Shown: positions 1-54,028 of the stretch, one piece after another | Layout of the letters: every line of letters starts with the position of its first letter | How positions within the stretch are numbered: position 1 is the stretch's first letter | DNA from: a virus | Lineage: Duplodnaviria; Caudoviricetes | Virus record (IMG/VR): IMGVR_UViG_3300021137_000021 | Span: 1-54,028 of that record | Strand: one strand, 5' to 3' | DNA length: 54,028 bases | Made by a program: the position numbers and the translations under genes | The notes under the pieces: generated by a model | Database searches by the model: none | What the model saw: the letters and a program-made list of their open reading frames with translations, nothing else | What the model was told of the DNA's origin: nothing

Positions 1-395
1 GGGATCTCTTCCCAACCTAAGTCAGTAAAGCTAGATGATGATGACCAGAAAGGTGCTAGCTTTGGCGTAGACCACTTACCATAGAGAACGCCCATCTCTC
101 TAAACCAGTTCTGCCACTTAGCATGGATGACGTGTCCTTCTGCAAAGATGGAAGCTAACCTAGCGGTAGGCTTATCACGGGTCTCAACATAGTTACCCTT
201 GATAGCGTGGTACTGTGCTAATGCACACCAATCGTCCTTGATGATATCTGAGGGATGAATGTAACTCATATCACGATCATCGAAAGGACGTGACAATACA
301 TGGCGCTCTACTGCGCCCATGAGTCTAGTCTCCCGCTTGTTAGCTGTAAGAAATGCTTTTAAATCTTTACTGGCAATAGTCTTAGGTTTGCCCAT
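1..395 (-). CDS. Cas4-like / PD-(D/E)XK exonuclease, N-terminal part (runs off window; not in ORF track)
   Basis: Manual translation from ATG at 395: MGKPKTIASKDLKAFL...YIHPSDIIKDDWCALAQYH...FAEGHVIHAKWQNW. The 'HPS..C' and 'G..IH' motifs are typical of phage Cas4-like nucleases; lies beside RecA and resolvase. Confidence 0.65.
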   Translation of the reverse strand, partial: MGKPKTIASKDLKAFLTANKRETRLMGAVERHVLSRPFDDRDMSYIHPSDIIKDDWCALAQYHAIKGNYVETRDKPTARLASIFAEGHVIHAKWQNWFREMGVLYGKWSTPKLAPFWSSSSSFTDLGWEEI

Positions 396-720
396 ACTTT
401 CTGCCCTCTTTCTCAAACCACTCTTCTAGAGTGATCCCCAGTTTTTTAATCCTGCGCTCTACAGCATTTCGCTCTCGGTGAGACATGCCACCAAATATTC
501 CATGCTGTTCCGATTTTAGTATAGCCTCTTTTAGGCACTCTTGTCTAACCGGGCATGGAGGCTGACCGTCTTTACCCCAGCATATTGCTTTCGCTTTGTC
601 TGCGATAGGTTTGTATAGCGCCTTATCACGTGGAGGAAAGAAAATTTCTGTGTCTTCTCCTTGACACTTTGCGTCGTAACGCCATGTCCATGAGGGGTCG
701 TCAGAGTAACGTAAAACCAA
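382..720 (-). CDS. whiB: WhiB-family transcription factor
   Basis: AKC...FFP...AKAIC...CPVRQECL...GIFGGMSHRER: four Cys plus G(I/V)(W/F)GG turn. Confidence 0.92.
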   Translation of the reverse strand: MVLRYSDDPSWTWRYDAKCQGEDTEIFFPPRDKALYKPIADKAKAICWGKDGQPPCPVRQECLKEAILKSEQHGIFGGMSHRERNAVERRIKKLGITLEEWFEKEGRKYGQT

Positions 721-1068
721 TTATTCACCTTGTTCATCGTGGCCCCCCACTCCCTTATTGTACATTGCATCAGTCAATTCATGAAAATGGTGCTCAAGGA
801 TGATGACATAGTCTTCCCCGTCTAAGTGGAAAGCTAGCACCGGTTCACGGCTATCTAGGATCGCCTCTGTGGTGATCTTATCTAGGATAGTTGACTGGAT
901 GCTGAAAGATTTCTTGCTAGTCCACTTGTGCTCAAAGAGATAGTGGTCATTCCGCACATCGCCCTTCCGGGACCAGAAGGCCCCAGAAGCAGCGCTGCGT
1001 GCCCCGTCAGTTAACTTAGCCAGCCTCTTCTCATGCTTGAGAGACTGCTTTTGACCCTCACTCTTCAT
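721..1068 (-). CDS. Holliday junction resolvase-like PD-(D/E)XK nuclease
   Basis: HEKRLAK...SGA...KGDV...FEHK motif arrangement; directly downstream of recA. Confidence 0.7.
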   Translation of the reverse strand: MKSEGQKQSLKHEKRLAKLTDGARSAASGAFWSRKGDVRNDHYLFEHKWTSKKSFSIQSTILDKITTEAILDSREPVLAFHLDGEDYVIILEHHFHELTDAMYNKGVGGHDEQGE

Positions 1069-2119
1069 CTGGGGCTTCCAGCATTAATGCCGGACTATTC
1101 TTAAGAGTATCCATAACAGCTGCACTGATCTCATCCCTGAGGTCAATCTCTTCTCTTAGAGAATCAATAAGAGCCTGAGAGCCCTGCCACTTACGGTCTT
1201 TGTAATACATCCAGCCGCCACGACGGTCTACGATACCATTGAGGATAGCCAGAGCAATGATCTCTTTGCCGGTGTCATAGCCTCCGCCGTTAACCGGACC
1301 ACCCTCTGCAAAGTAGAAGTCTAGGTAAGCAGTCTGCTGTGGGGGATAGGTCTTGTTCTTAATAGTACGGACACGGATGGTCTGCCCCACACGCCTCTTC
1401 TCCTGTCCGGTGCCTACCTCAAGCCAATCGTCACGCTTTACTTCGCAACGAACGCTGTAGGCGTAGTCTTTGCCAAGACCTCCAGGCGTAGTACGAGGAT
1501 CGCCGTGCATGACGCCAATCTTCATACGGTATTGGTTGATCATGATGCCCAAGACTGGGCGCTCTGATTCAATCAAATCACGCTTTGTAGCTGATGAAAC
1601 TTTACGGAAGAACTTGTTGGTGATTAATGCTCCTCGCCCCACAGTAAATTCTTCCATGTGCTTCTCATCTTCCGCACTAGGAACCAAAGCAGGAAGGGAA
1701 TCAATAACAACCATATCCACCGCTTTGCTTTCCATGAACTGAATAACTGCGTCAAATGCATCCTCCATACCATTAGTCTCTACAATGATTACACGCTCAG
1801 TATCAACCCCGCATAGTTCTGCGTACTCAGGGTCAAAGTCCTCGGCAGCAATCCAGACAGCTGTGAACTCTGGGTTCTTAGCCTGGTTGGCTGCGATTGT
1901 CTTAAGTGCTAGAGCTGTCTTGCCGTGAGATGCCTCACCTACAAGCTCAACCCATCGGTTCATAGGCCAACCCCCACCAAGAACTACGTCTAGGGTGAGT
2001 GAGCCTGTTGGGATACGGTTAGGAAGATTGACTTCGCTAGCACGTACGACTGTGCCAGCACCAAGCTTCTTGTTGATATTAGCTACTACCTTTAATGCTT
2101 CTGCATTTAGAACTGCCAT
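1058..2119 (-). CDS. recA: RecA recombinase
   Basis: IPTGSLTLDVVLGGGWP, Walker A GEASHGKT, VVIDSLPALVP, INQYRMKIGVMHGDPRTTPGG. Confidence 0.97.
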   Translation of the reverse strand: MAVLNAEALKVVANINKKLGAGTVVRASEVNLPNRIPTGSLTLDVVLGGGWPMNRWVELVGEASHGKTALALKTIAANQAKNPEFTAVWIAAEDFDPEYAELCGVDTERVIIVETNGMEDAFDAVIQFMESKAVDMVVIDSLPALVPSAEDEKHMEEFTVGRGALITNKFFRKVSSATKRDLIESERPVLGIMINQYRMKIGVMHGDPRTTPGGLGKDYAYSVRCEVKRDDWLEVGTGQEKRRVGQTIRVRTIKNKTYPPQQTAYLDFYFAEGGPVNGGGYDTGKEIIALAILNGIVDRRGGWMYYKDRKWQGSQALIDSLREEIDLRDEISAAVMDTLKNSPALMLEAPDEE

Positions 2120-2505
2120 TAACCGATCCTATCTACGATAATATTTGGATTAAATCCTGCACCTTGACCTACTTGTTTAGCCGGAGTAGCATTACCTCCA
2201 CCACTTCCTCCCGGCATTCCTGCACCGGAACCTTGCTGCAACAACGGGTAACCACAGTCGTAGCATCTAGCACGCTGTGAACCTTGTGGGGCAAAGTAAT
2301 TGCCTGAATAACAATTAGGACAGTTATCAGCTTGCCTCTGGCTCTGAGCCTTAGTCAAGGTCTGATCTGTCTTAGGATCATAGGTAACTGGTGCATTGCC
2401 TTGTGAAGGCCTGTATACAGTTCCAGGATTAGGAGTTACTGGAGGAGTACTGCTGGGAGCAGGTGCTCCGCCTCCAAGCTTACTTGCCCACCAATCATTC
2501 GCCAC
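2119..2505 (-). CDS. Hypothetical protein with zinc ribbon
   Basis: CPNC...CYDC; Pro/Gly-rich flanks; abuts neighbours. Confidence 0.7.
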   Translation of the reverse strand: MANDWWASKLGGGAPAPSSTPPVTPNPGTVYRPSQGNAPVTYDPKTDQTLTKAQSQRQADNCPNCYSGNYFAPQGSQRARCYDCGYPLLQQGSGAGMPGGSGGGNATPAKQVGQGAGFNPNIIVDRIG

Positions 2506-2935
2506 GTTTTGTTCCTTTCTCCTCTATGAGACCTAAGTTAAATAATGTAGAGACGCAAGATAATGTTGAGGATAGAGCTACTAACCTAAAGAGCTTAGTT
2601 AGGTTCTCTAAATCTTCTAGCCCAAACTTCTCTAGCTCGTAGTCATCTTCTAATGCGTATGCTGATACAGCAATCTTTGATGAGATCTCTGCATGTGAAT
2701 CTATAAACGGAATAAGTTGAGAGAACCTTTCCAACCTATCCTGGCTGGCACGCTCCTCCATCTCAGCTACTTCGTCTGAGATAGGTGGAAGTCCCATAGC
2801 CTCTGCAATCTCTTCTGCAGGCATAAGCATAGAGTCATAGATGACCTGCCTAATGAGTACAGGAAGAGGAGTATGTGTTACCCGGTTGTCCTCAAAGACA
2901 ACCCTCTTCTGCTTCTTCTTGAAACGATCAAACAT
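2495..2935 (-). CDS. Hypothetical protein
   Basis: 146-aa ORF coupled to the polA stop; no motif recognised. Confidence 0.7.
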   Translation of the reverse strand: MFDRFKKKQKRVVFEDNRVTHTPLPVLIRQVIYDSMLMPAEEIAEAMGLPPISDEVAEMEERASQDRLERFSQLIPFIDSHAEISSKIAVSAYALEDDYELEKFGLEDLENLTKLFRLVALSSTLSCVSTLFNLGLIEEKGTKRGE

Positions 2936-4911
2936 TACTTGGCCTCTCCCCAGCGCTGTACAGTCTTCACATCTGCAATCATAGGGATGTCAAGAGCTTT
3001 AATACCTTCCATAGCCTCACGAATTGCTGCCTCTGTTTCCTCTGCCAAACTATCAGGAGTAACAGTAACTAGTTCATCATGGATAGTAAGAATTAAGCTA
3101 GCCTCATCCGGAATCATCTTGTGAGCTCTGATCATAGCAAGCTTAATCAAGTCTGCTGAAGAGCCCTGGATAACTGTGTTAAACGCCTGACGTTCTGCTC
3201 TAGAGCGTTCCCATTGAACACCAGAGCGTAGATCAGGAAGGTAGCGGCGACGTCCCATGTAGGTAATTGCATAAGGAACCGGACCACGGTTACGGCTTTC
3301 AGTGATGATCTGCTTCTTGTACCTAGATACTGATGGGAACTTCTTCATAAAGGAGTCCAGCAGATCTCTAGCTTCGTTAACAGATACGCCAATGGATGTG
3401 GCGATCTTGTCAGGTCCCACACCGTACATCATGGCTAGGACTAAAGTTTTGGCAGCAGATCGGTCTACCCCTACGGTGCTGCCGATGGTGGTATAAATGT
3501 CCACACCATCCATATATGAGCCACACAAGATTCTGTCTTTACTGAACGACGCAAGTACACGTGGTTCAATCTGAGAGTAGTCAGCTACCACTAGCTTGTA
3601 GCCCTCAGGTGCAATAAACAAGTTACGGATAGCCTTACCGTTCTTAGTACGTGGGTTAGGCACGTTTTGAAGATTAGGGTTACGACTTGAGAAACGACCG
3701 GTCTCTGCACCATACTGAATGAAGTCAGTGTGGATACGGTTCTTGATCATAATAGACTTCTTAGCAACGGTCTTAGACTTACCCGCAGTTGTGCGTGTAA
3801 TGTCTCCACCCAAGTAAGGAATCACATAAGTGGTTAGAAGTTTATTAAGATCTGAATACTGTAAGAGAGCATCTACCAAAGCATCCTTGCCCTCAAACAT
3901 CTTGATAGCAGGCTCAGCTACGGAGTATTCATTGACCGTAGGGTTCTTACCCTCATCCACCCGCTTCTGTCCTGCAGGAGTTAGGAGCTTAGGACGTAGA
4001 CCACGCCCACCCTCTGCCTTCTTAGAAAAGAGAATAGACTGTTTCTCAGGCACGCTATTAATGTTAAAAGCTTTGCCAGCAAACTTATAGATGTTTGCCT
4101 TACAGACCTCAAGCTGAAGTTCTAGATCTGCTTTGAGGGTAGCCAAGGAATCCACGTCAATATCTGCGCCACGTAGTTCCATGTTACAGATAACCTCAAG
4201 TACATCCATCTCAAGATGGAAGATACCGGAGAGCTTGTCGTTGCCTAGGTCTTGCTCGTACTTCTTGTAGAGCTTCCAAGTCCACTCAGCATCTAGGCCG
4301 GCATACGTAGCCACCTCATCAAAGGAATACTTCTCTACCTCTTTACCAACGCCCTTAACCATTTCATATCCAAGCTCACGCTTCAAGCAGTCAGCAAGAC
4401 CTAGGTGTAGGCTGTTACGGGTATTGAGAACAAACGCAGCATTGAGCGTACAGAAGTATGGCTGTGCTGGCAGCTCCTTAAGATACTTTGTAACGCTCTG
4501 TAAATCAAACTTTAGGTTGTGGCCGATCTTAAGCTTATCGCCTGTGAACAAAGGCTTAAGTTTTTTAAATACCTCTGCAGGAGTTAGCTGATCAGGAGCC
4601 TCTGTAAAAATCTTTGTAGCCTTACGCTCATCCTTACTATAATCAGAAGGACGGATAGGCAACCCCTTTAGAATACGCTCTTTAACTGAGGGAAGCAATG
4701 GAAATTCAGTGCGTACGTAATCACCGTTTGGATGTCCCATAGGGATAACATCTACACGGCCTTCTGTAGCCATGGCGATCCATGTAACAATATTAAGACG
4801 TGGATCTCCACGGTGATCGCCTACTGTTTCAACGTCAAATACAAAAGAGTCTTGTGCCATATAGGCATCAAATACCTCGTTGAGTTGTTCAGTGGTTGTA
4901 ACTATATTCAT
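2935..4911 (-). CDS. polA: DNA polymerase family A with 3'-5' exonuclease domain
   Basis: ExoI FDVET, GHNLKFD, YAGLDA; TGRFSSRNPNLQNVP; motif A ADYSQIEPR; motif B KTLVLAMMYG; motif C IHDEL. Confidence 0.96.
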   Translation of the reverse strand: MNIVTTTEQLNEVFDAYMAQDSFVFDVETVGDHRGDPRLNIVTWIAMATEGRVDVIPMGHPNGDYVRTEFPLLPSVKERILKGLPIRPSDYSKDERKATKIFTEAPDQLTPAEVFKKLKPLFTGDKLKIGHNLKFDLQSVTKYLKELPAQPYFCTLNAAFVLNTRNSLHLGLADCLKRELGYEMVKGVGKEVEKYSFDEVATYAGLDAEWTWKLYKKYEQDLGNDKLSGIFHLEMDVLEVICNMELRGADIDVDSLATLKADLELQLEVCKANIYKFAGKAFNINSVPEKQSILFSKKAEGGRGLRPKLLTPAGQKRVDEGKNPTVNEYSVAEPAIKMFEGKDALVDALLQYSDLNKLLTTYVIPYLGGDITRTTAGKSKTVAKKSIMIKNRIHTDFIQYGAETGRFSSRNPNLQNVPNPRTKNGKAIRNLFIAPEGYKLVVADYSQIEPRVLASFSKDRILCGSYMDGVDIYTTIGSTVGVDRSAAKTLVLAMMYGVGPDKIATSIGVSVNEARDLLDSFMKKFPSVSRYKKQIITESRNRGPVPYAITYMGRRRYLPDLRSGVQWERSRAERQAFNTVIQGSSADLIKLAMIRAHKMIPDEASLILTIHDELVTVTPDSLAEETEAAIREAMEGIKALDIPMIADVKTVQRWGEAK

Positions 4912-4927
4912 TGCTCTCCCTCAGTTG

Positions 4928-4973
4928 TGTTAAGGGCCCGGAAAGAAAGGAGGTAAAAACCAGGCCCTCAACA
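4928..4973 (-). promoter_or_regulatory. 14-bp stem-loop with anti-Shine-Dalgarno loop upstream of polA
   Basis: Minus strand TGTTGAGGGCCTGG / CCGGGCCCTTAACA (two G-U pairs) encloses TTTTTACCTCCTTTCTTT. Confidence 0.6.
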
Positions 4974-4987
4974 TTTAATGGACTAGA

Positions 4988-5686
4988 TTAGTTAGCTGAT
5001 GCAATCTCACGAGCGATCTCAGCCAATTCAGCCTTAGTGGACGTGTGGAGAGCTTCAGGTCCAAGAGGTTTCATTGTCTTAATCAACTCAGCACAAGCGA
5101 CTGGGTCTAGTTGCCATTCCTCAGCAAGGTCACGTTCCTTCACAGGAACAACCGAATAAGTAGTCTTCTGACCTGTGCCAGACTTGCTTACAGCCCAGTA
5201 AAGATCTGGACGGTTAAGTGGGCCTGTCTTAGGATTAGAAGCAAGCTTCTCAAGTTGACCACAAAGACGAACACCAATGGTCATAAGTTGGACCTGTGGA
5301 TCTTCATCTGAGAGGTTGAGAACAGTGAATGCAAACTTTTGATCTGGCTTACTGCCAACTGCAATTAGTGGATCATCTTCACCGATGCTGATAAATGACT
5401 TCTTACCAGGACGGTTGATCCAGTGCTGCATGAAGACCATAGGTTCGTCTGAGATAAACTTAATTAGTTGTACATCTTCATCAAAACGGAAGTCTGTAGC
5501 AAATGTACGAGTAGGCTTAGCTGCCGCCTTTTTAGCTGCTTCCCAACCTGTTTGAATAACAGATGAGTGTGCAGGTACTTCGTTTTCGTCTTCTTCAATA
5601 AACAATTCAGCAACTTCTTCAGCTGTCTCGGTTGCGTATTGATCAACGTTTGGAACGTCTGACTTGATTTTAAGTGAGCTGGTCAT
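4988..5686 (-). CDS. Single-stranded DNA-binding protein (gp32-like)
   Basis: LIKF...FMQHWI...DDPL...YWAVSKSGTGQKTTYSV pattern; acidic N-terminus; next to polA. Confidence 0.65.
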   Translation of the reverse strand: MTSSLKIKSDVPNVDQYATETAEEVAELFIEEDENEVPAHSSVIQTGWEAAKKAAAKPTRTFATDFRFDEDVQLIKFISDEPMVFMQHWINRPGKKSFISIGEDDPLIAVGSKPDQKFAFTVLNLSDEDPQVQLMTIGVRLCGQLEKLASNPKTGPLNRPDLYWAVSKSGTGQKTTYSVVPVKERDLAEEWQLDPVACAELIKTMKPLGPEALHTSTKAELAEIAREIASAN

Positions 5687-5742
5687 GTTGACCCTTTCGG
5701 TAGTTGGTTGATATCTGGGACTATAGTCCGTACGATAGGTTG

Positions 5743-6210
5743 TTAGTTTGTTTCTTGATCATGAATCTTCTTCCAGGTTTCTGCTAACTCAATAGACAGA
5801 TCTGGGTGACGATTCCAATCAACTCTCGGAGACCCAATGAGACCCCGATCTTGGAAGCTTTTAATAGTTGCCTCAATCATTACTTTGGAATACATACGCC
5901 AACCTGGCTTCTTTACTCCATCAACGATCATAGACTTAAGACGATAGGGTGCACGTGGAATGTATCCTTTGCGTTCCCAAAGTCTTACTGTAACTACTGG
6001 CCTTCCCAGTGCTTGGCACAATGACCCTACACTGTAAAGTTCTACCGACTTTCCATTCGGTAATGTTTTTACCTGTGGATTTGCATCCCAGGAATCTAGT
6101 ATTGCCGGCTTCTTTGCTGCCACACCTGGCTCTAAAGGACGGCGTTTCCTTTTAGACCCTGGATAAAACTCTTCTAAGTCCTCAAAGAACTTATCAACAT
6201 TGTCTTCCAT
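5743..6210 (-). CDS. MerR-like helix-turn-helix DNA-binding protein
   Basis: LYSVGSLCQALGRPVVTVRLWERKGYIP...WRMYS. Confidence 0.75.
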   Translation of the reverse strand: MEDNVDKFFEDLEEFYPGSKRKRRPLEPGVAAKKPAILDSWDANPQVKTLPNGKSVELYSVGSLCQALGRPVVTVRLWERKGYIPRAPYRLKSMIVDGVKKPGWRMYSKVMIEATIKSFQDRGLIGSPRVDWNRHPDLSIELAETWKKIHDQETN

Positions 6211-6211
6211 G

Positions 6212-6649
6212 CTATTCCTCTACGATATAAAAAGCATATGAGACACTCTTAGGGAACATCTCATCAATCTCCTCTTCTGTGAGAAGACCATCGTAGAGAC
6301 AAGCCATTACTTCTGACTCATCTAGTACTGGAATCATCTTAAAGCAGCGGTCATAGATATCCTTTTTCTTTAGGATATCTTCTGCTACGGCTTGGTTTAA
6401 GGATTGCGATACACGGCGCTGACGTTTAAGAGCTGTTACGCCTGCAACATTCTCAGGCAGCTCATAGATAAGGTGTCCCTTTTCATCAGGCTCTCCATCA
6501 GTGTCTACGATATCAGACAGTTCTGACTTGAGTTTGCCCACATCTTTAGACATATCGTCAATACGACGCTTAATAGTAATATACTCAGCAACCTTAGCTA
6601 ACAAGGGGTTGGCTGGCTTTGGACTTTCTTTTTCAATAACCTTTGGCAT
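6212..6649 (-). CDS. Hypothetical protein (N-terminal coiled coil)
   Basis: GGAGG RBS; heptad-like N-terminal half. Confidence 0.75.
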   Translation of the reverse strand: MPKVIEKESPKPANPLLAKVAEYITIKRRIDDMSKDVGKLKSELSDIVDTDGEPDEKGHLIYELPENVAGVTALKRQRRVSQSLNQAVAEDILKKKDIYDRCFKMIPVLDESEVMACLYDGLLTEEEIDEMFPKSVSYAFYIVEE

Positions 6650-6669
6650 GAGTCTCTCCTCCTGCCTTT

Positions 6670-6698
6670 AGGATACCCGATTATTTTAGGGATTGCAA
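6670..6698 (-). promoter_or_regulatory. SigA/sigma70-like promoter
   Basis: TTGCAA-17 nt-TATCCT upstream of the GGAGG RBS of 6212..6649. Confidence 0.55.
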
Positions 6699-6842
6699 AT
6701 CGGTATCTAAATAGGCTCTAAGAGCCTCAATAATTACGTCCGTAACGGTACGCTTGTCTTCGGCTGCCTTGGTCTTGACAGCAGACCAGAGCTCATCTGA
6801 TACCCGGATGGTGCGGGTTGGGGTCTTCGGTGCGTTCGGCAT
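6681..6842 (-). CDS. Ribbon-helix-helix (Arc/CopG-like) DNA-binding protein, 53 aa (not in ORF track)
   Basis: Manual translation MPNAPKTPTRTIRVSDELWSAVKTKAAEDKRTVTDVIIEALRAYLDTDLQSLK: beta strand plus two helices. Confidence 0.82.
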   Translation of the reverse strand: MPNAPKTPTRTIRVSDELWSAVKTKAAEDKRTVTDVIIEALRAYLDTDLQSLK

Positions 6843-6854
6843 AGTGGTACAAGT

Positions 6855-8405
6855 CTAAACCGAAATGTTCTCCAAAAAAGCCCTAAGTGTTCCCACAGTT
6901 AAGTTCACCCCACCGGCCTCATTGATACCCTCACCATCAATAATGGCATTGGCTACAGACATCTTCTGTACTAACATAGAATGCTGCCGTTCTTCAATAG
7001 AACCTTCCATAAGAAAGTCCTGAATAACTATTGACGGCCATGTACTAGACGCTCTACGAATGCGCCCATTACGCTGGAGTGCGAGGCCCGCATTCCACGG
7101 GAGATCATAGTTAATGAGTAGATTAGCCTGAGGAAGATCCACGCCATAGCCACCGGCATCACTAGACACAAGAATACGACAATCTGGATCAGTTTGAAAC
7201 CAGACCTTAGATTCTTCTTTTTGTTTTGCATCCATCTCTCCAGTATATTTTGCTGACATATATCCTAAGTGCTCCATGATAAGCCAGACCATATGTACAT
7301 AGCTTGTAAAGATGACAACTTTGTTATCATCATTTTGATTTAAGAAGTCATCTACATATTGTTTGAGTGCAGCTAGCTTAGGAAACTTTGTAACCTTATC
7401 TAACAATCCGGCTTCCTTCAGCTGTCCTACATAACCGGATGTAGTGCTGGACTCCATTAGGAGATCAGGGTGATCGCACAACATTCTAAGTGCTGTTAGC
7501 TTAGACATGACCTTACCTTTTAGAGCATCCATAACATCGTTAGTCTTCTCACCGGTGTAATGAGAGAACAGATCAAAAGATGTGCCAAAAGAATCTACGG
7601 CCTCATCCAAATCGTTAAGAAGTTCCCTGGCGATATGCTTATACAGTTTAGCTCCGGCGCTATCAAAACCTACAAGAACAGGCTCAGCAAAGATGGTATC
7701 CGGTAGATATGGGGCTACATCAGGGTCTTGTTGACGCTTTCGTACTGACGCTGTGGCCATAGTCTTGCTGAGGGTTGCTAGGTTCCGGTAACGCTCTACT
7801 CCACCAAATTGGTTGCGAACAATAAAGGTCTTATCAAATAGATCAAAGCGACCAAGAACCTTGCTATCTACAAACTGCATGATGCTATAGAGCTCTTCCG
7901 GCTTACCGTTTTCAATAGGGGTTCCGGTAAGGGCAAACTTAACTGGGCTCTTTATATCCTTTACGTGCTTGGAACGCTTAGACTTAAAAGACTTAATAGC
8001 TGTTGCCTCATCGCAGATAACAAATCCACGGGATAGTAAGGAGACATAGTCCCAGTCATTTACAATCTGTTCGTAGTTTAGGATAACGTAATCAACGCCA
8101 ATGCCACTAATAGCTTCAGCGTATTGCTTTGCTCTTTGTGACCTACTTCCATCAATAACTAAAGGGATAGCAGCTCCACCGGTAAACTTTTTAATCTGCT
8201 CAGCCCACTGATACTTCAATGAAGATAAGCAGATTACTATCCCTGCGTCCTGGATCTCTCCCAGATCTTTAAGCTTTTCAATGGCAGCAATTGTCAGGAC
8301 AGTTTTACCCAGGCCAAGGTCGTAGGCCACAAGCATCTTCTTGCGATCTACCATGGCCTCTACGGCCTCAACCTGATACGGTAAAAGTGTTCCTGTAAAA
8401 CTCAT
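6855..8405 (-). CDS. SNF2-family helicase
   Basis: DLGLGKT, ICDEAT, ALTGTPIENG, GGYGVDL, QRNGRIRR. Confidence 0.93.
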   Translation of the reverse strand: MSFTGTLLPYQVEAVEAMVDRKKMLVAYDLGLGKTVLTIAAIEKLKDLGEIQDAGIVICLSSLKYQWAEQIKKFTGGAAIPLVIDGSRSQRAKQYAEAISGIGVDYVILNYEQIVNDWDYVSLLSRGFVICDEATAIKSFKSKRSKHVKDIKSPVKFALTGTPIENGKPEELYSIMQFVDSKVLGRFDLFDKTFIVRNQFGGVERYRNLATLSKTMATASVRKRQQDPDVAPYLPDTIFAEPVLVGFDSAGAKLYKHIARELLNDLDEAVDSFGTSFDLFSHYTGEKTNDVMDALKGKVMSKLTALRMLCDHPDLLMESSTTSGYVGQLKEAGLLDKVTKFPKLAALKQYVDDFLNQNDDNKVVIFTSYVHMVWLIMEHLGYMSAKYTGEMDAKQKEESKVWFQTDPDCRILVSSDAGGYGVDLPQANLLINYDLPWNAGLALQRNGRIRRASSTWPSIVIQDFLMEGSIEERQHSMLVQKMSVANAIIDGEGINEAGGVNLTVGTLRAFLENISV

Positions 8406-8851
8406 ACCAATTGCTCAGATTTCTTTTGTTTTCTTTCTAGATACTTTTCTTTACGACAAGTAGTACAGTACTTTATTAATGTTCCTGCCTTAGAAGGTTT
8501 TTCTACATCGTACTCATGCCCTCTAGGACAAAGAGAAAGGTCTGTGTTGTATACCCTTGAAATACCTCTACGAATATTTTCTTTCTTAGAGACTTCTTCA
8601 AGGTGATCTGGATTAACACAGGTCTTTACTCTACACAGATGATCTATTTGAGTGTTATCACCAAGCTTTTGTTTAAGTACTGCATAGGCCATACGGTGTA
8701 CTAGATACAACTTGCGATTGATAGCATACCTACCATAACCATCCCAAAGAGACCCTTTCCATAACCAGCAAGAGTCCGTCTTCTCAATCTTATTCCAAAA
8801 TCTATCTGGAAGTTCTTCAATTGAGTTATAGTCTAAAGAGTTATCAGCCAT
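8402..8851 (-). CDS. HNH homing endonuclease
   Basis: CWLWKG...GYG...VHR...IDHLCRVKTCVNPDHLEEVSKKEN, plus C-terminal CPRGHEY...CTTC. Confidence 0.9.
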   Translation of the reverse strand: MADNSLDYNSIEELPDRFWNKIEKTDSCWLWKGSLWDGYGRYAINRKLYLVHRMAYAVLKQKLGDNTQIDHLCRVKTCVNPDHLEEVSKKENIRRGISRVYNTDLSLCPRGHEYDVEKPSKAGTLIKYCTTCRKEKYLERKQKKSEQLV

Positions 8852-9405
8852 TAGATCCTCGCCATCAAAGTAGTCTTTACTGCAAACTCCAGATCTTCAA
8901 TAGAAGAATTGTTATGCACATAGGCATCAAACTCCCAAGCATCTAGATCATGCTCTGAGACGTGATCATTGACTGCCTTTACCCCATTACGCTCTACACG
9001 CCATATCTGTGCGTTGCCTTCTCTAAAAGGGGACTTAAGTACTACAGCCTCATTTTGAAAGCGCACATCAGTTACAACGTAGTTACCGTCTCCTGACATA
9101 GTACGAATGGCTTTAATAATCCAAATATCTTCATCAATAATAGTTCTAGCACCTACTCCCAATGCCTGGAGTAAACGACGGACTTCAGGTTCTTGTTTAG
9201 CAACATCCCAACCATCTCGGTCTACAACAGTTTTTAAATCCCATCCCCCACCGTCAAACTCAAACCCAACTATGGGATTCATTTTGTATAGAAGTTCACG
9301 AATAGGGTCAGCAAAAGCTACACGCTCAAACCCATGGTTCTCTACTAGATACTTAGCTACAGTGTCTTTACCTGACTGGGCGTACCCAGATAGTCCAATG
9401 ATCAT
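8851..9405 (-). CDS. Deoxynucleoside monophosphate kinase
   Basis: IIGLSGYAQSGKDTVA, FADPIRE, RRLLQALG, VVTDVRFQNE, HVSE. Confidence 0.88.
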   Translation of the reverse strand: MIIGLSGYAQSGKDTVAKYLVENHGFERVAFADPIRELLYKMNPIVGFEFDGGGWDLKTVVDRDGWDVAKQEPEVRRLLQALGVGARTIIDEDIWIIKAIRTMSGDGNYVVTDVRFQNEAVVLKSPFREGNAQIWRVERNGVKAVNDHVSEHDLDAWEFDAYVHNNSSIEDLEFAVKTTLMARI

Positions 9406-10370
9406 ACAAATGCCCTTTCTCCAAATACTGAATGTTTAGCCTTATCCACTCCTAGTATAACCTCATCTACCCCCATATCGCCAATATCTTTGGCATCTGT
9501 GGTGTAGTTAAAGAACTTACACTCCAACCCATTTTCTTTTAGCTTTGCTAGCATCTCTTTAGATGCCTTCAATCCAGCTGCGTCTACCTTTGGATTATCA
9601 AAGGCAACGATTAAACTATCAGCAGACCTCATAAGGTTTAACTGATCCTTGCTGAAGGATGCGCCGTAAGTTGCAACCCCTCCTTGTATTCCCAATGACC
9701 ATAGCTTTACGCAATCAAGCGGAGACTCAACTATGATCATAGGGCCGCCCTTATATTGACCAAAGCCAAAAAGAGTTTGAGACTTCTTAACTCCTGTAGG
9801 ACGGTTACGAAACAGCCGGGTCTTCTGACCCTTCTCCTGCCAACCCATAAGCTTTCCTGAATACGGGTCACGTATAGGAAGAACCCAGGCGTCCTGTCTT
9901 GTATCCCAAACTACTCCGTAGGCATCAACGGCCTCCGTAGACAATCCTCGGGCTTCTAAAGCCCATTGTGGAGGAGATGTGTAGACTGCTAAACGGGCTT
10001 CTGACATCTCAAGTACACGGGGAATTGGGACATAAGAGTTCTTAGCCTCCTCAAGCTGCTTTACCAACAGCTCAAAGTTGACCTCAATATTTTGTCGTAG
10101 CCAATCCTTAGCAGCGTCAAAATCAAGACGGCCCCACTGAGTCTCAAACTCATTGATCTCAGCTACAAGCGTAAAGAGGTTGCCCTTATACCCGCAAGAA
10201 AAGCAGTGGTGCACACCGGTCTCTACATTAACAGACCAAGACGGATTAGAGTCTTGACGACCGGTACGCTCCAAGTGCATTGGGCATAGGCCGATAAGCT
10301 CATCGCCTCGCTGGGATACCTCAATACCCATACGAAGCAAAGCTGTTTCTACATCGCCCTCACGATACAT
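9402..10370 (-). CDS. dnaG: DNA primase (zinc finger + TOPRIM)
   Basis: CPMH...HCFSC zinc finger; IIVESPLD; AFDN; KDIGD. Confidence 0.9.
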   Translation of the reverse strand: MYREGDVETALLRMGIEVSQRGDELIGLCPMHLERTGRQDSNPSWSVNVETGVHHCFSCGYKGNLFTLVAEINEFETQWGRLDFDAAKDWLRQNIEVNFELLVKQLEEAKNSYVPIPRVLEMSEARLAVYTSPPQWALEARGLSTEAVDAYGVVWDTRQDAWVLPIRDPYSGKLMGWQEKGQKTRLFRNRPTGVKKSQTLFGFGQYKGGPMIIVESPLDCVKLWSLGIQGGVATYGASFSKDQLNLMRSADSLIVAFDNPKVDAAGLKASKEMLAKLKENGLECKFFNYTTDAKDIGDMGVDEVILGVDKAKHSVFGERAFV

Positions 10371-10376
10371 ACTTAC

Positions 10377-10574
10377 CTACTTACATTCGTTACAATAGTT
10401 AGCGGTCCTTACATTGCCATACGCTGTTCTATACATACGGCCACAATGAGAGCAAAGTACGTCTACTCCAGCTTTTTTGTTTTCCTTACGGGCATAAGGT
10501 GAGCCTTGAGTTAACCAAATCCACATTATAAACATGCCCGAAAAGAAACCTAGGTATCCTACAAACATAACCAT
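10377..10574 (-). CDS. Small membrane-anchored zinc-ribbon protein
   Basis: N-terminal hydrophobic helix followed by CSHC...CNEC. Confidence 0.6.
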   Translation of the reverse strand: MVMFVGYLGFFSGMFIMWIWLTQGSPYARKENKKAGVDVLCSHCGRMYRTAYGNVRTANYCNECK

Positions 10575-10882
10575 TAGTCATCCAATCCGATATTTACTCC
10601 AGGCATTGGGGCGGTAGCTAATGTGCCACACTCAATGCATTCCATAGCTTCAAAGTACGCTGCGACGTATCCTTCCTCATCCCAGCTAACCTTTAAGTTC
10701 CATACATAACATCCACAGGGACAGACCATTGTTGGAAAGTCCCCACGAATATCCATAGCCTGCGTGTAGTCAGGCTTTACATCAATGATGTTTTTAATTT
10801 CTTTAACCTCTTCCGGTCCCTCGGAGTTGTTCCTCCCCATATACCGTCTAAGTTTGAGGATTGCATTGCGTAGTCTAAACAT
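10574..10882 (-). CDS. Small Cys-containing hypothetical protein (true start probably later, e.g. ATG at 10756)
   Basis: CPCGC...CIECG; the 5' part of the called ORF overlaps whiB. Confidence 0.6.
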   Translation of the reverse strand: MFRLRNAILKLRRYMGRNNSEGPEEVKEIKNIIDVKPDYTQAMDIRGDFPTMVCPCGCYVWNLKVSWDEEGYVAAYFEAMECIECGTLATAPMPGVNIGLDD

Positions 10883-11052
10883 TTTTCCCTAATCCAACAA
10901 TCGTTACAAATTGCTTTGGCCTTGTTGACCGCTTCTAGATCTGTATAGAATTCTGGAAAGAATAGATTTGGATCTTCCTCTACGCAGAGTTGTGTGCCGT
11001 TAAAGATACTAGATTTGCTGCCCAAAACTTCCGTACTCCTCAAATCGTCCAC
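10777..11052 (-). CDS. whiB: Second WhiB-family transcription factor
   Basis: LC...DPNLFFP...AKAICNDCWIREKCL...GIWGGTTPRDR. Confidence 0.92.
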   Translation of the reverse strand: MDDLRSTEVLGSKSSIFNGTQLCVEEDPNLFFPEFYTDLEAVNKAKAICNDCWIREKCLDYAMQSSNLDGIWGGTTPRDRKRLKKLKTSLM

Positions 11053-12244
11053 CCTCCCAATCCCAAAGTAGGTCGCTGCTTGCTGGGCCAGAGTTACGGC
11101 TAGCTACAATACGAAGTTCACGGGATGAGTCATCATCTTCATCTTGCTTCTGTAGACCCAAAATAACATCTGAGTCCTGGAAGAATGAGGATGAGTAACC
11201 AATAGAGTCGGCACTGACTTGGCGCTTCTTCATCTTCCAAAGAAGTACCTGAGTAGATACAACCAACGGAATCTCATAGCGCTGCGCTAGACGCTTTAAG
11301 TCACGAGTAATGGATGTCAAAGCCTGTGGAGTACCAGCCTCACCAGACCTCTCATCAATCATAAGATAGACACCATCTACAAAAACAATCTCCGGCCTGA
11401 TCTTCTCAATCTTTGCCTGAAGACCTGAGACTGTCATAGCAGAAGCAGAATCTGTTAGATAGAACTTTTGCATGTTTTCCATGCGCTTCAAAGATTCTTT
11501 ATAACGCTTCTCTTCATCAAGGTTAAGCTTTCCACGTGTGAGACGTGAGTGTGCAATGTTGGCACGCATAGCATCATGACGATGTTGCTGCTCAACGTTA
11601 GTCATTTCAAATGACTGGAACATAGGAACATGCCCACGCTCATGAACGTTTACAGCAATCTGCATAGCAAGAACAGACTTACCTGTCTTAGGTGGGGCAA
11701 TGATCGTGATCAACTGACCGGCCTGTAGCCCAGCAGTCGCCTCATCAATAGTGCGGAAGCCTGTTGGGTATCCAAGTAGACCACCATCACGTGTCTTAAC
11801 ATCAAGGTACTCTTGATAACGCTGTTCAGGATTATCAGTCAGATCAAGATCAGAGCTTTGAGAGACGCCCTCTTCGTATAGCTGAGCAACACCCTTAGAC
11901 ATCTCAACGATAGCAGCGCTGTGATCGCCTGCAGCAATATAATCTGCAGCGTTCTGAACAATCTCAATAGCATGCTGACGCTTGCGGTAATCAATAAGCT
12001 GGTCTACTAGGTACTCTAATGAGTCCTCAACAGCAAGTAGGCGGTAAGTAGGAAAGTTATCCTTTACCGTTACTGCAGTAGGAACCTCTTCGTACTTAGT
12101 CCAGTGCTGACGGATAAACTTCCACACAGCCTTGTTCTCTGCAACAAAGAACCAATCATCTTCAATACCAGCTTCCATAGCCGGTACGATCTCCCTAGAG
12201 TAAACTACTTTAGAGATCAGCCTCTCTTCATTATCTGCCGCCAT
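11009..12244 (-). CDS. dnaB: Replicative DnaB-like helicase (start MAADNEE at 12244)
   Basis: GYPTGF, Walker A APPKTGKS, SFEM, VFVDGVYLM, LKRLAQ, FQDSD. Confidence 0.92.
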   Translation of the reverse strand: MAADNEERLISKVVYSREIVPAMEAGIEDDWFFVAENKAVWKFIRQHWTKYEEVPTAVTVKDNFPTYRLLAVEDSLEYLVDQLIDYRKRQHAIEIVQNAADYIAAGDHSAAIVEMSKGVAQLYEEGVSQSSDLDLTDNPEQRYQEYLDVKTRDGGLLGYPTGFRTIDEATAGLQAGQLITIIAPPKTGKSVLAMQIAVNVHERGHVPMFQSFEMTNVEQQHRHDAMRANIAHSRLTRGKLNLDEEKRYKESLKRMENMQKFYLTDSASAMTVSGLQAKIEKIRPEIVFVDGVYLMIDERSGEAGTPQALTSITRDLKRLAQRYEIPLVVSTQVLLWKMKKRQVSADSIGYSSSFFQDSDVILGLQKQDEDDDSSRELRIVASRNSGPASSDLLWDWEGGRFEEYGSFGQQI

Positions 12245-12647
12245 TGTCTTGCCCCAAATCCATATACCAATGCCCATAACGCAAACCACGTTCGGGTATA
12301 TCAATTACATGCTTAACCTCTGGCCTATAAGGTAGTTCTGCCACGAGGTCTGCCACAACGTAATACGCTGTCGCATAGTTAAATGGATTAGTCCCTAGAT
12401 TATCTAGGTCCTCAAGTACCTCATCCATCTCTTGCTGTGTGTAATCAAAACCTACAAGCTCTAACGAGTACTCATAGGTATCCCTAAATCTCCAAAAGGT
12501 TGCTAGCGCTAACCGATTGTAGGAAACTTCTTCTTCGGGTATCGTAATCCCGAATACTTTTTTAAGAGACGGGCGACGATCTATAATGCAGTCAAGAGTT
12601 ACGATAACTCTTTTGGGAACTTCATTTGAAATATCGCCCCCACGCAT
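12231..12647 (-). CDS. Hypothetical replication-module protein
   Basis: 138-aa ORF coupled to dnaB; function not recognised. Confidence 0.7.
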   Translation of the reverse strand: MRGGDISNEVPKRVIVTLDCIIDRRPSLKKVFGITIPEEEVSYNRLALATFWRFRDTYEYSLELVGFDYTQQEMDEVLEDLDNLGTNPFNYATAYYVVADLVAELPYRPEVKHVIDIPERGLRYGHWYMDLGQDNGGR

Positions 12648-12649
12648 AG

Positions 12650-12946
12650 TTAAAGTACTTCTACTCTGCCATACTTACAAAGAAACTTTCTGAACTCTGA
12701 TGGATCTGTTCTAGCTACTTCACTCTCTTCGGGTGTTGCAGCTTTAGAAACTTCTACTGGATACACCCCATCGTTATCCATCATGCGACTCTGTACAAAC
12801 TTTGTGTGTTTGCACATAGACCTAGAAGAATAACCGAGACAGTTGCAACGCAACCTTGCGCTCTGTAGATTGATCTCTACCTCGTGTACTCCAGTATCAG
12901 ATAGGAAGATCTGGGTTGCTTGCCATTCGCTCAATGTCTTATCCAT
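12650..12946 (-). CDS. SWIM zinc-finger protein
   Basis: RCNC-x8-CKH motif. Confidence 0.72.
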   Translation of the reverse strand: MDKTLSEWQATQIFLSDTGVHEVEINLQSARLRCNCLGYSSRSMCKHTKFVQSRMMDNDGVYPVEVSKAATPEESEVARTDPSEFRKFLCKYGRVEVL

Positions 12947-13601
12947 TCTTTCTGCGATCCCCTCCAGGTGCTTTAACTAAGACCAATCCAAAAGCTTCGT
13001 TGATGAAGCTCTCCATCGGATCACCGTATTTGTTCCACTCTTCTATCGCAGTGTTTGATGTAACTAGCGTAGGTAGTCCTCGGTTGAACCTTGCACGAAG
13101 CAACTCGTCCAGAACATTTTCAGCCCACTGGCTCTGTGTTCGGTACTCCTTGCCCACATCATCCAATACAAGTACATCCAAATTCAGTGTACCCGCATTG
13201 CCATAGATCCTGTCAAGTTTGAGTTGGTTCTCCATCTTGTCATCGTCATCTGACCAGCTAGCCTTCTTGAGCCTTAGGAAGCTTGGGTAGTCTATAAACT
13301 CCCCCACCGGTTTTCTTAGATCTCCCGGCATAGTCTTAATTAGCTCTTGAAGGGCTACAGAGGCCAATGTGGTCTTGCCATGACCTGGAGACCCTATGTA
13401 TAGGAGTCCGAGGCCTGAGAGGCGGCTTCCAGGGCTTCTAATGACCCCTCCAGCTTGGACTGTACTGACCCACTCCATAGTTGCCTTTTTAGCCGGGGTA
13501 TCCTCAAGGTCTGAGAACTCCATCCCCATTGACTTGAATGGTACTCCTGAGTTCATGATCTGTTTACGGATACTCGGACCTAACGTATCAAGCTTGATCA
13601 T
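12939..13601 (-). CDS. DnaC/IstB-like helicase loader ATPase
   Basis: GSPGHGKTT, VLVLDDVGKE, RARFNRGLPTLVTSN, GGDRR. Confidence 0.88.
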   Translation of the reverse strand: MIKLDTLGPSIRKQIMNSGVPFKSMGMEFSDLEDTPAKKATMEWVSTVQAGGVIRSPGSRLSGLGLLYIGSPGHGKTTLASVALQELIKTMPGDLRKPVGEFIDYPSFLRLKKASWSDDDDKMENQLKLDRIYGNAGTLNLDVLVLDDVGKEYRTQSQWAENVLDELLRARFNRGLPTLVTSNTAIEEWNKYGDPMESFINEAFGLVLVKAPGGDRRKNG

Positions 13602-14531
13602 TTACTCTCCTCCAAGTAGCCTTAGTAACTTCTCCTGTTGTGCAAGTGCTTCTGGTGTTTCATAATCCACCGACTTCTTTGCAACGATTCCGTGAACCGA
13701 TGGGTAGAACGCAAAGAAGCGTTGGTAGAGCGGCTTACCGATTCCAGCATCTCGGATGAGACGGCTATCGTTAAAGAACATTCTGATAGCTTTTAGAATC
13801 TGTACACGCTGTACGCCTTCGCCTACCTGCTTGTTAATCCAGCCTGCAAGACGTACGTTGTTAACTTGGCTCGGTACATTGGGAACCTTCTCGTGACAGA
13901 GCTGGTAGAACTCTGCAACCAAATCGCCTGTACTCCAGAGTTCCTCTGGTGAATCGTGGCGGTTACGTCCAGCCTTCTCAGTCTTAGTAAGCTTGTACTT
14001 GGCGTTTAGGCGAGTCTGACGGTCATCAACCTGACCTACTGCTCCTGGGGCTGCCTCAATTTCTTCTGCTGCTCTAACACGAGCGGGCTTTACCTGAGGT
14101 TCTTCCCCATCAAGATTCCAAGGCATCTTCTCTCCCTCCCGAGCTTGCTCGGGTATAGATAATAATCCGTTAGGATTATTATCTATATTAGTACTAGTAG
14201 TGTTATCACTAATAGATATATAGTTATCAATATATAGATGCCCTGACTTTCCCTGACCTGAAAACCCGTTGTCGGTAGGAATAAGCTTTAAGGCCTCTTC
14301 TGTAAATTTAAGCTGGGATACCCACTGGCCGTTGTTCTGCATACGGACAGAGCGGATGTATTTTGCTTCCTTCAACTCGTTAATGGCAGTCTGAAGAGCG
14401 TCACGGCCCTCCATGACTTCATTGGATGCTTTTAGCTCATCTGCGGAGATCACACGACCCTTTGCCTCAAAAACGGTAAAGAGTGCACGAGCTCTCAAAG
14501 AAAGCTTTGAATTTAAACTTGGATGAATCAT
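13602..14531 (-). CDS. Replication initiator protein (N-terminal winged HTH)
   Basis: LSLRARALF...EGRDALQTAINELKEAKYI; low-complexity AT-rich linker; directly upstream of the DnaC-like gene. Confidence 0.7.
   Translation of the reverse strand: MIHPSLNSKLSLRARALFTVFEAKGRVISADELKASNEVMEGRDALQTAINELKEAKYIRSVRMQNNGQWVSQLKFTEEALKLIPTDNGFSGQGKSGHLYIDNYISISDNTTSTNIDNNPNGLLSIPEQAREGEKMPWNLDGEEPQVKPARVRAAEEIEAAPGAVGQVDDRQTRLNAKYKLTKTEKAGRNRHDSPEELWSTGDLVAEFYQLCHEKVPNVPSQVNNVRLAGWINKQVGEGVQRVQILKAIRMFFNDSRLIRDAGIGKPLYQRFFAFYPSVHGIVAKKSVDYETPEALAQQEKLLRLLGGE
14138..14240. repeat. AT-rich inverted-repeat cluster, candidate replication origin
   Basis: Perfect 15-bp IR TATAGATAATAATCC-gtta-GGATTATTATCTATA (14154-14187), adjacent 7-bp IR CCCGAGC-tt-GCTCGGG and further short palindromes. 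Confidence 0.55.
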
Positions 14532-14551
14532 ATTACCCTCCTGCTTTTAGT

Positions 14552-14827
14552 TTAGCGCCTAGGGATACGGTTTGGCAAACCACGGGCAGTTCTTGGGTTT
14601 ACCCCGGTGAAAAGCTGCTCAACTAGGTATGACAAAGTTAGCCCCACAAAAGTGGCAGCCAATGTGTAAACAGTTAGATACTTAAGTCGGGTATCCAGGT
14701 TTAGACAGAATAGAGTAGAAAGTACAAGGGATGCAAGTCCCCTCCACTTTCCTAGATTAAAGATTAGACCTTCTACCGCCGTTAAAATACAAGCGGTAGC
14801 AAGTCCGGCAATTAATATTGTGGTCAT
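14552..14827 (-). CDS. Small membrane protein (possible holin)
   Basis: About three hydrophobic segments and a basic C-terminus; TAAACT 6 nt before ATG suggests a leaderless start. Confidence 0.55.
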   Translation of the reverse strand: MTTILIAGLATACILTAVEGLIFNLGKWRGLASLVLSTLFCLNLDTRLKYLTVYTLAATFVGLTLSYLVEQLFTGVNPRTARGLPNRIPRR

Positions 14828-14836
14828 GCCATCAGT

Positions 14837-17800
14837 TTACTGGCGGAAAACACACCTGTCAACTCCGAAGCTTTGACCGATGCTTGGAGTAGTCGGTGCA
14901 CAGGTTACTGTGTACACAGCGTAAGATGCATTAAGTGTTGTGGCAGATGAGAATGTGTTGCCAAGATATGCCCAACGATTAGTCTGTGTAACCGATGCGC
15001 TAACAGTTCTTGTTCCTGTTGTTGCAGGGATTAAGTTGTTGTTAGCGTCATAGAAGTTAACAGTCAATGTGTATGTTCCAACCGATGCTGCTGTAGGAAG
15101 GATCGCTACAGACGCATAGTAACCTTGACCTGGAACTACAGGCACATTAGCTGATGTGATTCCGTATGTTCCTGAAGCAGTAGAAGTAACCGCACAATAT
15201 GCTGACCCGTGACTTACGTTATCACCGAACAACGCTCCACGAGAAACTTTACGGGCAAGTGTTGCAGATGTTCCCGACCATGTTCCTAAGTTAACTTCAA
15301 AGGATGCTGCTGGCAACAATGAGGTTGTTAGCTCTGGAATAGGGTCTGTTGGGTAACCAAGCTTAATAGCCCATGTACTTCCTTGAGGCATATAGGTTCC
15401 CAAAGTATTTGTAAGACGAGACTGCTTTACAAATAGGTTATTAAACCAGCTGCTCTTACCACCATAGATAGAGGGGACTTGTCCTACCCACATATTGGTC
15501 GCATTGTTTCCTGGATTAGGCATTGAAGTTACAACATAGTTAGAGTTGTTTGCATCTAAGAACCCACTAGGAGTATTTCCATACTCTGCTTGAATACCGT
15601 CAATGTTAAAGAACTGAGTTGTGGCAATTGTATAACCAGGACCCCCAGTTGGGTAGAGCTGTGGAGGAAGCGCAATAGAGATCGTAACTGTAAAGGATGT
15701 TTCACCAGGTTGCAGTTGACGCAAGTTCCAGATACGAATCCACTGATACTGATCGTGTTGGTAAACTTCCATATTATTACTTGTAGTTAATCCATTACCG
15801 GAAGTACCAATAGTATATGTTCCTTCAGCTGCACGAACATCTGCAGATACTACAAAATCCTCACCACCAACAGCCGGAGCTGAAAGGTATACGGTGGTGC
15901 TTATGGACGCCCCGTTAATCTGTGCTTGACCAAATGTTGTGGCTGTACCTGTAGCAGTACTTGCAATAGTAAATGAGTAGACAGATCCAGAGGTAACTGT
16001 AGCAACAGAAGTAATTGTTGCTCCGGTCCAACCAGTAGGAGTAGTTGTATTAAAGGTAGGAGTAGATCCAACCATGTTGCCCCAAATAGCAACTGACTGA
16101 CCTACAGCAAATACTTGCAAGGTTCCAGAATAACGGTAGGTTACAGCTGATCCAGTAGAGCTAATTGCCGTAATAGTTACGGCAGGATATGAGACCTTAC
16201 CCATATATGTTCCATAGGCTGGGCCATATGTTGTAGGAACAATTCCTGTTGGAGGGTTTTGATAAGTTCCATCAGGATTAGTAAGACGAATAGCTGCTGG
16301 TTCTGGACCAGCATCTTGAGTAATAGTTGTTCCTGTAGCCGGTGTCCAAGTAGAAGTTCCCGACTCAAATGATGGGTTTTGAATATAATTAACTAGGTCT
16401 TTATATTCCCAAGTCGTATCTTGGCTGCTAATAAAATAGTTATTAATTGGATCAGCAGGAGCAGGAGCACCAGAACCAGAGAAGTATGTATTGAGAAATG
16501 GAGAGCTTTCAAACATCAAACCATCCATCCAAACAGTAGTTCCATTTCCTGTAAGGTCTGGAAATACAATAGAAACTTTAGCTAGAGGTTGCCCAGAATC
16601 TTTTTGTTGGTCTGGAGCAATAGCTGAAACAGATAGACGAGAAAGAGTAGGAACATACTGGATTGGGTAGCCATTATATGTTCCAGGACCAGTACCTTGA
16701 GAGTACTGTGGTACGGCGGTATCCACAATAGGATTGCCGCTTGTATCTAGTCGGTCAGTAGCTACAAGAGTTGTAGTAGCAGACTGAACGCTATAGATTG
16801 TTGGATCGTAATACTGTCCGTTTGAATCTGAAAGGATCTTTGTCTGAAGGGCATCTGTCTCACGATTTGAATACTCAATCTGAAGATAAGCACGGCCAGC
16901 ATTAGGATACTCAGAGCTTACATATGCACTAAAGGTATAGTTTTGTCCAGGTGTTACTGCAAACCATGTAGAAGATACCCATACCCCAGTACCAGACTGA
17001 ACAGTCAATTCACCCAAAGAATTTCCGTCCCAAAGACCGGAGTTGTATACAGTAGGGTCTTGGGCAAAAGATGCATTAGGAGAGGCAATCCATCCACCTA
17101 CACCATTTTCAAAGCTTGGGTTAGGAAGAAGATTTTCACGCTGTCCCTTTAGATAAAGGCGAATACGACGTGCGTCTTCAAATTCAAGACTGTTTTGATA
17201 CTCAGCAAGCTGACACATATCAATAGCGTAGCCGCATGTCTGTCCTGTATATGAACCTATATAAGAACCACTTATAGCAATTCCTGCATAGGCAGCATTA
17301 GATGGGGATAGTCTTCCATTTCTTCCTGAATCAGATTGACTAGTTGTTTCTAACCAAGAAGTACTATTTGCATAAACATATGTGGTTCCGCTTGTAGTAC
17401 CGTATGAAATAAATTTACCGTTTTGATCATACCAAATAATATTTATTGATACTGCTGATGGAGAAACAAACCCATTTAAACCCCGTACCCAAGCAGAAAA
17501 AAGATATCTAGTATTAGGTTTAATAGGTATTCCATATTTAATTACATCTGTAGGATCAGAATATCCTGTAGGAGAGCTTAAAGCTTTAGGTAAAAATATT
17601 GTGTCAGCGCCACCAGTAAACACGTGATAACCAAACCCTAATGAACGAGGTTTAAATAATGGGTCTGTAATCCAAGGAGTTGGTGGTGTAATACTAAAAC
17701 CAAATTCAGTTACAGCATTAGCATAAAGATGCTGAGTTATGCTAGATGCCCCACCATTTTGTGAAGTCCAACGACCAATACCTTCTTCAAATGAAGAGTC

Positions 17801-18583
17801 GTTATAATCAAGCATAAGGTTAGTTCCAATAACAACTTTGCTTGTGAGGTGAGTTAGGGCACCCGTATAGATTGTAAGGCCTGATGGAGTACCTTTATAC
17901 TTTTGAACTAAAAATCCTGCGGCTGAAAGGGAGCGATGGTATGTGTCGCCTAGAGCAGGCTCATAGTCAAAGCTATAGTCTCCCATCCTAGCCTTTGTAA
18001 TTTGGTTAGGGGTTAAGGAGTGATTAAATACGTTTCCAAGAAGCTGCGTCTCGCTTCTAAACAAGTCGTACTGAAATGATAATGCTGACAACATATTAAC
18101 AAAGTCATTGGTGTCTACTTCACCAGTAGCATCGCCTACACCATTTTGTGGATTAGTCCATGCCCTAGGAATCCAACGACTTACTGTAGTAAGGGTATCT
18201 TTATCTCCAACAATCATTGCATAGTCAGAGCCACAAAAGATCCAGTTACTTCCATTATAAAGCCAGATAGAGTAGGCAGCTTCTACATCAGAAGTACCTA
18301 GATTAATATCCGTATAGGCGGTAGTAAATCCAACGCTATATTTTTGCCCAGCTAGAATAATACCGTCGTAAGGATTATCTACAACACCCTTGTAGCTTTT
18401 TACAAGCATCCAAGCAATAGGCAATGGGTCCGTAGGGGTAGGGGTAATCTGTCCCCAAGTTAACTGAACAGTTCCGTAAGCAGAAGACTGAGCCTTTAAT
18501 TGGGCATTGTAATAGACAGCGTTAGGTGAAGCCTCACCATATTTAAATCCATTGTCATATAAACTTTGGCCATATGTTGCCAT
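14837..18583 (-). CDS. Large baseplate wedge/tail protein with repeated carbohydrate-binding-like domains
   Basis: Wedge-like segment (YKGT..GL) followed by four (N/A)xSFE...W beta-sandwich repeats; follows the baseplate J-like gene. Confidence 0.72.
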   Translation of the reverse strand: MATYGQSLYDNGFKYGEASPNAVYYNAQLKAQSSAYGTVQLTWGQITPTPTDPLPIAWMLVKSYKGVVDNPYDGIILAGQKYSVGFTTAYTDINLGTSDVEAAYSIWLYNGSNWIFCGSDYAMIVGDKDTLTTVSRWIPRAWTNPQNGVGDATGEVDTNDFVNMLSALSFQYDLFRSETQLLGNVFNHSLTPNQITKARMGDYSFDYEPALGDTYHRSLSAAGFLVQKYKGTPSGLTIYTGALTHLTSKVVIGTNLMLDYNDSSFEEGIGRWTSQNGGASSITQHLYANAVTEFGFSITPPTPWITDPLFKPRSLGFGYHVFTGGADTIFLPKALSSPTGYSDPTDVIKYGIPIKPNTRYLFSAWVRGLNGFVSPSAVSINIIWYDQNGKFISYGTTSGTTYVYANSTSWLETTSQSDSGRNGRLSPSNAAYAGIAISGSYIGSYTGQTCGYAIDMCQLAEYQNSLEFEDARRIRLYLKGQRENLLPNPSFENGVGGWIASPNASFAQDPTVYNSGLWDGNSLGELTVQSGTGVWVSSTWFAVTPGQNYTFSAYVSSEYPNAGRAYLQIEYSNRETDALQTKILSDSNGQYYDPTIYSVQSATTTLVATDRLDTSGNPIVDTAVPQYSQGTGPGTYNGYPIQYVPTLSRLSVSAIAPDQQKDSGQPLAKVSIVFPDLTGNGTTVWMDGLMFESSPFLNTYFSGSGAPAPADPINNYFISSQDTTWEYKDLVNYIQNPSFESGTSTWTPATGTTITQDAGPEPAAIRLTNPDGTYQNPPTGIVPTTYGPAYGTYMGKVSYPAVTITAISSTGSAVTYRYSGTLQVFAVGQSVAIWGNMVGSTPTFNTTTPTGWTGATITSVATVTSGSVYSFTIASTATGTATTFGQAQINGASISTTVYLSAPAVGGEDFVVSADVRAAEGTYTIGTSGNGLTTSNNMEVYQHDQYQWIRIWNLRQLQPGETSFTVTISIALPPQLYPTGGPGYTIATTQFFNIDGIQAEYGNTPSGFLDANNSNYVVTSMPNPGNNATNMWVGQVPSIYGGKSSWFNNLFVKQSRLTNTLGTYMPQGSTWAIKLGYPTDPIPELTTSLLPAASFEVNLGTWSGTSATLARKVSRGALFGDNVSHGSAYCAVTSTASGTYGITSANVPVVPGQGYYASVAILPTAASVGTYTLTVNFYDANNNLIPATTGTRTVSASVTQTNRWAYLGNTFSSATTLNASYAVYTVTCAPTTPSIGQSFGVDRCVFRQ

Positions 18584-18593
18584 TTATTATCCC

Positions 18594-20348
18594 TTACATT
18601 CCGCCTGATACTGTTACGTTTAGGTTAGCCGCTGTTAAGTATGCAATTTGATTTGCACTTAGTAAGATAGTTGCAGCACTTGCTGCACCTGTAGTGTTAA
18701 GCACGGTTACGTTAGCTGAGATAACTCCGTTAATTCCCTGCAGTGCTGAGGTTACTGCAGACAAAGCAATAGTCTCACCAAAAGTATTGTTGTCATAGCT
18801 AAACATGCCGCCCGTACCTAGCATAGCCTCATAGGCTGCTAGCTTTACATCTGAATTCTTATAGGCAGATGATACGTTTAGGGTTGCTGAGATATACACA
18901 GGGACATACTGTGGAGGCAAGATAGTAGTTGTTGATCCTACTAAAGTATTGTTAGCTAAAGCATTTGCAACATTTGTCTGTAGCGTTGTCCAAGCAGGGG
19001 TAACTGTTTGGTCAATGGCGTATCCTCCAGCAATAAGAGATGCTGTAGTGGTGTTAGCAATGGTAAAGCTAAATGGTGCTGTAGTAGTTACCCCAGTAAT
19101 TACTGAGCCTGTGGTGTTATATCCAGAAGGATTCATGCCCGTAATAACTACAGTATCTCCAGTTGAGAACTGATGTGCGTACAAGGTGTAGTAAGTTACC
19201 GCAGAACCAGTAGTAGCAACTGAGACAATAGTGGCTTGTGGGAATCCAGGGGCAGCGCTATTATCATTCATAGGTTGAATGTAAAGACGAACAGAAGAAT
19301 AGACGCTTGCCATAGCGCTAGCTTTTCCTACACCAGGGACAGTCAATGCAAGGTTTGCATAGTCAGCCAGTGTAACGGCTCTTCCTTGAGCCGCTAGTGC
19401 TGCTTTAATCTTTTTCTTAATCTGAGTAGAATCATCACCATCAGTTCCGCCAGTTGCTGGACCAGAATTGATTACTGTGAAGTATGTTGTAACTTGTGGG
19501 TCCAAGTTTCCAGGTACAAAGGTTAATGCATTGATTGCGCCGGAGTTAATATTTCCTGCAGCTCCTACGCTTGACTTGTAGAGGCAGCTTACAATCTGTC
19601 CGGCAGGAGGAATATAACCATTAACGTTATCTCCAAAGACAATGTCTACAGACCCATCTGCATTTCTTGCTGTAGTAAATACTGTGTCTGTTGGGCCCCA
19701 CTCAAGAAGGTTATCTACATATGTCCACGTGGTAAACGCAACACCTTGTCCAACGTATACGTTAATAGAGGAGTCAACTACTCCCAGATCAATAATAGAA
19801 AACAGTTGGTTCTCTAAACCAGACGAGGTTCCTAGATTTGCAGGCAGAGGCTTGTTGTATGTTGGATCAATAAGGTCAGGACGATCTGTATTAACCGTCT
19901 TTCCTTCTTGAGCTGGAAGAGTAATACTGGCTCCGCCAGAAACTGCAGTTGCTCCAGTAGTTACTTCAAAGTAAACCTGTGAGTATGGCCCAAATGATAG
20001 GGGAGCCATAACCTGCGTGCCTACGGGAATATCTATGGCATTAGAGGTGTTGTTAGTAAAGGTTACGTTAACTACTGCAGGCGTTGGTCCAGAGACGTGG
20101 TAGTCATATAGGCCAGCTAGGCTAAGAAGGGTAGAGGACTGGACTGCGGTATCAATGCTTGCCTCATTAGCAATGCGGTCTAGATAGTGAGACATGACAT
20201 CGCCCATATACGCAAAAGCTTCAATAAGCACGTTGCCTAGGTCTGAATAATCTGTAGGATCCCAAGAGGTGTTAGTCCTCTGACCAATCAAAGTAATTAG
20301 GTCATTCTTTAGAGAAGCAAAGTCCCTAGAGGTATAGTCAATTTGCAT
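18594..20348 (-). CDS. Baseplate wedge protein (J / T4 gp6-like)
   Basis: IDYTSRDFASLK, DLGNVLIEAFAY, FGDNVNG.IP, GGTDGD, RAVTLADY. Confidence 0.9.
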   Translation of the reverse strand: MQIDYTSRDFASLKNDLITLIGQRTNTSWDPTDYSDLGNVLIEAFAYMGDVMSHYLDRIANEASIDTAVQSSTLLSLAGLYDYHVSGPTPAVVNVTFTNNTSNAIDIPVGTQVMAPLSFGPYSQVYFEVTTGATAVSGGASITLPAQEGKTVNTDRPDLIDPTYNKPLPANLGTSSGLENQLFSIIDLGVVDSSINVYVGQGVAFTTWTYVDNLLEWGPTDTVFTTARNADGSVDIVFGDNVNGYIPPAGQIVSCLYKSSVGAAGNINSGAINALTFVPGNLDPQVTTYFTVINSGPATGGTDGDDSTQIKKKIKAALAAQGRAVTLADYANLALTVPGVGKASAMASVYSSVRLYIQPMNDNSAAPGFPQATIVSVATTGSAVTYYTLYAHQFSTGDTVVITGMNPSGYNTTGSVITGVTTTAPFSFTIANTTTASLIAGGYAIDQTVTPAWTTLQTNVANALANNTLVGSTTTILPPQYVPVYISATLNVSSAYKNSDVKLAAYEAMLGTGGMFSYDNNTFGETIALSAVTSALQGINGVISANVTVLNTTGAASAATILLSANQIAYLTAANLNVTVSGGM

Positions 20349-20350
20349 CG

Positions 20351-20740
20351 TTATCCCGCAATCGTTCCGTTGTAGTTAAGTAGATTACTGTTAACAGTAA
20401 CATTGGTAGTGGTATCGTCTGGCAAAGTAAGTTCTAAAGTTACGTATTCAATACCTTGTCCAGAACCTATGCCAAACAGAACATTGTTAACCTTGACCTC
20501 TGGAATCCAGGTAGCGATTGCTGACCGGATAGCTGCAGAGATTGCTGGCTGTGCCTGATTGTCATTTTCAAAGAGTGATGTACTCCAGTCTACGCCATAG
20601 GTAGGAAGCATAGGGCGCTGTCCAACACTAGTTGATAGAAGGGTCAAAACTCTATCCAAGTATATCTTAGGCGCATTACTTGTAGACCCTACAACCCCAG
20701 AGGTGTCTAGGGTATATGGGTAGTTAATACTAACACTCAT
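20351..20740 (-). CDS. Baseplate wedge subunit (gp25/W-like)
   Basis: LLSTSVGQRPMLPTYG...AIATWIPEV. Confidence 0.85.
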   Translation of the reverse strand: MSVSINYPYTLDTSGVVGSTSNAPKIYLDRVLTLLSTSVGQRPMLPTYGVDWSTSLFENDNQAQPAISAAIRSAIATWIPEVKVNNVLFGIGSGQGIEYVTLELTLPDDTTTNVTVNSNLLNYNGTIAG

Positions 20741-21132
20741 GGTTGTACTCCGATCCATACAGGGTATTCAGGATCCCCAGCTTGAAACATTACCCAAACG
20801 TTTTGTCCAACTTTAGGTAGTACTGGAAGAACCGGCGTGCTCTTAGGAACAATAGTTAGGGCAGGAATAGATACTGAACCGCCTTGTGGATCTGCTGCAG
20901 TAGTGGCTGTAGTTGTTAGGGAAGCAGCTACTTGCGAAGCTAGATGTGTCATTGGTATACAGGCCGGAATCCAGTTTGTAATCTGTGTGCCATGAATCTG
21001 TGGGATCTGGACCTGAATCCTATATTTATTAATAGGGTCTGAAATGCTAGTTACAACAGCTGAGTATATTCCGTAGAATCGGTGGCGGCCCTGAGCATCA
21101 AGACCGTACTCTGTATCTTTTGGCAAAGTCAT
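20737..21132 (-). CDS. Baseplate spike OB-fold protein (gp5/GpV N-terminal-like)
   Basis: FYGIYSAVV...DP...RIQVQIP...PKVGQNVWVMFQAGDPEYPVWIG. Confidence 0.85.
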   Translation of the reverse strand: MTLPKDTEYGLDAQGRHRFYGIYSAVVTSISDPINKYRIQVQIPQIHGTQITNWIPACIPMTHLASQVAASLTTTATTAADPQGGSVSIPALTIVPKSTPVLPVLPKVGQNVWVMFQAGDPEYPVWIGVQP

Positions 21133-21737
21133 CGCAGAACCTTTCCATTGCTCTTAGAGACCCATTGTACAGTTCTTTTCACGTTCTTTAGATTAGGTGC
21201 CTTACCTTTGCTAGTTCCTGAGACAGCAGGCACGGCAACCGGAGAAGTTGAGACTATAGCAGTAGGCTCACTAGCACTGCTTACTGGATCTAAGCTATTA
21301 GCATTGGGAGACAAAGAGTACTGAGAAAGCTGAGCACCGGAAGAGGTTAAGGACTGTCCAGCTAGGTCGCTTTGAATATCCCGAACCTGAGAATTCTTTG
21401 CTGCATTCGGGTTAGTATCTCCTATAACATCTGTGCCTACTTCAACCTTCATGGTGTACTTGGCTGGGGCACCACCAAAAATATGTCGAACAGATAGAAC
21501 AGTCCAATAACCTGACATACCATTTGGTAGACCATCTAAATAGATAGGGTCATATGGGCGAAGGTCTGCGTTACCTACAAGGATTACTTCCGCCCTATGC
21601 TGGTAACGATGAGCCTCAGAATAATTCTCAGCAATTAACTTAGACTCAGTAAGGCTAGTAGATACCTCATAAACATGGTGCTTTTGATAGCTAGCTTTTG
21701 GGGTTGAATTAGGAGTGTTGTTTGAAAAGTTGCTCAT
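21129..21737 (-). CDS. Baseplate hub (gpD/gp27-like), C-terminal part
   Basis: VGNADLRPYDPIYLDGL...SGYWTVLSVRHIF is the typical hub C-terminal barrel. Confidence 0.65.
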   Translation of the reverse strand: MSNFSNNTPNSTPKASYQKHHVYEVSTSLTESKLIAENYSEAHRYQHRAEVILVGNADLRPYDPIYLDGLPNGMSGYWTVLSVRHIFGGAPAKYTMKVEVGTDVIGDTNPNAAKNSQVRDIQSDLAGQSLTSSGAQLSQYSLSPNANSLDPVSSASEPTAIVSTSPVAVPAVSGTSKGKAPNLKNVKRTVQWVSKSNGKVLR

Positions 21738-22597
21738 TTTTTAAAGTAACTTTCATTAGGAATAACAATGCCTGGGTTAGTAGGAAGAGGTCCTTTATGA
21801 GGATGCTTAGACTTAATAAGCTTACCACTTTGCTTATCTGTTCCCGCAATAACTCTATCAACACGTATTCCCATCTCAGGGGATTGATCAGAAATTATAG
21901 GCTGGAATGCTAGGACTGTTCCAGTCATACGAAGTTCTCTTGGGGTTACACCAGTAGTCTCACTATCAACATATTTAAAGTAAGGTGCGCTGTTCTTTTT
22001 ATTCTGAAAGATTTTATCTTTAGATACAAAAAAGATTGTGGTATTTTCAACTAAGAAAGCAAACCCACTGACCTTAGCTAAACGAATAAACCATTGCCAG
22101 TAGCTCTCACCGGTATGGGCAATGCTGTCTTTTACACGGCCATGCTTTTGAGTAATTACCTCAAAGCCTTTTGACTTTCCTGCTGCAGTAACTGCCTGGT
22201 CAAAGGTCATGTTCTTATAGATCTTTTGATCAGTGTCTTTAAGAATAGCCGATGCCCCAACGCACACAATGTCTGTATTACCACCCTGGTGTGTATTATC
22301 CTGGCTTACGTGATTTACATACCCATGCCAAGTAGATGTTAACTTACCTGAACTAAAAGAAAAAATAACAGGGTCGTTAGAAACAATCGCCCCTCTTTTA
22401 AGCAAAGGCTTACCCTTAAAGTGCAGGACAAGACGATCATGTTGTTCAATATCTTGATGTAATTCTGCACCAATAAGTAAAAGATCCATATCAGGTGCTT
22501 TAGGAAAGTTAACAAAGAATGAACTATCGGCAGCATTAGAATGCCAAACAAAGTTTTGCTGTGCAGAAGTGTCTTGAGTAAAATTATTAGTTGCCAT
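21734..22597 (-). CDS. Baseplate hub (gpD/gp27-like), N-terminal part
   Basis: WHGYV...IVCVG...GESYWQWFIRLAKVSGF...ENTTIFF; follows the LysM-like gene. Confidence 0.7.
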   Translation of the reverse strand: MATNNFTQDTSAQQNFVWHSNAADSSFFVNFPKAPDMDLLLIGAELHQDIEQHDRLVLHFKGKPLLKRGAIVSNDPVIFSFSSGKLTSTWHGYVNHVSQDNTHQGGNTDIVCVGASAILKDTDQKIYKNMTFDQAVTAAGKSKGFEVITQKHGRVKDSIAHTGESYWQWFIRLAKVSGFAFLVENTTIFFVSKDKIFQNKKNSAPYFKYVDSETTGVTPRELRMTGTVLAFQPIISDQSPEMGIRVDRVIAGTDKQSGKLIKSKHPHKGPLPTNPGIVIPNESYFKK

Positions 22598-22868
22598 ATG
22601 GAACCCTTATAACTGTTCCCGGCAATATAGAGAATGGATCAGAGATCTCCGGATTGATGTCCATAATCTCCCACCAGTATTTAGATCCACCACAATAGAC
22701 AGCCGCTAAGTTTGCAAGACTATCCCCATCTTTCCAGGAGTATGTAAGATAGTTAACTGCTTTAGAACTTGGAAAAGCCCTGTATACAGAGATCTCATAA
22801 ACCCCTGTGTACTTATTAGGGGTTTGTCCAAGAGGACCATCATAGTATCTAGATACACGCTCAATCAT
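22587..22868 (-). CDS. LysM-like baseplate protein (tail X/gp53-like)
   Basis: WKDGDSLANLA...WWEIMDINPEISDPFSILPGTVIRVP. Confidence 0.85.
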   Translation of the reverse strand: MIERVSRYYDGPLGQTPNKYTGVYEISVYRAFPSSKAVNYLTYSWKDGDSLANLAAVYCGGSKYWWEIMDINPEISDPFSILPGTVIRVPYGN

Positions 22869-24763
22869 GGCTTTGTTCCTGTCGAAGAAGTTGCGCTTGT
22901 AACAGCATTGATAAACGCTGTTTCAGATACAGTCTTAACACTTCCAGTAGTATTAGTGCTATTCCAAATAGCAGGGTACCTACTAAAGGTAATGTTTACT
23001 ACGCTCAATACAGGAACCATACGTAGATCAAAGATCATATGGTTTACTGTAAGGTTAGCTACAGATCCAAAGTACCTTAGGTTATCGTTAAGCTGAAGCC
23101 AGCAAGGCATACCAGTAGTATATCCAAAATCTGCTGTAACTCCAGAACCACGATAGCTTTCGTCAAGCAGTAGGGCATTCTTACGTGGGTCGCCATTTAA
23201 TACCCGGTACAAAAACTCAACGTCATATTCAGTACCACGGTTTAAAATACCTTGAACATGCTCTTCTGAAAGTCCCCCGGTATTTGGATATGCTCCAGCA
23301 AGATCACTTCCGCCTTGTGGATAGTCTCTTAAGTAGGACATATCAATAATGCGGTTTAAATAAAGCTCAAAGGTTACTGACTGATTGCCCTGTAGAAGAA
23401 CAGACGGATCAGAAGAACCAAGGGTCCAATCTACGTTATTGCTTGCAGCAGTGCTATAAGAAAAGGTAGTGGGGTTATACATAAATCTAAATCCCCATTG
23501 AGGAGCGGTCTCACCTTTTCCAACAGCCAGGTTTTTAATATTATCTGGGTTGGTATTCAAAGCAGCGGCACCCTTAGGATCTTGAAATATCTTTCCCTGA
23601 TTCCCTGCAGTATATTTAGAAACTACATCTCTAGCAGTAACTGCATCAAGCTGCGAACCATTATATGCATAGCCTGTAATTAGGTTAGAAATATAAGGTT
23701 GATTTCTACTAAAAATGTGAGGATATGGATTAAACCTAGCAGAAGGAAGATTGGAAGTATTAGTGTTTGTAGGTATGTTTGCATTTGATGGCTTTGTAGG
23801 TGCGGGGACTCTACCCGTAGTTTGGCCTTGACAGTCTGCAAGAATAATGTCGTGTATCTTTGTCTTAGCATCCGTAATGCCTTTAGTGTCTGTCTGCTTG
23901 ACATTAAGATATGGGCCACTGAAGTACCTATATGTTGAGGAGTCGCCGCTCACGCCTGCAGTATACGTAGCCCAGTTATATGTTCCTGCGCCAGTCTTTT
24001 GATCATAGGTAGTTGATCCAATAAACAAAGCAAACCATTGTTTTTGACACTTGTCAAATACTACGCTTAGAGATCCACCGCCCCCACCATTTCCAGCAGT
24101 AGTCCATTCTTTCTTGCTTTCAATAAAGGTAGTAAAACCATTAGGGTAGGTAGGAATAGGTACGGCAGTGCCTACGGTTACAGTAGGTATTTGATTAAGA
24201 GCAGTAAGAGAAGTAATGTTTCCTACGCTGGTGTCCCCACCGTAAGTTCCTTGAAAGTTGTTTGGACTGAAGCTACAGTATAAGTTTACATAGTTAGTAA
24301 TAGCCGTATTAGGTTGAAGAAGGCGGGTGCTAAACCAGTAGACTGCCCCACTAGATGGGCTACTTACAATATTGCTTGACCCACTATTTGTGTGAGCACC
24401 AATGTATGTTCCGCTTCCACCCGTATCAAAATACTTACTATCGGAACCAAAATCCATATGCAAACCGGTACCGACATCATTTCCTGTTAACCAGTAGTAG
24501 GTTTTGACGCCGCTTACATTTTTAATTTGATATACACGAACTAAATAATGAACAGTAAACCCTACCTGAACCTCAAACTTTGTTACAGTAGGGGTAGCTA
24601 GCTGAGAAACTGTTGGCTCAGCTTGAATCTGAATAAGGTTAGGATAAATTGATGGATCAAAAGTAGCACCACCTAGACTTACAGCCAAAGGTTCAGTGGT
24701 AGCAGATTGCTTCCAATCAACATAGGTCTGTACTGTATACCCATAAGAATATGTGGTTGCCAT
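22865..24763 (-). CDS. Tail tube initiator-like protein with long N-terminal extension
   Basis: C-terminal GFRFMYNP...VTFELYL...NHMIFD.RMVP; sits between tape measure and LysM genes. Confidence 0.6.
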   Translation of the reverse strand: MATTYSYGYTVQTYVDWKQSATTEPLAVSLGGATFDPSIYPNLIQIQAEPTVSQLATPTVTKFEVQVGFTVHYLVRVYQIKNVSGVKTYYWLTGNDVGTGLHMDFGSDSKYFDTGGSGTYIGAHTNSGSSNIVSSPSSGAVYWFSTRLLQPNTAITNYVNLYCSFSPNNFQGTYGGDTSVGNITSLTALNQIPTVTVGTAVPIPTYPNGFTTFIESKKEWTTAGNGGGGGSLSVVFDKCQKQWFALFIGSTTYDQKTGAGTYNWATYTAGVSGDSSTYRYFSGPYLNVKQTDTKGITDAKTKIHDIILADCQGQTTGRVPAPTKPSNANIPTNTNTSNLPSARFNPYPHIFSRNQPYISNLITGYAYNGSQLDAVTARDVVSKYTAGNQGKIFQDPKGAAALNTNPDNIKNLAVGKGETAPQWGFRFMYNPTTFSYSTAASNNVDWTLGSSDPSVLLQGNQSVTFELYLNRIIDMSYLRDYPQGGSDLAGAYPNTGGLSEEHVQGILNRGTEYDVEFLYRVLNGDPRKNALLLDESYRGSGVTADFGYTTGMPCWLQLNDNLRYFGSVANLTVNHMIFDLRMVPVLSVVNITFSRYPAIWNSTNTTGSVKTVSETAFINAVTSATSSTGTKP

Positions 24764-27435
24764 TAGATAGCTCCTCCAAGGCTCTTAAGCACTGCGCTGT
24801 TCTTCAATTCTTGACCCACCATACTTACTAGCCGCTTAGCTTCAGCTACGCTTGATTGAGCAATCTGTACCTTCATATTTAGGTTTACAACTACTGCCCC
24901 ACCATGAGCAGAAGAGGTTACCACAGAAGGACCACCTACACCAGTAGGCAGTCTAGAAGCAATAGAGGCTGTTCCTAGATCTCCAGTAGGTCCACCGTAA
25001 CCTGGGATGTGTGTTCCCCAAGGCGATTGGTCTACCGCAGTAAGAACTGCTGCCGTATTGTTACCTGCAGTAAGCGCAGAAAGAATGCTCTTATAGAGCC
25101 CATTATTTAAAGTCTGGATAGTTGCTTGGTAGCCTTGATCCCAGCTGGTGTAGGACTTAACACCTTCGGAGTTCATGTTAGTTGCGCCCTTTTCACCCTG
25201 GGTAGTATTAAGTGGGTTGTAGTGTGCAGAGTTATGCCACTGGCCACCTTCCCAAGCAGACCAAGTTGTAAGGGCTGTAATATTATCTTTTGTTACAGGC
25301 TTTCCTAGCTTTGTGAGAAGAGTCTTAGCCCAATCTTGTTGGCTACCTGTTCCCAAAATAGTTCCCGCAGTAACAGAAGTCTTTCCCTTAATAAAGGATA
25401 GTGACCTTCCATCACCCAAGTTGTGTCCGGCATTCTGTCCAAACATATTATCCAAAGCTGTGCTTCCTGGTGTAGAGGCAAGGCTGCTAATGAGAGAGTT
25501 TATATCTTGGCTAGATAAACCAGATCCTGTAGGAGTTGTTGTCTTTGAACCAGGTGTGCCCGATGTAGCCCCCTGTAGATATGGGGCTGGGTTAACCTTC
25601 TTGCCATTAACAAGAACTTCAAAGTGAAGGTGTGGGCCAGTTGAGTTACCTGTGTTACCGGATAGACCAATAACTGTTCCACCAGAAACTTTTTGACCTC
25701 TTGATACTGAGATCTGCTTTAAGTGTGCATAGCGGGTTCTGTATGAGCCATGGTCAATTTCAATATAGTTACCGTAACCTCCGCCGTTACCAACAATGGT
25801 TACAACACCATCATCGTGAGCGTAAACCTTAGTACCCAACTTAGCGCCAAAGTCAAGACCTGCGTGGAATCCTTTAGTCTTTGCTCCACCACCACGTTGT
25901 CCGTAAGGAGATGTTACAGGTGTTCCTCTAGGAACAGGGGTGACATTTTGGTGTCCTCCGCTTATTGGCCCACCAATACCTGTATGACCCATGTTACCGT
26001 GGTCATAAGCTCCTCCTGCAGCAGCAGCTACTGCAGCTGTTTCACCAACAGCTAAAGCGTCTTCTGCACCCAAAGCAAGATCTTCTAAAATACTGCTACC
26101 CTTAAATGGGTTATGGAACTGGCCTTTAACAAAGTTAAATGCTTTTCCTAAGAAAGACTCACCCTTTTTTACAAACTTTCCGTTTGACATTACTGGGCCA
26201 ATTGCTTTTTCTGCTGGTTTACCAAGCACACCTTTTAACGCACGCTTAGTAGCATATGCATTAATGCCTGCAGAGGCCGCTGCGCTTCCAATACCTGAAA
26301 GAGTACCTCCAACGTTACCTGCTCCTGGGAACGTGTCTAAGATTCCTTTGAGGCCCATTAAAGCACTAGTGACGCCTTTAGCAGCATTAGCTACGCTAGT
26401 AAAATCATTGGTTAAAGCGGCATTGGTATTTAAGGCAGTGTTGTATCCGCCAACTAATCCCTGCTCTGTTGCGGCAAGGGCTCCAGCTTGAGCAGTGTTG
26501 TTTGTGAAGTTGGAGTACATAGGGCTTGACTTATCAACATTCATAGCTCCAAGCATGGTCTTAGCATTGCCCATTTGAGAGGAAGTAATGTCGCTTCCAA
26601 TTTGAGCACGGGCCATGATGCCCGACTGAAGAGTCTGCATCAAGGCCTGGTTGCCGCCAGCTACTTGCTGAAGTACTTGATAACCTTTACCGCCAGGATT
26701 AAGAACTGCTGTTGAAGCCTGCTGTGCAGAAATCTTTTGTCCACGGAAGAGGGCGTTGTAGACAGAGTTAACAATCTGATTAGGTGGGAGCAAGTTACCT
26801 TGACTATCACGAACACGGATACCAAGACGCAGAAAGTTCATTCCATTAACGCCACCCATAGCACCGGCAACTTGTTCGTTGCTCATGCCAGTCATGGCAC
26901 TCAAGCCTGCAATCTGAGTCATGACATTCTGAGAGCTCATTGAGTTAGCTGTGTAACCCATGTTAGATAAAGTCATAGCAGCCATGGTTGGACCCATAGC
27001 GCTTGTGGCACCCATACCAACTTGAGAGTTGGCCATTCGGGTTGCCTGCATATTTGACATGCCAGCAAAACCGGCATAAGTTGATGCACCCATAGCTTGA
27101 GTTACTGCAGCCATGGTGCTTGGTGCCATTGACATAGCTGTGGCACCTACAGCTACAACGCCTAGTCCTAGACCGGTTGCAGCTTGAGCTGGGCTAAATG
27201 AACCTAGCCCTAGTCTTCCTGAACCCACATTCTGTGAGCCAACAAGACCGGAAGTCTTTTTAATATCGGCAGATGTGCTCTTCCAGTCGTCACTGATTCG
27301 CTTGACAACTTTTTCTACTTCTGTAAAGAGCTTAAGAAGTTCTTTAGGCATGTCGTCAAAAGATGTACTGCCAACAGTACCTAGACCCTCAGGTGTATCT
27401 GAGGCTCCGACCATATTGCCAAAAGCATCTGCCAT
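24763..27435 (-). CDS. Tape measure protein with M23 peptidase and a second putative muralytic domain
   Basis: Ala/Gly/Met-rich helical N-terminal half; M23 motifs HAGLDF, YAHL, GPHLHFEV; later WEGG...YNPLNTT...YTSWDQG domain. Confidence 0.85.
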   Translation of the reverse strand: MADAFGNMVGASDTPEGLGTVGSTSFDDMPKELLKLFTEVEKVVKRISDDWKSTSADIKKTSGLVGSQNVGSGRLGLGSFSPAQAATGLGLGVVAVGATAMSMAPSTMAAVTQAMGASTYAGFAGMSNMQATRMANSQVGMGATSAMGPTMAAMTLSNMGYTANSMSSQNVMTQIAGLSAMTGMSNEQVAGAMGGVNGMNFLRLGIRVRDSQGNLLPPNQIVNSVYNALFRGQKISAQQASTAVLNPGGKGYQVLQQVAGGNQALMQTLQSGIMARAQIGSDITSSQMGNAKTMLGAMNVDKSSPMYSNFTNNTAQAGALAATEQGLVGGYNTALNTNAALTNDFTSVANAAKGVTSALMGLKGILDTFPGAGNVGGTLSGIGSAAASAGINAYATKRALKGVLGKPAEKAIGPVMSNGKFVKKGESFLGKAFNFVKGQFHNPFKGSSILEDLALGAEDALAVGETAAVAAAAGGAYDHGNMGHTGIGGPISGGHQNVTPVPRGTPVTSPYGQRGGGAKTKGFHAGLDFGAKLGTKVYAHDDGVVTIVGNGGGYGNYIEIDHGSYRTRYAHLKQISVSRGQKVSGGTVIGLSGNTGNSTGPHLHFEVLVNGKKVNPAPYLQGATSGTPGSKTTTPTGSGLSSQDINSLISSLASTPGSTALDNMFGQNAGHNLGDGRSLSFIKGKTSVTAGTILGTGSQQDWAKTLLTKLGKPVTKDNITALTTWSAWEGGQWHNSAHYNPLNTTQGEKGATNMNSEGVKSYTSWDQGYQATIQTLNNGLYKSILSALTAGNNTAAVLTAVDQSPWGTHIPGYGGPTGDLGTASIASRLPTGVGGPSVVTSSAHGGAVVVNLNMKVQIAQSSVAEAKRLVSMVGQELKNSAVLKSLGGAI

Positions 27436-27440
27436 TTAAA

Positions 27441-27590
27441 TCACCGCCTTCTTCCTGTAGCTCTATTCAACCAGTTAAGACGTTCCCTTAAACTTAGAGA
27501 ACGTAGTTCCGTAAGAGACCATCCAGGATAGTATTGACTTATTAAGTCATACATCTCTATGAGAGTCTCATAGTTTATTTCGTTAGCGAA
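27441..27590 (-). CDS. Short tail-assembly-chaperone extension ORF (not in ORF track; +1 frame relative to upstream gene)
   Basis: FANEINYETLIEMYDLISQYYPGWSLTELRSLSLRERLNWLNRATGRRR; 'GW...E...L...ER..W' resembles GpE'/gp51-type chaperones; fills the gap before the tape measure gene. Internal ATG at 27554. Confidence 0.72.
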   Translation of the reverse strand, partial: FANEINYETLIEMYDLISQYYPGWSLTELRSLSLRERLNWLNRATGRRR

Positions 27591-28398
27591 ACAACTCCGC
27601 CAAGGTTAGCGGAAGCGGTACCTCCGTGCCGCAGGCACTGCAAGGTACTTTAATTTCACTGAGTTGTGGGCCAGGGTTGCGGTTTGTAATCTCTTCTAAA
27701 ATATCTCTGCGATCCTTAATGCTTAGGTTTCTAACCACGCTAGGATCAATCACAGGAGCATCATTGATAGATACTACACAGTGACTTAAGATAATTGTAT
27801 CTAATTCTGCAGTAGTTTTGTTGTTTGAAGCTACGATTGCTTTCTGAGCTGAGCCCTTTGGCAGTGTAACTACAACCTTTCCTACCTTACAATCTAGTAC
27901 AAATTCTCCAGGACCTTCTAGGGTCTTTACTGGAACATCTTTGTCTAGATCAATATCAAAGACCTGCTCTTCACCACAGTGTGGGCAGTTAGCAGGGCCA
28001 AGCTTTACATCTGACCCAAAGGTTACCTTCCTAATAGCTAGGAGAATAGCCTCACGGTCTCCTGCATATAGGGAGTCAAGAAGACCTTCAGTAGATGCTT
28101 CTTCACCGATCTTTACAGTTCCCCGGCTTAAAATAGTAAGAAGAGCCTTACCTGTGTCTGTGATTTTAGAGATTGCCTCTTCATCAATACCGGTAAGCTC
28201 CCTTACTTCTGCTGCGGTAATCAATCCGGTAAACGGATCAAGTAGTCCAGCAGGCAATGTAACATCTGTTGCAGGAGGCAACTTGGTTTCAGGCTTTAGT
28301 GCCTTTACGGTTGCCTCCTGAGCAGACATTGCATCTGCAGCAAGTTTATTTGCTACTTGTGGATCTTGTGCCGCATTAATAGTCTTATTAGTAGTCAT
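27583..28398 (-). CDS. Tail assembly chaperone / baseplate hub assembly protein (T4 gp26-like)
   Basis: VRELTGIDEE, GDREAILLAIRKVTFG, CPHC and CSAC; between tube and tape measure genes. Confidence 0.78.
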   Translation of the reverse strand: MTTNKTINAAQDPQVANKLAADAMSAQEATVKALKPETKLPPATDVTLPAGLLDPFTGLITAAEVRELTGIDEEAISKITDTGKALLTILSRGTVKIGEEASTEGLLDSLYAGDREAILLAIRKVTFGSDVKLGPANCPHCGEEQVFDIDLDKDVPVKTLEGPGEFVLDCKVGKVVVTLPKGSAQKAIVASNNKTTAELDTIILSHCVVSINDAPVIDPSVVRNLSIKDRRDILEEITNRNPGPQLSEIKVPCSACGTEVPLPLTLAELFR

Positions 28399-28422
28399 TT
28401 TATATACCTTTAGTTAGTTTGA

Positions 28423-29085
28423 TTACTGGCCGGTAACAGCTGGTGCAGTTCCTGCCTTTGTGTATCCTGTTGCGTATGTTACGTCAAAGCCTTCATGTAC
28501 AAGCTGAATCTCTTCAACCATGAGGGTATTAGCTCCTGCATCCAAGTTGCTATATGACAAGGAAGTAATCCAGGCATTGTAGACCTTGAAACGCATTGAG
28601 GTATGTTGTCCATAAGGTGTTGAAGCTGCGACTGTATCGTCGCTTCCTGCTGAACCTGTTGGGTTAGGATGTGTAAGAACCTGGATATCCAAGTTAACAC
28701 GGAATTGAGAACCTGCTGCGGTTGTCACACCTGGTGTAACAACTGTAAACAAGCGCTTCATCCAATCAGCATTTCCCATCTGTCCCAACATAACACCCTT
28801 AGAAAGAGTGATAGGTGTGAACGAAGATTGTCCAGGAATCTGGTGGACGTTGGTGTTGTATCCGCCTTCACGGTAAGCAATTGACTCTGTCGCTACGCTT
28901 AGACCTGAAAGAGATACGAAGCCCATAGTACCAAATGCATTTGATCCACCTTGAGCAGCACTGGTTCCCCAGTATGTGTCAGGTGTAGCACCATCTGGAG
29001 CTACAGGTGTAAATTGCACAAGGAACTTAAAATTACGGACTGGATCCGTAAGTAAGGTACTTAGAACATTTAGGTTAGTTGCCAT
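28423..29085 (-). CDS. Tail tube protein (T4 gp19-like)
   Basis: DPVRNFKFLV, GF..LSGL, YREGG, IPG...PITLSKG, FKVYNAW, LVHEG. Confidence 0.92.
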   Translation of the reverse strand: MATNLNVLSTLLTDPVRNFKFLVQFTPVAPDGATPDTYWGTSAAQGGSNAFGTMGFVSLSGLSVATESIAYREGGYNTNVHQIPGQSSFTPITLSKGVMLGQMGNADWMKRLFTVVTPGVTTAAGSQFRVNLDIQVLTHPNPTGSAGSDDTVAASTPYGQHTSMRFKVYNAWITSLSYSNLDAGANTLMVEEIQLVHEGFDVTYATGYTKAGTAPAVTGQ

Positions 29086-29099
29086 TTGTCATTATCTCC

Positions 29100-30866
29100 T
29101 TACGCCGTAGCGTTTCCTGTTAGTTGTCCGATCTGAATGACAACGAACTCTGCTGGATATTCTAGTGCGACGCCAACTGTGATATTTACCTTACCGTTTT
29201 GGATATCAGTAAATGAGTTGTTACGTCCGTCACAGATTACGTAGTAAGCCTGAGCGGAAGTATTTCCACGCAAGTTTCCAGTATTCCAATATGAGAATAG
29301 GAAGCTGCTTACTGCTGTATTGATTTGATTCCATAGACGCTCGTCATTGTTCTCAAATAGAGCGAACGATGTTAGATCAGTAAGGCGCTTTTCGATGTAA
29401 ATCAAAGAACGGCGGATATTGATATAACGGTTGTTAGGAGTGTTATCAAGAGTACGAGCACCCATAACTACAATACCTGCGCCAGGTACCTGACGGATAG
29501 TGTTGATTGGGTCTGATGATGTGTTGAGTGTATCAAGCTCAGCATTTGTGAAGTTGTGTTCAGTAGATACTGCAAGAGCAATACGGTTCTGAAGACCTGC
29601 TGGAGCTTTTGCTGGACCACGGTTTGCATCTGTAAATGTGTACTGTCCAACTACTGCAGCACCTGGAGCCTGTAGACGAACTGCTCCTGGGATCTTTGTT
29701 GGATCTGGGATGTTAACCCAAGGCCAGTAAGCAGCTGCAATTCCGCCTGAAGTTGCTGCGGCAAAGATTGCAGATGTTGCTGTGACCTGCTGTTGTGCAG
29801 CAGCGGCATTTGCTAGTCCTGATGGAGTATCAATAACTGCAAAGCAGTCTGTACGAGTAGCTGCATAAGCTACTGCGTCTCCATGGATCTGTGCGGTCAA
29901 TGTAGCTGTAGAAGCATATGGAGCATCAGCTGCATAGATAACCAAGCTTGTAGCAACTGCATCGTATGTTGTCCATCCAGCTGCATAATCTGTACGTGCT
30001 GGGGCGGCTCCGTCAACACCTGAAGTTAGGCTAACGTTTGAGCTAGTAACTCCTGGGAACTTAGCAGAGTTGATTGTTCCAACGCTTACTAGGTTAGATT
30101 GAGCAGCAATAACTGCGCCAATGTAGTTAGAGTCTGTTGAGGACATGCTCAAATCTGAGTAGGATTCAACCAAAGTAGATGATGTGATTCCGTTTACGAT
30201 TGAAGATGCGTAGATGTTTAGACCAAAGCGGTTAGAAACACCTGCTGAAGTTACCTGTACTGCATAGTTATTTCCCCATGAACCTGGGTTAAGAGCAGTC
30301 AAAGTAAAGACGTTTGATGGTGTCAAAGTTACTGTAGCTGTAGCTGAAGCACCTGTTACTGCTGTGCCTGTAGCTGCATTTGTTACAGTGAACTGTGAGC
30401 TTGTAGCTGATGCGATTGTTACACCGCTCAAGTTAAAAGCTGAGGTAGAGAGGCCAGTAATTGTTACTGTCTGACCTGCTGAGAATGTATTGTTAGCTGT
30501 ATATGTGACAGTACCTGTTGCGGCGCTAGCTGCTGTTACTGTAGCTGTAAGTGTTCCTGACAAGCCATCAGTAATAGCTGTTGACGCTGAGGTTGATCCT
30601 GATCCTACTACACGCTTTACATACAAACCACGACCGCCATTAGAAAAATAGTTATAGGCAGCCCAAGTGGTTGGGTAAGAGTCTGATAGTCCACCGAATG
30701 TGTTCTTGAAGTCGTTCCAGGTACTTACGTATGCTGGAGCGGCTGTTGGACCTTGAGCAAGAGCACCAACAAATGCAGCAACTGCTGTTGAAGTATTTGC
30801 AGGTGTAATCGCCTGAGGTAGAGCCACTTCTTGGATATAGACTCCGGGGCGGGCAAATGTTGCCAT
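29100..30866 (-). CDS. Contractile tail sheath protein
   Basis: RPGVYIQE, YFSNGG, YWPWV, KAPAG, GARTL, RYINIRR, FENN, PAEFVVI. Confidence 0.95.
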   Translation of the reverse strand: MATFARPGVYIQEVALPQAITPANTSTAVAAFVGALAQGPTAAPAYVSTWNDFKNTFGGLSDSYPTTWAAYNYFSNGGRGLYVKRVVGSGSTSASTAITDGLSGTLTATVTAASAATGTVTYTANNTFSAGQTVTITGLSTSAFNLSGVTIASATSSQFTVTNAATGTAVTGASATATVTLTPSNVFTLTALNPGSWGNNYAVQVTSAGVSNRFGLNIYASSIVNGITSSTLVESYSDLSMSSTDSNYIGAVIAAQSNLVSVGTINSAKFPGVTSSNVSLTSGVDGAAPARTDYAAGWTTYDAVATSLVIYAADAPYASTATLTAQIHGDAVAYAATRTDCFAVIDTPSGLANAAAAQQQVTATSAIFAAATSGGIAAAYWPWVNIPDPTKIPGAVRLQAPGAAVVGQYTFTDANRGPAKAPAGLQNRIALAVSTEHNFTNAELDTLNTSSDPINTIRQVPGAGIVVMGARTLDNTPNNRYINIRRSLIYIEKRLTDLTSFALFENNDERLWNQINTAVSSFLFSYWNTGNLRGNTSAQAYYVICDGRNNSFTDIQNGKVNITVGVALEYPAEFVVIQIGQLTGNATA

Positions 30867-30910
30867 TCCGGTTACTCCTTAGGGTTAGGTTGTTATCTTA
30901 AATATACGAT

Positions 30911-31516
30911 TTATAGCGGGGCGGTAAAGGATACCGTTTGGTTTGTGAACGTGATTGTAGGATTTTGTGTTACTTCGTACAACTGAACAAGTACATCTTC
31001 AAAGATTTCTGCACTTATCCGGATGTTATAGACGTTACTGAATAGACGCTTTTCGCCCTCAGTAGTATCTCTTTTTGAGAATCCCAACATATCCAAACGG
31101 CGTCTTGTTCCGTCTTGAGGTATGTTGAGATACCCAAATCTAAATGGTAGTCTACCAGAAGAAAGCAGCTGTGCGATGATCTGGCGATCATGGCGAGGCT
31201 GACGAGACCACGTAGTTACTTGATAAAGAAGCTGAACAGGGATAGGGTAGTTAACCACGGTATTAGAGCTGGTAACACCTTCTGGGGTATACATAGTATC
31301 TGTTGGGATAACTACAGCGCCACGGTGTGCACGGTCAACCTCTTCAGAGATTCCTACAAGATCAATAGTGATGTAGGGATAAGACTGCTGACGGATTTCC
31401 TTATCAGGCTGTCCATAGAATACACCTACAGGGCGAGCAGAGTTTCCACCATCCGATACTGTCATGCCAGAGAGCAGGGTCTTTAGGGCAGCTTCTTCAT
31501 TAAGAATGAAAGGCAT
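30911..31516 (-). CDS. Tail terminator / sheath stabiliser-like protein
   Basis: YPYITID, PIPVQLLYQV; immediately upstream of the sheath gene. Confidence 0.6.
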   Translation of the reverse strand: MPFILNEEAALKTLLSGMTVSDGGNSARPVGVFYGQPDKEIRQQSYPYITIDLVGISEEVDRAHRGAVVIPTDTMYTPEGVTSSNTVVNYPIPVQLLYQVTTWSRQPRHDRQIIAQLLSSGRLPFRFGYLNIPQDGTRRRLDMLGFSKRDTTEGEKRLFSNVYNIRISAEIFEDVLVQLYEVTQNPTITFTNQTVSFTAPL

Positions 31517-31785
31517 TACATTCCCCCGATCATAAATGTGCGAAGGGCAGGAGAAGCAGGGGTTTCTTGGGTGCCATACTCAAGAGTCATGATCTGATCT
31601 TCAAGATGCTCAGGGTATGTGATGTGGTGGTTATCACCATCATGTCCCATAGAAAGTTTAGAGACAATGTGCTCAGGCCAGCCATAAGTTGCGGCATGTT
31701 CACGAAGCTTAGAGGTGTAGCCAACTGTGGCTGCCTTCTCCGCACGCTTGATTGCTAGGTTAAATACTGATGAGATACTAGCCAT
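31516..31785 (-). CDS. Hypothetical neck/tail-completion protein
   Basis: LEYGT...P.PALR motif typical of HK97 gp10-like neck proteins. Confidence 0.6.
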   Translation of the reverse strand: MASISSVFNLAIKRAEKAATVGYTSKLREHAATYGWPEHIVSKLSMGHDGDNHHITYPEHLEDQIMTLEYGTQETPASPALRTFMIGGM

Positions 31786-31942
31786 TCTTCTTGAGAACTT
31801 TCGCTAGCAGAAGACCTGTGATCGCACCGAAGACAATTTTCTTATCGGCGGATTTAGCATTAAGGTTTGCTGCTCCACGAATGAACTCAATACGATCGGC
31901 ATCAGTCTCCTGATTTGCCAATCGTTGGGCAAGGTTTATCAT
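31778..31942 (-). CDS. Small hypothetical protein (54 aa, MINLAQRL...)
   Basis: GGAGG RBS before ATG at 31942; hydrophobic C-terminal segment. Confidence 0.65.
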   Translation of the reverse strand: MINLAQRLANQETDADRIEFIRGAANLNAKSADKKIVFGAITGLLLAKVLKKNG

Positions 31943-32014
31943 AGTATCCTCCATAGGAAGGCGCAGGGGGTAAAGCAGCAGGGTTCCAGATTTCTCTGGC
32001 GTCAGGGTAATCAT

Positions 32015-32041
32015 AAATGAAAACCCCCTCGAAAGGGGGTC
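32015..32041 (-). terminator. Rho-independent terminator
   Basis: ACCCCCT-TTCG-AGGGGGT followed by TTTCATTT, just after the last basic mini-gene. Confidence 0.8.
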
Positions 32042-32048
32042 TAAGTCA

Positions 32049-32195
32049 TTACTTCTTTTTAGCTGCCTTCTTCTTGGCTGTCTTTTTCTTAACATCCTTG
32101 GCTAGCTTGGCATCATTCTTTTCATCCTGAGCCTCAAACTTTTTCTTTTGAGCTGGGGTCATACCCTTCTCAAACTTACTGTCCTTATGAGCCAT
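32049..32195 (-). CDS. Lysine-rich mini-protein, 48 aa (not in ORF track)
   Basis: MAHKDSKFEKGMTPAQKKKFEAQDEKNDAKLAKDVKKKTAKKKAAKKK; start abuts the upstream stop. Confidence 0.75.
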   Translation of the reverse strand: MAHKDSKFEKGMTPAQKKKFEAQDEKNDAKLAKDVKKKTAKKKAAKKK

Positions 32196-32291
32196 TTACT
32201 TGCCCTTCTTTGTTGTTGGTTTGCTAGCCTTTTTCTTGCAGGCGCCTTTGCAGTTTGGCTTAGAGCAGCCACATCCACATGCTTTGCACAT
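32196..32291 (-). CDS. Cys/Lys-rich metallothionein-like mini-protein, 31 aa (not in ORF track)
   Basis: MCKACGCGCSKPNCKGACKKKASKPTTKKGK; exactly fills the gap between neighbours; AAGGGA upstream. Confidence 0.7.
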   Translation of the reverse strand: MCKACGCGCSKPNCKGACKKKASKPTTKKGK

Positions 32292-32292
32292 A

Positions 32293-32484
32293 TTACTTTC
32301 CCTTCTTATGAGTCTTATGCCATTGTTGGCCAGCAGCTATTCCGTCTGCCACGGTCTTAATCTTAGCATCTTTTTTGGTCAGGTCCATTGTCGGACCTCC
32401 TCCATTGGGGTGACTCACGATAACATCGCCCTTTTTGTTCTTAACAAACTTGTGGACTTTACCGTCAATCTTTACCTTAGCCAT
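32293..32484 (-). CDS. Lysine-rich mini-protein, 63 aa
   Basis: MAKVKIDGKVHKFVKNKKG...HKTHKKGK; TAATG overlap with the upstream stop. Confidence 0.75.
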   Translation of the reverse strand: MAKVKIDGKVHKFVKNKKGDVIVSHPNGGGPTMDLTKKDAKIKTVADGIAAGQQWHKTHKKGK

Positions 32485-32660
32485 TAGCCCTTAACTTTCT
32501 TAAGTTTAGGGTTAGCCTTCTTAGCGCCTTTAGATGCCCCACGAGAAGATGCGGCTAGGATACGGTCAGCTGCCTCCTGAGAGACGCCTTCCTTCTTAGC
32601 AATCTTAGATGAGGCTTTGTCAAAGCCTGGGTGTTTCTTACTTGCCTTTTTTGCTGCCAT
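32484..32660 (-). CDS. Lys/Ala-rich mini-protein, 58 aa (not in ORF track)
   Basis: MAAKKASKKHPGFDKASSKIAKKEGVSQEAADRILAASSRGASKGAKKANPKLKKVKG. Confidence 0.78.
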   Translation of the reverse strand: MAAKKASKKHPGFDKASSKIAKKEGVSQEAADRILAASSRGASKGAKKANPKLKKVKG

Positions 32661-32778
32661 GTTGTGTTACCTTTTCTGGTAGTTTCTTATCTTTTGGTGT
32701 CTCTTCTTCCCACCTTTTAGCTATATCGGGATGGGTAGCGTACAAGAATTCCCGTTGACGCTGAGATTCAAAAGGCAT
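32638..32778 (-). CDS. Mini-protein, 46 aa (not in ORF track)
   Basis: MPFESQRQREFLYATHPDIAKRWEEETPKDKKLPEKVTQHGSKKGK; 'MPF.S..Q' start resembles small phage proteins. Confidence 0.75.
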   Translation of the reverse strand: MPFESQRQREFLYATHPDIAKRWEEETPKDKKLPEKVTQHGSKKGK

Positions 32779-32780
32779 TA

Positions 32781-32876
32781 TTACTTCTTAACTACAATAG
32801 TAGAGGCTTTCTTTGAAGAAGACGCTGAACTAGAGATGGTAATGTTCTGACCGTTCTTACGAATGCGGATGGTCAT
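32781..32876 (-). CDS. Basic mini-protein, 31 aa (not in ORF track)
   Basis: MTIRIRKNGQNITISSSASSSKKASTIVVKK; ATGA overlap with the upstream gene. Confidence 0.62.
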   Translation of the reverse strand: MTIRIRKNGQNITISSSASSSKKASTIVVKK

Positions 32877-33184
32877 GCTGAAGTGACCTTGAGGATTGCA
32901 ATGTTGGTGCTACCTGTAGAGATTGCGTAAACGTTCTCTTCATTGGTAAGCCCGTCAATTGTTGCCGAGGCACCAGGTGCCAAAGAGATCCCATAAGAAG
33001 AAGAGGTTACGGTTGATCCGCCGACATAGACGGTAGCAGAGCCATCAATGTTTTGGATAGAAAGCGTAGTAAATGTGTAGGTAGGGTATGTCTCGCCTGT
33101 AACAGAGTTTGTGATACTTGCGTCTGTATTTAGCGCAACAGCTGTTGAGCTGTTAAGAGCAACGATTGCGTGAGATAGTGCCAT
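32873..33184 (-). CDS. Small beta-rich virion protein (decoration-like)
   Basis: LSIQN...TVYVGG..V....G..LAPGAS....L....VYAI jelly-roll-like pattern. Confidence 0.6.
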   Translation of the reverse strand: MALSHAIVALNSSTAVALNTDASITNSVTGETYPTYTFTTLSIQNIDGSATVYVGGSTVTSSSYGISLAPGASATIDGLTNEENVYAISTGSTNIAILKVTSA

Positions 33185-33193
33185 TATGTTTCC

Positions 33194-33772
33194 TTAGTAG
33201 GTCGTAGGGTCAAACGCAGAGTAGTTTGCGTAGTGCTGGAACTGTGAGTCATTCACCATTTCTTCTGCGTTTACCTGGTTGCAGGTAACCTGAAGCAATG
33301 TGTACTTGTCCCCAATAATACCTTGAGGGGAGACTCGGATAGGGGTAAAAACTTCATCCCGAAATACGATGCGGTCACGCATGTACTCAATAGGGTTCTT
33401 TTCTACAAGGGAAAGCTCTGGAACATTGTTGGCATTAGCCCCATAGAAATTGAGGTTGTCCTCCACAATGTCCACATTAAGGGTGATTGTGAGCTGGTTG
33501 GTGTTGTAGAAACCACGGTCAGATTGGGTAGTAACACCACGTTCTACGTGGGCATTGACCACAGGAATAATAAGGGGAGTCTTCCACATACGACCTGTGC
33601 CAGTGCTGGCGCCTGTATCGTAGATAGGGTCTACGACAGTATTGACTTGGTCAAAGAGCCACCAAGCCACAGTTGTACCCACAGTGTTAACAAGCTCAGT
33701 CGTAGTTCCAGATACAAAAGAGGAACGTTCGAACTGTATGTCAAACCGGCCTTGTCTATTTTCTCCACGCAT
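33194..33772 (-). CDS. Head closure / neck protein
   Basis: VDPIYD, RDRIVFRDEVF; position before tail-completion genes; TACACT 6 nt before ATG (leaderless-like). Confidence 0.55.
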   Translation of the reverse strand: MRGENRQGRFDIQFERSSFVSGTTTELVNTVGTTVAWWLFDQVNTVVDPIYDTGASTGTGRMWKTPLIIPVVNAHVERGVTTQSDRGFYNTNQLTITLNVDIVEDNLNFYGANANNVPELSLVEKNPIEYMRDRIVFRDEVFTPIRVSPQGIIGDKYTLLQVTCNQVNAEEMVNDSQFQHYANYSAFDPTTY

Positions 33773-33797
33773 GGGGCAAGTGTATCCTAACTAGGTC

Positions 33798-34052
33798 TTA
33801 TTGTTCTTCTGTAAAGCTTACCTTTGAGGTGTCAATCTGCCCCCACTTACCCAAAGGACATTCAGCATTAGGTAGCTTTGTCTTAGCAGCCATAAAGCAC
33901 CCGCACTTTTTACACTGTTGGGTTATCTTAATAAGCTCTGGACAAGCCTTGCAAATCTTCATACGCTCTTCATACTGAAGGCCTGCAACCTTCTCAAGGT
34001 TCTTATTGAATAGATCCCAAGGCCTAGCTGGGCGATCAAATGGATCTGTCAT
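33798..34052 (-). CDS. Small six-Cys metal-binding protein
   Basis: RMKICKAC...QCKKCGCFM..KT....ECPLGKW. Confidence 0.8.
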   Translation of the reverse strand: MTDPFDRPARPWDLFNKNLEKVAGLQYEERMKICKACPELIKITQQCKKCGCFMAAKTKLPNAECPLGKWGQIDTSKVSFTEEQ

Positions 34053-34390
34053 TTAGACTCCTCAGGAGCGATAAACTTTTCATCAACATATGTCCAACCA
34101 ATAGTTGGGCGGGTAGGGTATTCGCTCTCATTAATGAGAACCATCTTAGGCTGTTCTAATAGGATGTCTTTTAGAATGCCGCCGACATTTACTACTTCTT
34201 TTACCTCATTACCTATGATCATAGCAATGTAGGAATGGTTATGCTCATGGTCATGCTCGTGATCATGGTTATGGCCGTTAACGCCAGGCTTATCTTTATT
34301 GCCAAAGGTAACTAGCTTATGACCAATAAACTCTAGTAGACCAGGTGTCTTAGGAGAGTTAAGCTTTTCTTTCTTCTTTTTCTTACTCAT
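34049..34390 (-). CDS. His-rich accessory protein (paralog of 35108..35341)
   Basis: HNHDHEHDHEHNH tract, then IAMIIGNEVKEVVNV...LEQPK...GWTY. Confidence 0.72.
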   Translation of the reverse strand: MSKKKKKEKLNSPKTPGLLEFIGHKLVTFGNKDKPGVNGHNHDHEHDHEHNHSYIAMIIGNEVKEVVNVGGILKDILLEQPKMVLINESEYPTRPTIGWTYVDEKFIAPEESK

Positions 34391-35072
34391 AGATCTTCCT
34401 CACCCAATACTTCTTTTTATATCCGTGGTCATTTGCTCTGACTTTTGCGCCCATGTATAAGCCAAGCTTAGTAAGACTGTAGGCAAAGTTGTGGGTCCAT
34501 GATGCCCGCTTAATAGGAATTACTTGGGCGAAAGGAGTGCCCGCAGGGATAACGCCCTCAAATCCTTCTCTAAGAAAGAAAGGGATGTTCCCGTTAGAAA
34601 AGTACTTATCACTCTCTACAAATGCGGAGAGCGTAGTGAATGGGAGATCATGCCTGTTATATGGGTGGGTGACTATTGAGCTCCATCCACGAGGGGTTTT
34701 CCAACCCCACTTAGAAGACCAGACTAATCCATTTGGTGAATGCCCTGCAGGCCTAGGAATAGTTTCACCTAGAGCCTTAGGGCGTTCCCCGATTAAATCT
34801 TTATAGTGCTCGTTCTCTGTAGCCCAGGTTACGTGCTGCTTATCTCCCTCTAAAGTTACCGTAATATCTACCGGTGTAACTAGCATGTAGCCTGAAATCA
34901 TTACATCTAAGAATGGGATGCATGCTTTCATTGCAGCGTGTTGAACGCCGTTAGCATCTTTAAAGTATGCCTCACCCTTTTTGTACCATTCAGGTACAGC
35001 AGTCTTTGCAGGCTGTGGGTGCCCTAGGGCATACTCCTCAGGAGAATCAGGAACAAATTGTATGGTCTTCAT
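34383..35072 (-). CDS. Hypothetical protein, possibly dUTPase-like beta fold
   Basis: PEWYK, KACIPFLD...GY, WGWKTPRGWS, GVIPAGTPFAQVIP; lacks canonical dUTPase motifs. Confidence 0.6.
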   Translation of the reverse strand: MKTIQFVPDSPEEYALGHPQPAKTAVPEWYKKGEAYFKDANGVQHAAMKACIPFLDVMISGYMLVTPVDITVTLEGDKQHVTWATENEHYKDLIGERPKALGETIPRPAGHSPNGLVWSSKWGWKTPRGWSSIVTHPYNRHDLPFTTLSAFVESDKYFSNGNIPFFLREGFEGVIPAGTPFAQVIPIKRASWTHNFAYSLTKLGLYMGAKVRANDHGYKKKYWVRKIYE

Positions 35073-35107
35073 TTAGTAGTCCTAGTTAGTAGTCGGAAAG
35101 GTAAAGC

Positions 35108-35341
35108 TTATTTAGTTGGAAGACTCCATGTGCCGGCATTTTGGTTATAGACCATGCCTGCAGATACTGTTCCGTCGCATTGGATAAACTTAGGATTAGA
35201 CAAGAACATTGCGGCAGTCTGGCCATCAATATTCATGACTTGCTGTGCTACATCGTCAATGACAATAGCAATGAAATAAGGCTGTACAGGGTTTACGCCA
35301 GAGATAGGTTGTAGAGGCGGTACTGAAGGTAGTGAGCTCAT
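35108..35341 (-). CDS. Small fibre-associated accessory protein
   Basis: IAIVIDDVAQQVMNI...LSNPKF...GMVY; directly downstream of the Cys-rich fibre. Confidence 0.65.
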   Translation of the reverse strand: MSSLPSVPPLQPISGVNPVQPYFIAIVIDDVAQQVMNIDGQTAAMFLSNPKFIQCDGTVSAGMVYNQNAGTWSLPTK

Positions 35342-35355
35342 GAGGTTCCTTAGGG

Positions 35356-36375
35356 CTAGTTGTTCTGGGACTGGTAGTTATCTAGAGTACTACCTTGGTT
35401 GTACTGAGAAGGTGAAAGAAGTATACCAAACTGTGTGGCAGTCTGGGTACTGGAGGCTGTATAGGTAATTGGGCTTCCTATAGGGGTTGTAAGGGAGTCA
35501 GAGTACGGGGTGACCGTAATTGTATTCCCGCCCGATGTAACGACCTTTAAGCTGGCAGCAACGGCTGATATGGCGGTACGTAGTACCGTTGTTACGGCAT
35601 TTGCTACAGACTGATAAACATAGACAAAGGCTGGGTAGCTGACGCTACCTCCCTGGCATGTTGAACAGCCACAGGTATGGGTATATGAGGAAGTACACTG
35701 CGTGTAATAGTAATAGTACGCACAGGAATAAGAGCATGGGGTGTAGGTAGAGCATACCCCATAATGGTTGTAGCAATATGCGACGTAGTATAGGTAAGAA
35801 CCTCCGCCGTATGTAGCGTAATAGTTACATATGGTACCTGTAATACATACGTAATATGAGGTTCCTCCACCCGTACATCCACAGCCAGCACCTACAGGTC
35901 CAACTGTCTGAGATGAAGCACAGGCGCTACATGTTTGACATCCACAGGTGTAGTAGTAGACCGTGTTAACTACCTCTTGGCCAGCTGCTACGCCAAACCA
36001 GTTACCGCTATCGGTAATCCACTGAGCAGCTCCAGTGCCGTTAGTTGTGGCACCAACAGTCTGGATATTGCTAGCGCTACCAGTATCAATAGCGGCAATA
36101 GAGTAGTTAGAGGCAGAGTCATTGGATTGAGCCTGGGATCCATTGGCAAACCAAGTACCTCGGGTAGCACTCCAAGCTTGCCCGCTATCGGCTGTGCCTA
36201 GATTGCCTGAGGTTGTACGGTTAAAGGAGTCAATGACAGAGGCCTTAAACCATTGCTTCCATTGACCGCCAACTTTAATAAAGGCTGAAGTAGCCCCATG
36301 CCATGCTCCGCTTACCTTTACAAGGATACCAATGCTTGTACCCTGTCCGCCATTTACATTAACTTTACCTGGCAT
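35356..36375 (-). CDS. Fibre/adhesin with Cys/Tyr-rich insertion (start MPGKV at 36375)
   Basis: VKVSGAW/IKVGGQWK anchor, DSFNR...DNY lectin-like sandwich interrupted by a ~100-aa segment with 16 Cys. Confidence 0.75.
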   Translation of the reverse strand: MPGKVNVNGGQGTSIGILVKVSGAWHGATSAFIKVGGQWKQWFKASVIDSFNRTTSGNLGTADSGQAWSATRGTWFANGSQAQSNDSASNYSIAAIDTGSASNIQTVGATTNGTGAAQWITDSGNWFGVAAGQEVVNTVYYYTCGCQTCSACASSQTVGPVGAGCGCTGGGTSYYVCITGTICNYYATYGGGSYLYYVAYCYNHYGVCSTYTPCSYSCAYYYYYTQCTSSYTHTCGCSTCQGGSVSYPAFVYVYQSVANAVTTVLRTAISAVAASLKVVTSGGNTITVTPYSDSLTTPIGSPITYTASSTQTATQFGILLSPSQYNQGSTLDNYQSQNN

Positions 36376-37307
36376 TACTGATACACAATCCAGATGTCTC
36401 CATCGTTGCCCTGGCCTGTTGTTGGTGCTGTTGTAGAGACCCATGTATTGCGGACAACGCCTAGAGAAGTTGAGGCGGCTGTTACTGAAGCATTTGCTGT
36501 TGCAAGATAAACTGTTGGGGTCTGCCATGAAAGGGCAGAACCATTGCTGCTAAGAACTGTACCAGCTCCACCAATACCCAAGCGACCTACAGCTGAGGCG
36601 CCCGTTCCCACCACAAGATCACCAGCAGCACTAACTGTGCTTAGTGGAATCTTTGTAGTATCTGTTGGGGTACCCCAAGCAACTGAGGTGCCGTTCATAA
36701 TAAGAGACTGACCGGCAGCCCCTTTAGCAAGGTTAGTTACGGTGGCATTACCTGAACCAATAAGAAGATCTCCCGCAGCTGTTACAGTTGAAAGAGGGAT
36801 CTTGGTATTGGCGTTATTATTGGCGGCAGTCGTAGCAGCCGTAAGGGTATTGTAGTCAGTGCTATTAACATAGAGAACGTTACTAGAACCCACAGCTGGA
36901 ATACCAGAGGAGTTAACATTGAATCCCAATACAGAGCCAGAGGTGTAGGTCTCAATAAGGTTAGCTGTTCCTGAGCCTACCTTTAATACAAGGCCTTTTG
37001 TAGAGCTAGTGGTAATAGTGCTTCCACCGGTAATGCTGACATATGGACTATTAGCCACACCATTTACCAAGCCATACTCAATGTTATTGAGGCGATCGCC
37101 CAAGGTAGACCAACCGGTAGTCTTAGCAAAAGTTCCTGAGTAGGTAGAAATCAGGGGGCTTTGATTGGTCAGGGCAGAACCAAGGGTTGTCTCAATAGCA
37201 GTAATCTCAACCTGTAGTGAGTTTACGTTATCAGCCAAAACGGTGCTGACAAGGTCAACCTCTGGTTGGTAGGTTTTAACCTGATTTGGATATGAAGCTG
37301 TTGCCAT
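36375..37307 (-). CDS. Fibre protein
   Basis: Two 'AAGDL..G.G.....L..G..G..L..NG....W.TP' repeats; C-terminal APTTGQGNDGDIWIVY. Confidence 0.75.
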   Translation of the reverse strand: MATASYPNQVKTYQPEVDLVSTVLADNVNSLQVEITAIETTLGSALTNQSPLISTYSGTFAKTTGWSTLGDRLNNIEYGLVNGVANSPYVSITGGSTITTSSTKGLVLKVGSGTANLIETYTSGSVLGFNVNSSGIPAVGSSNVLYVNSTDYNTLTAATTAANNNANTKIPLSTVTAAGDLLIGSGNATVTNLAKGAAGQSLIMNGTSVAWGTPTDTTKIPLSTVSAAGDLVVGTGASAVGRLGIGGAGTVLSSNGSALSWQTPTVYLATANASVTAASTSLGVVRNTWVSTTAPTTGQGNDGDIWIVYQ

Positions 37308-37338
37308 GGGACTCCTTCGTTATGGCCCTAACTATAGC

Positions 37339-37500
37339 CTAAGCTGTGGGGGTTTGTGGGGCTGAGTTGGCTGCAAGTAAGGCTTCGTAATCAGCCTTGA
37401 GCATGGAGGTATATTCCCCGTTGCCTCGGTCAATAATCGCGTAAGTTATTGCTACATTAGTCAAAGGGTCGGTTATATCTTGAAAGGTTACATTGTCCAT
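37339..37500 (-). CDS. Cassette A partner mini-protein, 53 aa (putative fibre chaperone; not in ORF track)
   Basis: MDNVTFQDITDPLTNVAITYAIIDRGNGEYTSMLKADYEALLAANSAPQTPTA; GCGGAG RBS inside the upstream SAEL codons. Confidence 0.78.
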   Translation of the reverse strand: MDNVTFQDITDPLTNVAITYAIIDRGNGEYTSMLKADYEALLAANSAPQTPTA

Positions 37501-37501
37501 A

Positions 37502-38707
37502 TTACAACTCCGCACTAAATGCTAGGTATCCGCCAGCAACATTGTTATTTAGCAATGTATAAGGGCGATACTGGGTCAAACCGCTGGCAACTGGTGCGTA
37601 TAATCTTGCACCGTCTATACCGCTTCCACCGCCAGGAATGGTCGGAGCAGCGTTGAGTGCAGTAAGCGTTACACCATCCCATAAAGCAAGATATGAAACT
37701 GTTGTTGGTGATTCAACCGCTGTTGGGCCTACACGCATTGGAACTGGGAAGAATATAGTTACTTCTGCCTGAGTTGTTGAATAAGCACTTCCTTGAGCCA
37801 AAGGTGGGTATAGGCCATTCAAAGAAGTTCCATTGCGCTTGTAGTAGTACCTCTGACAGGCATTTAACTCCCCCTGAAGTGTTCCGCCAGCGCGGGAGAA
37901 GGCAGTTGCTACTGAGCCTAATTCCAACTGAACCTGAGCAACCGTCAATGTTGCACTAGCCGACATTGCAGCCGTTGTTGTGAAATAAACACGAACTGTT
38001 TTGGCATTTGAAGGAATAGTTGTTGTCGCGGTTTTTTTCACAAGCGAGGATGTTGTTGATACTGTTTGTGTAAGCCCACTATAAGTTCCAGCATTCCAAG
38101 CAGCATCAACTGTTGTTGAATATTCAATGTGAATATCTACGCTTTGAGCAGCCGATGTAGCCAAATATGCGGAAACTGTAACTGTTTGACCAGCCAAGTA
38201 AATTGAGTTGAGCGTTTCAATTGCTTGTAAGATGATTGGGTTTCCGCTTGTTGCGCAAGTATAAGTTATTGAGTTTTGCGCGTTGCTAGGAACAAGGGAA
38301 GTATTTTGAGAAAATGTGCCGCCGCCAGAAAATGTGGCTACAACCCATCGGTCAGCCAAATAAACTCCAAGGCTTGAGGTAGAAGTTCCTCGTTGCCAAA
38401 TGTCAAAGTTTCCGTTGATGAGCCAGTTCTTGCCACCAGCCAAAGAAGGCCCTGCCCAAGCAACGCCTGTGCTGGCAGAAGAGTTTGCAACGAGTGTTGT
38501 GCCGTCAGCGCCTACGTTTAAAGTGCCTACGGTGCTAGCACCAGTGCCTAGAGCTAGATCGCCTTTGGCGGTATAGGTAGTTACTGTTGCAGCGTTAGCT
38601 ACATCGGCTACTGAGTGGGTATGTGGGCCTACGCCAACAGGTACCCATTGGTTATTGACCCCATCCCAAACGTAAGCGGGACGACTGGTATTACTAAAAT
38701 TTGCCAT
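37502..38707 (-). CDS. Receptor-binding/fibre protein, cassette A
   Basis: GKNWLINGNFDIWQRGT...ADRW, CBM-like sandwich, QLELGSVATAFSRAGGTLQGELNACQRYY, ends SAEL. Confidence 0.8.
   Translation of the reverse strand: MANFSNTSRPAYVWDGVNNQWVPVGVGPHTHSVADVANAATVTTYTAKGDLALGTGASTVGTLNVGADGTTLVANSSASTGVAWAGPSLAGGKNWLINGNFDIWQRGTSTSSLGVYLADRWVVATFSGGGTFSQNTSLVPSNAQNSITYTCATSGNPIILQAIETLNSIYLAGQTVTVSAYLATSAAQSVDIHIEYSTTVDAAWNAGTYSGLTQTVSTTSSLVKKTATTTIPSNAKTVRVYFTTTAAMSASATLTVAQVQLELGSVATAFSRAGGTLQGELNACQRYYYKRNGTSLNGLYPPLAQGSAYSTTQAEVTIFFPVPMRVGPTAVESPTTVSYLALWDGVTLTALNAAPTIPGGGSGIDGARLYAPVASGLTQYRPYTLLNNNVAGGYLAFSAEL
38475..38516. repeat. 42-bp direct repeat, identical to 44198..44239
   Basis: gcagaagagtttgcaacgagtgttgtgccgtcagcgcctacg in cassettes A and E; diverged copy near 41043-41083. 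Confidence 0.9.
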
Positions 38708-38880
38708 TATTCACCTGCCTGTGGTGTAGAAGAGTTGGCTGCAAGTGTGGCTAGATAAGCTTGATACATAGAATTAGAAGGGTCGGTGGGAATTTGCCAA
38801 CCATCTGAGCGAATGATTAACGATGTTGATGGCTGACCTGTCATTGGGTCAGTTGGGATTGTGTATGTGTATTCGTTCAT
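38707..38880 (-). CDS. Cassette B partner mini-protein, 57 aa (not in ORF track)
   Basis: MNEYTYTIPTDPMTGQPSTSLIIRSDGWQIPTDPSNSMYQAYLATLAANSSTPQAGE. Confidence 0.8.
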   Translation of the reverse strand: MNEYTYTIPTDPMTGQPSTSLIIRSDGWQIPTDPSNSMYQAYLATLAANSSTPQAGE

Positions 38881-39959
38881 TATAACTCCGCACTAAACTC
38901 TAAGTATGCTGATGTTGAGTTTTCGGTTCGCAGATAGCAACCATAAGCAACTGTTGCTCCCGATACTCCCGCAATTAAACCTGCTGAATCAGCAGTTGTT
39001 CCATCACCTTGTAAAATTGGAGCAGAAGTACCGATTGCAGAATCTCCTTGGCGAACTGTAAATGAACCAGAAGCGTTGTAAGCAGGTACGCCTCTCATCG
39101 TTGTTCTCAAGGGAAACACAAATTGACTTTGAGTTGTATTCAAATTTTGCCCAATAGCAATACGCCAGTATGCAGCCGCACTTCCAGCGGTAAAGCGTTG
39201 ATAGTACCTCTGGCAGAGGCTTAACTCTCCTTGGAGTGTGCCTGATGCTGTGGTGAAAGGTGTGGCTACCGAACCTGCTTCTAACTGCACGCCCCAAAAA
39301 TCTACATTTACGCCAGTTGTAGGCGTGTACAAGAGTAAACCTATTGAACTTCCTGCGCCAATAGTTTTTCCAACTACAGATGGCAAAGTTGTTGTATAAG
39401 TAATTCTTTGCCAAGAAGTTGTCAGGTTGTAATTTATATTTGTTGCCAAGACATTTGCGGACCCGCCTGAACCAAAGTATTGGTAAATCTGTGCTTGCGC
39501 TCCTGAAACTGCACTTGCGGCTTTAGCCCAAAATGAATAAGTAACCGTTTGCCCCGAAAATGTGCGCACATCCTCAACTGGTTGTTCAAAATATGTAGCA
39601 GATGTTGTGGCATTTACTCTTGCAAAATATGGAGCGGAGTATCCTGTGATTGGTGCTTGAGCGGCAGAGGGGGATGATGAGTAATCAAAGGCAATTTGTG
39701 TAACAGTCGTTGATGCTGAACCATAGTTATACACACGCCAGCGGTCTAATGTGTAATTCAAGCCCGTTCCACTTGGATTGACTGTTCCCCCACGTTGCGC
39801 CAAAGCAAAATCGCCATTGATGATCTTATTCTTGCCAGCAGCATACTGAGCGGGGTTCTCAAAAGCATAACCGTTACTTTGGTTGGTATCAACAGTAAGT
39901 ACTTGACCATTAGTACCTGAAGTACCTAAGATATTTGAGTTGTCTCTAGCTCTAGTCAT
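38880..39959 (-). CDS. Receptor-binding/fibre protein, cassette B
   Basis: GKNKIINGDFALAQRG...DRW; QLEAGSVATPF...QGELSLCQRYY; ends SAEL. Confidence 0.8.
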   Translation of the reverse strand: MTRARDNSNILGTSGTNGQVLTVDTNQSNGYAFENPAQYAAGKNKIINGDFALAQRGGTVNPSGTGLNYTLDRWRVYNYGSASTTVTQIAFDYSSSPSAAQAPITGYSAPYFARVNATTSATYFEQPVEDVRTFSGQTVTYSFWAKAASAVSGAQAQIYQYFGSGGSANVLATNINYNLTTSWQRITYTTTLPSVVGKTIGAGSSIGLLLYTPTTGVNVDFWGVQLEAGSVATPFTTASGTLQGELSLCQRYYQRFTAGSAAAYWRIAIGQNLNTTQSQFVFPLRTTMRGVPAYNASGSFTVRQGDSAIGTSAPILQGDGTTADSAGLIAGVSGATVAYGCYLRTENSTSAYLEFSAEL

Positions 39960-40139
39960 TTATGCACCTGCCTGTGGTGTAGAAGAGTTGGATACGAGTG
40001 TGTCTTTATTGAGGTATGCCTGATAATCGGCATTTGATGGGTCGGTTGGTATCCAAGCACCATCTGAGCGAACAATAACTTCCGTAGAAGGCTGACCAGT
40101 AAAAGGGTCAGTTGGGATTGTGTATGTGTAAGTTTCCAT
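39960..40139 (-). CDS. Cassette C partner mini-protein, 59 aa (not in ORF track)
   Basis: METYTYTIPTDPFTGQPSTEVIVRSDGAWIPTDPSNADYQAYLNKDTLVSNSSTPQAGA. Confidence 0.8.
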   Translation of the reverse strand: METYTYTIPTDPFTGQPSTEVIVRSDGAWIPTDPSNADYQAYLNKDTLVSNSSTPQAGA

Positions 40140-41866
40140 TACAACTCCGCACTTGCAACAAAGGATGCTTGAATGTTATATCCTGGGGTAGACCAGTTGC
40201 CAGAAGCATTGTAAAAATTATAACTTCCCGTACTAATGATAGAAGCACCAAAGGTTCCATTGCTTCCTGACGATGCAGTAAATGAACCGTTAGTAAATGT
40301 TGGCGCAGTTCGCATTGTTACAGGAAAATAAAACGCTCCGCCAGTAATACCAGCAGTGATTGTGTTTCCTGCCATCTGGTTTGTTGCTACATAGCAATAC
40401 CTCTGACAAGCGGCTAACTCTCCTTGGAGTGTGCCACCTGCTCGGCTGAATGGGGTGGCTACTGAGCCAGCCTCAAGTTGCAATCCCCAAAGTTGAATTG
40501 TTACCGCAGCCGATGTTCCGCAGTATCCATAAATTTGAACTTTGCTGCTAGGGCCGAGTGTCTTACCTGAAATAGATGGCATCGCTCCTGTGTAGGTAAA
40601 ACGCTGCCAAGTGGTAGTCAAGTTAAATGCTGGTTGTGGGCCAGCAACTTGAGTTGAGCCACCTGTTCCAAAGTTTTGATTGAAACCAAAGCCGTAACCA
40701 ATAGTTCCAGAAGTTACTCTTCCCCAGAATGAGAAAGTAAAAGTTTGTCCAGCGAGTGTACGCACATCTTCTATGGAGTGTGCCATATCGGTATATGAAC
40801 CGCCTGAGCTTTTGGCAATCTGCAAATAGTAAGCAGGTTCATATCCAGAAATCGGATTGCCAGGAGTAAATGCTTGCTGGCTTATCGTCATTGTTGAATC
40901 AGTACCGTTGAAGAATCTATCTGCTACCGCACCATAAGTTCCTGTGTAGGTAGTTCCACGCTGCCAAATATCCATACCACCGTTGATGACAAAGTTCTTT
41001 CCAGCCGCTACTGAAGGCCCTGCCCAAGATAAACCTGTGCTGGCAGAAGAGTTTGCCACGAGTGTTGAACCGTCAGCTCCGACATTGAGTGCTGTTTCAC
41101 TTCCGGATCCGGTTCCAACCAGGATGTCGCCCTTGGCTGTGAACTGAGAAAGCGGGATATATCTAGCATCAGATTGGGATTGGGTATATGTATTAGTAAC
41201 GCCCATAGTGATGGTGTTAAATACTTCTACGGTATCTCCAGTTACTGTGGCTTGAGTTAATGTGATTGAGGTACCGTTAGTGGCGGTGTAGTCAACACCC
41301 TTAACAATCAAGATACCATTGACATAGACTTCTTCATAACCCGCTGTATAGGCAAGAGTAGTTGTGCCATCATCTGCTAGGCCTGAGAGAACGGTAGTTC
41401 CTCCTGTAGGAGTTTTCTTCCAGCGTACTAGCTGTAGACCTTGAGTGTTTCCCGCCGTATTAACCCAGACCATACCAGGGGTATAGGTTGTTGGTTCTGT
41501 AGTCTGAGCAATGTTATTGCTAGACATCTGAACAGCTGGATAAGAGACCACTGTGAGGATATCTGAAACGGCAAGTGGGTTAGCTAAAACAATGGTAGAG
41601 CCGGTAGTGGCTGTATAGTCAGATCCACGTACTAGTAGAACACCATTGAGGTAGACATTCTCCCCGCCTAGTGGATAGGTAAGGGTAGTTCCATTATCGG
41701 AAGCTCCAGAGAGGGTAGTCTCCCCACCTGTCCCTGTGTGGGTCCAGTAGAGTTCATAGGCTCCGCCCAATACTAAGTTCCAAGTAGTACCGTCATAGGT
41801 CCATTGCCTACCGCCCTGGTAGATGGACGTGCCAGCTACTGGGGACGAGGGGAACGAAATGGCCAC
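40139..41866 (-). CDS. Receptor-binding/fibre protein, cassette C
   Basis: Two 'V(Y)LNG..L..G.DYTAT.G' N-terminal domains, then GKNFVINGGMDIWQRGT...QGELAACQRY...SAEL. Confidence 0.8.
   Translation of the reverse strand: MAISFPSSPVAGTSIYQGGRQWTYDGTTWNLVLGGAYELYWTHTGTGGETTLSGASDNGTTLTYPLGGENVYLNGVLLVRGSDYTATTGSTIVLANPLAVSDILTVVSYPAVQMSSNNIAQTTEPTTYTPGMVWVNTAGNTQGLQLVRWKKTPTGGTTVLSGLADDGTTTLAYTAGYEEVYVNGILIVKGVDYTATNGTSITLTQATVTGDTVEVFNTITMGVTNTYTQSQSDARYIPLSQFTAKGDILVGTGSGSETALNVGADGSTLVANSSASTGLSWAGPSVAAGKNFVINGGMDIWQRGTTYTGTYGAVADRFFNGTDSTMTISQQAFTPGNPISGYEPAYYLQIAKSSGGSYTDMAHSIEDVRTLAGQTFTFSFWGRVTSGTIGYGFGFNQNFGTGGSTQVAGPQPAFNLTTTWQRFTYTGAMPSISGKTLGPSSKVQIYGYCGTSAAVTIQLWGLQLEAGSVATPFSRAGGTLQGELAACQRYCYVATNQMAGNTITAGITGGAFYFPVTMRTAPTFTNGSFTASSGSNGTFGASIISTGSYNFYNASGNWSTPGYNIQASFVASAEL
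40412..40462. repeat. 51-bp direct repeat, identical to 42390..42440
   Basis: ggctaactctccttggagtgtgccacctgctcggctgaatggggtggctac in cassettes C and D; related copies near 37865, 39222 and 43573. Confidence 0.9.
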
Positions 41867-41922
41867 GGTTTACTCCTTCGGGAACTGCCTAATAATATCA
41901 GAAAGTAGGTGTATTACAGGTC

Positions 41923-42093
41923 TTAAGCTTGTGGCTGTGGGGCTGAGTTGGCTGCAAGTGTGGCTAGATAGGCTTGGTAGTCTGAGTTGGCAGGGTCGGA
42001 AGGAATGAACCAGCCATCTGAGCGCTGGATTACTGTGGTTGAAGGCTGACCTGTCATTGGGTTAGTTGGGATTGTGTAGGTATATTCGTTCAT
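41923..42093 (-). CDS. Cassette D partner mini-protein, 56 aa (not in ORF track)
   Basis: MNEYTYTIPTNPMTGQPSTTVIQRSDGWFIPSDPANSDYQAYLATLAANSAPQPQA. Confidence 0.8.
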   Translation of the reverse strand: MNEYTYTIPTNPMTGQPSTTVIQRSDGWFIPSDPANSDYQAYLATLAANSAPQPQA

Positions 42094-43055
42094 TATAACT
42101 CCGCACTAGCCGTTACATTGCTTCCAAAGTAAGCGCCATTAGTGCTGCTATTAGCAGTTCGCGCTTCATAAAATCCAGTTGGTGTTAAATCTGAAGCAGT
42201 ACCAGAGGATGCAGGAAAACCATTGTTATTAGTGCTTGTAAAAGTAACTGCTGGAGTGCCTCTCATTGTTACTGGCAATCTGCACCAAGCATAATAAGTT
42301 ACACCTGAAGTAACATTTCCCGAGAAAAAGATATTGTCATAAGCAGAATATCCATTTGCTCCGCTGAACCAGTAATACCGCTGGCACAAGGCTAACTCTC
42401 CTTGGAGTGTGCCACCTGCTCGGCTGAATGGGGTGGCTACCTTGCCCTGCTCTAGTTGTATTCCCGTAATTCGGACTGTAACGCCTGAGCCTTGAGCAGT
42501 GTCAGGAATAAAACCTACGCGCAATCCAACTGCATCTGATGGAACTGTAAATGTTCCTGTAAATCTTGTCCATCCAGAAGCGTTTGAGGCATTGCCAAAA
42601 GCGTTAATTGCCACATTGGTTGTTTGTGAGCCTAAAGCATCTGTGCTGTTTGAGTAATCAATGTAAGAATAAAGAATGCCAGCATATCCACCTGTTAATT
42701 TTACATAAGCAGATATAGTAAATGTTTGCCCACGCATAGGCTTTACAACTGCTTGCTCTAATGCTTGATAATACTGAGCAAACGCAGAAGCGCCACTTGT
42801 CACATATTTCAGCGCATACTGCACACCAATCGCAGATGGCAAATCAGAAGTTTCTTGAGAAATTGTTGTTGTTCCAATAAGATTTGCATACCATCTATCA
42901 GCCGTTGAATATGTCGCTTGAACAGTTGATGTTGTTGTGGCTCTCTGCCAAATGTCAAACCCACCGTTAGCCACATAATTTTTGCCAGCCACAAACGGAG
43001 CTACTGCCCCACCTGTGTTCTGCTCAACCGTTGAGGTTAATTGCGCTCTGCTCAT
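42093..43055 (-). CDS. Receptor-binding/fibre protein, cassette D
   Basis: GKNYVANGGFDIWQR...ADRW; QGELALCQRYY; ends SAEL. Confidence 0.8.
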   Translation of the reverse strand: MSRAQLTSTVEQNTGGAVAPFVAGKNYVANGGFDIWQRATTTSTVQATYSTADRWYANLIGTTTISQETSDLPSAIGVQYALKYVTSGASAFAQYYQALEQAVVKPMRGQTFTISAYVKLTGGYAGILYSYIDYSNSTDALGSQTTNVAINAFGNASNASGWTRFTGTFTVPSDAVGLRVGFIPDTAQGSGVTVRITGIQLEQGKVATPFSRAGGTLQGELALCQRYYWFSGANGYSAYDNIFFSGNVTSGVTYYAWCRLPVTMRGTPAVTFTSTNNNGFPASSGTASDLTPTGFYEARTANSSTNGAYFGSNVTASAEL

Positions 43056-43222
43056 TATTCACCTGCCTGTGGGATAGAAGATTGGAGTGTGCTTGCAGCT
43101 TGCATAGCATCGTAAATGCTTTTTGGCATTGAAGTAAATGTGCCGTCAGCCCGATTGATAAATGCGTATGAAACGGTTGTTCCGTCTGGTTGAGGAATAT
43201 CTTGATAAGTAATTGTGTCCAC
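43055..43222 (-). CDS. Cassette E partner mini-protein, 55 aa, GTG start (not in ORF track)
   Basis: MDTITYQDIPQPDGTTVSYAFINRADGTFTSMPKSIYDAMQAASTLQSSIPQAGE; homologous to the cassette A partner. Confidence 0.78.
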   Translation of the reverse strand: MDTITYQDIPQPDGTTVSYAFINRADGTFTSMPKSIYDAMQAASTLQSSIPQAGE

Positions 43223-44592
43223 TATAACTCCGCACTAAATCCTAGGTAAGCGCCAGAACTTGTATTTGTTATGTTGCCAATCTGACCTTGGCTCCAAGCG
43301 GAATCTGAACCGCCCTTTCCATATGTAACTCCTACGGCATTTGAATTGCCATAATATGAAGCACTCCAAGTTCCAGACGAATAAGAATTTACACCATAAG
43401 TTTGAACTTGCAAGCCTGAACTACCGCCATCAAGAACTAATGCAGTAGTCCTCATTGGTACTGGCGTTGGGATAGTAAAGAACCAGTTTGTTGTGCTAAC
43501 TGCGGGGGCAAATGCAAGAATAGAACCAGAAGAACCAGCAGCCGTATAACGGGTGTAATACCTCTGGCAAGCGGCTAACTCCCCCTGAAGTGTGCCACCA
43601 GCGCGGGAGAAGGTTGTAGCGGCTGCGCCTAGTTCAAGTTGCGCCCTTGACCAAGTGATGTAATCGCCATTGTTCATACCGTTTGCATAAAGAGCAATAC
43701 GCAAAGTTTTGGCAGTTGATGGGATTGAAAAAGTATAAACAATTTGCTGGAAAGAACCTGATGTAGTTACGGATTTGATTGCCGTTCCTGTCAAGGTTGT
43801 ATAAGTTCCAAGAAAAATATCGTCAGTATTGGTTGAATAGTCAATACCAATCGTAGGGGATTTGCCTGAAGTACCAGCAACCCAAGCAGACAAAGTAACA
43901 GTCTGACCCGCAAGCGGTAATGTGTTGAAAGTTTCAACCACTTGATACATTGTATTTCCAACTGAGTTGGCAGAAGCAGTTACGCGCAAGCCGTACTTCT
44001 GACCAGCCTGAACCAATGATGTATCTTGAGTGACTGTTCCAGCCGCATTGAAGTAGTTAGTCCAACGGTCTGCGGTGTATTGAGGTACACCTGCTGAGAT
44101 GCTGAAAGAAGTTCCTCTTTGCCAAATATCCATTACGCCATTGATGAGAGTGTTTTTGCCAGCAGCCTGATTGCCAGTCCAAGACACCCCACCACCAGCA
44201 GAAGAGTTTGCAACGAGTGTTGTGCCGTCAGCGCCTACGCCGAGGTTGGTAACGGATCCAGATCCGGTCGCAACGATTGTGTCGCCCTTAGCTGTAACAG
44301 TTGAGAGAGGAATTGCATTAGCAATAGCAAAAGTGTTTTGGGAATTGATAGTGACCAAATCACCAACTACCAGCGCATTGCTGAGTGTTACTGAGGTTCC
44401 ATTAGCGGCGGTGTAGTCTACACCACGTTCTAATAGAACCCCATTAACGAATAACTGCTCCCCACCTACAGCGTAGGAGAGGGTGACTGAAAAGCCATCC
44501 ACGCCTGAAAGCGTGGTCTCTCCACCCACGGCGGTATAGCGCCATGTACGAGGGCTATTCTGCGTGGAAGCTGTAGTGTAGGAACGAGTCAT
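43222..44592 (-). CDS. Receptor-binding/fibre protein, cassette E
   Basis: One 'VNGVLLERGVDYTA' domain, GKNTLINGVMDIWQRGT, QGELAACQRYY, ends SAEL. Confidence 0.8.
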   Translation of the reverse strand: MTRSYTTASTQNSPRTWRYTAVGGETTLSGVDGFSVTLSYAVGGEQLFVNGVLLERGVDYTAANGTSVTLSNALVVGDLVTINSQNTFAIANAIPLSTVTAKGDTIVATGSGSVTNLGVGADGTTLVANSSAGGGVSWTGNQAAGKNTLINGVMDIWQRGTSFSISAGVPQYTADRWTNYFNAAGTVTQDTSLVQAGQKYGLRVTASANSVGNTMYQVVETFNTLPLAGQTVTLSAWVAGTSGKSPTIGIDYSTNTDDIFLGTYTTLTGTAIKSVTTSGSFQQIVYTFSIPSTAKTLRIALYANGMNNGDYITWSRAQLELGAAATTFSRAGGTLQGELAACQRYYTRYTAAGSSGSILAFAPAVSTTNWFFTIPTPVPMRTTALVLDGGSSGLQVQTYGVNSYSSGTWSASYYGNSNAVGVTYGKGGSDSAWSQGQIGNITNTSSGAYLGFSAEL

Positions 44593-44596
44593 TTAA

Positions 44597-44839
44597 TTAT
44601 CCCTTGAGGGCTGCGATTTCTTCTGGGGTAAGGCCAAGCTTTGCAAGCTTGTCTGCTGCTGAAGCGGCTGCTGCTGCCTTAGCCGCATCTGCCTCTGCCT
44701 GAGCTGCTTGCTGAGCTGCAAATGCTTCAGATTGAGCCTTCTGAGCTGCAATCTCATCTGCTGTCATATCACGTGTAGTAGAGATGCTGGTTGAGCAATC
44801 TACTTCCACGACTTGTGGAACTGTGGCTGTATCTGCCAT
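44597..44839 (-). CDS. Small Ala-rich helical fibre-associated protein
   Basis: RDMTADEIA...KLAKLGLTPEEIAAL; AAGGAG RBS. Confidence 0.75.
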   Translation of the reverse strand: MADTATVPQVVEVDCSTSISTTRDMTADEIAAQKAQSEAFAAQQAAQAEADAAKAAAAASAADKLAKLGLTPEEIAALKG

Positions 44840-44865
44840 TTTGTATCTCCTTCGTACGTTGGATT

Positions 44866-44888
44866 AAATTATACCACGTCTGGTATAA
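44866..44888 (-). promoter_or_regulatory. Extended -10 promoter overlapped by a palindrome
   Basis: Minus strand TGGTATAAT within TTATACCA-gacg-TGGTATAA. Confidence 0.6.
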
Positions 44889-44893
44889 AGCTG

Positions 44894-45391
44894 TTAGATT
44901 CCGTAGAGAGTGAATACAGAATATTGAGCAATATTTTGCCCCGATGTTGCCGTATCAAAACTAAGGGTTGTAATGGCAGCGGTACTAGACCAAAGTTCAG
45001 CAGAAAAAGATGGATATGCGGTGCTTGAATTGGCTTCTGCCACTACATCTATTAAAACTTGTTTGTAAGTTGAGATTGTATAATTAGGAATGTAAATACT
45101 GCAAGCGGTGAAAATATTTGCAGTATTAGTTCCATTTATTGTTGCTATGGCGCGATTGGTGCTTCGGTTTGAGCTTGTGCTTGAACCTGTTCCATTCCCA
45201 AAAGTATTAGAAATATTGGCTTGACTGCCATTAAAATACATACCTAAAGAATCATAAGTGCTATATGTGCTGGCAGCAGATATATCTATTTTTAAATCTG
45301 TGTATGTTTGAGGGATTGAAGAAAAAGTTATTGTTCCCAATCCACCTGAACCAACAACGACAGATGCAATTTTAGTTAGTGTATTAGCCAT
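44894..45391 (-). CDS. Beta-sandwich fibre-associated protein ('SSIPQTYTDL' paralog)
   Basis: ITFSSIPQTYTDL...IPNY...W..TAAIT...LYGI. Confidence 0.75.
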   Translation of the reverse strand: MANTLTKIASVVVGSGGLGTITFSSIPQTYTDLKIDISAASTYSTYDSLGMYFNGSQANISNTFGNGTGSSTSSNRSTNRAIATINGTNTANIFTACSIYIPNYTISTYKQVLIDVVAEANSSTAYPSFSAELWSSTAAITTLSFDTATSGQNIAQYSVFTLYGI

Positions 45392-45392
45392 T

Positions 45393-45920
45393 TTATGCCG
45401 CCGTTATTCCGTAGAGGGTTGCTGTTGTTCCTGCAACATAAACTGTTCCATAAGATTGACCGAAAGATATTGCGTTAATGGCGGCGGTATTTCTCCATGT
45501 AGAAACTGCCATATCTACAAATCCGCCGCTACTATAATCTGCTCCGCCCCTGCCAAGCATAGTTTTATATCCGATTGTGTTAGCGTAATTTAATACAGTG
45601 AAAACTACGCTACCGAAAATATTTGCTCCGTCTGACCCTCCGGAAGTTGAACCAGCCCAACCAAAGTTTGCATTGTTTGTGCGAGATGAACCTACGCCCG
45701 AACCATTGCCAAAAATGTATGTATAAGAATAACTGCTAGTGCCATCATTGTTGAATTGCGGAATGATTTGGCTATATGGAGTGCTGTAAGAATTGCGTCC
45801 ATAAACAACACACACTAAATCAGTATATGTTTGAGGAATTGAAGAAAATGTAATAGTTGATGTGCTTGACCCGCTAACGGTATATGTCGCAATAGGTGTA
45901 TATGTTGATTGAGCAGCCAT
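45393..45920 (-). CDS. Beta-sandwich fibre-associated protein ('SSIPQTYTDL' paralog)
   Basis: Same motif set as its neighbours. Confidence 0.75.
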   Translation of the reverse strand: MAAQSTYTPIATYTVSGSSTSTITFSSIPQTYTDLVCVVYGRNSYSTPYSQIIPQFNNDGTSSYSYTYIFGNGSGVGSSRTNNANFGWAGSTSGGSDGANIFGSVVFTVLNYANTIGYKTMLGRGGADYSSGGFVDMAVSTWRNTAAINAISFGQSYGTVYVAGTTATLYGITAA

Positions 45921-45929
45921 GATTTTCTC

Positions 45930-47225
45930 CTATGCAATTCCGTAAAGGGCAATTACCGAACCGGCAGCGAATCCTGTTTGAGATGTGCCGCCGAATTGAC
46001 TAATCGTAGCAATAGGATCATTTGTTAGCATTACAGTAGAAGATAAACCTACTGCGCCAATGCTGTTGGAATCGTAACCACCGAACATTCTGACAGTTTT
46101 ATTTTTATTTGGATTTGAATAATCTAAGATATCGATAACATAAGCACCGAATACATTTGATGAGAGATAAGCATTTGCAAATCCTATAGATAAATCTCCG
46201 TAGTTAATGCCGGTGTAAGATTGAGAATAACCTGTGCCATTGCCAAAAAGTGAATGCCCTGCAAATTGATATGCGGTGCTGCCGTTGAATCTAAAGAATG
46301 GATTTTCATTTACGCCACCGCTGCCGGTGTATGTACCTCGCACATAAACTCGTAATTGCAAATGAGTGTAGTTTTGGGGAATATTGGTAAATGAAATTGT
46401 GCCGCCCGATGGCGAAGTTACTGTTGCAATACTTGCATAAGAATTGGCACTTGTTACCGCGCTTGATGTAGCCGATGAAGCTGTGCCAAGAGAGTTGATT
46501 GCTTTAGCTGTGAAAGTAGTTGAGTTACCTAGAGTCAATGGAGCAACAATGGGACTGCCGCTTCCATAAGTCGTATTACTACTGTTATCTGTAACAGCGT
46601 AAGTTATTGCATTATCAGAGCTAGTAGGAGTGAAAGATACTGCCGCAAACCCTGCTTGATCTGTTACAGCTCCGATTGTAGGAGCTACCGGAGAAGTAGT
46701 TGAATATTGCGGGGCAACTCCATAAAGCGTAATAGTTGTATATTGCGCAAAAGTACCAAATGTTCCAATAGTTAATTGAGTGATAGGTGCAGTAGTGCGA
46801 ATAAGCCCTGCCCCCAATGTTTGAACAGAAAATGCTGCATTTTGTTCCGCAACGATATCACTTACTATTTGCTTGAAATTACTAGATGTGTAGTTAGCAA
46901 TTTTAATCGTAGCAATACTGAATGAATTTGCAGTTGAATTGGCTTCATTTATTTGACCAGCATAATAAAAATCACCACTACTGCTGTATGCTTGATCGGA
47001 ATAAACACCTGAGCCGTTACCATATAAACGAATGCTTGCGTAAGAGTTGAAACCGCTTAAACCGCCTACTTGCATATACATTTGATTAGTAACTGTTGAG
47101 TCCAAACCTCTGCCAGACACAACTATTTTTAAATCAGTAAATCCTTGCGGAATATTATTAAAGACGACATTACCGCCACCGCTGCCGACAGTTTGTGTGA
47201 AAATGGGTTGCATAAATACAGACAT
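45930..47225 (-). CDS. Two 'IPQ' beta-sandwich domains joined by an FN3-like domain
   Basis: FNNIPQGFTDL...LYGV; APTIG...FTP...FTAKAINSLG; FTNIPQNYTHL...LYGI. Confidence 0.75.
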   Translation of the reverse strand: MSVFMQPIFTQTVGSGGGNVVFNNIPQGFTDLKIVVSGRGLDSTVTNQMYMQVGGLSGFNSYASIRLYGNGSGVYSDQAYSSSGDFYYAGQINEANSTANSFSIATIKIANYTSSNFKQIVSDIVAEQNAAFSVQTLGAGLIRTTAPITQLTIGTFGTFAQYTTITLYGVAPQYSTTSPVAPTIGAVTDQAGFAAVSFTPTSSDNAITYAVTDNSSNTTYGSGSPIVAPLTLGNSTTFTAKAINSLGTASSATSSAVTSANSYASIATVTSPSGGTISFTNIPQNYTHLQLRVYVRGTYTGSGGVNENPFFRFNGSTAYQFAGHSLFGNGTGYSQSYTGINYGDLSIGFANAYLSSNVFGAYVIDILDYSNPNKNKTVRMFGGYDSNSIGAVGLSSTVMLTNDPIATISQFGGTSQTGFAAGSVIALYGIA

Positions 47226-47227
47226 TG

Positions 47228-47761
47228 TTATGCCCCTGTCGTATTAGAAACAGAGACCCCATAAAGGTCAATTCTAGAATATTGAACGAATGAACCGGCT
47301 GAAGGAGTAATAGTTAAACTAGTAATCGCTGCTGTACTTAACCATATTCCTGACCATAAGCCAAGCAAACCTGCACTTGTATTGAAATCTGCTCCGTTAA
47401 TTGCTTGAACAGTTTTATATTTGTGAGTGTTTGTATAATCTAAAATATCACCAACGCTTATGCCATAAGTATTTGCGGTATCCGTATTTCCGCCAACCCA
47501 GCCAAGGTCAGTAGACCCTGTAAAACTTGATGAAAATGGGCTTCCCGAATTAGTGCCATTACCGCCTATGTAATGTGTATAGTAATTTCCTACCGTGAAA
47601 TCACTATTGAAATTGAGTGGCATATTTGTTCCGGAAGAACCTGATGATCTTCCAAAAGCGCGAATATGTAAATGGGTGAATGTTTGAGGAATTGAAGAAA
47701 ATGTAATGGAAGCTGCTCCACCTGAACCGACAGTAGAACTAGCAATAGGGTACATACTCAT
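47228..47761 (-). CDS. Beta-sandwich fibre-associated protein ('SSIPQT' paralog)
   Basis: ITFSSIPQTFTHL...ILDY...W..TAAITSL...LYGV. Confidence 0.75.
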   Translation of the reverse strand: MSMYPIASSTVGSGGAASITFSSIPQTFTHLHIRAFGRSSGSSGTNMPLNFNSDFTVGNYYTHYIGGNGTNSGSPFSSSFTGSTDLGWVGGNTDTANTYGISVGDILDYTNTHKYKTVQAINGADFNTSAGLLGLWSGIWLSTAAITSLTITPSAGSFVQYSRIDLYGVSVSNTTGA

Positions 47762-48333
47762 TGACCTACGCTCCTAACGCCATATAGAGCCGCACTTGAA
47801 CCTGCTACAAAATTGCCATAAGTGGCTACTTGCAAAGTAGTAATTGCAGATGTTTGCGCCCAAAGACCAATAGTTAAAGCAGATACCCCTGAACCATTGA
47901 CATTTCCGGCGCTTTGGATTAAGCAACTTTTATTTGTCGTAGTGCTGGCATAATTTAATAAATGTGCTTCGCTCATGCCATATAAATTGCTAGGCGCGCC
48001 CGAACTTGGAAATACTGCAACTGTTGATTGGAAGCCGTATGTAGGGCTTGATGTTGTGAATCTATTTGATGCGTAAGAAGAACCATTGCCATACAAACCT
48101 GTTGCGCTAAAATTAGCAGTTCCTGACGCCTGTTGCGTGTATAAAGATAATCCTGAAGGCAGCACTCCACCGATATCTGATCTGCCATATACAACCAAAT
48201 ATAAATCTTGATAGATTTGCGGAATGTTATTGAAATAAATAACAGCCGTAGTGGTAGTTAAAGATTGATATCCAAGAGGAACATAAGCGCCATGAGCGCT
48301 AGCATTAAGAGAAGGAATAAGAGCAGGACTCAT
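47758..48333 (-). CDS. Beta-sandwich fibre-associated protein ('IPQ' paralog; start MSPALIP at 48333)
   Basis: FNNIPQIYQDL...LLNY...W..TSAITTL...LYGV; ATGA overlap with the upstream gene. Confidence 0.72.
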   Translation of the reverse strand: MSPALIPSLNASAHGAYVPLGYQSLTTTTAVIYFNNIPQIYQDLYLVVYGRSDIGGVLPSGLSLYTQQASGTANFSATGLYGNGSSYASNRFTTSSPTYGFQSTVAVFPSSGAPSNLYGMSEAHLLNYASTTTNKSCLIQSAGNVNGSGVSALTIGLWAQTSAITTLQVATYGNFVAGSSAALYGVRSVGQ

Positions 48334-48815
48334 GCGGTGATATCTCCTACCAAGACCCACGTATCTGTGGCTCTCTTAATAAGAGTTGCTGCTGACCACT
48401 GGGCACGAAGCTTTAGCCCAGGGTTTGAATTTAATGTCACCCCGCTTGTTGCTGCTACAGTCACCTGACCAGTGTTTGTTTGAAGTAACTGGATTTGTGT
48501 ACCGATTGGGAAAGCCACTGTAGCGTTTACTGGGATTGTGAGAGTAATAGGTGAGGTGTTGCTAAGCTCAATGTTCTTAGAAACATCTGTCAAAACCAAG
48601 GTATACGATGTTCCTGTTTGGGCGTTTGTCACCATAGTTGGAAATGCGATTTGGTTGACGTATGCGAGAGCTGTCCAGGTAGAAGTACCGTTGCCGATCT
48701 TCATATAACCAGTATCGGTCTCAACGCCTGGCTCACCAGCTGCAAGAATTGGGTTTGTGGAAGTCCAAAGAGCCGCTGTACCACGGCGTAGTTGAATCTG
48801 TGTTTGTACAGCCAT
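48330..48815 (-). CDS. Fibre adaptor with Mtd-N/hyaluronidase-N-like domain
   Basis: QIQLRRGTAALWTSTNPILAAGEPGVETDTGYMKIGNG...W..LAY; C-terminal FPIGTQI...WVLVGD domain. Confidence 0.8.
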   Translation of the reverse strand: MAVQTQIQLRRGTAALWTSTNPILAAGEPGVETDTGYMKIGNGTSTWTALAYVNQIAFPTMVTNAQTGTSYTLVLTDVSKNIELSNTSPITLTIPVNATVAFPIGTQIQLLQTNTGQVTVAATSGVTLNSNPGLKLRAQWSAATLIKRATDTWVLVGDITA

Positions 48816-49222
48816 TATGGCGTTCCTCCGTTAAACGTATTAGCCCAACTTGCGGTGGTTGGATCGCCACCGTTATATGCAGCAATACTATCATAAGTTC
48901 CGCCATCTACGGCTGTGATAATAGAGCTTGCTGCGCCACTGCCTCCGGCACCTACTTCTAACCAGTAGCTAGAGTAGTAGATAAACAGCTGACCGGTATT
49001 AGAGTCAAACCACAAAGCTCCCGTAGTTGGGGTTGGCGTGGTTGGGGCTGTTGCCGAAACTGTGATGCTTCCGCCACCGCCTGCAATGGTTGTCCATGCT
49101 GTGCCGTTATAGACCTTTACGGTATTGCTGGTGGTATTGAAATATAGGTCGCCTACTGTACCCGTAGCTGGGTCAGCTGCCTCATTTAAGAGGTTTATAG
49201 GGGTCAGGAATGGGCGTGACAC
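48815..49222 (-). CDS. Short fibre/adaptor protein
   Basis: Two 'G.L(Y/W)F...(Y)...W' fibre repeats; N-terminus paralogous to 49232..50989 (R.FLTPINL). Confidence 0.72.
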   Translation of the reverse strand: MSRPFLTPINLLNEAADPATGTVGDLYFNTTSNTVKVYNGTAWTTIAGGGGSITVSATAPTTPTPTTGALWFDSNTGQLFIYYSSYWLEVGAGGSGAASSIITAVDGGTYDSIAAYNGGDPTTASWANTFNGGTP

Positions 49223-49231
49223 CTAAGCCTC

Positions 49232-50989
49232 CTATGCGTGGACTACTACTCGGATTTGGTTCGTTGTAGGGGCGTTTGCAAAGGCTACTGTAATTGTGTT
49301 CGTAGTAGAGTGCGTAACGTCCGCAACATACTCAACAAAAGTTGAGTTATCGTACAATGTTACCATGACATCTTGTGTTCCGAGATTGTGGGTGACTGTG
49401 AAGGATGTGCTTGAACCGTTACCGATTGATGTAGCGTACTTACGTACTACCACAGTGCTGTCTACGGCCACTGTATTGGCTGTAGCGGCTCCGGATCCTG
49501 TAAGGGTAATACCAAGACCAGCGGTTACTGTTAGGCCGCTAGAAGAGGTTGCAAGGCCTGAATTGGTGGCAAGGAGGATCAAGGCACCAGAGGAGTTTGT
49601 TGTCAAACCACCTGTGCTTGTTGGGTTAAAGGTTAAGCCACTGCTTGAGGTAGCAAGACCTGAAGTAGATGGGAGAAGGATGTACCCGCCAGTAGATCCT
49701 GTAGCCAAACCGCCAGTTGATAGTGGGGCAAAGGTGAAGTTAGATCCGGTTAGGGATACGCCGTTAGAAGCTGTGTAAGTTCCAGCACCAGAGAACTGAG
49801 TAAAGTTAAGTCCGTCTGTACCAAACTTGATACCGTCATATGGAGTTGTTGAGGTACCAACTACTGTCTGTACCCAACCAGTCTTTCCATATACTGTTCC
49901 GTATGATACGTAGATAAAGTCACCAGCAACTACCTGAGCCTGAATATGGTTGTCATAGTCAGTAGCACGGGTGAGAACAGTTGCTACGCCTGAAGATCCG
50001 TTTGTTGTTACGGTATAGATACCGTTAGCAATAGAGGTTGATCCCGCATAAGCAGTAACACCGCCTGTTACAAGAACACGGTCACCAAGTTGAAGTGGAT
50101 CTGGACCAGTATCAATTGTTAGCTGACCTGTTGCAGCATAAGTAATTGTTGCACCAACACCTGTACCACCATCAGCACCAGTTGTACCGGCTGCGTAGGT
50201 ACCCGCAATAGTTCCTGCAATTAAGAATTCAACAGAACCGTGAACGTTAAGTGAGCTTGCAGCTGCATCAGCGTATGCCTTGTTAACTGCATCTCCAGCG
50301 TTAACTGGTGTTGCAAGATTTGTGATGCTGTATCCGCCCATAGAGAATGAAGCGGTTGGTGTACCAAAGGTATTAAGTGGGAAGTTAGCAGTAGTGAGGC
50401 CGTGGCTGTGACCTGAGTCAGAAGCTGTTCCTACTGAACCTGCAGTGCTAGATGTAGAAGATACTGCGTTAGCTGCTGTAGCAGAAAGTGATGGGGTTCC
50501 GTGTGTGTGGTCTGAGTGAGCCACTGTTGTAGCAGAACCTGTTGAAGCTGAGATGCCGTATGTAATAGCGGCTGTTACTGAACCAAACCCCGGACCAGCA
50601 TGTGTGTGGTCTGCACGAGCGTAGTTAGTTGATGTTCCATCAGCAGATGTGCCCGCAATAGTAAGAGCGGTAGATTGACCAGAACCAAAAGCCTGAGTCT
50701 GTTGCCAAACAGTTCCGTTTGACTCATAGATCAAATAGTTATCGGTTGCGTAGTAGAACGTACCGGCAGAAACTGACGATGCTGTTGGACGAGCTGAGAG
50801 TGTACCAGCAGAGATTGCTCCTGCTTCAGCCCATGCGGTACCGTTGTAGATGTAAAGATTGTTAGTGCTGGTGTTGTAGTAAACCTGACCTGTTACAGGC
50901 GTTGACGGTGCTGTAGCTAGGTTTTGAATACGAGCATTCTGAAGTTCATTCTGATTCAGATTGATCGGGGTTAGAAAACTACGGGCCAT
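49232..50989 (-). CDS. Long fibre protein
   Basis: GQVYYNT repeats, three HxH motifs, ITNLATP...DAVNKAY, GDRVLV...NGIY...LTRATD, C-terminal VTHNLGT domain. Confidence 0.8.
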   Translation of the reverse strand: MARSFLTPINLNQNELQNARIQNLATAPSTPVTGQVYYNTSTNNLYIYNGTAWAEAGAISAGTLSARPTASSVSAGTFYYATDNYLIYESNGTVWQQTQAFGSGQSTALTIAGTSADGTSTNYARADHTHAGPGFGSVTAAITYGISASTGSATTVAHSDHTHGTPSLSATAANAVSSTSSTAGSVGTASDSGHSHGLTTANFPLNTFGTPTASFSMGGYSITNLATPVNAGDAVNKAYADAAASSLNVHGSVEFLIAGTIAGTYAAGTTGADGGTGVGATITYAATGQLTIDTGPDPLQLGDRVLVTGGVTAYAGSTSIANGIYTVTTNGSSGVATVLTRATDYDNHIQAQVVAGDFIYVSYGTVYGKTGWVQTVVGTSTTPYDGIKFGTDGLNFTQFSGAGTYTASNGVSLTGSNFTFAPLSTGGLATGSTGGYILLPSTSGLATSSSGLTFNPTSTGGLTTNSSGALILLATNSGLATSSSGLTVTAGLGITLTGSGAATANTVAVDSTVVVRKYATSIGNGSSTSFTVTHNLGTQDVMVTLYDNSTFVEYVADVTHSTTNTITVAFANAPTTNQIRVVVHA

Positions 50990-51001
50990 TTATTCTTCTC
51001 C

Positions 51002-51361
51002 TTAAGAAAGGTAAGCGTTTCCACTAAAAGCCGAGGTGAACGTGACAGTCAGGTTGTTCGTATCGGTGTAGTGGATCTCACCTTCTACTATGGTACCTGC
51101 TGAGTCTACAACAGTTACGTTCGGATAAAAGTTTAAATTATGCTGAATTACCCAGGTATTGTTTGGAACCATCTGGGTATAGTTAAAGGCAATAGCTGGA
51201 ATAGCTAGTGTCTGGCTAGTTAAAACAATAGGAGCCGGCTCATTGATTGTTACGGCTTCTTGGTTGCAATTCCCGCAGGTACAGGTTCCTGTGCCACTGC
51301 AAGAATAGGTTATATTAGTTGTGGCTGATGTGCCAGAAGGGGTCCAGACTGTAGGGCTCAT
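51002..51361 (-). CDS. Small virion protein (HNL domain)
   Basis: WVIQHNLNFYPNVTVVDSAG...FSGNAYLS; N-terminal CSG...CTCGNC. Confidence 0.7.
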   Translation of the reverse strand: MSPTVWTPSGTSATTNITYSCSGTGTCTCGNCNQEAVTINEPAPIVLTSQTLAIPAIAFNYTQMVPNNTWVIQHNLNFYPNVTVVDSAGTIVEGEIHYTDTNNLTVTFTSAFSGNAYLS

Positions 51362-52701
51362 ACGACACCATATCCTGAAGAGTTAGTGACCGATGGGAAG
51401 GTGTGGACTTTACCGCCAAAGTATGTCTTTATTAGGCCGTTTTGGTCAGTCAACCTTAGGTCATAGTACGAAGTTCTTGGAAGTCTTTCCGTGACACTGC
51501 TTGGAAGAGTCATCTTTAATAGGCTTGGGTAAGACCCGCCCAAAGGAGTTACCTTTGTAATACTAAAGGTGCCTAGTACAACAGGACCAACTTGTGAGAA
51601 GTCGCTGTTCTGGTATAGGACAATCTCTGAAGCTGGGGTGTAATTGGTAAGATCAAAGGTAAAGCCGAATTCCATAGCAAAGTCGTCTCCAGAGTACATC
51701 TCCAGATCCTGTACCATAATTGGCTCTGGGGGTGTAACATCCCCGTATGTAGGCATTGGTAGCATGACACGCTGTGGTAGGGACCAATCGTCAACCTCTT
51801 GTGGCCTATAGATAGGGACATAACGATTTGTAAGGCGGCTGATACGGCGCAAGCTAGCAACCTCAATACGGTAAAGACCGACATTGAGCATAGCACAGAG
51901 TTCTTTGTACTGTTCTTTACGGGTTTGTACAATCTCCATCAACTGACGATAGCGTTCAGTTCTAGGGATATTTACTCCATCAGGAGAAAGAATGTCAATA
52001 TCAAATGCCGCATCAGTTGCCAAGGTATATAGGGCCAAGGTTGACGCCAAAATAGTTAGTGGGTACTCTTCAATAGGCGGCAAGAAAGCAAGTTGAGTAA
52101 TACTACTGCCCAAACTTGTGGTTTCTGTACCGGCATGTTGAGTAAAAGCTGTGTTGATAAAGTAAGCAATGTCAGAGTCTGTAAAGTAGCGATATGCCTG
52201 ACCTGAGATATTAATGATGGCGCCATTAACTGGGGCCACTGCCAAGGTAAGAACTCCTGTGCCCTCTTCAATAATAGCTGTAGAAGATACGCTCTGAGTA
52301 TTTATTGAGGCTACTGCCTGAGCTGAAGGGGCATTGGTGATTGCTGTACCTGTGGCACTGCTGGCCACTGTAAAACCTGTTGCTGTAACCCCGGTAATAA
52401 GAACATTTGTTAGGTTAAAGGCTGTGGTAGAAAGGCCTGTAATAGTTACTTGTTGTCCCACTACAAAGTTGTTGCTTGGAGTTACATATGTAATAACGCC
52501 TAAAGAGGCTGAAGCTCCTGTGACAACCGCTGTTGAGGCTGGAGTTGTTATGTTAACTGAAAGGGTAGAACCTTGAACTGGAGCCTGAGAAAGTTGAAAA
52601 CGGGCCGTAGAGCCATCTCCGGTTAGTACGTCTACGAAGGATCGTGCAGTATCGCCAAGTTCTGAGCGTAAACTGCTGGAAAGCGCACTTAATGTTGCCA
52701 C
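51358..52701 (-). CDS. Head-tail adaptor/neck protein with inserted beta domains
   Basis: LRSELGD...YFTDSDI helical adaptor pattern, SPDGVNIPRTERYRQL; C-terminal Ig-like domain (GDDF...YYDL). Confidence 0.6.
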   Translation of the reverse strand: MATLSALSSSLRSELGDTARSFVDVLTGDGSTARFQLSQAPVQGSTLSVNITTPASTAVVTGASASLGVITYVTPSNNFVVGQQVTITGLSTTAFNLTNVLITGVTATGFTVASSATGTAITNAPSAQAVASINTQSVSSTAIIEEGTGVLTLAVAPVNGAIINISGQAYRYFTDSDIAYFINTAFTQHAGTETTSLGSSITQLAFLPPIEEYPLTILASTLALYTLATDAAFDIDILSPDGVNIPRTERYRQLMEIVQTRKEQYKELCAMLNVGLYRIEVASLRRISRLTNRYVPIYRPQEVDDWSLPQRVMLPMPTYGDVTPPEPIMVQDLEMYSGDDFAMEFGFTFDLTNYTPASEIVLYQNSDFSQVGPVVLGTFSITKVTPLGGSYPSLLKMTLPSSVTERLPRTSYYDLRLTDQNGLIKTYFGGKVHTFPSVTNSSGYGVV

Positions 52702-52759
52702 AAATCCTCCATCGGAATAGTAGGTAAATCATCCAACAAAACAAGCAATTAGTCTTGCT

Positions 52760-52804
52760 AAAAAAAGGGCTCTCATAGACAGGAGGGCGGTTGTCTATGA
52801 GAGC
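52760..52804 (-). terminator. Rho-independent terminator
   Basis: Perfect 13-bp stem GCTCTCATAGACA/TGTCTATGAGAGC, 10-nt loop, then CC and T7. Confidence 0.85.
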
Positions 52805-52820
52805 GATCTAGGGGTGCAGC

Positions 52821-53189
52821 TTACATACGGTCGTACAAGTAACCCTTTTCCTGAAGGTGTGCTGCGACATGCTTCGGTACCTTGTACTTCTTACCTGCTT
52901 GGAAAGAATAATGATTACCAGAGCCAATTGTGACCATATCTAGGTTCTCAGCTACTCGGATGATGACCTGGTCATCTGCAAGGCTTACGCCTACGCTTTC
53001 AACTTCATCAAGAACTGTTGGTGCTTCTGGCTTCTGTGTAAGATCAACGACTTCAGTCTCATCTTTGTGAGCCTTAGTCTGTGTAGCTAATGAAATCTCA
53101 TTAGCACGCTCTGCTAGCGCTTCTGCGTTTGCCTCTAGTAGGGCCTCACGCTGACGTCCTGTAACATCTGTAACTTTTGCTTTTGCCAC
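52821..53189 (-). CDS. Hypothetical head-associated protein
   Basis: AGGAG RBS; acidic N-terminus, C-terminal GKKYKVP...HL.EKG; downstream of the capsid gene. Confidence 0.72.
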   Translation of the reverse strand: MAKAKVTDVTGRQREALLEANAEALAERANEISLATQTKAHKDETEVVDLTQKPEAPTVLDEVESVGVSLADDQVIIRVAENLDMVTIGSGNHYSFQAGKKYKVPKHVAAHLQEKGYLYDRM

Positions 53190-53205
53190 GATATATATTC
53201 TCCTG

Positions 53206-53739
53206 TTAGTTAGATTGTTTAATGTACTTAATTGCGGCCTTTAGAAGTTCTATATTGTCCATAAACCTACCTAAGCCATTATTGCACTGATTACAAAGAA
53301 GTCCCCTTACTTCACCGGTATCGTGGGAATGATCCACACAAGCCTCTGAAGTATCAGAAAACGGAGTTTTGCAGATGGCACAGGATTCCTCCTGATCTTT
53401 CCACATCTCCTGAAACTGTTCCCACTCAATACCGTATTTACTTCTACGATTATGTGTAGATATGCATTTTCTACAGCTTCTAGAGCCATCCGATTTAATT
53501 CTAGTGTTCTCTTCGTTGTATTCATGACCATTTGCACAATGGGTCTTATTCTTATTCCAAGTTCCTATAGTATCTGATTCAGGTATTCCTTTACGCTTTC
53601 TTTGCCAATTCATTCGGCAAATCTTGCAAATTACCTTACCAGCTAATCTAGCCCCTTTGGGATATGTATAAGCAGTTTCTTCTGTAACCATATGTCCGTT
53701 AGAACATATACTGCCAATATTCAATTTTATTCTTGCCAT
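53206..53739 (-). CDS. Free-standing homing endonuclease, endonuclease VII-type domain (start MARIK at 53739)
   Basis: Two C.NGH...CxxC zinc modules, then KYGI...Q...CAIC...VDHSHDTGEVRGLLCNQCNNGLG. Confidence 0.88.
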   Translation of the reverse strand: MARIKLNIGSICSNGHMVTEETAYTYPKGARLAGKVICKICRMNWQRKRKGIPESDTIGTWNKNKTHCANGHEYNEENTRIKSDGSRSCRKCISTHNRRSKYGIEWEQFQEMWKDQEESCAICKTPFSDTSEACVDHSHDTGEVRGLLCNQCNNGLGRFMDNIELLKAAIKYIKQSN

Positions 53740-53744
53740 GTTGC

Positions 53745-53794
53745 CTCCGATACCTAAGAGTGAAGGTTTACCCCTCACCCTTAGTATATCAGAG
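53745..53794 (-). promoter_or_regulatory. RBS-sequestering hairpin containing an extended -10 element
   Basis: CTCTGATAT-A-CTAAGGGTGAGGG pairs with CCTTCACTCTTAG-GTATCGGAG, covering GGAG; TGATATACT lies in the 5' arm. Confidence 0.65.
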
Positions 53795-53823
53795 TTCAGA
53801 CTTATTACAGACCAGTTTGGGTC

Positions 53824-54028
53824 CTAATTCGTCTCGGCTATGACCACACTTTGGTCAGTTATGAGCCCTAGACCGTAAATTGCGTACCAAGCAAGTGCAT
53901 GCTCACGACCGAAGTCCAAGATACCACCATCACGAAGCTCAACTGGAAGTGAGATAGCGTGACCGAATGCGTTGTCTCCAATGAAGATAGCTGAGTAGCG
54001 ATCGTTTGAACCGTTACCTGTAGCTGTT
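53824..54028 (-). CDS. Major capsid protein, N4-gp56 family, C-terminal fragment (not in ORF track)
   Basis: ...YSAIFIGDNAFGHAISLPVELRDGGILDFGREHALAWYAIYGLGLITDQSVVIAETN*. Confidence 0.85.
   Translation of the reverse strand, partial: TATGNGSNDRYSAIFIGDNAFGHAISLPVELRDGGILDFGREHALAWYAIYGLGLITDQSVVIAETN

Follow-up and report, generated by a model that had tools for sequence, protein, structure and literature searches.

The distal adhesins of T-even phages (gp37/gp38) carry conserved glycine-rich motifs between hypervariable segments. In branched systems, those of Klebsiella phages among them, a primary receptor-binding protein (RBP) with a branching domain is accompanied by secondary RBPs with a conserved docking peptide, as outlined in PMC13352976. 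The V22/A5 module of Alteromonas phage, in the account given in PMC10579305, consists of a fibre and a downstream cognate chaperone, the ‘cap’, common to unrelated phages through recombination. Fibres of phrog_4492 from Puniceispirillum phage HMO-2011 and Synechococcus phages S-N03 and S-H34 belong to the same family as the proteins described here, with HMM matches that extend over a first domain (dom1), a conserved block (block 2) and a second domain (dom2) and 26–33% identity by tblastn. Cultured relatives were distant throughout (<60% identity in 37 of 37 records), with one or two tblastn matching places per record in contrast to the array of five genes at this locus.

The window is a stretch of 54,028 nt (IMG/VR record IMGVR_UViG_3300021137_000021) and represents a partial genome (~55% complete) of a freshwater myovirus. 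Positions 37339–44592 contain five RBP (tail-fibre) genes in tandem on the minus strand, each with its own partner gene, and as judged from sequence these appear to form an operon-like, translationally coupled array of paralogous receptor-binding tail-fibre genes. The genes, the sole intergenic gap of the array and the two flanking genes are as follows.

44597..44839, minus strand: 80-aa gene directly upstream of the array, 52–67% identity in relatives
43222..44592, minus strand: RBP E, 456 aa; N-terminal anchor domain, block 0, CBM-like dom1, block 2, dom2, SAEL
43055..43222, minus strand: partner e, 55 aa, type 1 (‘..FTSM..’ class); GTG start overlapping the E stop codon
42093..43055, minus strand: RBP D, 320 aa; ~25-aa N-terminal peptide, CBM-like dom1, block 2, dom2, SAEL
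41923..42093, minus strand: partner d, 56 aa, type 2 (‘..IP.DP.NSDYQAYL..’ class)
41867..41922, minus strand: gap of 56 nt, with GAAGGAG ahead of the GTG start of C
40139..41866, minus strand: RBP C, 575 aa; doubled N-terminal anchor domain, blocks 0/1, dom1, block 2, dom2, SAEL
39960..40139, minus strand: partner c, 59 aa, type 2
38880..39959, minus strand: RBP B, 359 aa; short N-terminus, dom1, block 2, dom2, SAEL
38707..38880, minus strand: partner b, 57 aa, type 2
37502..38707, minus strand: RBP A, 401 aa; ‘PAYVWD..WVPVG’ N-terminus, block 0, dom1, block 2, dom2, SAEL
37339..37500, minus strand: partner a, 53 aa from the ATG at 37500, type 1
36375..37307, minus strand: fibre-like protein of 310 aa on the downstream side; two block-0-like repeats (two weak HMM matches)

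From its N-terminus, which is variable, each RBP continues through a CBM4-like beta-sandwich (dom1) and a linker helix into a small beta domain (dom2). A PHROG profile search matched all five to the tail fiber family phrog_4492 with E-values of 1e-33 to 1e-49 (E 2.3e-33, D 7.9e-35, C 2.8e-49, B 1.7e-47, A 5.3e-43), and RBP E additionally matched Pfam CBM_4_9 above the cutoff (33.2 bits). The AlphaFold2 model of RBP D (pLDDT 78.8) places the CBM4-like beta-sandwich at residues 22–205, and its dom1 aligned to 4bj0 with a VIA-align Z of 15.7; the comparable fold matches were phage fibres or spikes (5w6h, Z 14.8; 7xyc, Z 13.2). This CBM4/22-like sandwich runs from GKN..NG.F.IWQRG to QLE.G..AT.F. 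GTLQGEL forms a short helix leading into CQRYY, the first strand of dom2, which is a beta domain of ~115 aa (pLDDT 89.1 for the dom2 model of RBP A) whose last strand ends in SAEL. The family has 494 confirmed relatives in IMG/VR; of the complete C-termini examined, 92 of 92 end in x[A/S]EL, and those of relatives in bacterial genomes mostly in ..AEL or ..AEI.

In E and C the N-terminal attachment segment is long, and in A it is of medium length; D and B have a short peptide in its place, with the N-terminal region nearly absent. The original prediction described these anchors as unrelated, which fails for C and E, as both carry the same anchor domain, twice in C and once in E. As in branched multi-RBP systems, RBPs stand side by side, with the long-anchored E and C followed by short-peptide RBPs that may dock onto them; the N-terminal peptide of B is 92% identical in the relative L097. 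The five units are not equivalent and are better taken as two putative sets of primary and secondary RBPs, E-D and C-B-A, with the 56-nt gap likely separating the two. Unlike the Klebsiella systems, the array has a CBM-like and a small beta domain in place of a depolymerase beta-helix, and a small partner gene after every RBP. A host glycan would be the presumptive ligand of these proteins.

Three conserved blocks punctuate the RBPs, at the following positions.

Block 2 (QLE.G..AT.F..AGGTLQGEL..CQRYY), minus strand: E 43546..43653, D 42363–42470, C 40385–40492, B 39192–39299, A 37835–37942
Block 1 (GKN..NG.F.IWQRG; first CBM strands), minus strand: E 44104..44169, D 42930–42995, C 40946–41011, B 39780–39845, A 38378–38443
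Block 0 (..VGADGT.LVANSSA..G), minus strand: E 44176..44241, C 41021–41086, A 38453–38518; absent from B and D

In the models, block 2 extends from the last CBM strand through the linker helix to the first strand of dom2. Above all, the blocks are structural motifs common to a very large family of RBPs. Blocks 0, 1 and 2 follow the same logic as the glycine-rich motifs of the T-even adhesins, with structural-core motifs alternating with hypervariable specificity segments, although neither Pfam nor PHROG gave a match of that kind for the array RBPs. The array also differs in swapping whole folded domains (about 115–170 aa) rather than loops, in its five tandem genes each with a ~55-aa partner, and in its CBM-type sandwich fold.

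A five-way alignment confirmed GKN..NG....QR, GTLQGEL..CQRY and SAEL as invariant, and the exact identities reported earlier were recovered: 42 nt between A and E (38475/44198, within block 0), 51 nt between C and D (40412/42390, within block 2) and 24 nt between partners a and d (37355/41936). Over block 2, C and D use the same codon at 23 of 26 same-residue sites (background 0.45). Leaving C–D apart, mean block codon identity is 0.50–0.54 within the array and 0.43–0.45 between contigs, and outside the blocks synonymous sites are saturated (0.35–0.41 against a background of 0.39–0.42). Within the family (4066 different-contig pairs), only 5 of 375 exact runs of at least 24 nt lie between genes on one contig, and 74 of the 375 are centred at HMM 60–79, in the region of block 0; block runs of such length are not peculiar to this array.

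All five RBPs end, as first noted, in SAEL encoded by AGT GCG GAG TTR. Elsewhere in the five genes AGT accounts for 9% of Ser codons, GCG for 11% of Ala codons and GAG for 43% of Glu codons; the shared codons (P about 1.5e-12) go beyond chance. The identical codons occur family-wide (46 of 75 SAEL termini) and place GGAG 7–8 nt ahead of every partner start, a Shine-Dalgarno distance; as evidence of crossover they are not specific. The junction codons look like a Shine-Dalgarno site for the partner, and partner ends of the form ..CAGGCAGGTG.ATA may hold that of the next gene, with AGGTG 5–6 nt ahead of the D, B and A starts. Uncoupled genes carry AAGGAG, and relatives with GAA for Glu have TAGGAG or TAAGGAG past the stop codon. 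Four of the five RBP/partner junctions overlap as TAATG or TAGTG, and at the fifth the ATG of partner a lies 1 nt past the stop codon of A. The ORF listing gives partner a a GTG start at 37515 instead of this ATG.

The partners (53–59 aa) had zero Pfam matches, and the top match in a PDB profile search was Mu tail-fibre assembly protein U at E 0.22. A role as chaperone, cap or adaptor is probable for each. Among partners b, c and d identity is 71–82% (d to b, 80%) despite only 21–33% identity between the dom2 of their RBPs, a poor fit with a dom2-specific partner, and partner b is 96% identical to that of L104. As in the V22/A5 module, a small accessory gene comes directly after the fibre gene, and the two are transferred together between phages; in contrast to that module, the array partners are much more conserved than the domain preceding them.

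Homology between family members starts and stops at the conserved blocks, as seen from both change-points and HSP ends; divergence was not uniform and breakpoints were not scattered, in agreement with the original prediction. RBPs A, B and C have dom2 sequences 98–99% identical in protein and about 0.98–0.99 in nucleotides (aligned codons) to those of L130, L104/L103 and L105, respectively. For A this amounts to 97.3% nucleotide identity over 414 nt (37905–37492) beside a dom1 of 27% identity, for B together with partner b to 97.9% over 581 nt (39298–38718) beside 41%; the dom2 of C is 99% identical beside a dom1 at 21%. The change-points fall at HMM 273, 268 and 278, all inside GTLQGEL..CQRYY. 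Conversely, E shares 76% protein identity with RBP1 of L010 over residues 97–346, up to CQRYY, and is unrelated beyond (nucleotide identity 76% in dom1, 32% in dom2). Identity of 70% or more in one domain was reached by six non-identical IMG/VR pairs; 6 of 6 had at most 30% in the other domain, and all six nucleotide change-points lay in block 2 (HMM 265–289). Block 2 is, on this evidence, the main recombination joint.

The N-termini behave in the same way. That of C is 91% nucleotide-identical to L096 up to block 1 and to L097 up to just upstream of block 0, and HSPs end in or near block 1 at 40953 (L096), 39790 (L097) and 42991 (L129). A stretch of the D N-terminus (HMM 20–79) is 100% identical in RBPs of L100, L129 and L105 that have unrelated domains, and the RBP of L104 joins a D-type N-terminus to a foreign dom1, the dom2 of B and partner b. 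The places where long HSPs break off lie in or close to blocks 0, 1 and 2, the SAEL junction and partner 3' ends. Boundary elements, 21% of the array, contain 13 of 20 ends of long high-identity HSPs (binomial p 2.6e-5), the other seven lying outside the definitions, several by 3–60 nt; given that BLAST HSP ends settle at the edges of conserved patches, this places crossovers only ‘in or next to a block’.

The array occupies a hypervariable fibre slot with 0, 2–3 or 5 cassettes among relatives. L097 has three cassettes, L104 two co-oriented ones and L092 none, its homologue of the 80-aa gene (44597..44839) being followed directly by a homologue of 33194–33772; the 80-aa gene marks the upstream edge of the slot. 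The 310-aa protein on the other side lacks a CBM, block 2 and SAEL and has homologues in L090/L091 (49% identity).

These data are very likely explained by a translationally coupled five-RBP array made mosaic through block-mediated general homologous recombination between related lake phages. Block 2 gave HSPs of about 85 nt at 85–93% identity to many contigs, and exact runs in the blocks reach 40–56 nt; because the blocks stay alike in DNA as well as in protein, they probably act as homology patches. In co-infecting relatives, general homologous recombination at these patches has probably exchanged N-terminus, dom1, dom2 and partner repeatedly and yielded a combinatorial mosaic.

A dedicated system active within the genome, in which UvsX and endonuclease VII recombine the five cassettes at the blocks during replication, would produce new domain combinations or altered cassette numbers in each burst. 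The window does encode a UvsX-like recombinase (1058–2119) and endonuclease VII (53206–53778), the C–D and A–E identities lie between cassettes of one array, and cassette number varies among relatives, with one X14-run contig lacking the array. However, T4-like phages routinely encode both as part of their replication and packaging gene set. Runs of equal length tie cassettes to other phages (E–L005, 56 nt; A–L004/L005, 47 nt), so the in-array identities need no in-array exchange, and the excess of block codon identity within the array is small. Of the words sampled from the array, 84% or more are present in 12 runs, and X5 Logan contigs that cross block 2 of A and of B show the same combination as the window, with 0 differences. 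Joints between cassettes had short sides of 18–51 nt at 90% likeness, and joints of this kind often come from other organisms. The deletion in the X14 contig, whose two sides at 37336 and 44743 are separated by 19 letters, falls at none of the blocks. Scanning 57 ORFs gave no reverse transcriptase or site-specific recombinase, as already reported, and no integrase or invertase; a search for inverted repeats yielded only 6 short, imperfect ones. We consider in-genome shuffling improbable. The original idea of a shuffling system holds for the blocks as joints between contigs, whereas a dedicated system is unsupported, with all clear events between different contigs.

The relatives compared for array mosaicism are metagenome contigs only, and assemblers may switch strains at shared exact repeats of k-mer length or more. 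The blocks are repeats of this sort, and chimeric assembly could account for some mosaics. Short-read assemblers would then have fused co-occurring phages at the blocks, possibly in the window itself. The 40–56 nt exact runs are shared between genomes, the sharers of near-identical modules (L103–L105, L130) are all metagenomic, and X5 contigs end at 38492, 40004, 40441, 41977, 42419, 43584, 44134 and 44212, which are blocks or conserved partner ends; the blocks are thus branch points in assembly graphs, and independent confirmation of linkage from X5 covers block 2 of A and of B, the contigs breaking at the blocks of C, D and E. Against this, discordance also occurs without shared k-mers (E and L010), dom1 identity and dom2 identity correlate at only 0.21 over 4095 IMG/VR pairs, common modules are 97–98% and not 100% identical, the separate records L103 and L104 show the same combination, and the X5 contigs cross block 2 of A and B intact. 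Isolate Pseudomonas genomes also show dom2 replacement across CQRYY (4 of 300 pairs, all with one same locus). Assembly artefact is accordingly an unlikely source of the mosaic.

Least probable is that no recombination took place and that protein structure and translation signals kept the blocks while the variable segments merely evolved fast: the blocks do map to the first and last CBM strands, linker helix and terminal strand, are conserved across phyla, include Shine-Dalgarno motifs at the junctions and have cross-contig synonymous identity (0.43–0.45) barely above that of the variable domains (0.39–0.42), but rate variation cannot give one gene pair a dom2 of about 0.98–0.99 nucleotide identity and, next to it, a dom1 of only about 0.5, nor produce the opposite patterns of L023/L051 (dom1 99%, dom2 30%) and L002/L029 (dom1 23%, dom2 92%), so this reading is already contradicted unless those contigs are chimeric.

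The mosaicism is most probably the product of ordinary homologous recombination within an uncharacterised modular RBP family and not of a dedicated shuffling machine; UvsX and endonuclease VII may carry out the exchange. Swapping at joints is a familiar phage route to altered host-recognition proteins, and in this family it may have consequences for host range.

The 54,028-nt window, an IMG/VR virus record with an estimated completeness of about 55%, carries every gene of note on the minus strand. A PHROG scan matched a UvsX-like recombinase, DNA polymerase, helicases, primase and endonuclease VII, together with tail sheath, tail tube, baseplate hub and wedge and several fibre-like proteins, a gene set that makes the window part of a myovirus genome. 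The receptor-binding protein (RBP) genes lie in a tail and baseplate setting, with sheath, tube, hub, wedge and other fibre-like genes on the same strand. The five co-oriented units of an RBP and a small partner named in the original prediction are real: ORF calls at 37339–44592 gave, in order of transcription, E-e-D-d-C-c-B-b-A-a, with RBP ORFs (capitals) of 320–575 aa each followed by a partner ORF of 53–59 aa. RBP/partner junctions read TAATG or TAGTG, and gene ends in the array overlap or abut (ATAATG at e/D and b/A; TAAATG, abutting without overlap, at c/B), the sole gap being 56 nt from d to C. Promoter-like and terminator-like sequences numbered 18 and 10 in the array against 23.8 and 11.4 expected from shuffles, which is no excess and is uninformative on internal sites. 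In layout the array resembles a single transcription unit with translational coupling. Its neighbours and two further features are:

44894–48360, minus strand, second tandem paralogue family directly upstream of the array (ORFs 44894–45391, 45393–45920, 45930–47225, 47228–47761 and 47758–48360)
36375–37307, minus strand, 310-aa protein after the array with two tandem block-0-like motifs ('TVTAAGDLLIGSG..' and 'TVSAAGDLVVGTG..'), without CBM, block 2 or SAEL
35356–36528, minus strand, 390-aa ORF with a middle extremely rich in Cys, Tyr, Thr and Gly ('..YYYTCGCQTCSACASS..CAYYYYYTQCTSSYTHTCGCSTC..')
8402–8851, minus strand, HNH endonuclease between helicase and dNMP kinase genes
53206–53778, minus strand, endonuclease VII ORF whose N-terminal half also matches HNH families

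The modules of the second paralogue family are about 170 aa long with a conserved start, '..GSGG..ITFSSIPQ.YTDL..', and two occur in a 431-aa ORF; no Pfam or PHROG family matched them. Copy number in relatives is at least six genes at locus L099 and four to six at L092 and L095, and ORF 44894–45391 contains an internal 'PSFSAELW'. The 310-aa protein may be another fibre sharing the shaft motif only. The 390-aa ORF as listed starts 154 nt inside the end of the 310-aa ORF, so its true start is probably further downstream. At L090 and L091 the 390-aa homologues come after the 310-aa homologue in a set of 311-aa, 422-aa and 227-aa (phrog_7084) genes, which is partly duplicated (567–583-aa and 230-aa homologues).

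All five RBPs matched the phrog_4492 'tail fiber protein' profile (E 2.3e-33 to 2.8e-49) over positions ~690–1096 of 1096, the region of the two main domains and the block between them. In the AlphaFold2 model of D, built from 87 aligned rows (pLDDT 78.8), residues 22–205 are a beta-sandwich of CBM fold (dom1), for which CBM4, CBM16 and CBM22 modules were the best structural matches. Against CBM4-2 (4bj0) VIA-align gave Z 15.7, with an rmsd of 2.6 over 158 residues, and against CBA120 TSP4 the sandwich scored a Foldseek E of 4e-8 and Z 14.8; it is also like CBM-like domains of the Klebsiella phage Kp7 fibre (Z 13.2) and of the phi812 and Pa193 baseplate fibres. Pfam CBM_4_9 was above cutoff in E alone of the five. 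The conserved blocks map onto domain edges in the D model: block 1 (GKN..NG.F.IWQRG) forms the first sandwich strands, the first half of block 2 (QLE.G..AT.F) the last sandwich strand, GTLQGEL a short helix and CQRYY the first strand of the C-terminal domain (dom2). Modelled alone, dom2 of A (149 rows, pLDDT 89.1) folds into a compact beta domain that ends with ..SAEL as its last strand. Its fold was left unnamed, the matches being too weak (best VIA-align Z 5.1, best Foldseek E 0.025, the latter to the C-terminal domains of tailspikes LKA1 gp49 and phi297 gp61). Ahead of the sandwich the proteins differ: an N-terminal domain occurs in two copies in C and one in E, A has a 'PAYVWD..WVPVG' start, and D and B carry about 25–45 residues. 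The motifs GKN..NG....QR, GTLQGEL..CQRY and SAEL are, as predicted, invariant in the five proteins, which are elsewhere 33–46% identical.

These motifs are not peculiar to the window phage. A pattern scan of IMG/VR gave at least 605 stretches, of which 494 among the matches listed encode relatives, and a metagenome scan likewise covers relatives among the matches listed. Close cultured relatives were not found, the array having no blastn match among 50,697 phage records. Among the 92 complete C-termini in the matches listed, 75 end in SAEL and all 92 in x[A/S]EL. Loci from both scans, again among the matches listed, held one (107), two (34), three (12) or four (2) RBP ORFs, and the window scores 6 in this count (its five RBPs and a partial match in the 310-aa protein). 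RBP arrays are common but usually shorter than that of the window; many of the compared contigs are short. Distant relatives at 27–41% identity occur in prophage-like loci of many bacterial phyla and mostly end in ..AEL or ..AEI; this low identity and wide spread ruled out host assignment from bacterial-genome relatives. These distant chromosomal relatives (L176–L255) include about 25 Pseudomonas isolates and retain the two motifs on either side of the CBM domain and a '..TADAEL/I' terminus; several loci have two or three tandem copies (L240, L252, L254).

The two recognition domains assort almost independently. Over 4095 IMG/VR pairs among the matches listed, dom1 and dom2 identity were almost uncorrelated (r 0.21), and in all six non-identical pairs where one domain reached 70% identity or more, the other was at 30% or less (for instance dom1 99% and dom2 30% for L023/L051; dom1 23% and dom2 92% for L002/L029). 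Maximum-likelihood nucleotide change-points for the six fell at positions 282, 265, 287, 289, 287 and 287 of the RBP family profile (HMM), all within block 2. The window genes behave likewise. E and RBP1 of L010 are 76% identical from block 0 (..VGADGT.LVANSSA..G) to exactly ..CQRYY and unrelated beyond. In the metagenome scan, the dom2 proteins of A, B and C are 98%, 99% and 99% identical to those of L130, L104/L103 and L105, with dom1 at 27%, 41% and 21%; nucleotide identity rises from about 0.5 to 0.98–0.99 at HMM 273, 268 and 278, inside block 2 in all three. N-terminal peptides also assort independently, that of D being 100% identical in three RBPs with unrelated domains, and L104 joins a D-type N-terminus to a foreign dom1, the dom2 of B and partner b.

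Segments shared at an identity of at least 85% by BLAST end at the same places. The N-terminus of C is common to L096 up to block 1 and to L097 until just upstream of block 0, and its part from block 2 through the SAEL junction is common to L105. From block 2 onwards, B matches L103/L104 as far as the end of partner b (581 nt, 97.9%) and A matches L130 up to the A/a junction (414 nt, 97.3%), while several segments made of a partner 3' end and the next N-terminus are common to L097, L129 and L170. When ends of HSPs of at least 130 nt were counted and contig ends left out (n=20), 13 lay in boundary elements, which make up 21% of the array (binomial p 2.6e-5); the remaining seven lay within partner genes or a few to ~60 nt beyond the block definitions used. 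Mosaicism was judged on cassette relatives in other contigs, none of which is a syntenic five-cassette array. Among these relatives divergence is not uniform and breakpoints cluster as the original prediction had it, with the change-points of all six IMG/VR pairs and all three window pairs in block 2, so that the proposal of the blocks as crossover points between combinatorial domains is supported at the level of the phage population.

The mosaics could instead be purely artefactual, produced by assemblers switching strains at shared blocks. The relatives are all short-read metagenome contigs, and the blocks are repeats of the type where such switching can occur. Logan contigs of the public run X5 end at 38492, 40004, 40441, 41977, 42419, 43584, 44134 and 44212, which are blocks or conserved partner ends, and therefore give no independent confirmation that C, D and E are each linked across their blocks. 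However, contigs of X5 run through block 2 in both A and B with the same combination as the window and 0 differences, discordance also occurs without shared k-mers (E vs L010) and the same combination is present in two separate records (L103 and L104). In isolate Pseudomonas genomes, moreover, four of 300 pairs showed discordance between the two sides of CQRYY (dom1 ≥75%, dom2 ≤40%) and 21 were concordant, all four discordant pairs involving one locus. A wholly artefactual origin is therefore considered highly improbable, and exchange at the blocks remains the preferred reading. Joints between cassettes in X5 and in X21, a lake run of a different study and year, were considered as chimeras of the window array; their short sides are at 90% likeness and they were taken as block-sharing family members. 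Array parts lacked cover in runs X14, X17 and X21. In X21 the array is mostly absent, and a profile over 36800–45000 has sharp depth peaks of 80–240 in the bins of blocks 0 and 2 and of partner genes; the junction sequences therefore belong to many abundant phages of this run.

The DNA of the blocks is under no general selection. At synonymous sites between contigs, same-residue codon identity was 0.43–0.45 in blocks and 0.39–0.42 in variable domains; pairs within the window reached 0.50–0.54 in blocks, slightly above the between-contig level, with C-D block 2 an exception at 23/26. The exact identities of 42, 51 and 24 nt noted within the array lie at the coordinates given for them. Across the family, 375 exact runs of at least 24 nt were found among the matches listed, five of them within one contig (4066 different-contig pairs were compared), and their centres lay at HMM 270–289 (238) and 60–79 (74). 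Window genes share runs just as long with other phages (56 nt for E and L005; 47 nt for A and L004/L005), so that the in-array identities are typical of the family and not special to this array. Direct repeats in the region are the paralogous blocks only, at 60–89% identity.

The SAEL junction carries a further signal. The five-fold identity of its codons is not chance, because AGT, GCG and GAG are minority codons elsewhere in the five RBP genes (9, 11 and 43% usage); the same twelve bases also end 46 of the 75 SAEL termini of the family among the matches listed. GGAG stands 7–8 nt ahead of each partner start, partner ends (..CAGGCAGGTG.ATA) set AGGTG 5–6 nt ahead of the D, B and A starts, and GAAGGAG is found at C and at the 310-aa ORF, both of them uncoupled. 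Family members with GAA for Glu tend to have TAGGAG or TAAGGAG past the stop codon. Identity at the RBP/partner junction is best read as an embedded, putative Shine-Dalgarno site together with ancestry. Since the segments shared with L105 and L130 end there, the junction can still act as a homology patch.

The partners themselves are a usual accompaniment, with an ORF of 43–80 aa following the RBP in 83 of 91 cases among the matches listed in the IMG/VR set. By sequence they divide into a '..FTSM..' class (a, e) and a '..IP.DP.NSDYQAYL..' class (b, c, d). Pfam gave no match for these candidate tail-fibre assembly chaperones or caps at E 0.1 or below, PHROG matches for b, c and d were weak and to families of unknown function, and ESM Atlas returned 'hypothetical protein' clusters only. 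A PDB profile search found nothing below E 0.18, the best match to a fibre protein being the Mu tail-fibre assembly protein U (E 0.22, weak). Complex prediction for D residues 190–320 with partner d (score 0.00, mark 0.32) gave no indication for or against binding.

The fibre slot differs among backbone relatives. The closest, L090 and L089 (protein identity 55–90%), hold other fibres in the slot, and in L092 the homologue of the 80-aa gene (44597–44839) runs straight into that of 33194–33772. L097 has three cassettes and then the homologue of 33194; in L104 two cassettes come after the 80-aa homologue, and another RBP gene, the third, lies on the other strand. Among ten backbone loci found via flanking genes, none had a full RBP of the phrog_4492-type family within 10 kb, and L092 had a partial N-terminal match. 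In X14, a public freshwater run, one 1365-nt contig (depth 5.67) links position 37336 to 44743 across 19 intervening letters, so that DNA just downstream of partner a meets the inside of the 80-aa gene. With six other letters in 466 nt on one side, it comes from a close relative without the whole five-cassette array, in which the 80-aa ORF would be truncated. Twelve runs contain 84% or more of the words sampled from the array, and the five-cassette form therefore persists.

A D-type N-terminus, 82–100% identical, follows a longer RBP in L100, L104, L105, L128 and L129, and a B-type one (92%) is present in L097. As long-anchored RBPs are regularly followed by such short-peptide RBPs, we infer that the array may comprise two sets, E-D and C-B-A, split at the gap between d and C. 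The branched multi-RBP systems of Klebsiella phages, as described in PMC13352976, offer a comparison. The two appear alike in placing RBPs with short conserved N-terminal peptides beside a long-anchored RBP, on which the secondary RBPs would dock.

General homologous recombination suffices for the mosaic, and the recombinase could be the phage UvsX-like protein or host RecA. A diversity-generating retroelement is not supported: no reverse transcriptase is among the 57 ORFs of the ~55% complete record and the direct repeats are paralogous blocks. Nor are invertible segments and shufflons (Gin, Cin, Min, Rci), with no recombinase match in the 57 ORFs, cassettes all co-oriented and only six imperfect inverted repeats (17–27 nt, 78–94% complementarity), none meaningful. 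The PHROG scan of these ORFs found no reverse transcriptase, integrase or invertase, in agreement with the original prediction. The shuffling 'system' proposed there is not supported, and neither are in-array shuffling, the assignment of a recombinase and an effect on host range.

That tail fibres recombine at conserved motifs is a long-established principle. Its closest known form is that of the T-even gp37/gp38 adhesins, which the window RBPs resemble in that homology among natural relatives tends to break at conserved motifs. No such Pfam or PHROG family is among the window matches, and the likeness is functional, not one of membership. Searches of the literature on tandem tail-fibre paralogue arrays in freshwater phages and on modular CBM-type RBPs with small partners found no paper on the window's RBP family, which does not prove that none exists. 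In Alteromonas phages a fibre and its downstream chaperone are shared horizontally (PMC10579305).

The window array is an unusually clear new variant of well-known tail-fibre mosaicism. A more ambitious reading, which we regard as rather doubtful, makes the family a natural plug-and-play platform for host recognition. Lake phages would now be swapping N-terminal docking peptides, CBM domains, tips and mini-partners at its four joints, namely blocks 0/1, block 2, the junction of SAEL with the Shine-Dalgarno site, and the 3' end of the partner. The swapping would be recent on an ecological timescale because modules are 97–99% identical, junction codons would be both ribosome-binding site and recombination patch, the ~55-aa partners would be a new class of fibre adaptor or cap linking successive RBPs, and arrays would resize between 0 and 5 cassettes in near-identical backbones.

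To our knowledge, the host range of uncultured freshwater phages is essentially unmapped. The locus owes its value to a new family and its architecture and to how good the evidence is; the mechanism itself is not new. It warns that these RBP genes are hot spots of assembly breaks and possible chimeras, and the block 2 sequence offers a marker of RBP exchange in lake time series. As a clean natural case of module exchange, in which whole folded recognition domains remain ~98–99% identical within genes that are otherwise unrelated, with exchange joints of ~100 nt at their borders, the locus provides concrete module boundaries for the study and engineering of a widespread RBP family.

Follow-up and report, generated by a model that had tools for sequence, protein, structure and literature searches.

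Conserved neck and tail patches at the borders of RBP cassettes in a freshwater phage: probable homology patches for general recombination

Tail fibres have a conserved neck between an N-terminal anchor and an exchangeable C-terminal receptor-binding part, and the swapping of cassettes is a known way of changing host range. Integrons are made up of IntI, attI and attC cassettes, with attC sites that fold as hairpins. In the T-even phages, recombination at conserved motifs is described for gp37/gp38 (PMC3157838). The T4-type phages carry promoter-early stem-loop cassettes (PeSLs), for which homologous exchange at short linkers is reported (Arbiol et al, 2010, PMC2839356; Comeau et al, 2014, PMC4122927); in these accounts PeSLs carry expression signals, and recombination between direct copies predicts chimeric elements and mini-circles (PMC2839356, PMC4122927). 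For the Alteromonas phages A5 and V22, modules of a tail fibre with its cognate chaperone are described as common to unrelated phages (PMC10579305), and arrays of RBP tips are described for the Rin shufflon of Bifidobacterium prophages and the Min/Gin/Cin inversion switches (PMC6109161). The locus presented here bears some likeness to each of these. With a probability of about 70%, judged from sequence comparison, we take its two recurring elements, the neck and the tail, to be homology patches for general recombination that swaps units between related phages, rather than sites of an integron-like system.

The whole stretch of DNA analysed (the window) is an IMG/VR contig of 54,028 nt from a myovirus-like phage, with a CheckV completeness of 55%. 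A WhiB gene suggests that the host is actinobacterial, and the sequencing runs holding the phage are of freshwater origin. The window contains an array of five tandem units, each made up of a tail-fibre head ending in SAEL and a partner ORF of ~55 aa. The five RBPs and partner C are positioned as follows.

43222..44592, minus strand: RBP E, 456 aa, with a 124-aa anchor, the neck, a CBM_4_9-like head and the C-terminus SAEL
42093..43055, minus strand: RBP D, 320 aa, a stand-alone head with the N-terminus MSRAQLTST
40139..41866, minus strand: RBP C, 575 aa, with a 267-aa anchor, the neck and a head
39960..40139, minus strand: partner C, 59 aa
38880..39959, minus strand: RBP B, 359 aa, in which the N-terminus is short and the neck degenerate
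37502..38707, minus strand: RBP A, 401 aa, with a 70-aa anchor, the neck and a head

An ORF of 35–100 aa starts −8 to +40 nt from the stop codon in 86/89 SAEL-type RBP ORFs. The body of partner C (residues 1–44) gives a confident model, and its tail (residues 45–59) is modelled with low confidence and without secondary structure; within the partner family the tail is optional and modelled as disordered. Family and solved-structure searches detected no family for the partner and nothing meaningful among solved structures, where the RBPs gave only weak CBM/CenC-type and baseplate-protein matches (E ~1e-3). No match to the array was found in a nucleotide search of 50,697 GenBank phage records, and a literature search found no paper describing the tail junction or SAEL-type RBP/partner arrays. 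As in the A5/V22 modules, the head is accompanied by a small gene downstream of it in phages of different types, the carriers here being the myovirus-like window contig and complete relatives of ~42–88 kb. The present partner differs from the chaperone of those modules in its size of ~55 aa, in having no detectable family and in that fibre binding or a chaperone role is only putative.

The neck has the consensus GADG(S/T)-TLVANSS-A(S/G)xG and joins variable N-terminal anchors to variable heads. Among many uncultured freshwater phage contigs in IMG/VR 89 necks were found; in the 72 that are non-redundant the anchors range from 18 to 834 aa and the heads are diverse. This resembles the anchor/head junction of fibres, with one anchor carrying many heads, one head carried by several anchors and an in-frame breakpoint motif. 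What sets the locus apart from such junctions is a second joint beyond the fibre gene, situated in the tail of the partner ORF that follows, and therefore whole stand-alone RBP genes are strung together rather than tips alone being swapped.

The initial annotation had listed copies of a shared DNA motif at both ends of a cassette, and all of its coordinates and strings are present on the minus strand. The window holds five tails and three necks in total.

44200..44220, minus strand: neck motif of RBP E, which is without CACAGG because AGGG codons come next
43055..43100 (motif 43066–43090), minus strand: tail island of partner E, STLQSSIPQAGE and stop codon, with a one-codon deletion and then directly the ATG of RBP D
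41920..41965, minus strand: terminal-type tail of partner D, ATLAANSAPQPQA and stop codon, with no RBP start fused
41034..41065, minus strand: neck motif of RBP C, encoding TLVANSSASTG directly after VGADGS
39960..40005 (motif 39971–40001), minus strand: tail island of partner C, encoding TLVSNSSTPQAGA and stop codon
38707..38752 (motif 38718–38748), minus strand: chimeric tail island of partner B, in which the first 21 nt of the motif have 2 mismatches
38466..38497, minus strand: neck motif inside RBP A
37339..37384, minus strand: terminal-type tail of partner A, LLAANSAPQTPTA and stop codon

In the tail of partner C an SD-like CAGGCAGGTG stops 6 nt ahead of the ATG of RBP B, and the tail of partner D is 91% identical over 56 nt to that of a relative, L009. 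The partner B tail combines a 5′ half identical to the partner D tail (TATCTAGCCACACTTGCAGCCAACTC) with a 3′ half identical to the partner C tail (AACTCTTCTACACCACAGGCAGGTG). RBPs B and D had been thought to be without a clear upstream copy, which is wrong in effect, the tails of partners C and E ending 1 and 0 nt before the respective ATG. Neck and tail border units of head plus partner, as had been proposed, and the pairing is also found in homologous arrays, where a tail core lies 695–1232 nt past the neck for 32 of the 43 necks that are followed by 1.5 kb or more of sequence. The window resembles a PeSL system in that variable genes are bordered by short conserved sequences that recur, the tail five times and the neck three times. 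The likeness extends to IMG/VR as a whole, in which 82 tails and the 89 necks have unrelated flanks.

A search with ACACTCGTNNNNAACTCTTCT, allowing up to 3 mismatches, gave 5 matches in the window, all on the minus strand, while 0.17 were expected by chance; the maximum among dinucleotide shuffles was 2 and 0/100 reached 5. Local alignment of neck C with the tail of partner C scored 19 (shuffle mean 6.8, z 8.9), a score reached by 0/300 shuffles, and the likeness of neck and tail recurs in the relatives L011 (z 9.8) and L036 (z 5.6). It would nevertheless be conceivable that the resemblance is due to chance and has no biological meaning, given that RBP C is the only one of the four necked RBPs in the window to match its own tail above chance (A with partner A, z 0.1; E with partner E, z −0.3; B with partner B, z 1.0) and that the exact runs shared by neck and tail are short, at 8 and 9 nt. 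Both the excess of matches with its z values and the finding that the motif always occupies the same two structural positions across dozens of contigs make this extremely improbable. In the fibre neck the motif specifies TLVxNSS, and the C-terminal tail of the partner has this peptide too, read in the same frame. Given T-L-x-x-N-S-S, the chance of the same five codons being used is ~0.002 under the codon usage of this phage, in which CTC makes up only 10% of Leu codons.

Conservation at the DNA level had been argued from CACAGG, read as S-T-G in the RBP and as P-Q-A in the partner. These two readings are correct, but RBP and partner share one frame over the first 21 nt; owing to a spacer that is 1 nt shorter, only the last 6 nt fall into different frames. 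Among the necks of relatives, just 36/70 have CACAGG behind the motif. The DNA-level conservation itself is confirmed, since the identity goes beyond the level of the peptide and includes synonymous sites. The 21-nt likeness of neck and tail is real, but it is confined to this lineage: at p < 0.01 it is absent in 17/17 loci of the ADSS lineage. It is probably a vestige either of a stand-alone cassette origin or of a short conversion tract, and most likely neck and tail are not a working pair of sites. The initial description of the repeats as scars of such events is a fair one for this likeness; their proposed use as excision sites is not supported.

The tail island is ~45 nt long and comprises the TL[PV]SNSS[TI]PQAGx codons, the stop codon and an SD-like stretch up to the next ATG. 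Its last codons double as the Shine-Dalgarno-like stretch, and the conservation usually runs on into the MSRAQ codons of the next gene. The island of partner C is 100% identical over 39 nt to that of L011 and over 38 nt to that of L006, with flanks of ~65–80%. All 82 stretches with the exact tail pattern in IMG/VR come from among many uncultured freshwater phage contigs, and in 66 non-redundant copies the conservation sets in sharply, 13 nt ahead of the AACTCTTC core; as copies were gathered by an exact 23-nt pattern, the apparent conservation inside the stretch is inflated. In loci fetched by protein rather than by DNA, an unbiased set of only 7 tail copies, synonymous variation was seen in 1/12 tail codons compared with 7/8 codons after the ATG. 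Conservation of both neck and tail patches far exceeds that of their flanks, synonymous sites included, and in the tail island these sites hardly vary. The genes on either side of the island are of several unrelated kinds, with five unrelated ORF clusters upstream (48, 1, 1, 1 and 1 of 52) and five downstream (49, 3, 3, 2 and 1 of 58). A programmed frameshift or read-through from the partner into the next RBP was considered and rejected: the tail frame ends in TAA and then TGA, and in 2/3 island variants a stop codon interrupts the RBP frame 6 nt before the ATG. The tail pattern is absent from prokaryotes (0 matches, one genome per species, 185,579 prokaryotes), and a prophage or host att site was rejected on these grounds. 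The tail junction differs from a PeSL, which is an intergenic promoter plus terminator, in being mostly coding; promoter-like and terminator-like sites were at the level of shuffles, with none at any tail, and no stem-loop was found.

The position of the island, which covers ~−45 to +15 around the ATG with CAGGCAGGTG 4–6 nt before it, would suit an explanation by functional constraint only. The tail would then be kept as the region where translation of the next RBP starts and the neck for its peptide, while recombination would be incidental and the likeness of neck and tail a coincidence of two Ser/Thr/Asn-rich linkers. Consistent with this, shuffled controls are more structured than the island, 18 loci of a related lineage carry a locked tail island of their own (GCGGAACAATCCACACC[GA]) that is unlike the neck of that lineage, and the neck-tail likeness is missing from all the ADSS-lineage loci. 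The synonymous conservation could come wholly from the role in translation initiation, with breakpoints falling there merely through shared homology. However, in L012 an endonuclease gene has been inserted ahead of the MSRAQ RBP, which is expressed from another upstream region bearing a canonical GGAG, so that this RBP does not need the island. Constraint alone also fails to account readily for the same island preceding unrelated genes, for a neck-tail codon identity (P ~0.002, including the rare Leu codon) that would be hard to reach by convergence, or for island edges that are breakpoints in 12 recent pairs. We consider this explanation unlikely, though it is largely compatible with neck and tail being homology patches and differs only on whether recombination matters.

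Mosaic pairs were found at both elements. Of 1176 tail pairs (49 copies), 8 + 4 switch at the 5′ or the 3′ edge of the island, with one flank 97–100% identical over ~390 nt and the other showing no match or one of at most 117 nt. At the neck there are 31 pairs with the same anchor and different heads, and 3 of the reverse kind, among 1711 (59 copies); in these 34 pairs one flank is at least 92% identical and the other has no comparable match. Duplicates were removed by sequence only and many of the IMG/VR contigs may stem from a few lake time series, so that the pair and copy counts do not represent independent events. Breakpoints also occur at other conserved boxes of the heads, including AGKN. 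These comparisons indicate that recent exchanges among natural phages broke at the neck and tail patches. The proposal that the two sites are recombination joints is thereby borne out, with one tail of the window being itself recombinant. Mosaic breakpoints on the element (12 tail and 34 neck pairs), together with the chimeric partner B tail, are a further likeness to PeSLs. Among 41 units, strict replacement of the neck-to-tail segment with identical outer flanks was seen in 0 SDS pairs, the nearest being 1 MDS pair. Four DSS pairs among the same units were rejected as artefacts, their necks lying at contig starts.

Assemblies tend to break at the same places. Contig ends fall within 100 nt of the two motifs in 13/69 and 10/66 cases, against ~2.3 and 2.2 per 100-nt bin. 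In four freshwater runs, looked at as assembled contigs, unitigs end at the neck and tail patches, and loose ends have the partner C tail followed by a different gene of MSRAQLTSTV type. Among the joints listed (15 of 19, from assembled contigs), which have sides of 20–49 nt and perhaps derive from other phages with the same conserved boxes, none joins neck C to the partner C tail. One joint, from run X13, skips 37336–44743 and may represent an array-less relative; it is weak, with a side of 22 nt.

It had been suggested that recombination between neck and tail excises or inserts a unit of head plus partner. Both hybrid junctions that this would create are absent from 2.9 million IMG/VR contigs, and the deletion-type hybrid gave 0 occurrences in JGI metagenome contigs, while the parental forms are present in 89, 82 and at least 119 copies. 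A dedicated recombinase acting on an ACACTC(N6)AACTCTTCT core in neck and tail might still be proposed to move the cassettes, which would be excised, inserted or reordered in an integron-like or shufflon-like manner. The motif copies are direct repeats bracketing the cassettes, and in relatives a conserved 265-aa tyrosine recombinase (PF00589, E 1.8e-14) is encoded directly downstream of the last cassette, in 70/376 fetched loci (31 non-redundant). An armless tyrosine recombinase beside RBP cassettes is also described for the Rin shufflon of Bifidobacterium prophages (PMC6109161). In the window, whose record is only 55% complete, there is no tyrosine (PF00589) or serine (PF00239) recombinase match, nor is there one in the complete relatives G002 and G003, both of which carry both motifs. 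The nearest annotated relatives of the 265-aa enzyme are mycobacteriophage integrases (~28–33% identity), it is the sole PF00589 match in a third complete relative, G001, and it is therefore more likely to be a lysogeny integrase; no close relative was found in prokaryotes (one genome per species, 185,579).

The sites themselves do not fold. Tail junctions gave z values of +1.11, +0.43 and +0.59 and necks −0.54 and +0.20 relative to shuffles, and an attC-like or terminator-like structure was rejected after folding and a signal scan. The locus shares with the Rin system an array of RBP C-terminal cassettes past a constant N-terminal part and, in relatives, an armless recombinase at the far end. 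Unlike in the Rin and Min/Gin/Cin switches, all motif copies and cassettes point the same way, the cassettes are whole expressed genes rather than silent tips, and the window has no recombinase. No inverted copy of the motif was found in the window, the 5 matches being on one strand and in no inverted repeat family, and opposite-strand copies number 0/46 in the 31 recombinase-bearing relatives. With integrons the locus has in common a one-directional array of cassettes bounded by a recurring short site; it differs in having no IntI, no attC-like hairpins and no hybrid junctions, and in its use of several homology patches. The integron analogy drawn by the initial annotation is not supported, there being no recombinase in the 54 kb, no hairpin site and no such enzyme in G002 and G003. 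Since breakpoints moreover use several different patches, among them the AGKN box, we judge a dedicated recombinase to be quite improbable.

Exchange of neck with neck and of tail with tail, along with the use of other boxes in the heads, fits general homologous recombination. The predicted general recombination machinery of the phage is encoded in the window, which also encodes an EndoVII.

1058..2119, minus strand: UvsX-like recombinase
721–1068: Holliday-junction resolvase, adjoining the UvsX-like gene

On this basis like patches would recombine by way of the UvsX-like recombinase and resolvase of the phage, or by host RecA, with neck pairing with neck, tail with tail, and the AGKN and GTLQGEL boxes inside the heads serving as additional partners. 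Co-infecting phages would in this way swap heads, partners or whole stand-alone cassettes, and unequal crossover between tails would add or remove members of the array; the chimeric tail of partner B may be the footprint of one such crossover. The patches themselves probably persist through roles in expression, in the translation initiation of the next RBP and in the neck peptide.

A stronger claim, which we hold to be rather doubtful, is that selection maintains the tail junction as a portable handle for recombination, a coding linker of ~45–65 nt kept letter for letter that would give a disordered C-terminal tail to any upstream ORF and an MSRAQ start to any downstream one. With such a handle freshwater actinophages of different morphotypes would capture, stack and trade RBP-plus-partner genes by way of mini-circle or unequal-crossover intermediates, and the 21-nt core would be either the trace of a first head release or a site of the armless tyrosine recombinase of the relatives; these further steps seem to us equally doubtful.

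If neck and tail are homology patches, they suggest natural junction points for receptor-binding module swaps in laboratory phage work. The patches may be used as markers for RBP cassettes in metagenomes, and they would explain why assemblies break at these cassettes. They would also extend the PeSL idea from an intergenic regulatory cassette to a linker that is itself coding. The host range of uncultured freshwater phages is considered to change rapidly, through turnover in variable genomic islands. Such an island around tail-fibre genes is described for phages of ‘Ca. Nanopelagicales’ (PMC10202952). The window and its relatives would provide the seams of this fibre-island turnover at nucleotide resolution, where heads, helper genes and whole RBP genes appear to have been exchanged recently, also between phages of differing genome sizes.

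The five tandem receptor-binding proteins (RBPs A-E) are paralogous and lie between 44.6 and 37.3 kb of the window. Each is followed by a small partner ORF (pE, pD, pC, pB and pA, 55-59 aa) overlapping or abutting the stop codon of its own RBP. All five match the tail-fibre family phrog_4492 and have SAEL at the C-terminus, and three weakly match CBM_4_9. We call the conserved motif between the N-terminal anchor and the head the neck, and the C-terminal end of the partner, with the DNA island there, the tail.

Receptor-binding protein genes of the array
43222-44592, minus strand: RBP E, N-terminal anchor of 124 aa before the neck
42093-43055, minus strand: RBP D, start (MSRAQLTST) 27 aa before the AGKN box
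40139-41866, minus strand: RBP C, N-terminal anchor of 267 aa before the neck
38880-39959, minus strand: RBP B, short N-terminus and degenerate neck
37502-38707, minus strand: RBP A, N-terminal anchor of 70 aa before the neck

The paralogous boxes were taken from an unbiased repeat search of the window, which returned two boxes inside the heads (GTLQGEL..CQRY and AGKN/IWQRG) five times each, necks and partner bodies three times each, and the tails of all five partners (46 nt per copy, 61-89% mutual identity).

The initial annotation had placed one DNA motif, read in different frames, at both ends of a head-plus-partner cassette. Its strings and coordinates are all correct and the motif is real: ACACTCGTNNNNAACTCTTCT (17 specified bases, up to three mismatches) is matched five times against 0.17 expected from shuffles, in the three necks and in the tails of pC and pB. 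CACAGG does encode S-T-G in the neck and P-Q-A in the tail, since the spacer before it is 5 nt in the one and 4 nt in the other, but the preceding 21 nt share a single frame and give T-L-V-(A/S)-N-S-S in both. The proposal that the likeness lies at the DNA level is supported by the identical codons: CTC, which is among the five they share, accounts for 10% of the Leu codons of this phage, and the chance of the same five, given the peptide, is ~0.002. The likeness is narrow. Neck C aligns with the pC tail at z 8.9, the remaining three neck/own-tail pairs of the window are at chance, and CACAGG follows 36 of 70 necks in relatives.

Relatives were retrieved from IMG/VR by back-translated motifs of the RBP alignment; 492 were confirmed by tblastn and 80 kept. 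In these loci and the window a small partner ORF follows 86 of 89 SAEL-type RBP ORFs. The pairing of neck and tail, for which the initial annotation had proposed a scan, is common in homologous arrays: of the 43 necks followed by 1.5 kb or more of sequence, 32 have the tail core 695-1232 nt beyond, and the other 11 have variant tails instead. Comparison of the array with these loci by blastn gives high-identity islands on a background of ~65-80%; the pC tail shows 100% identity to locus L011 across 39 nt and to L006 across 38 nt, and the necks of the window are 90-96% identical to L030 over 53-60 nt. The conserved partner body stops at ..NSDYQAYL, beyond which tails vary in kind and length or are missing. 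In an AlphaFold model of pC (46 sequences) pLDDT is 85-94 at residues 1-40 and drops to 73 and then 50 in the tail, where no secondary structure is modelled. In L006 a pC-type tail closes an unrelated 82-aa protein, behind a fibre whose head is of another, non-SAEL kind. The tail is a module separate from the partner body.

IMG/VR has 82 stretches with an exact match to the tail pattern AACTCTTCWAYMCCACAGGCAGG. After duplicate removal 66 copies remain, in which conservation sets in abruptly 13 nt upstream, at CACACTC. The island encodes TL[PV]SNSS[TI]PQAGx and a stop, with ATG 0-1 nt on. In its 3' part, CAGGCAGGTG(A/C)ATAATG, the final codons and the stop are joined with an SD-like stretch ending at the next start. 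Upstream the 52 complete ORFs fall into five BLASTP-unrelated clusters (48, 1, 1, 1 and 1). The gene behind is mostly an MSRAQLTST.. RBP; the five downstream clusters hold 49 SAEL RBPs, three small pre80-like proteins that likewise begin MSRAQ, three other fibre-like proteins, two small ORFs and one endonuclease VII. Synonymous variation affects one of 12 tail codons against seven of the eight codons after the ATG, in a set of only seven copies whose loci were fetched by protein similarity and so not chosen by their DNA. The junction RNA folds less than shuffled controls, and no promoter-like or terminator-like signal was found at the tails. In L012 an endonuclease VII-family ORF (1290-1748; PF02945, E 3e-20), perhaps a free-standing homing endonuclease within the junction, lies exactly between the stop of a tail and the following MSRAQ RBP; this RBP has a GGAG-type ribosome-binding site of its own.

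Exchange at these islands is recorded in assembled contigs. The pair and copy counts are not independent of sampling. Among 49 tail copies with both flanks, 12 pairs have one flank 97-100% identical over ~390 nt and the other without comparable match (blastn none or up to 117 nt). The switch point lies at the 5' island edge (L098/L118; L100/L103/L161), within the island (L097/L145) or just past ATGAGTCGCGCACAATTAAC (L101/L103). The 59 neck copies give 31 pairs with the same anchor and different heads and three with the same head and different anchors. One head is known both stand-alone (L143, L134) and neck-fused (L185), with similarity beginning near the AGKN box, outside the shared 21-mer. 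Contig ends fall within 100 nt of the motifs in 13 of 69 and 10 of 66 cases, against ~2.3 and ~2.2 per 100-nt bin. The array is present, whole or partial, in 24 freshwater metagenome runs, and in four runs unitigs end, and depth spikes, at neck, tail and GTLQGEL boxes. A single unitig has neck A and the pC tail as its exact limits (38487-40004), and a loose unitig end carries the pC tail and then an MSRAQLTSTV gene where RBP B would stand. Up to GCCAACTC the pB tail is identical to that of pD, and from AACTCTTCT on to that of pC, a pattern that reads as the footprint of a tail-by-tail crossover. The 48.6-kb contig G002 (L127, L216, L142, L229), rated complete, opens with a neck-head-partner-tail unit and carries a second, differing unit ~42 kb on; the MSRAQLTSM RBP behind the two units is the same. 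The contig has the look of a circularly permuted assembly that passed through two alternative cassettes present in a single population.

The initial annotation had also suggested that whole cassettes might be excised or integrated between the neck and tail copies. Neither predicted hybrid junction has an exact match in IMG/VR, and the deletion-type hybrid has no match in JGI metagenome contigs, where the parental neck has at least 119. No tail closes a long anchor ORF (0 of 52 complete upstream ORFs is an anchor), and G(A/S)DG(S/T) stands before every neck that has upstream sequence. RecA-type recombination has a minimal homology of roughly 20-30 bp; the like-with-like islands, at ~45-65 nt, are long enough, whereas the exact runs common to neck and tail, 8 and 9 nt, are too short for an efficient substrate. 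The neck-tail likeness is limited to the TLVANSS lineage (L011 z 9.8, L036 z 5.6) and missing from the ETLVADSS lineage (17 loci). The system therefore does not depend on it, and a vestige or a short conversion tract is the best reading.

All genes of the window, an entire IMG/VR contig of 54,028 bp (CheckV completeness 55%), are on the minus strand. Its PHROG matches (sheath, tube, baseplate wedge and hub, DNA polymerase, helicases, primase) mark it as a contractile-tail phage, and a WhiB-like regulator points to an actinobacterial host. Three genes have family matches to recombination functions.

Recombination genes of the window
1058-2119, minus strand: UvsX-like recombinase
721-1068, minus strand: Holliday-junction resolvase
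53206-53778, minus strand: endonuclease VII

The initial annotation had proposed to search the rest of the genome for a recombinase; no site-specific one was found: PF00589 and PF00239 have no match in this 55% complete record. In 70 of 376 loci (31 non-redundant) a conserved 265-aa tyrosine recombinase (PF00589) lies directly behind the last partner gene on the same strand.

Example of the tyrosine recombinase
L006 2925-3719, same strand as the cassettes: 265-aa tyrosine recombinase (PF00589)

All 46 motif copies in such loci are co-oriented with it. This layout, with a recombinase at the end of the relatives' arrays, resembles the Rin shufflon (PMC6109161), but the sites in the relatives' arrays are all direct. 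In the complete genomes of relatives G002 and G003 both motifs occur without a recombinase of this kind. Mycobacteriophage integrases (28-33% identity) are the closest annotated relatives of the enzyme, which has no close relative in the species-representative genomes and is probably the lysogeny integrase of that phage group.

Around the array, an ~80-aa Ala-rich protein (..AKLGLTxEE..) is encoded upstream of RBP E (44597-44839) with no tail there. It recurs at L006 1471-1716 with a TLVSNSSTPQAGN tail, and in downstream ORFs of L093 and L116, where it starts with the MSRAQ of the junction; it has no family match. The best sigma-70-like site of the region (44868-44897, 10/12, extended TG) is just 5' of the pre80 gene, and the entire array may be a single transcription unit. 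Two mutually overlapping ORFs follow the array (36375-37307 and 35356-36528), neither with a family match: a fibre-like protein of 310 aa that contains two GxxG..L..W repeats of generic neck type, and a 390-aa protein with a low-complexity centre rich in Cys, Tyr, Thr and Gly. In L001 (12875-13111 and downstream), a distant backbone relative (41% identity in a 431-aa protein) with homologues of genes upstream of the array, the pre80-like gene leads directly to other virion genes and no RBP array, as would fit a hyperplastic insertion site.

The idea of cassette boundaries at the DNA level was right. The mechanism would be ordinary homologous recombination between like patches, neck with neck and tail with tail, an explanation to which, taken as a whole, we give a probability of about 0.7. 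The closest known logic is PeSL-mediated modular shuffling in T4-type phages (PMC2839356, PMC4122927), together with the classical tail-fibre anchor/head junction. Unlike in these, the linker here is mostly coding, running from the end of one ORF to the start of the next gene, and complete RBP genes are strung into an array. Partner tails of the ETLVADSS lineage (..AEQSTP..) have another synonymous-site-locked island, GCGGAACAATCCACACC[GA], at 18 loci (e.g. L023, L025, L076), flanked by diverse partner bodies and several differing downstream sequences. With this second island, DNA locking of a patch in the partner tail seems to characterise the family in general.
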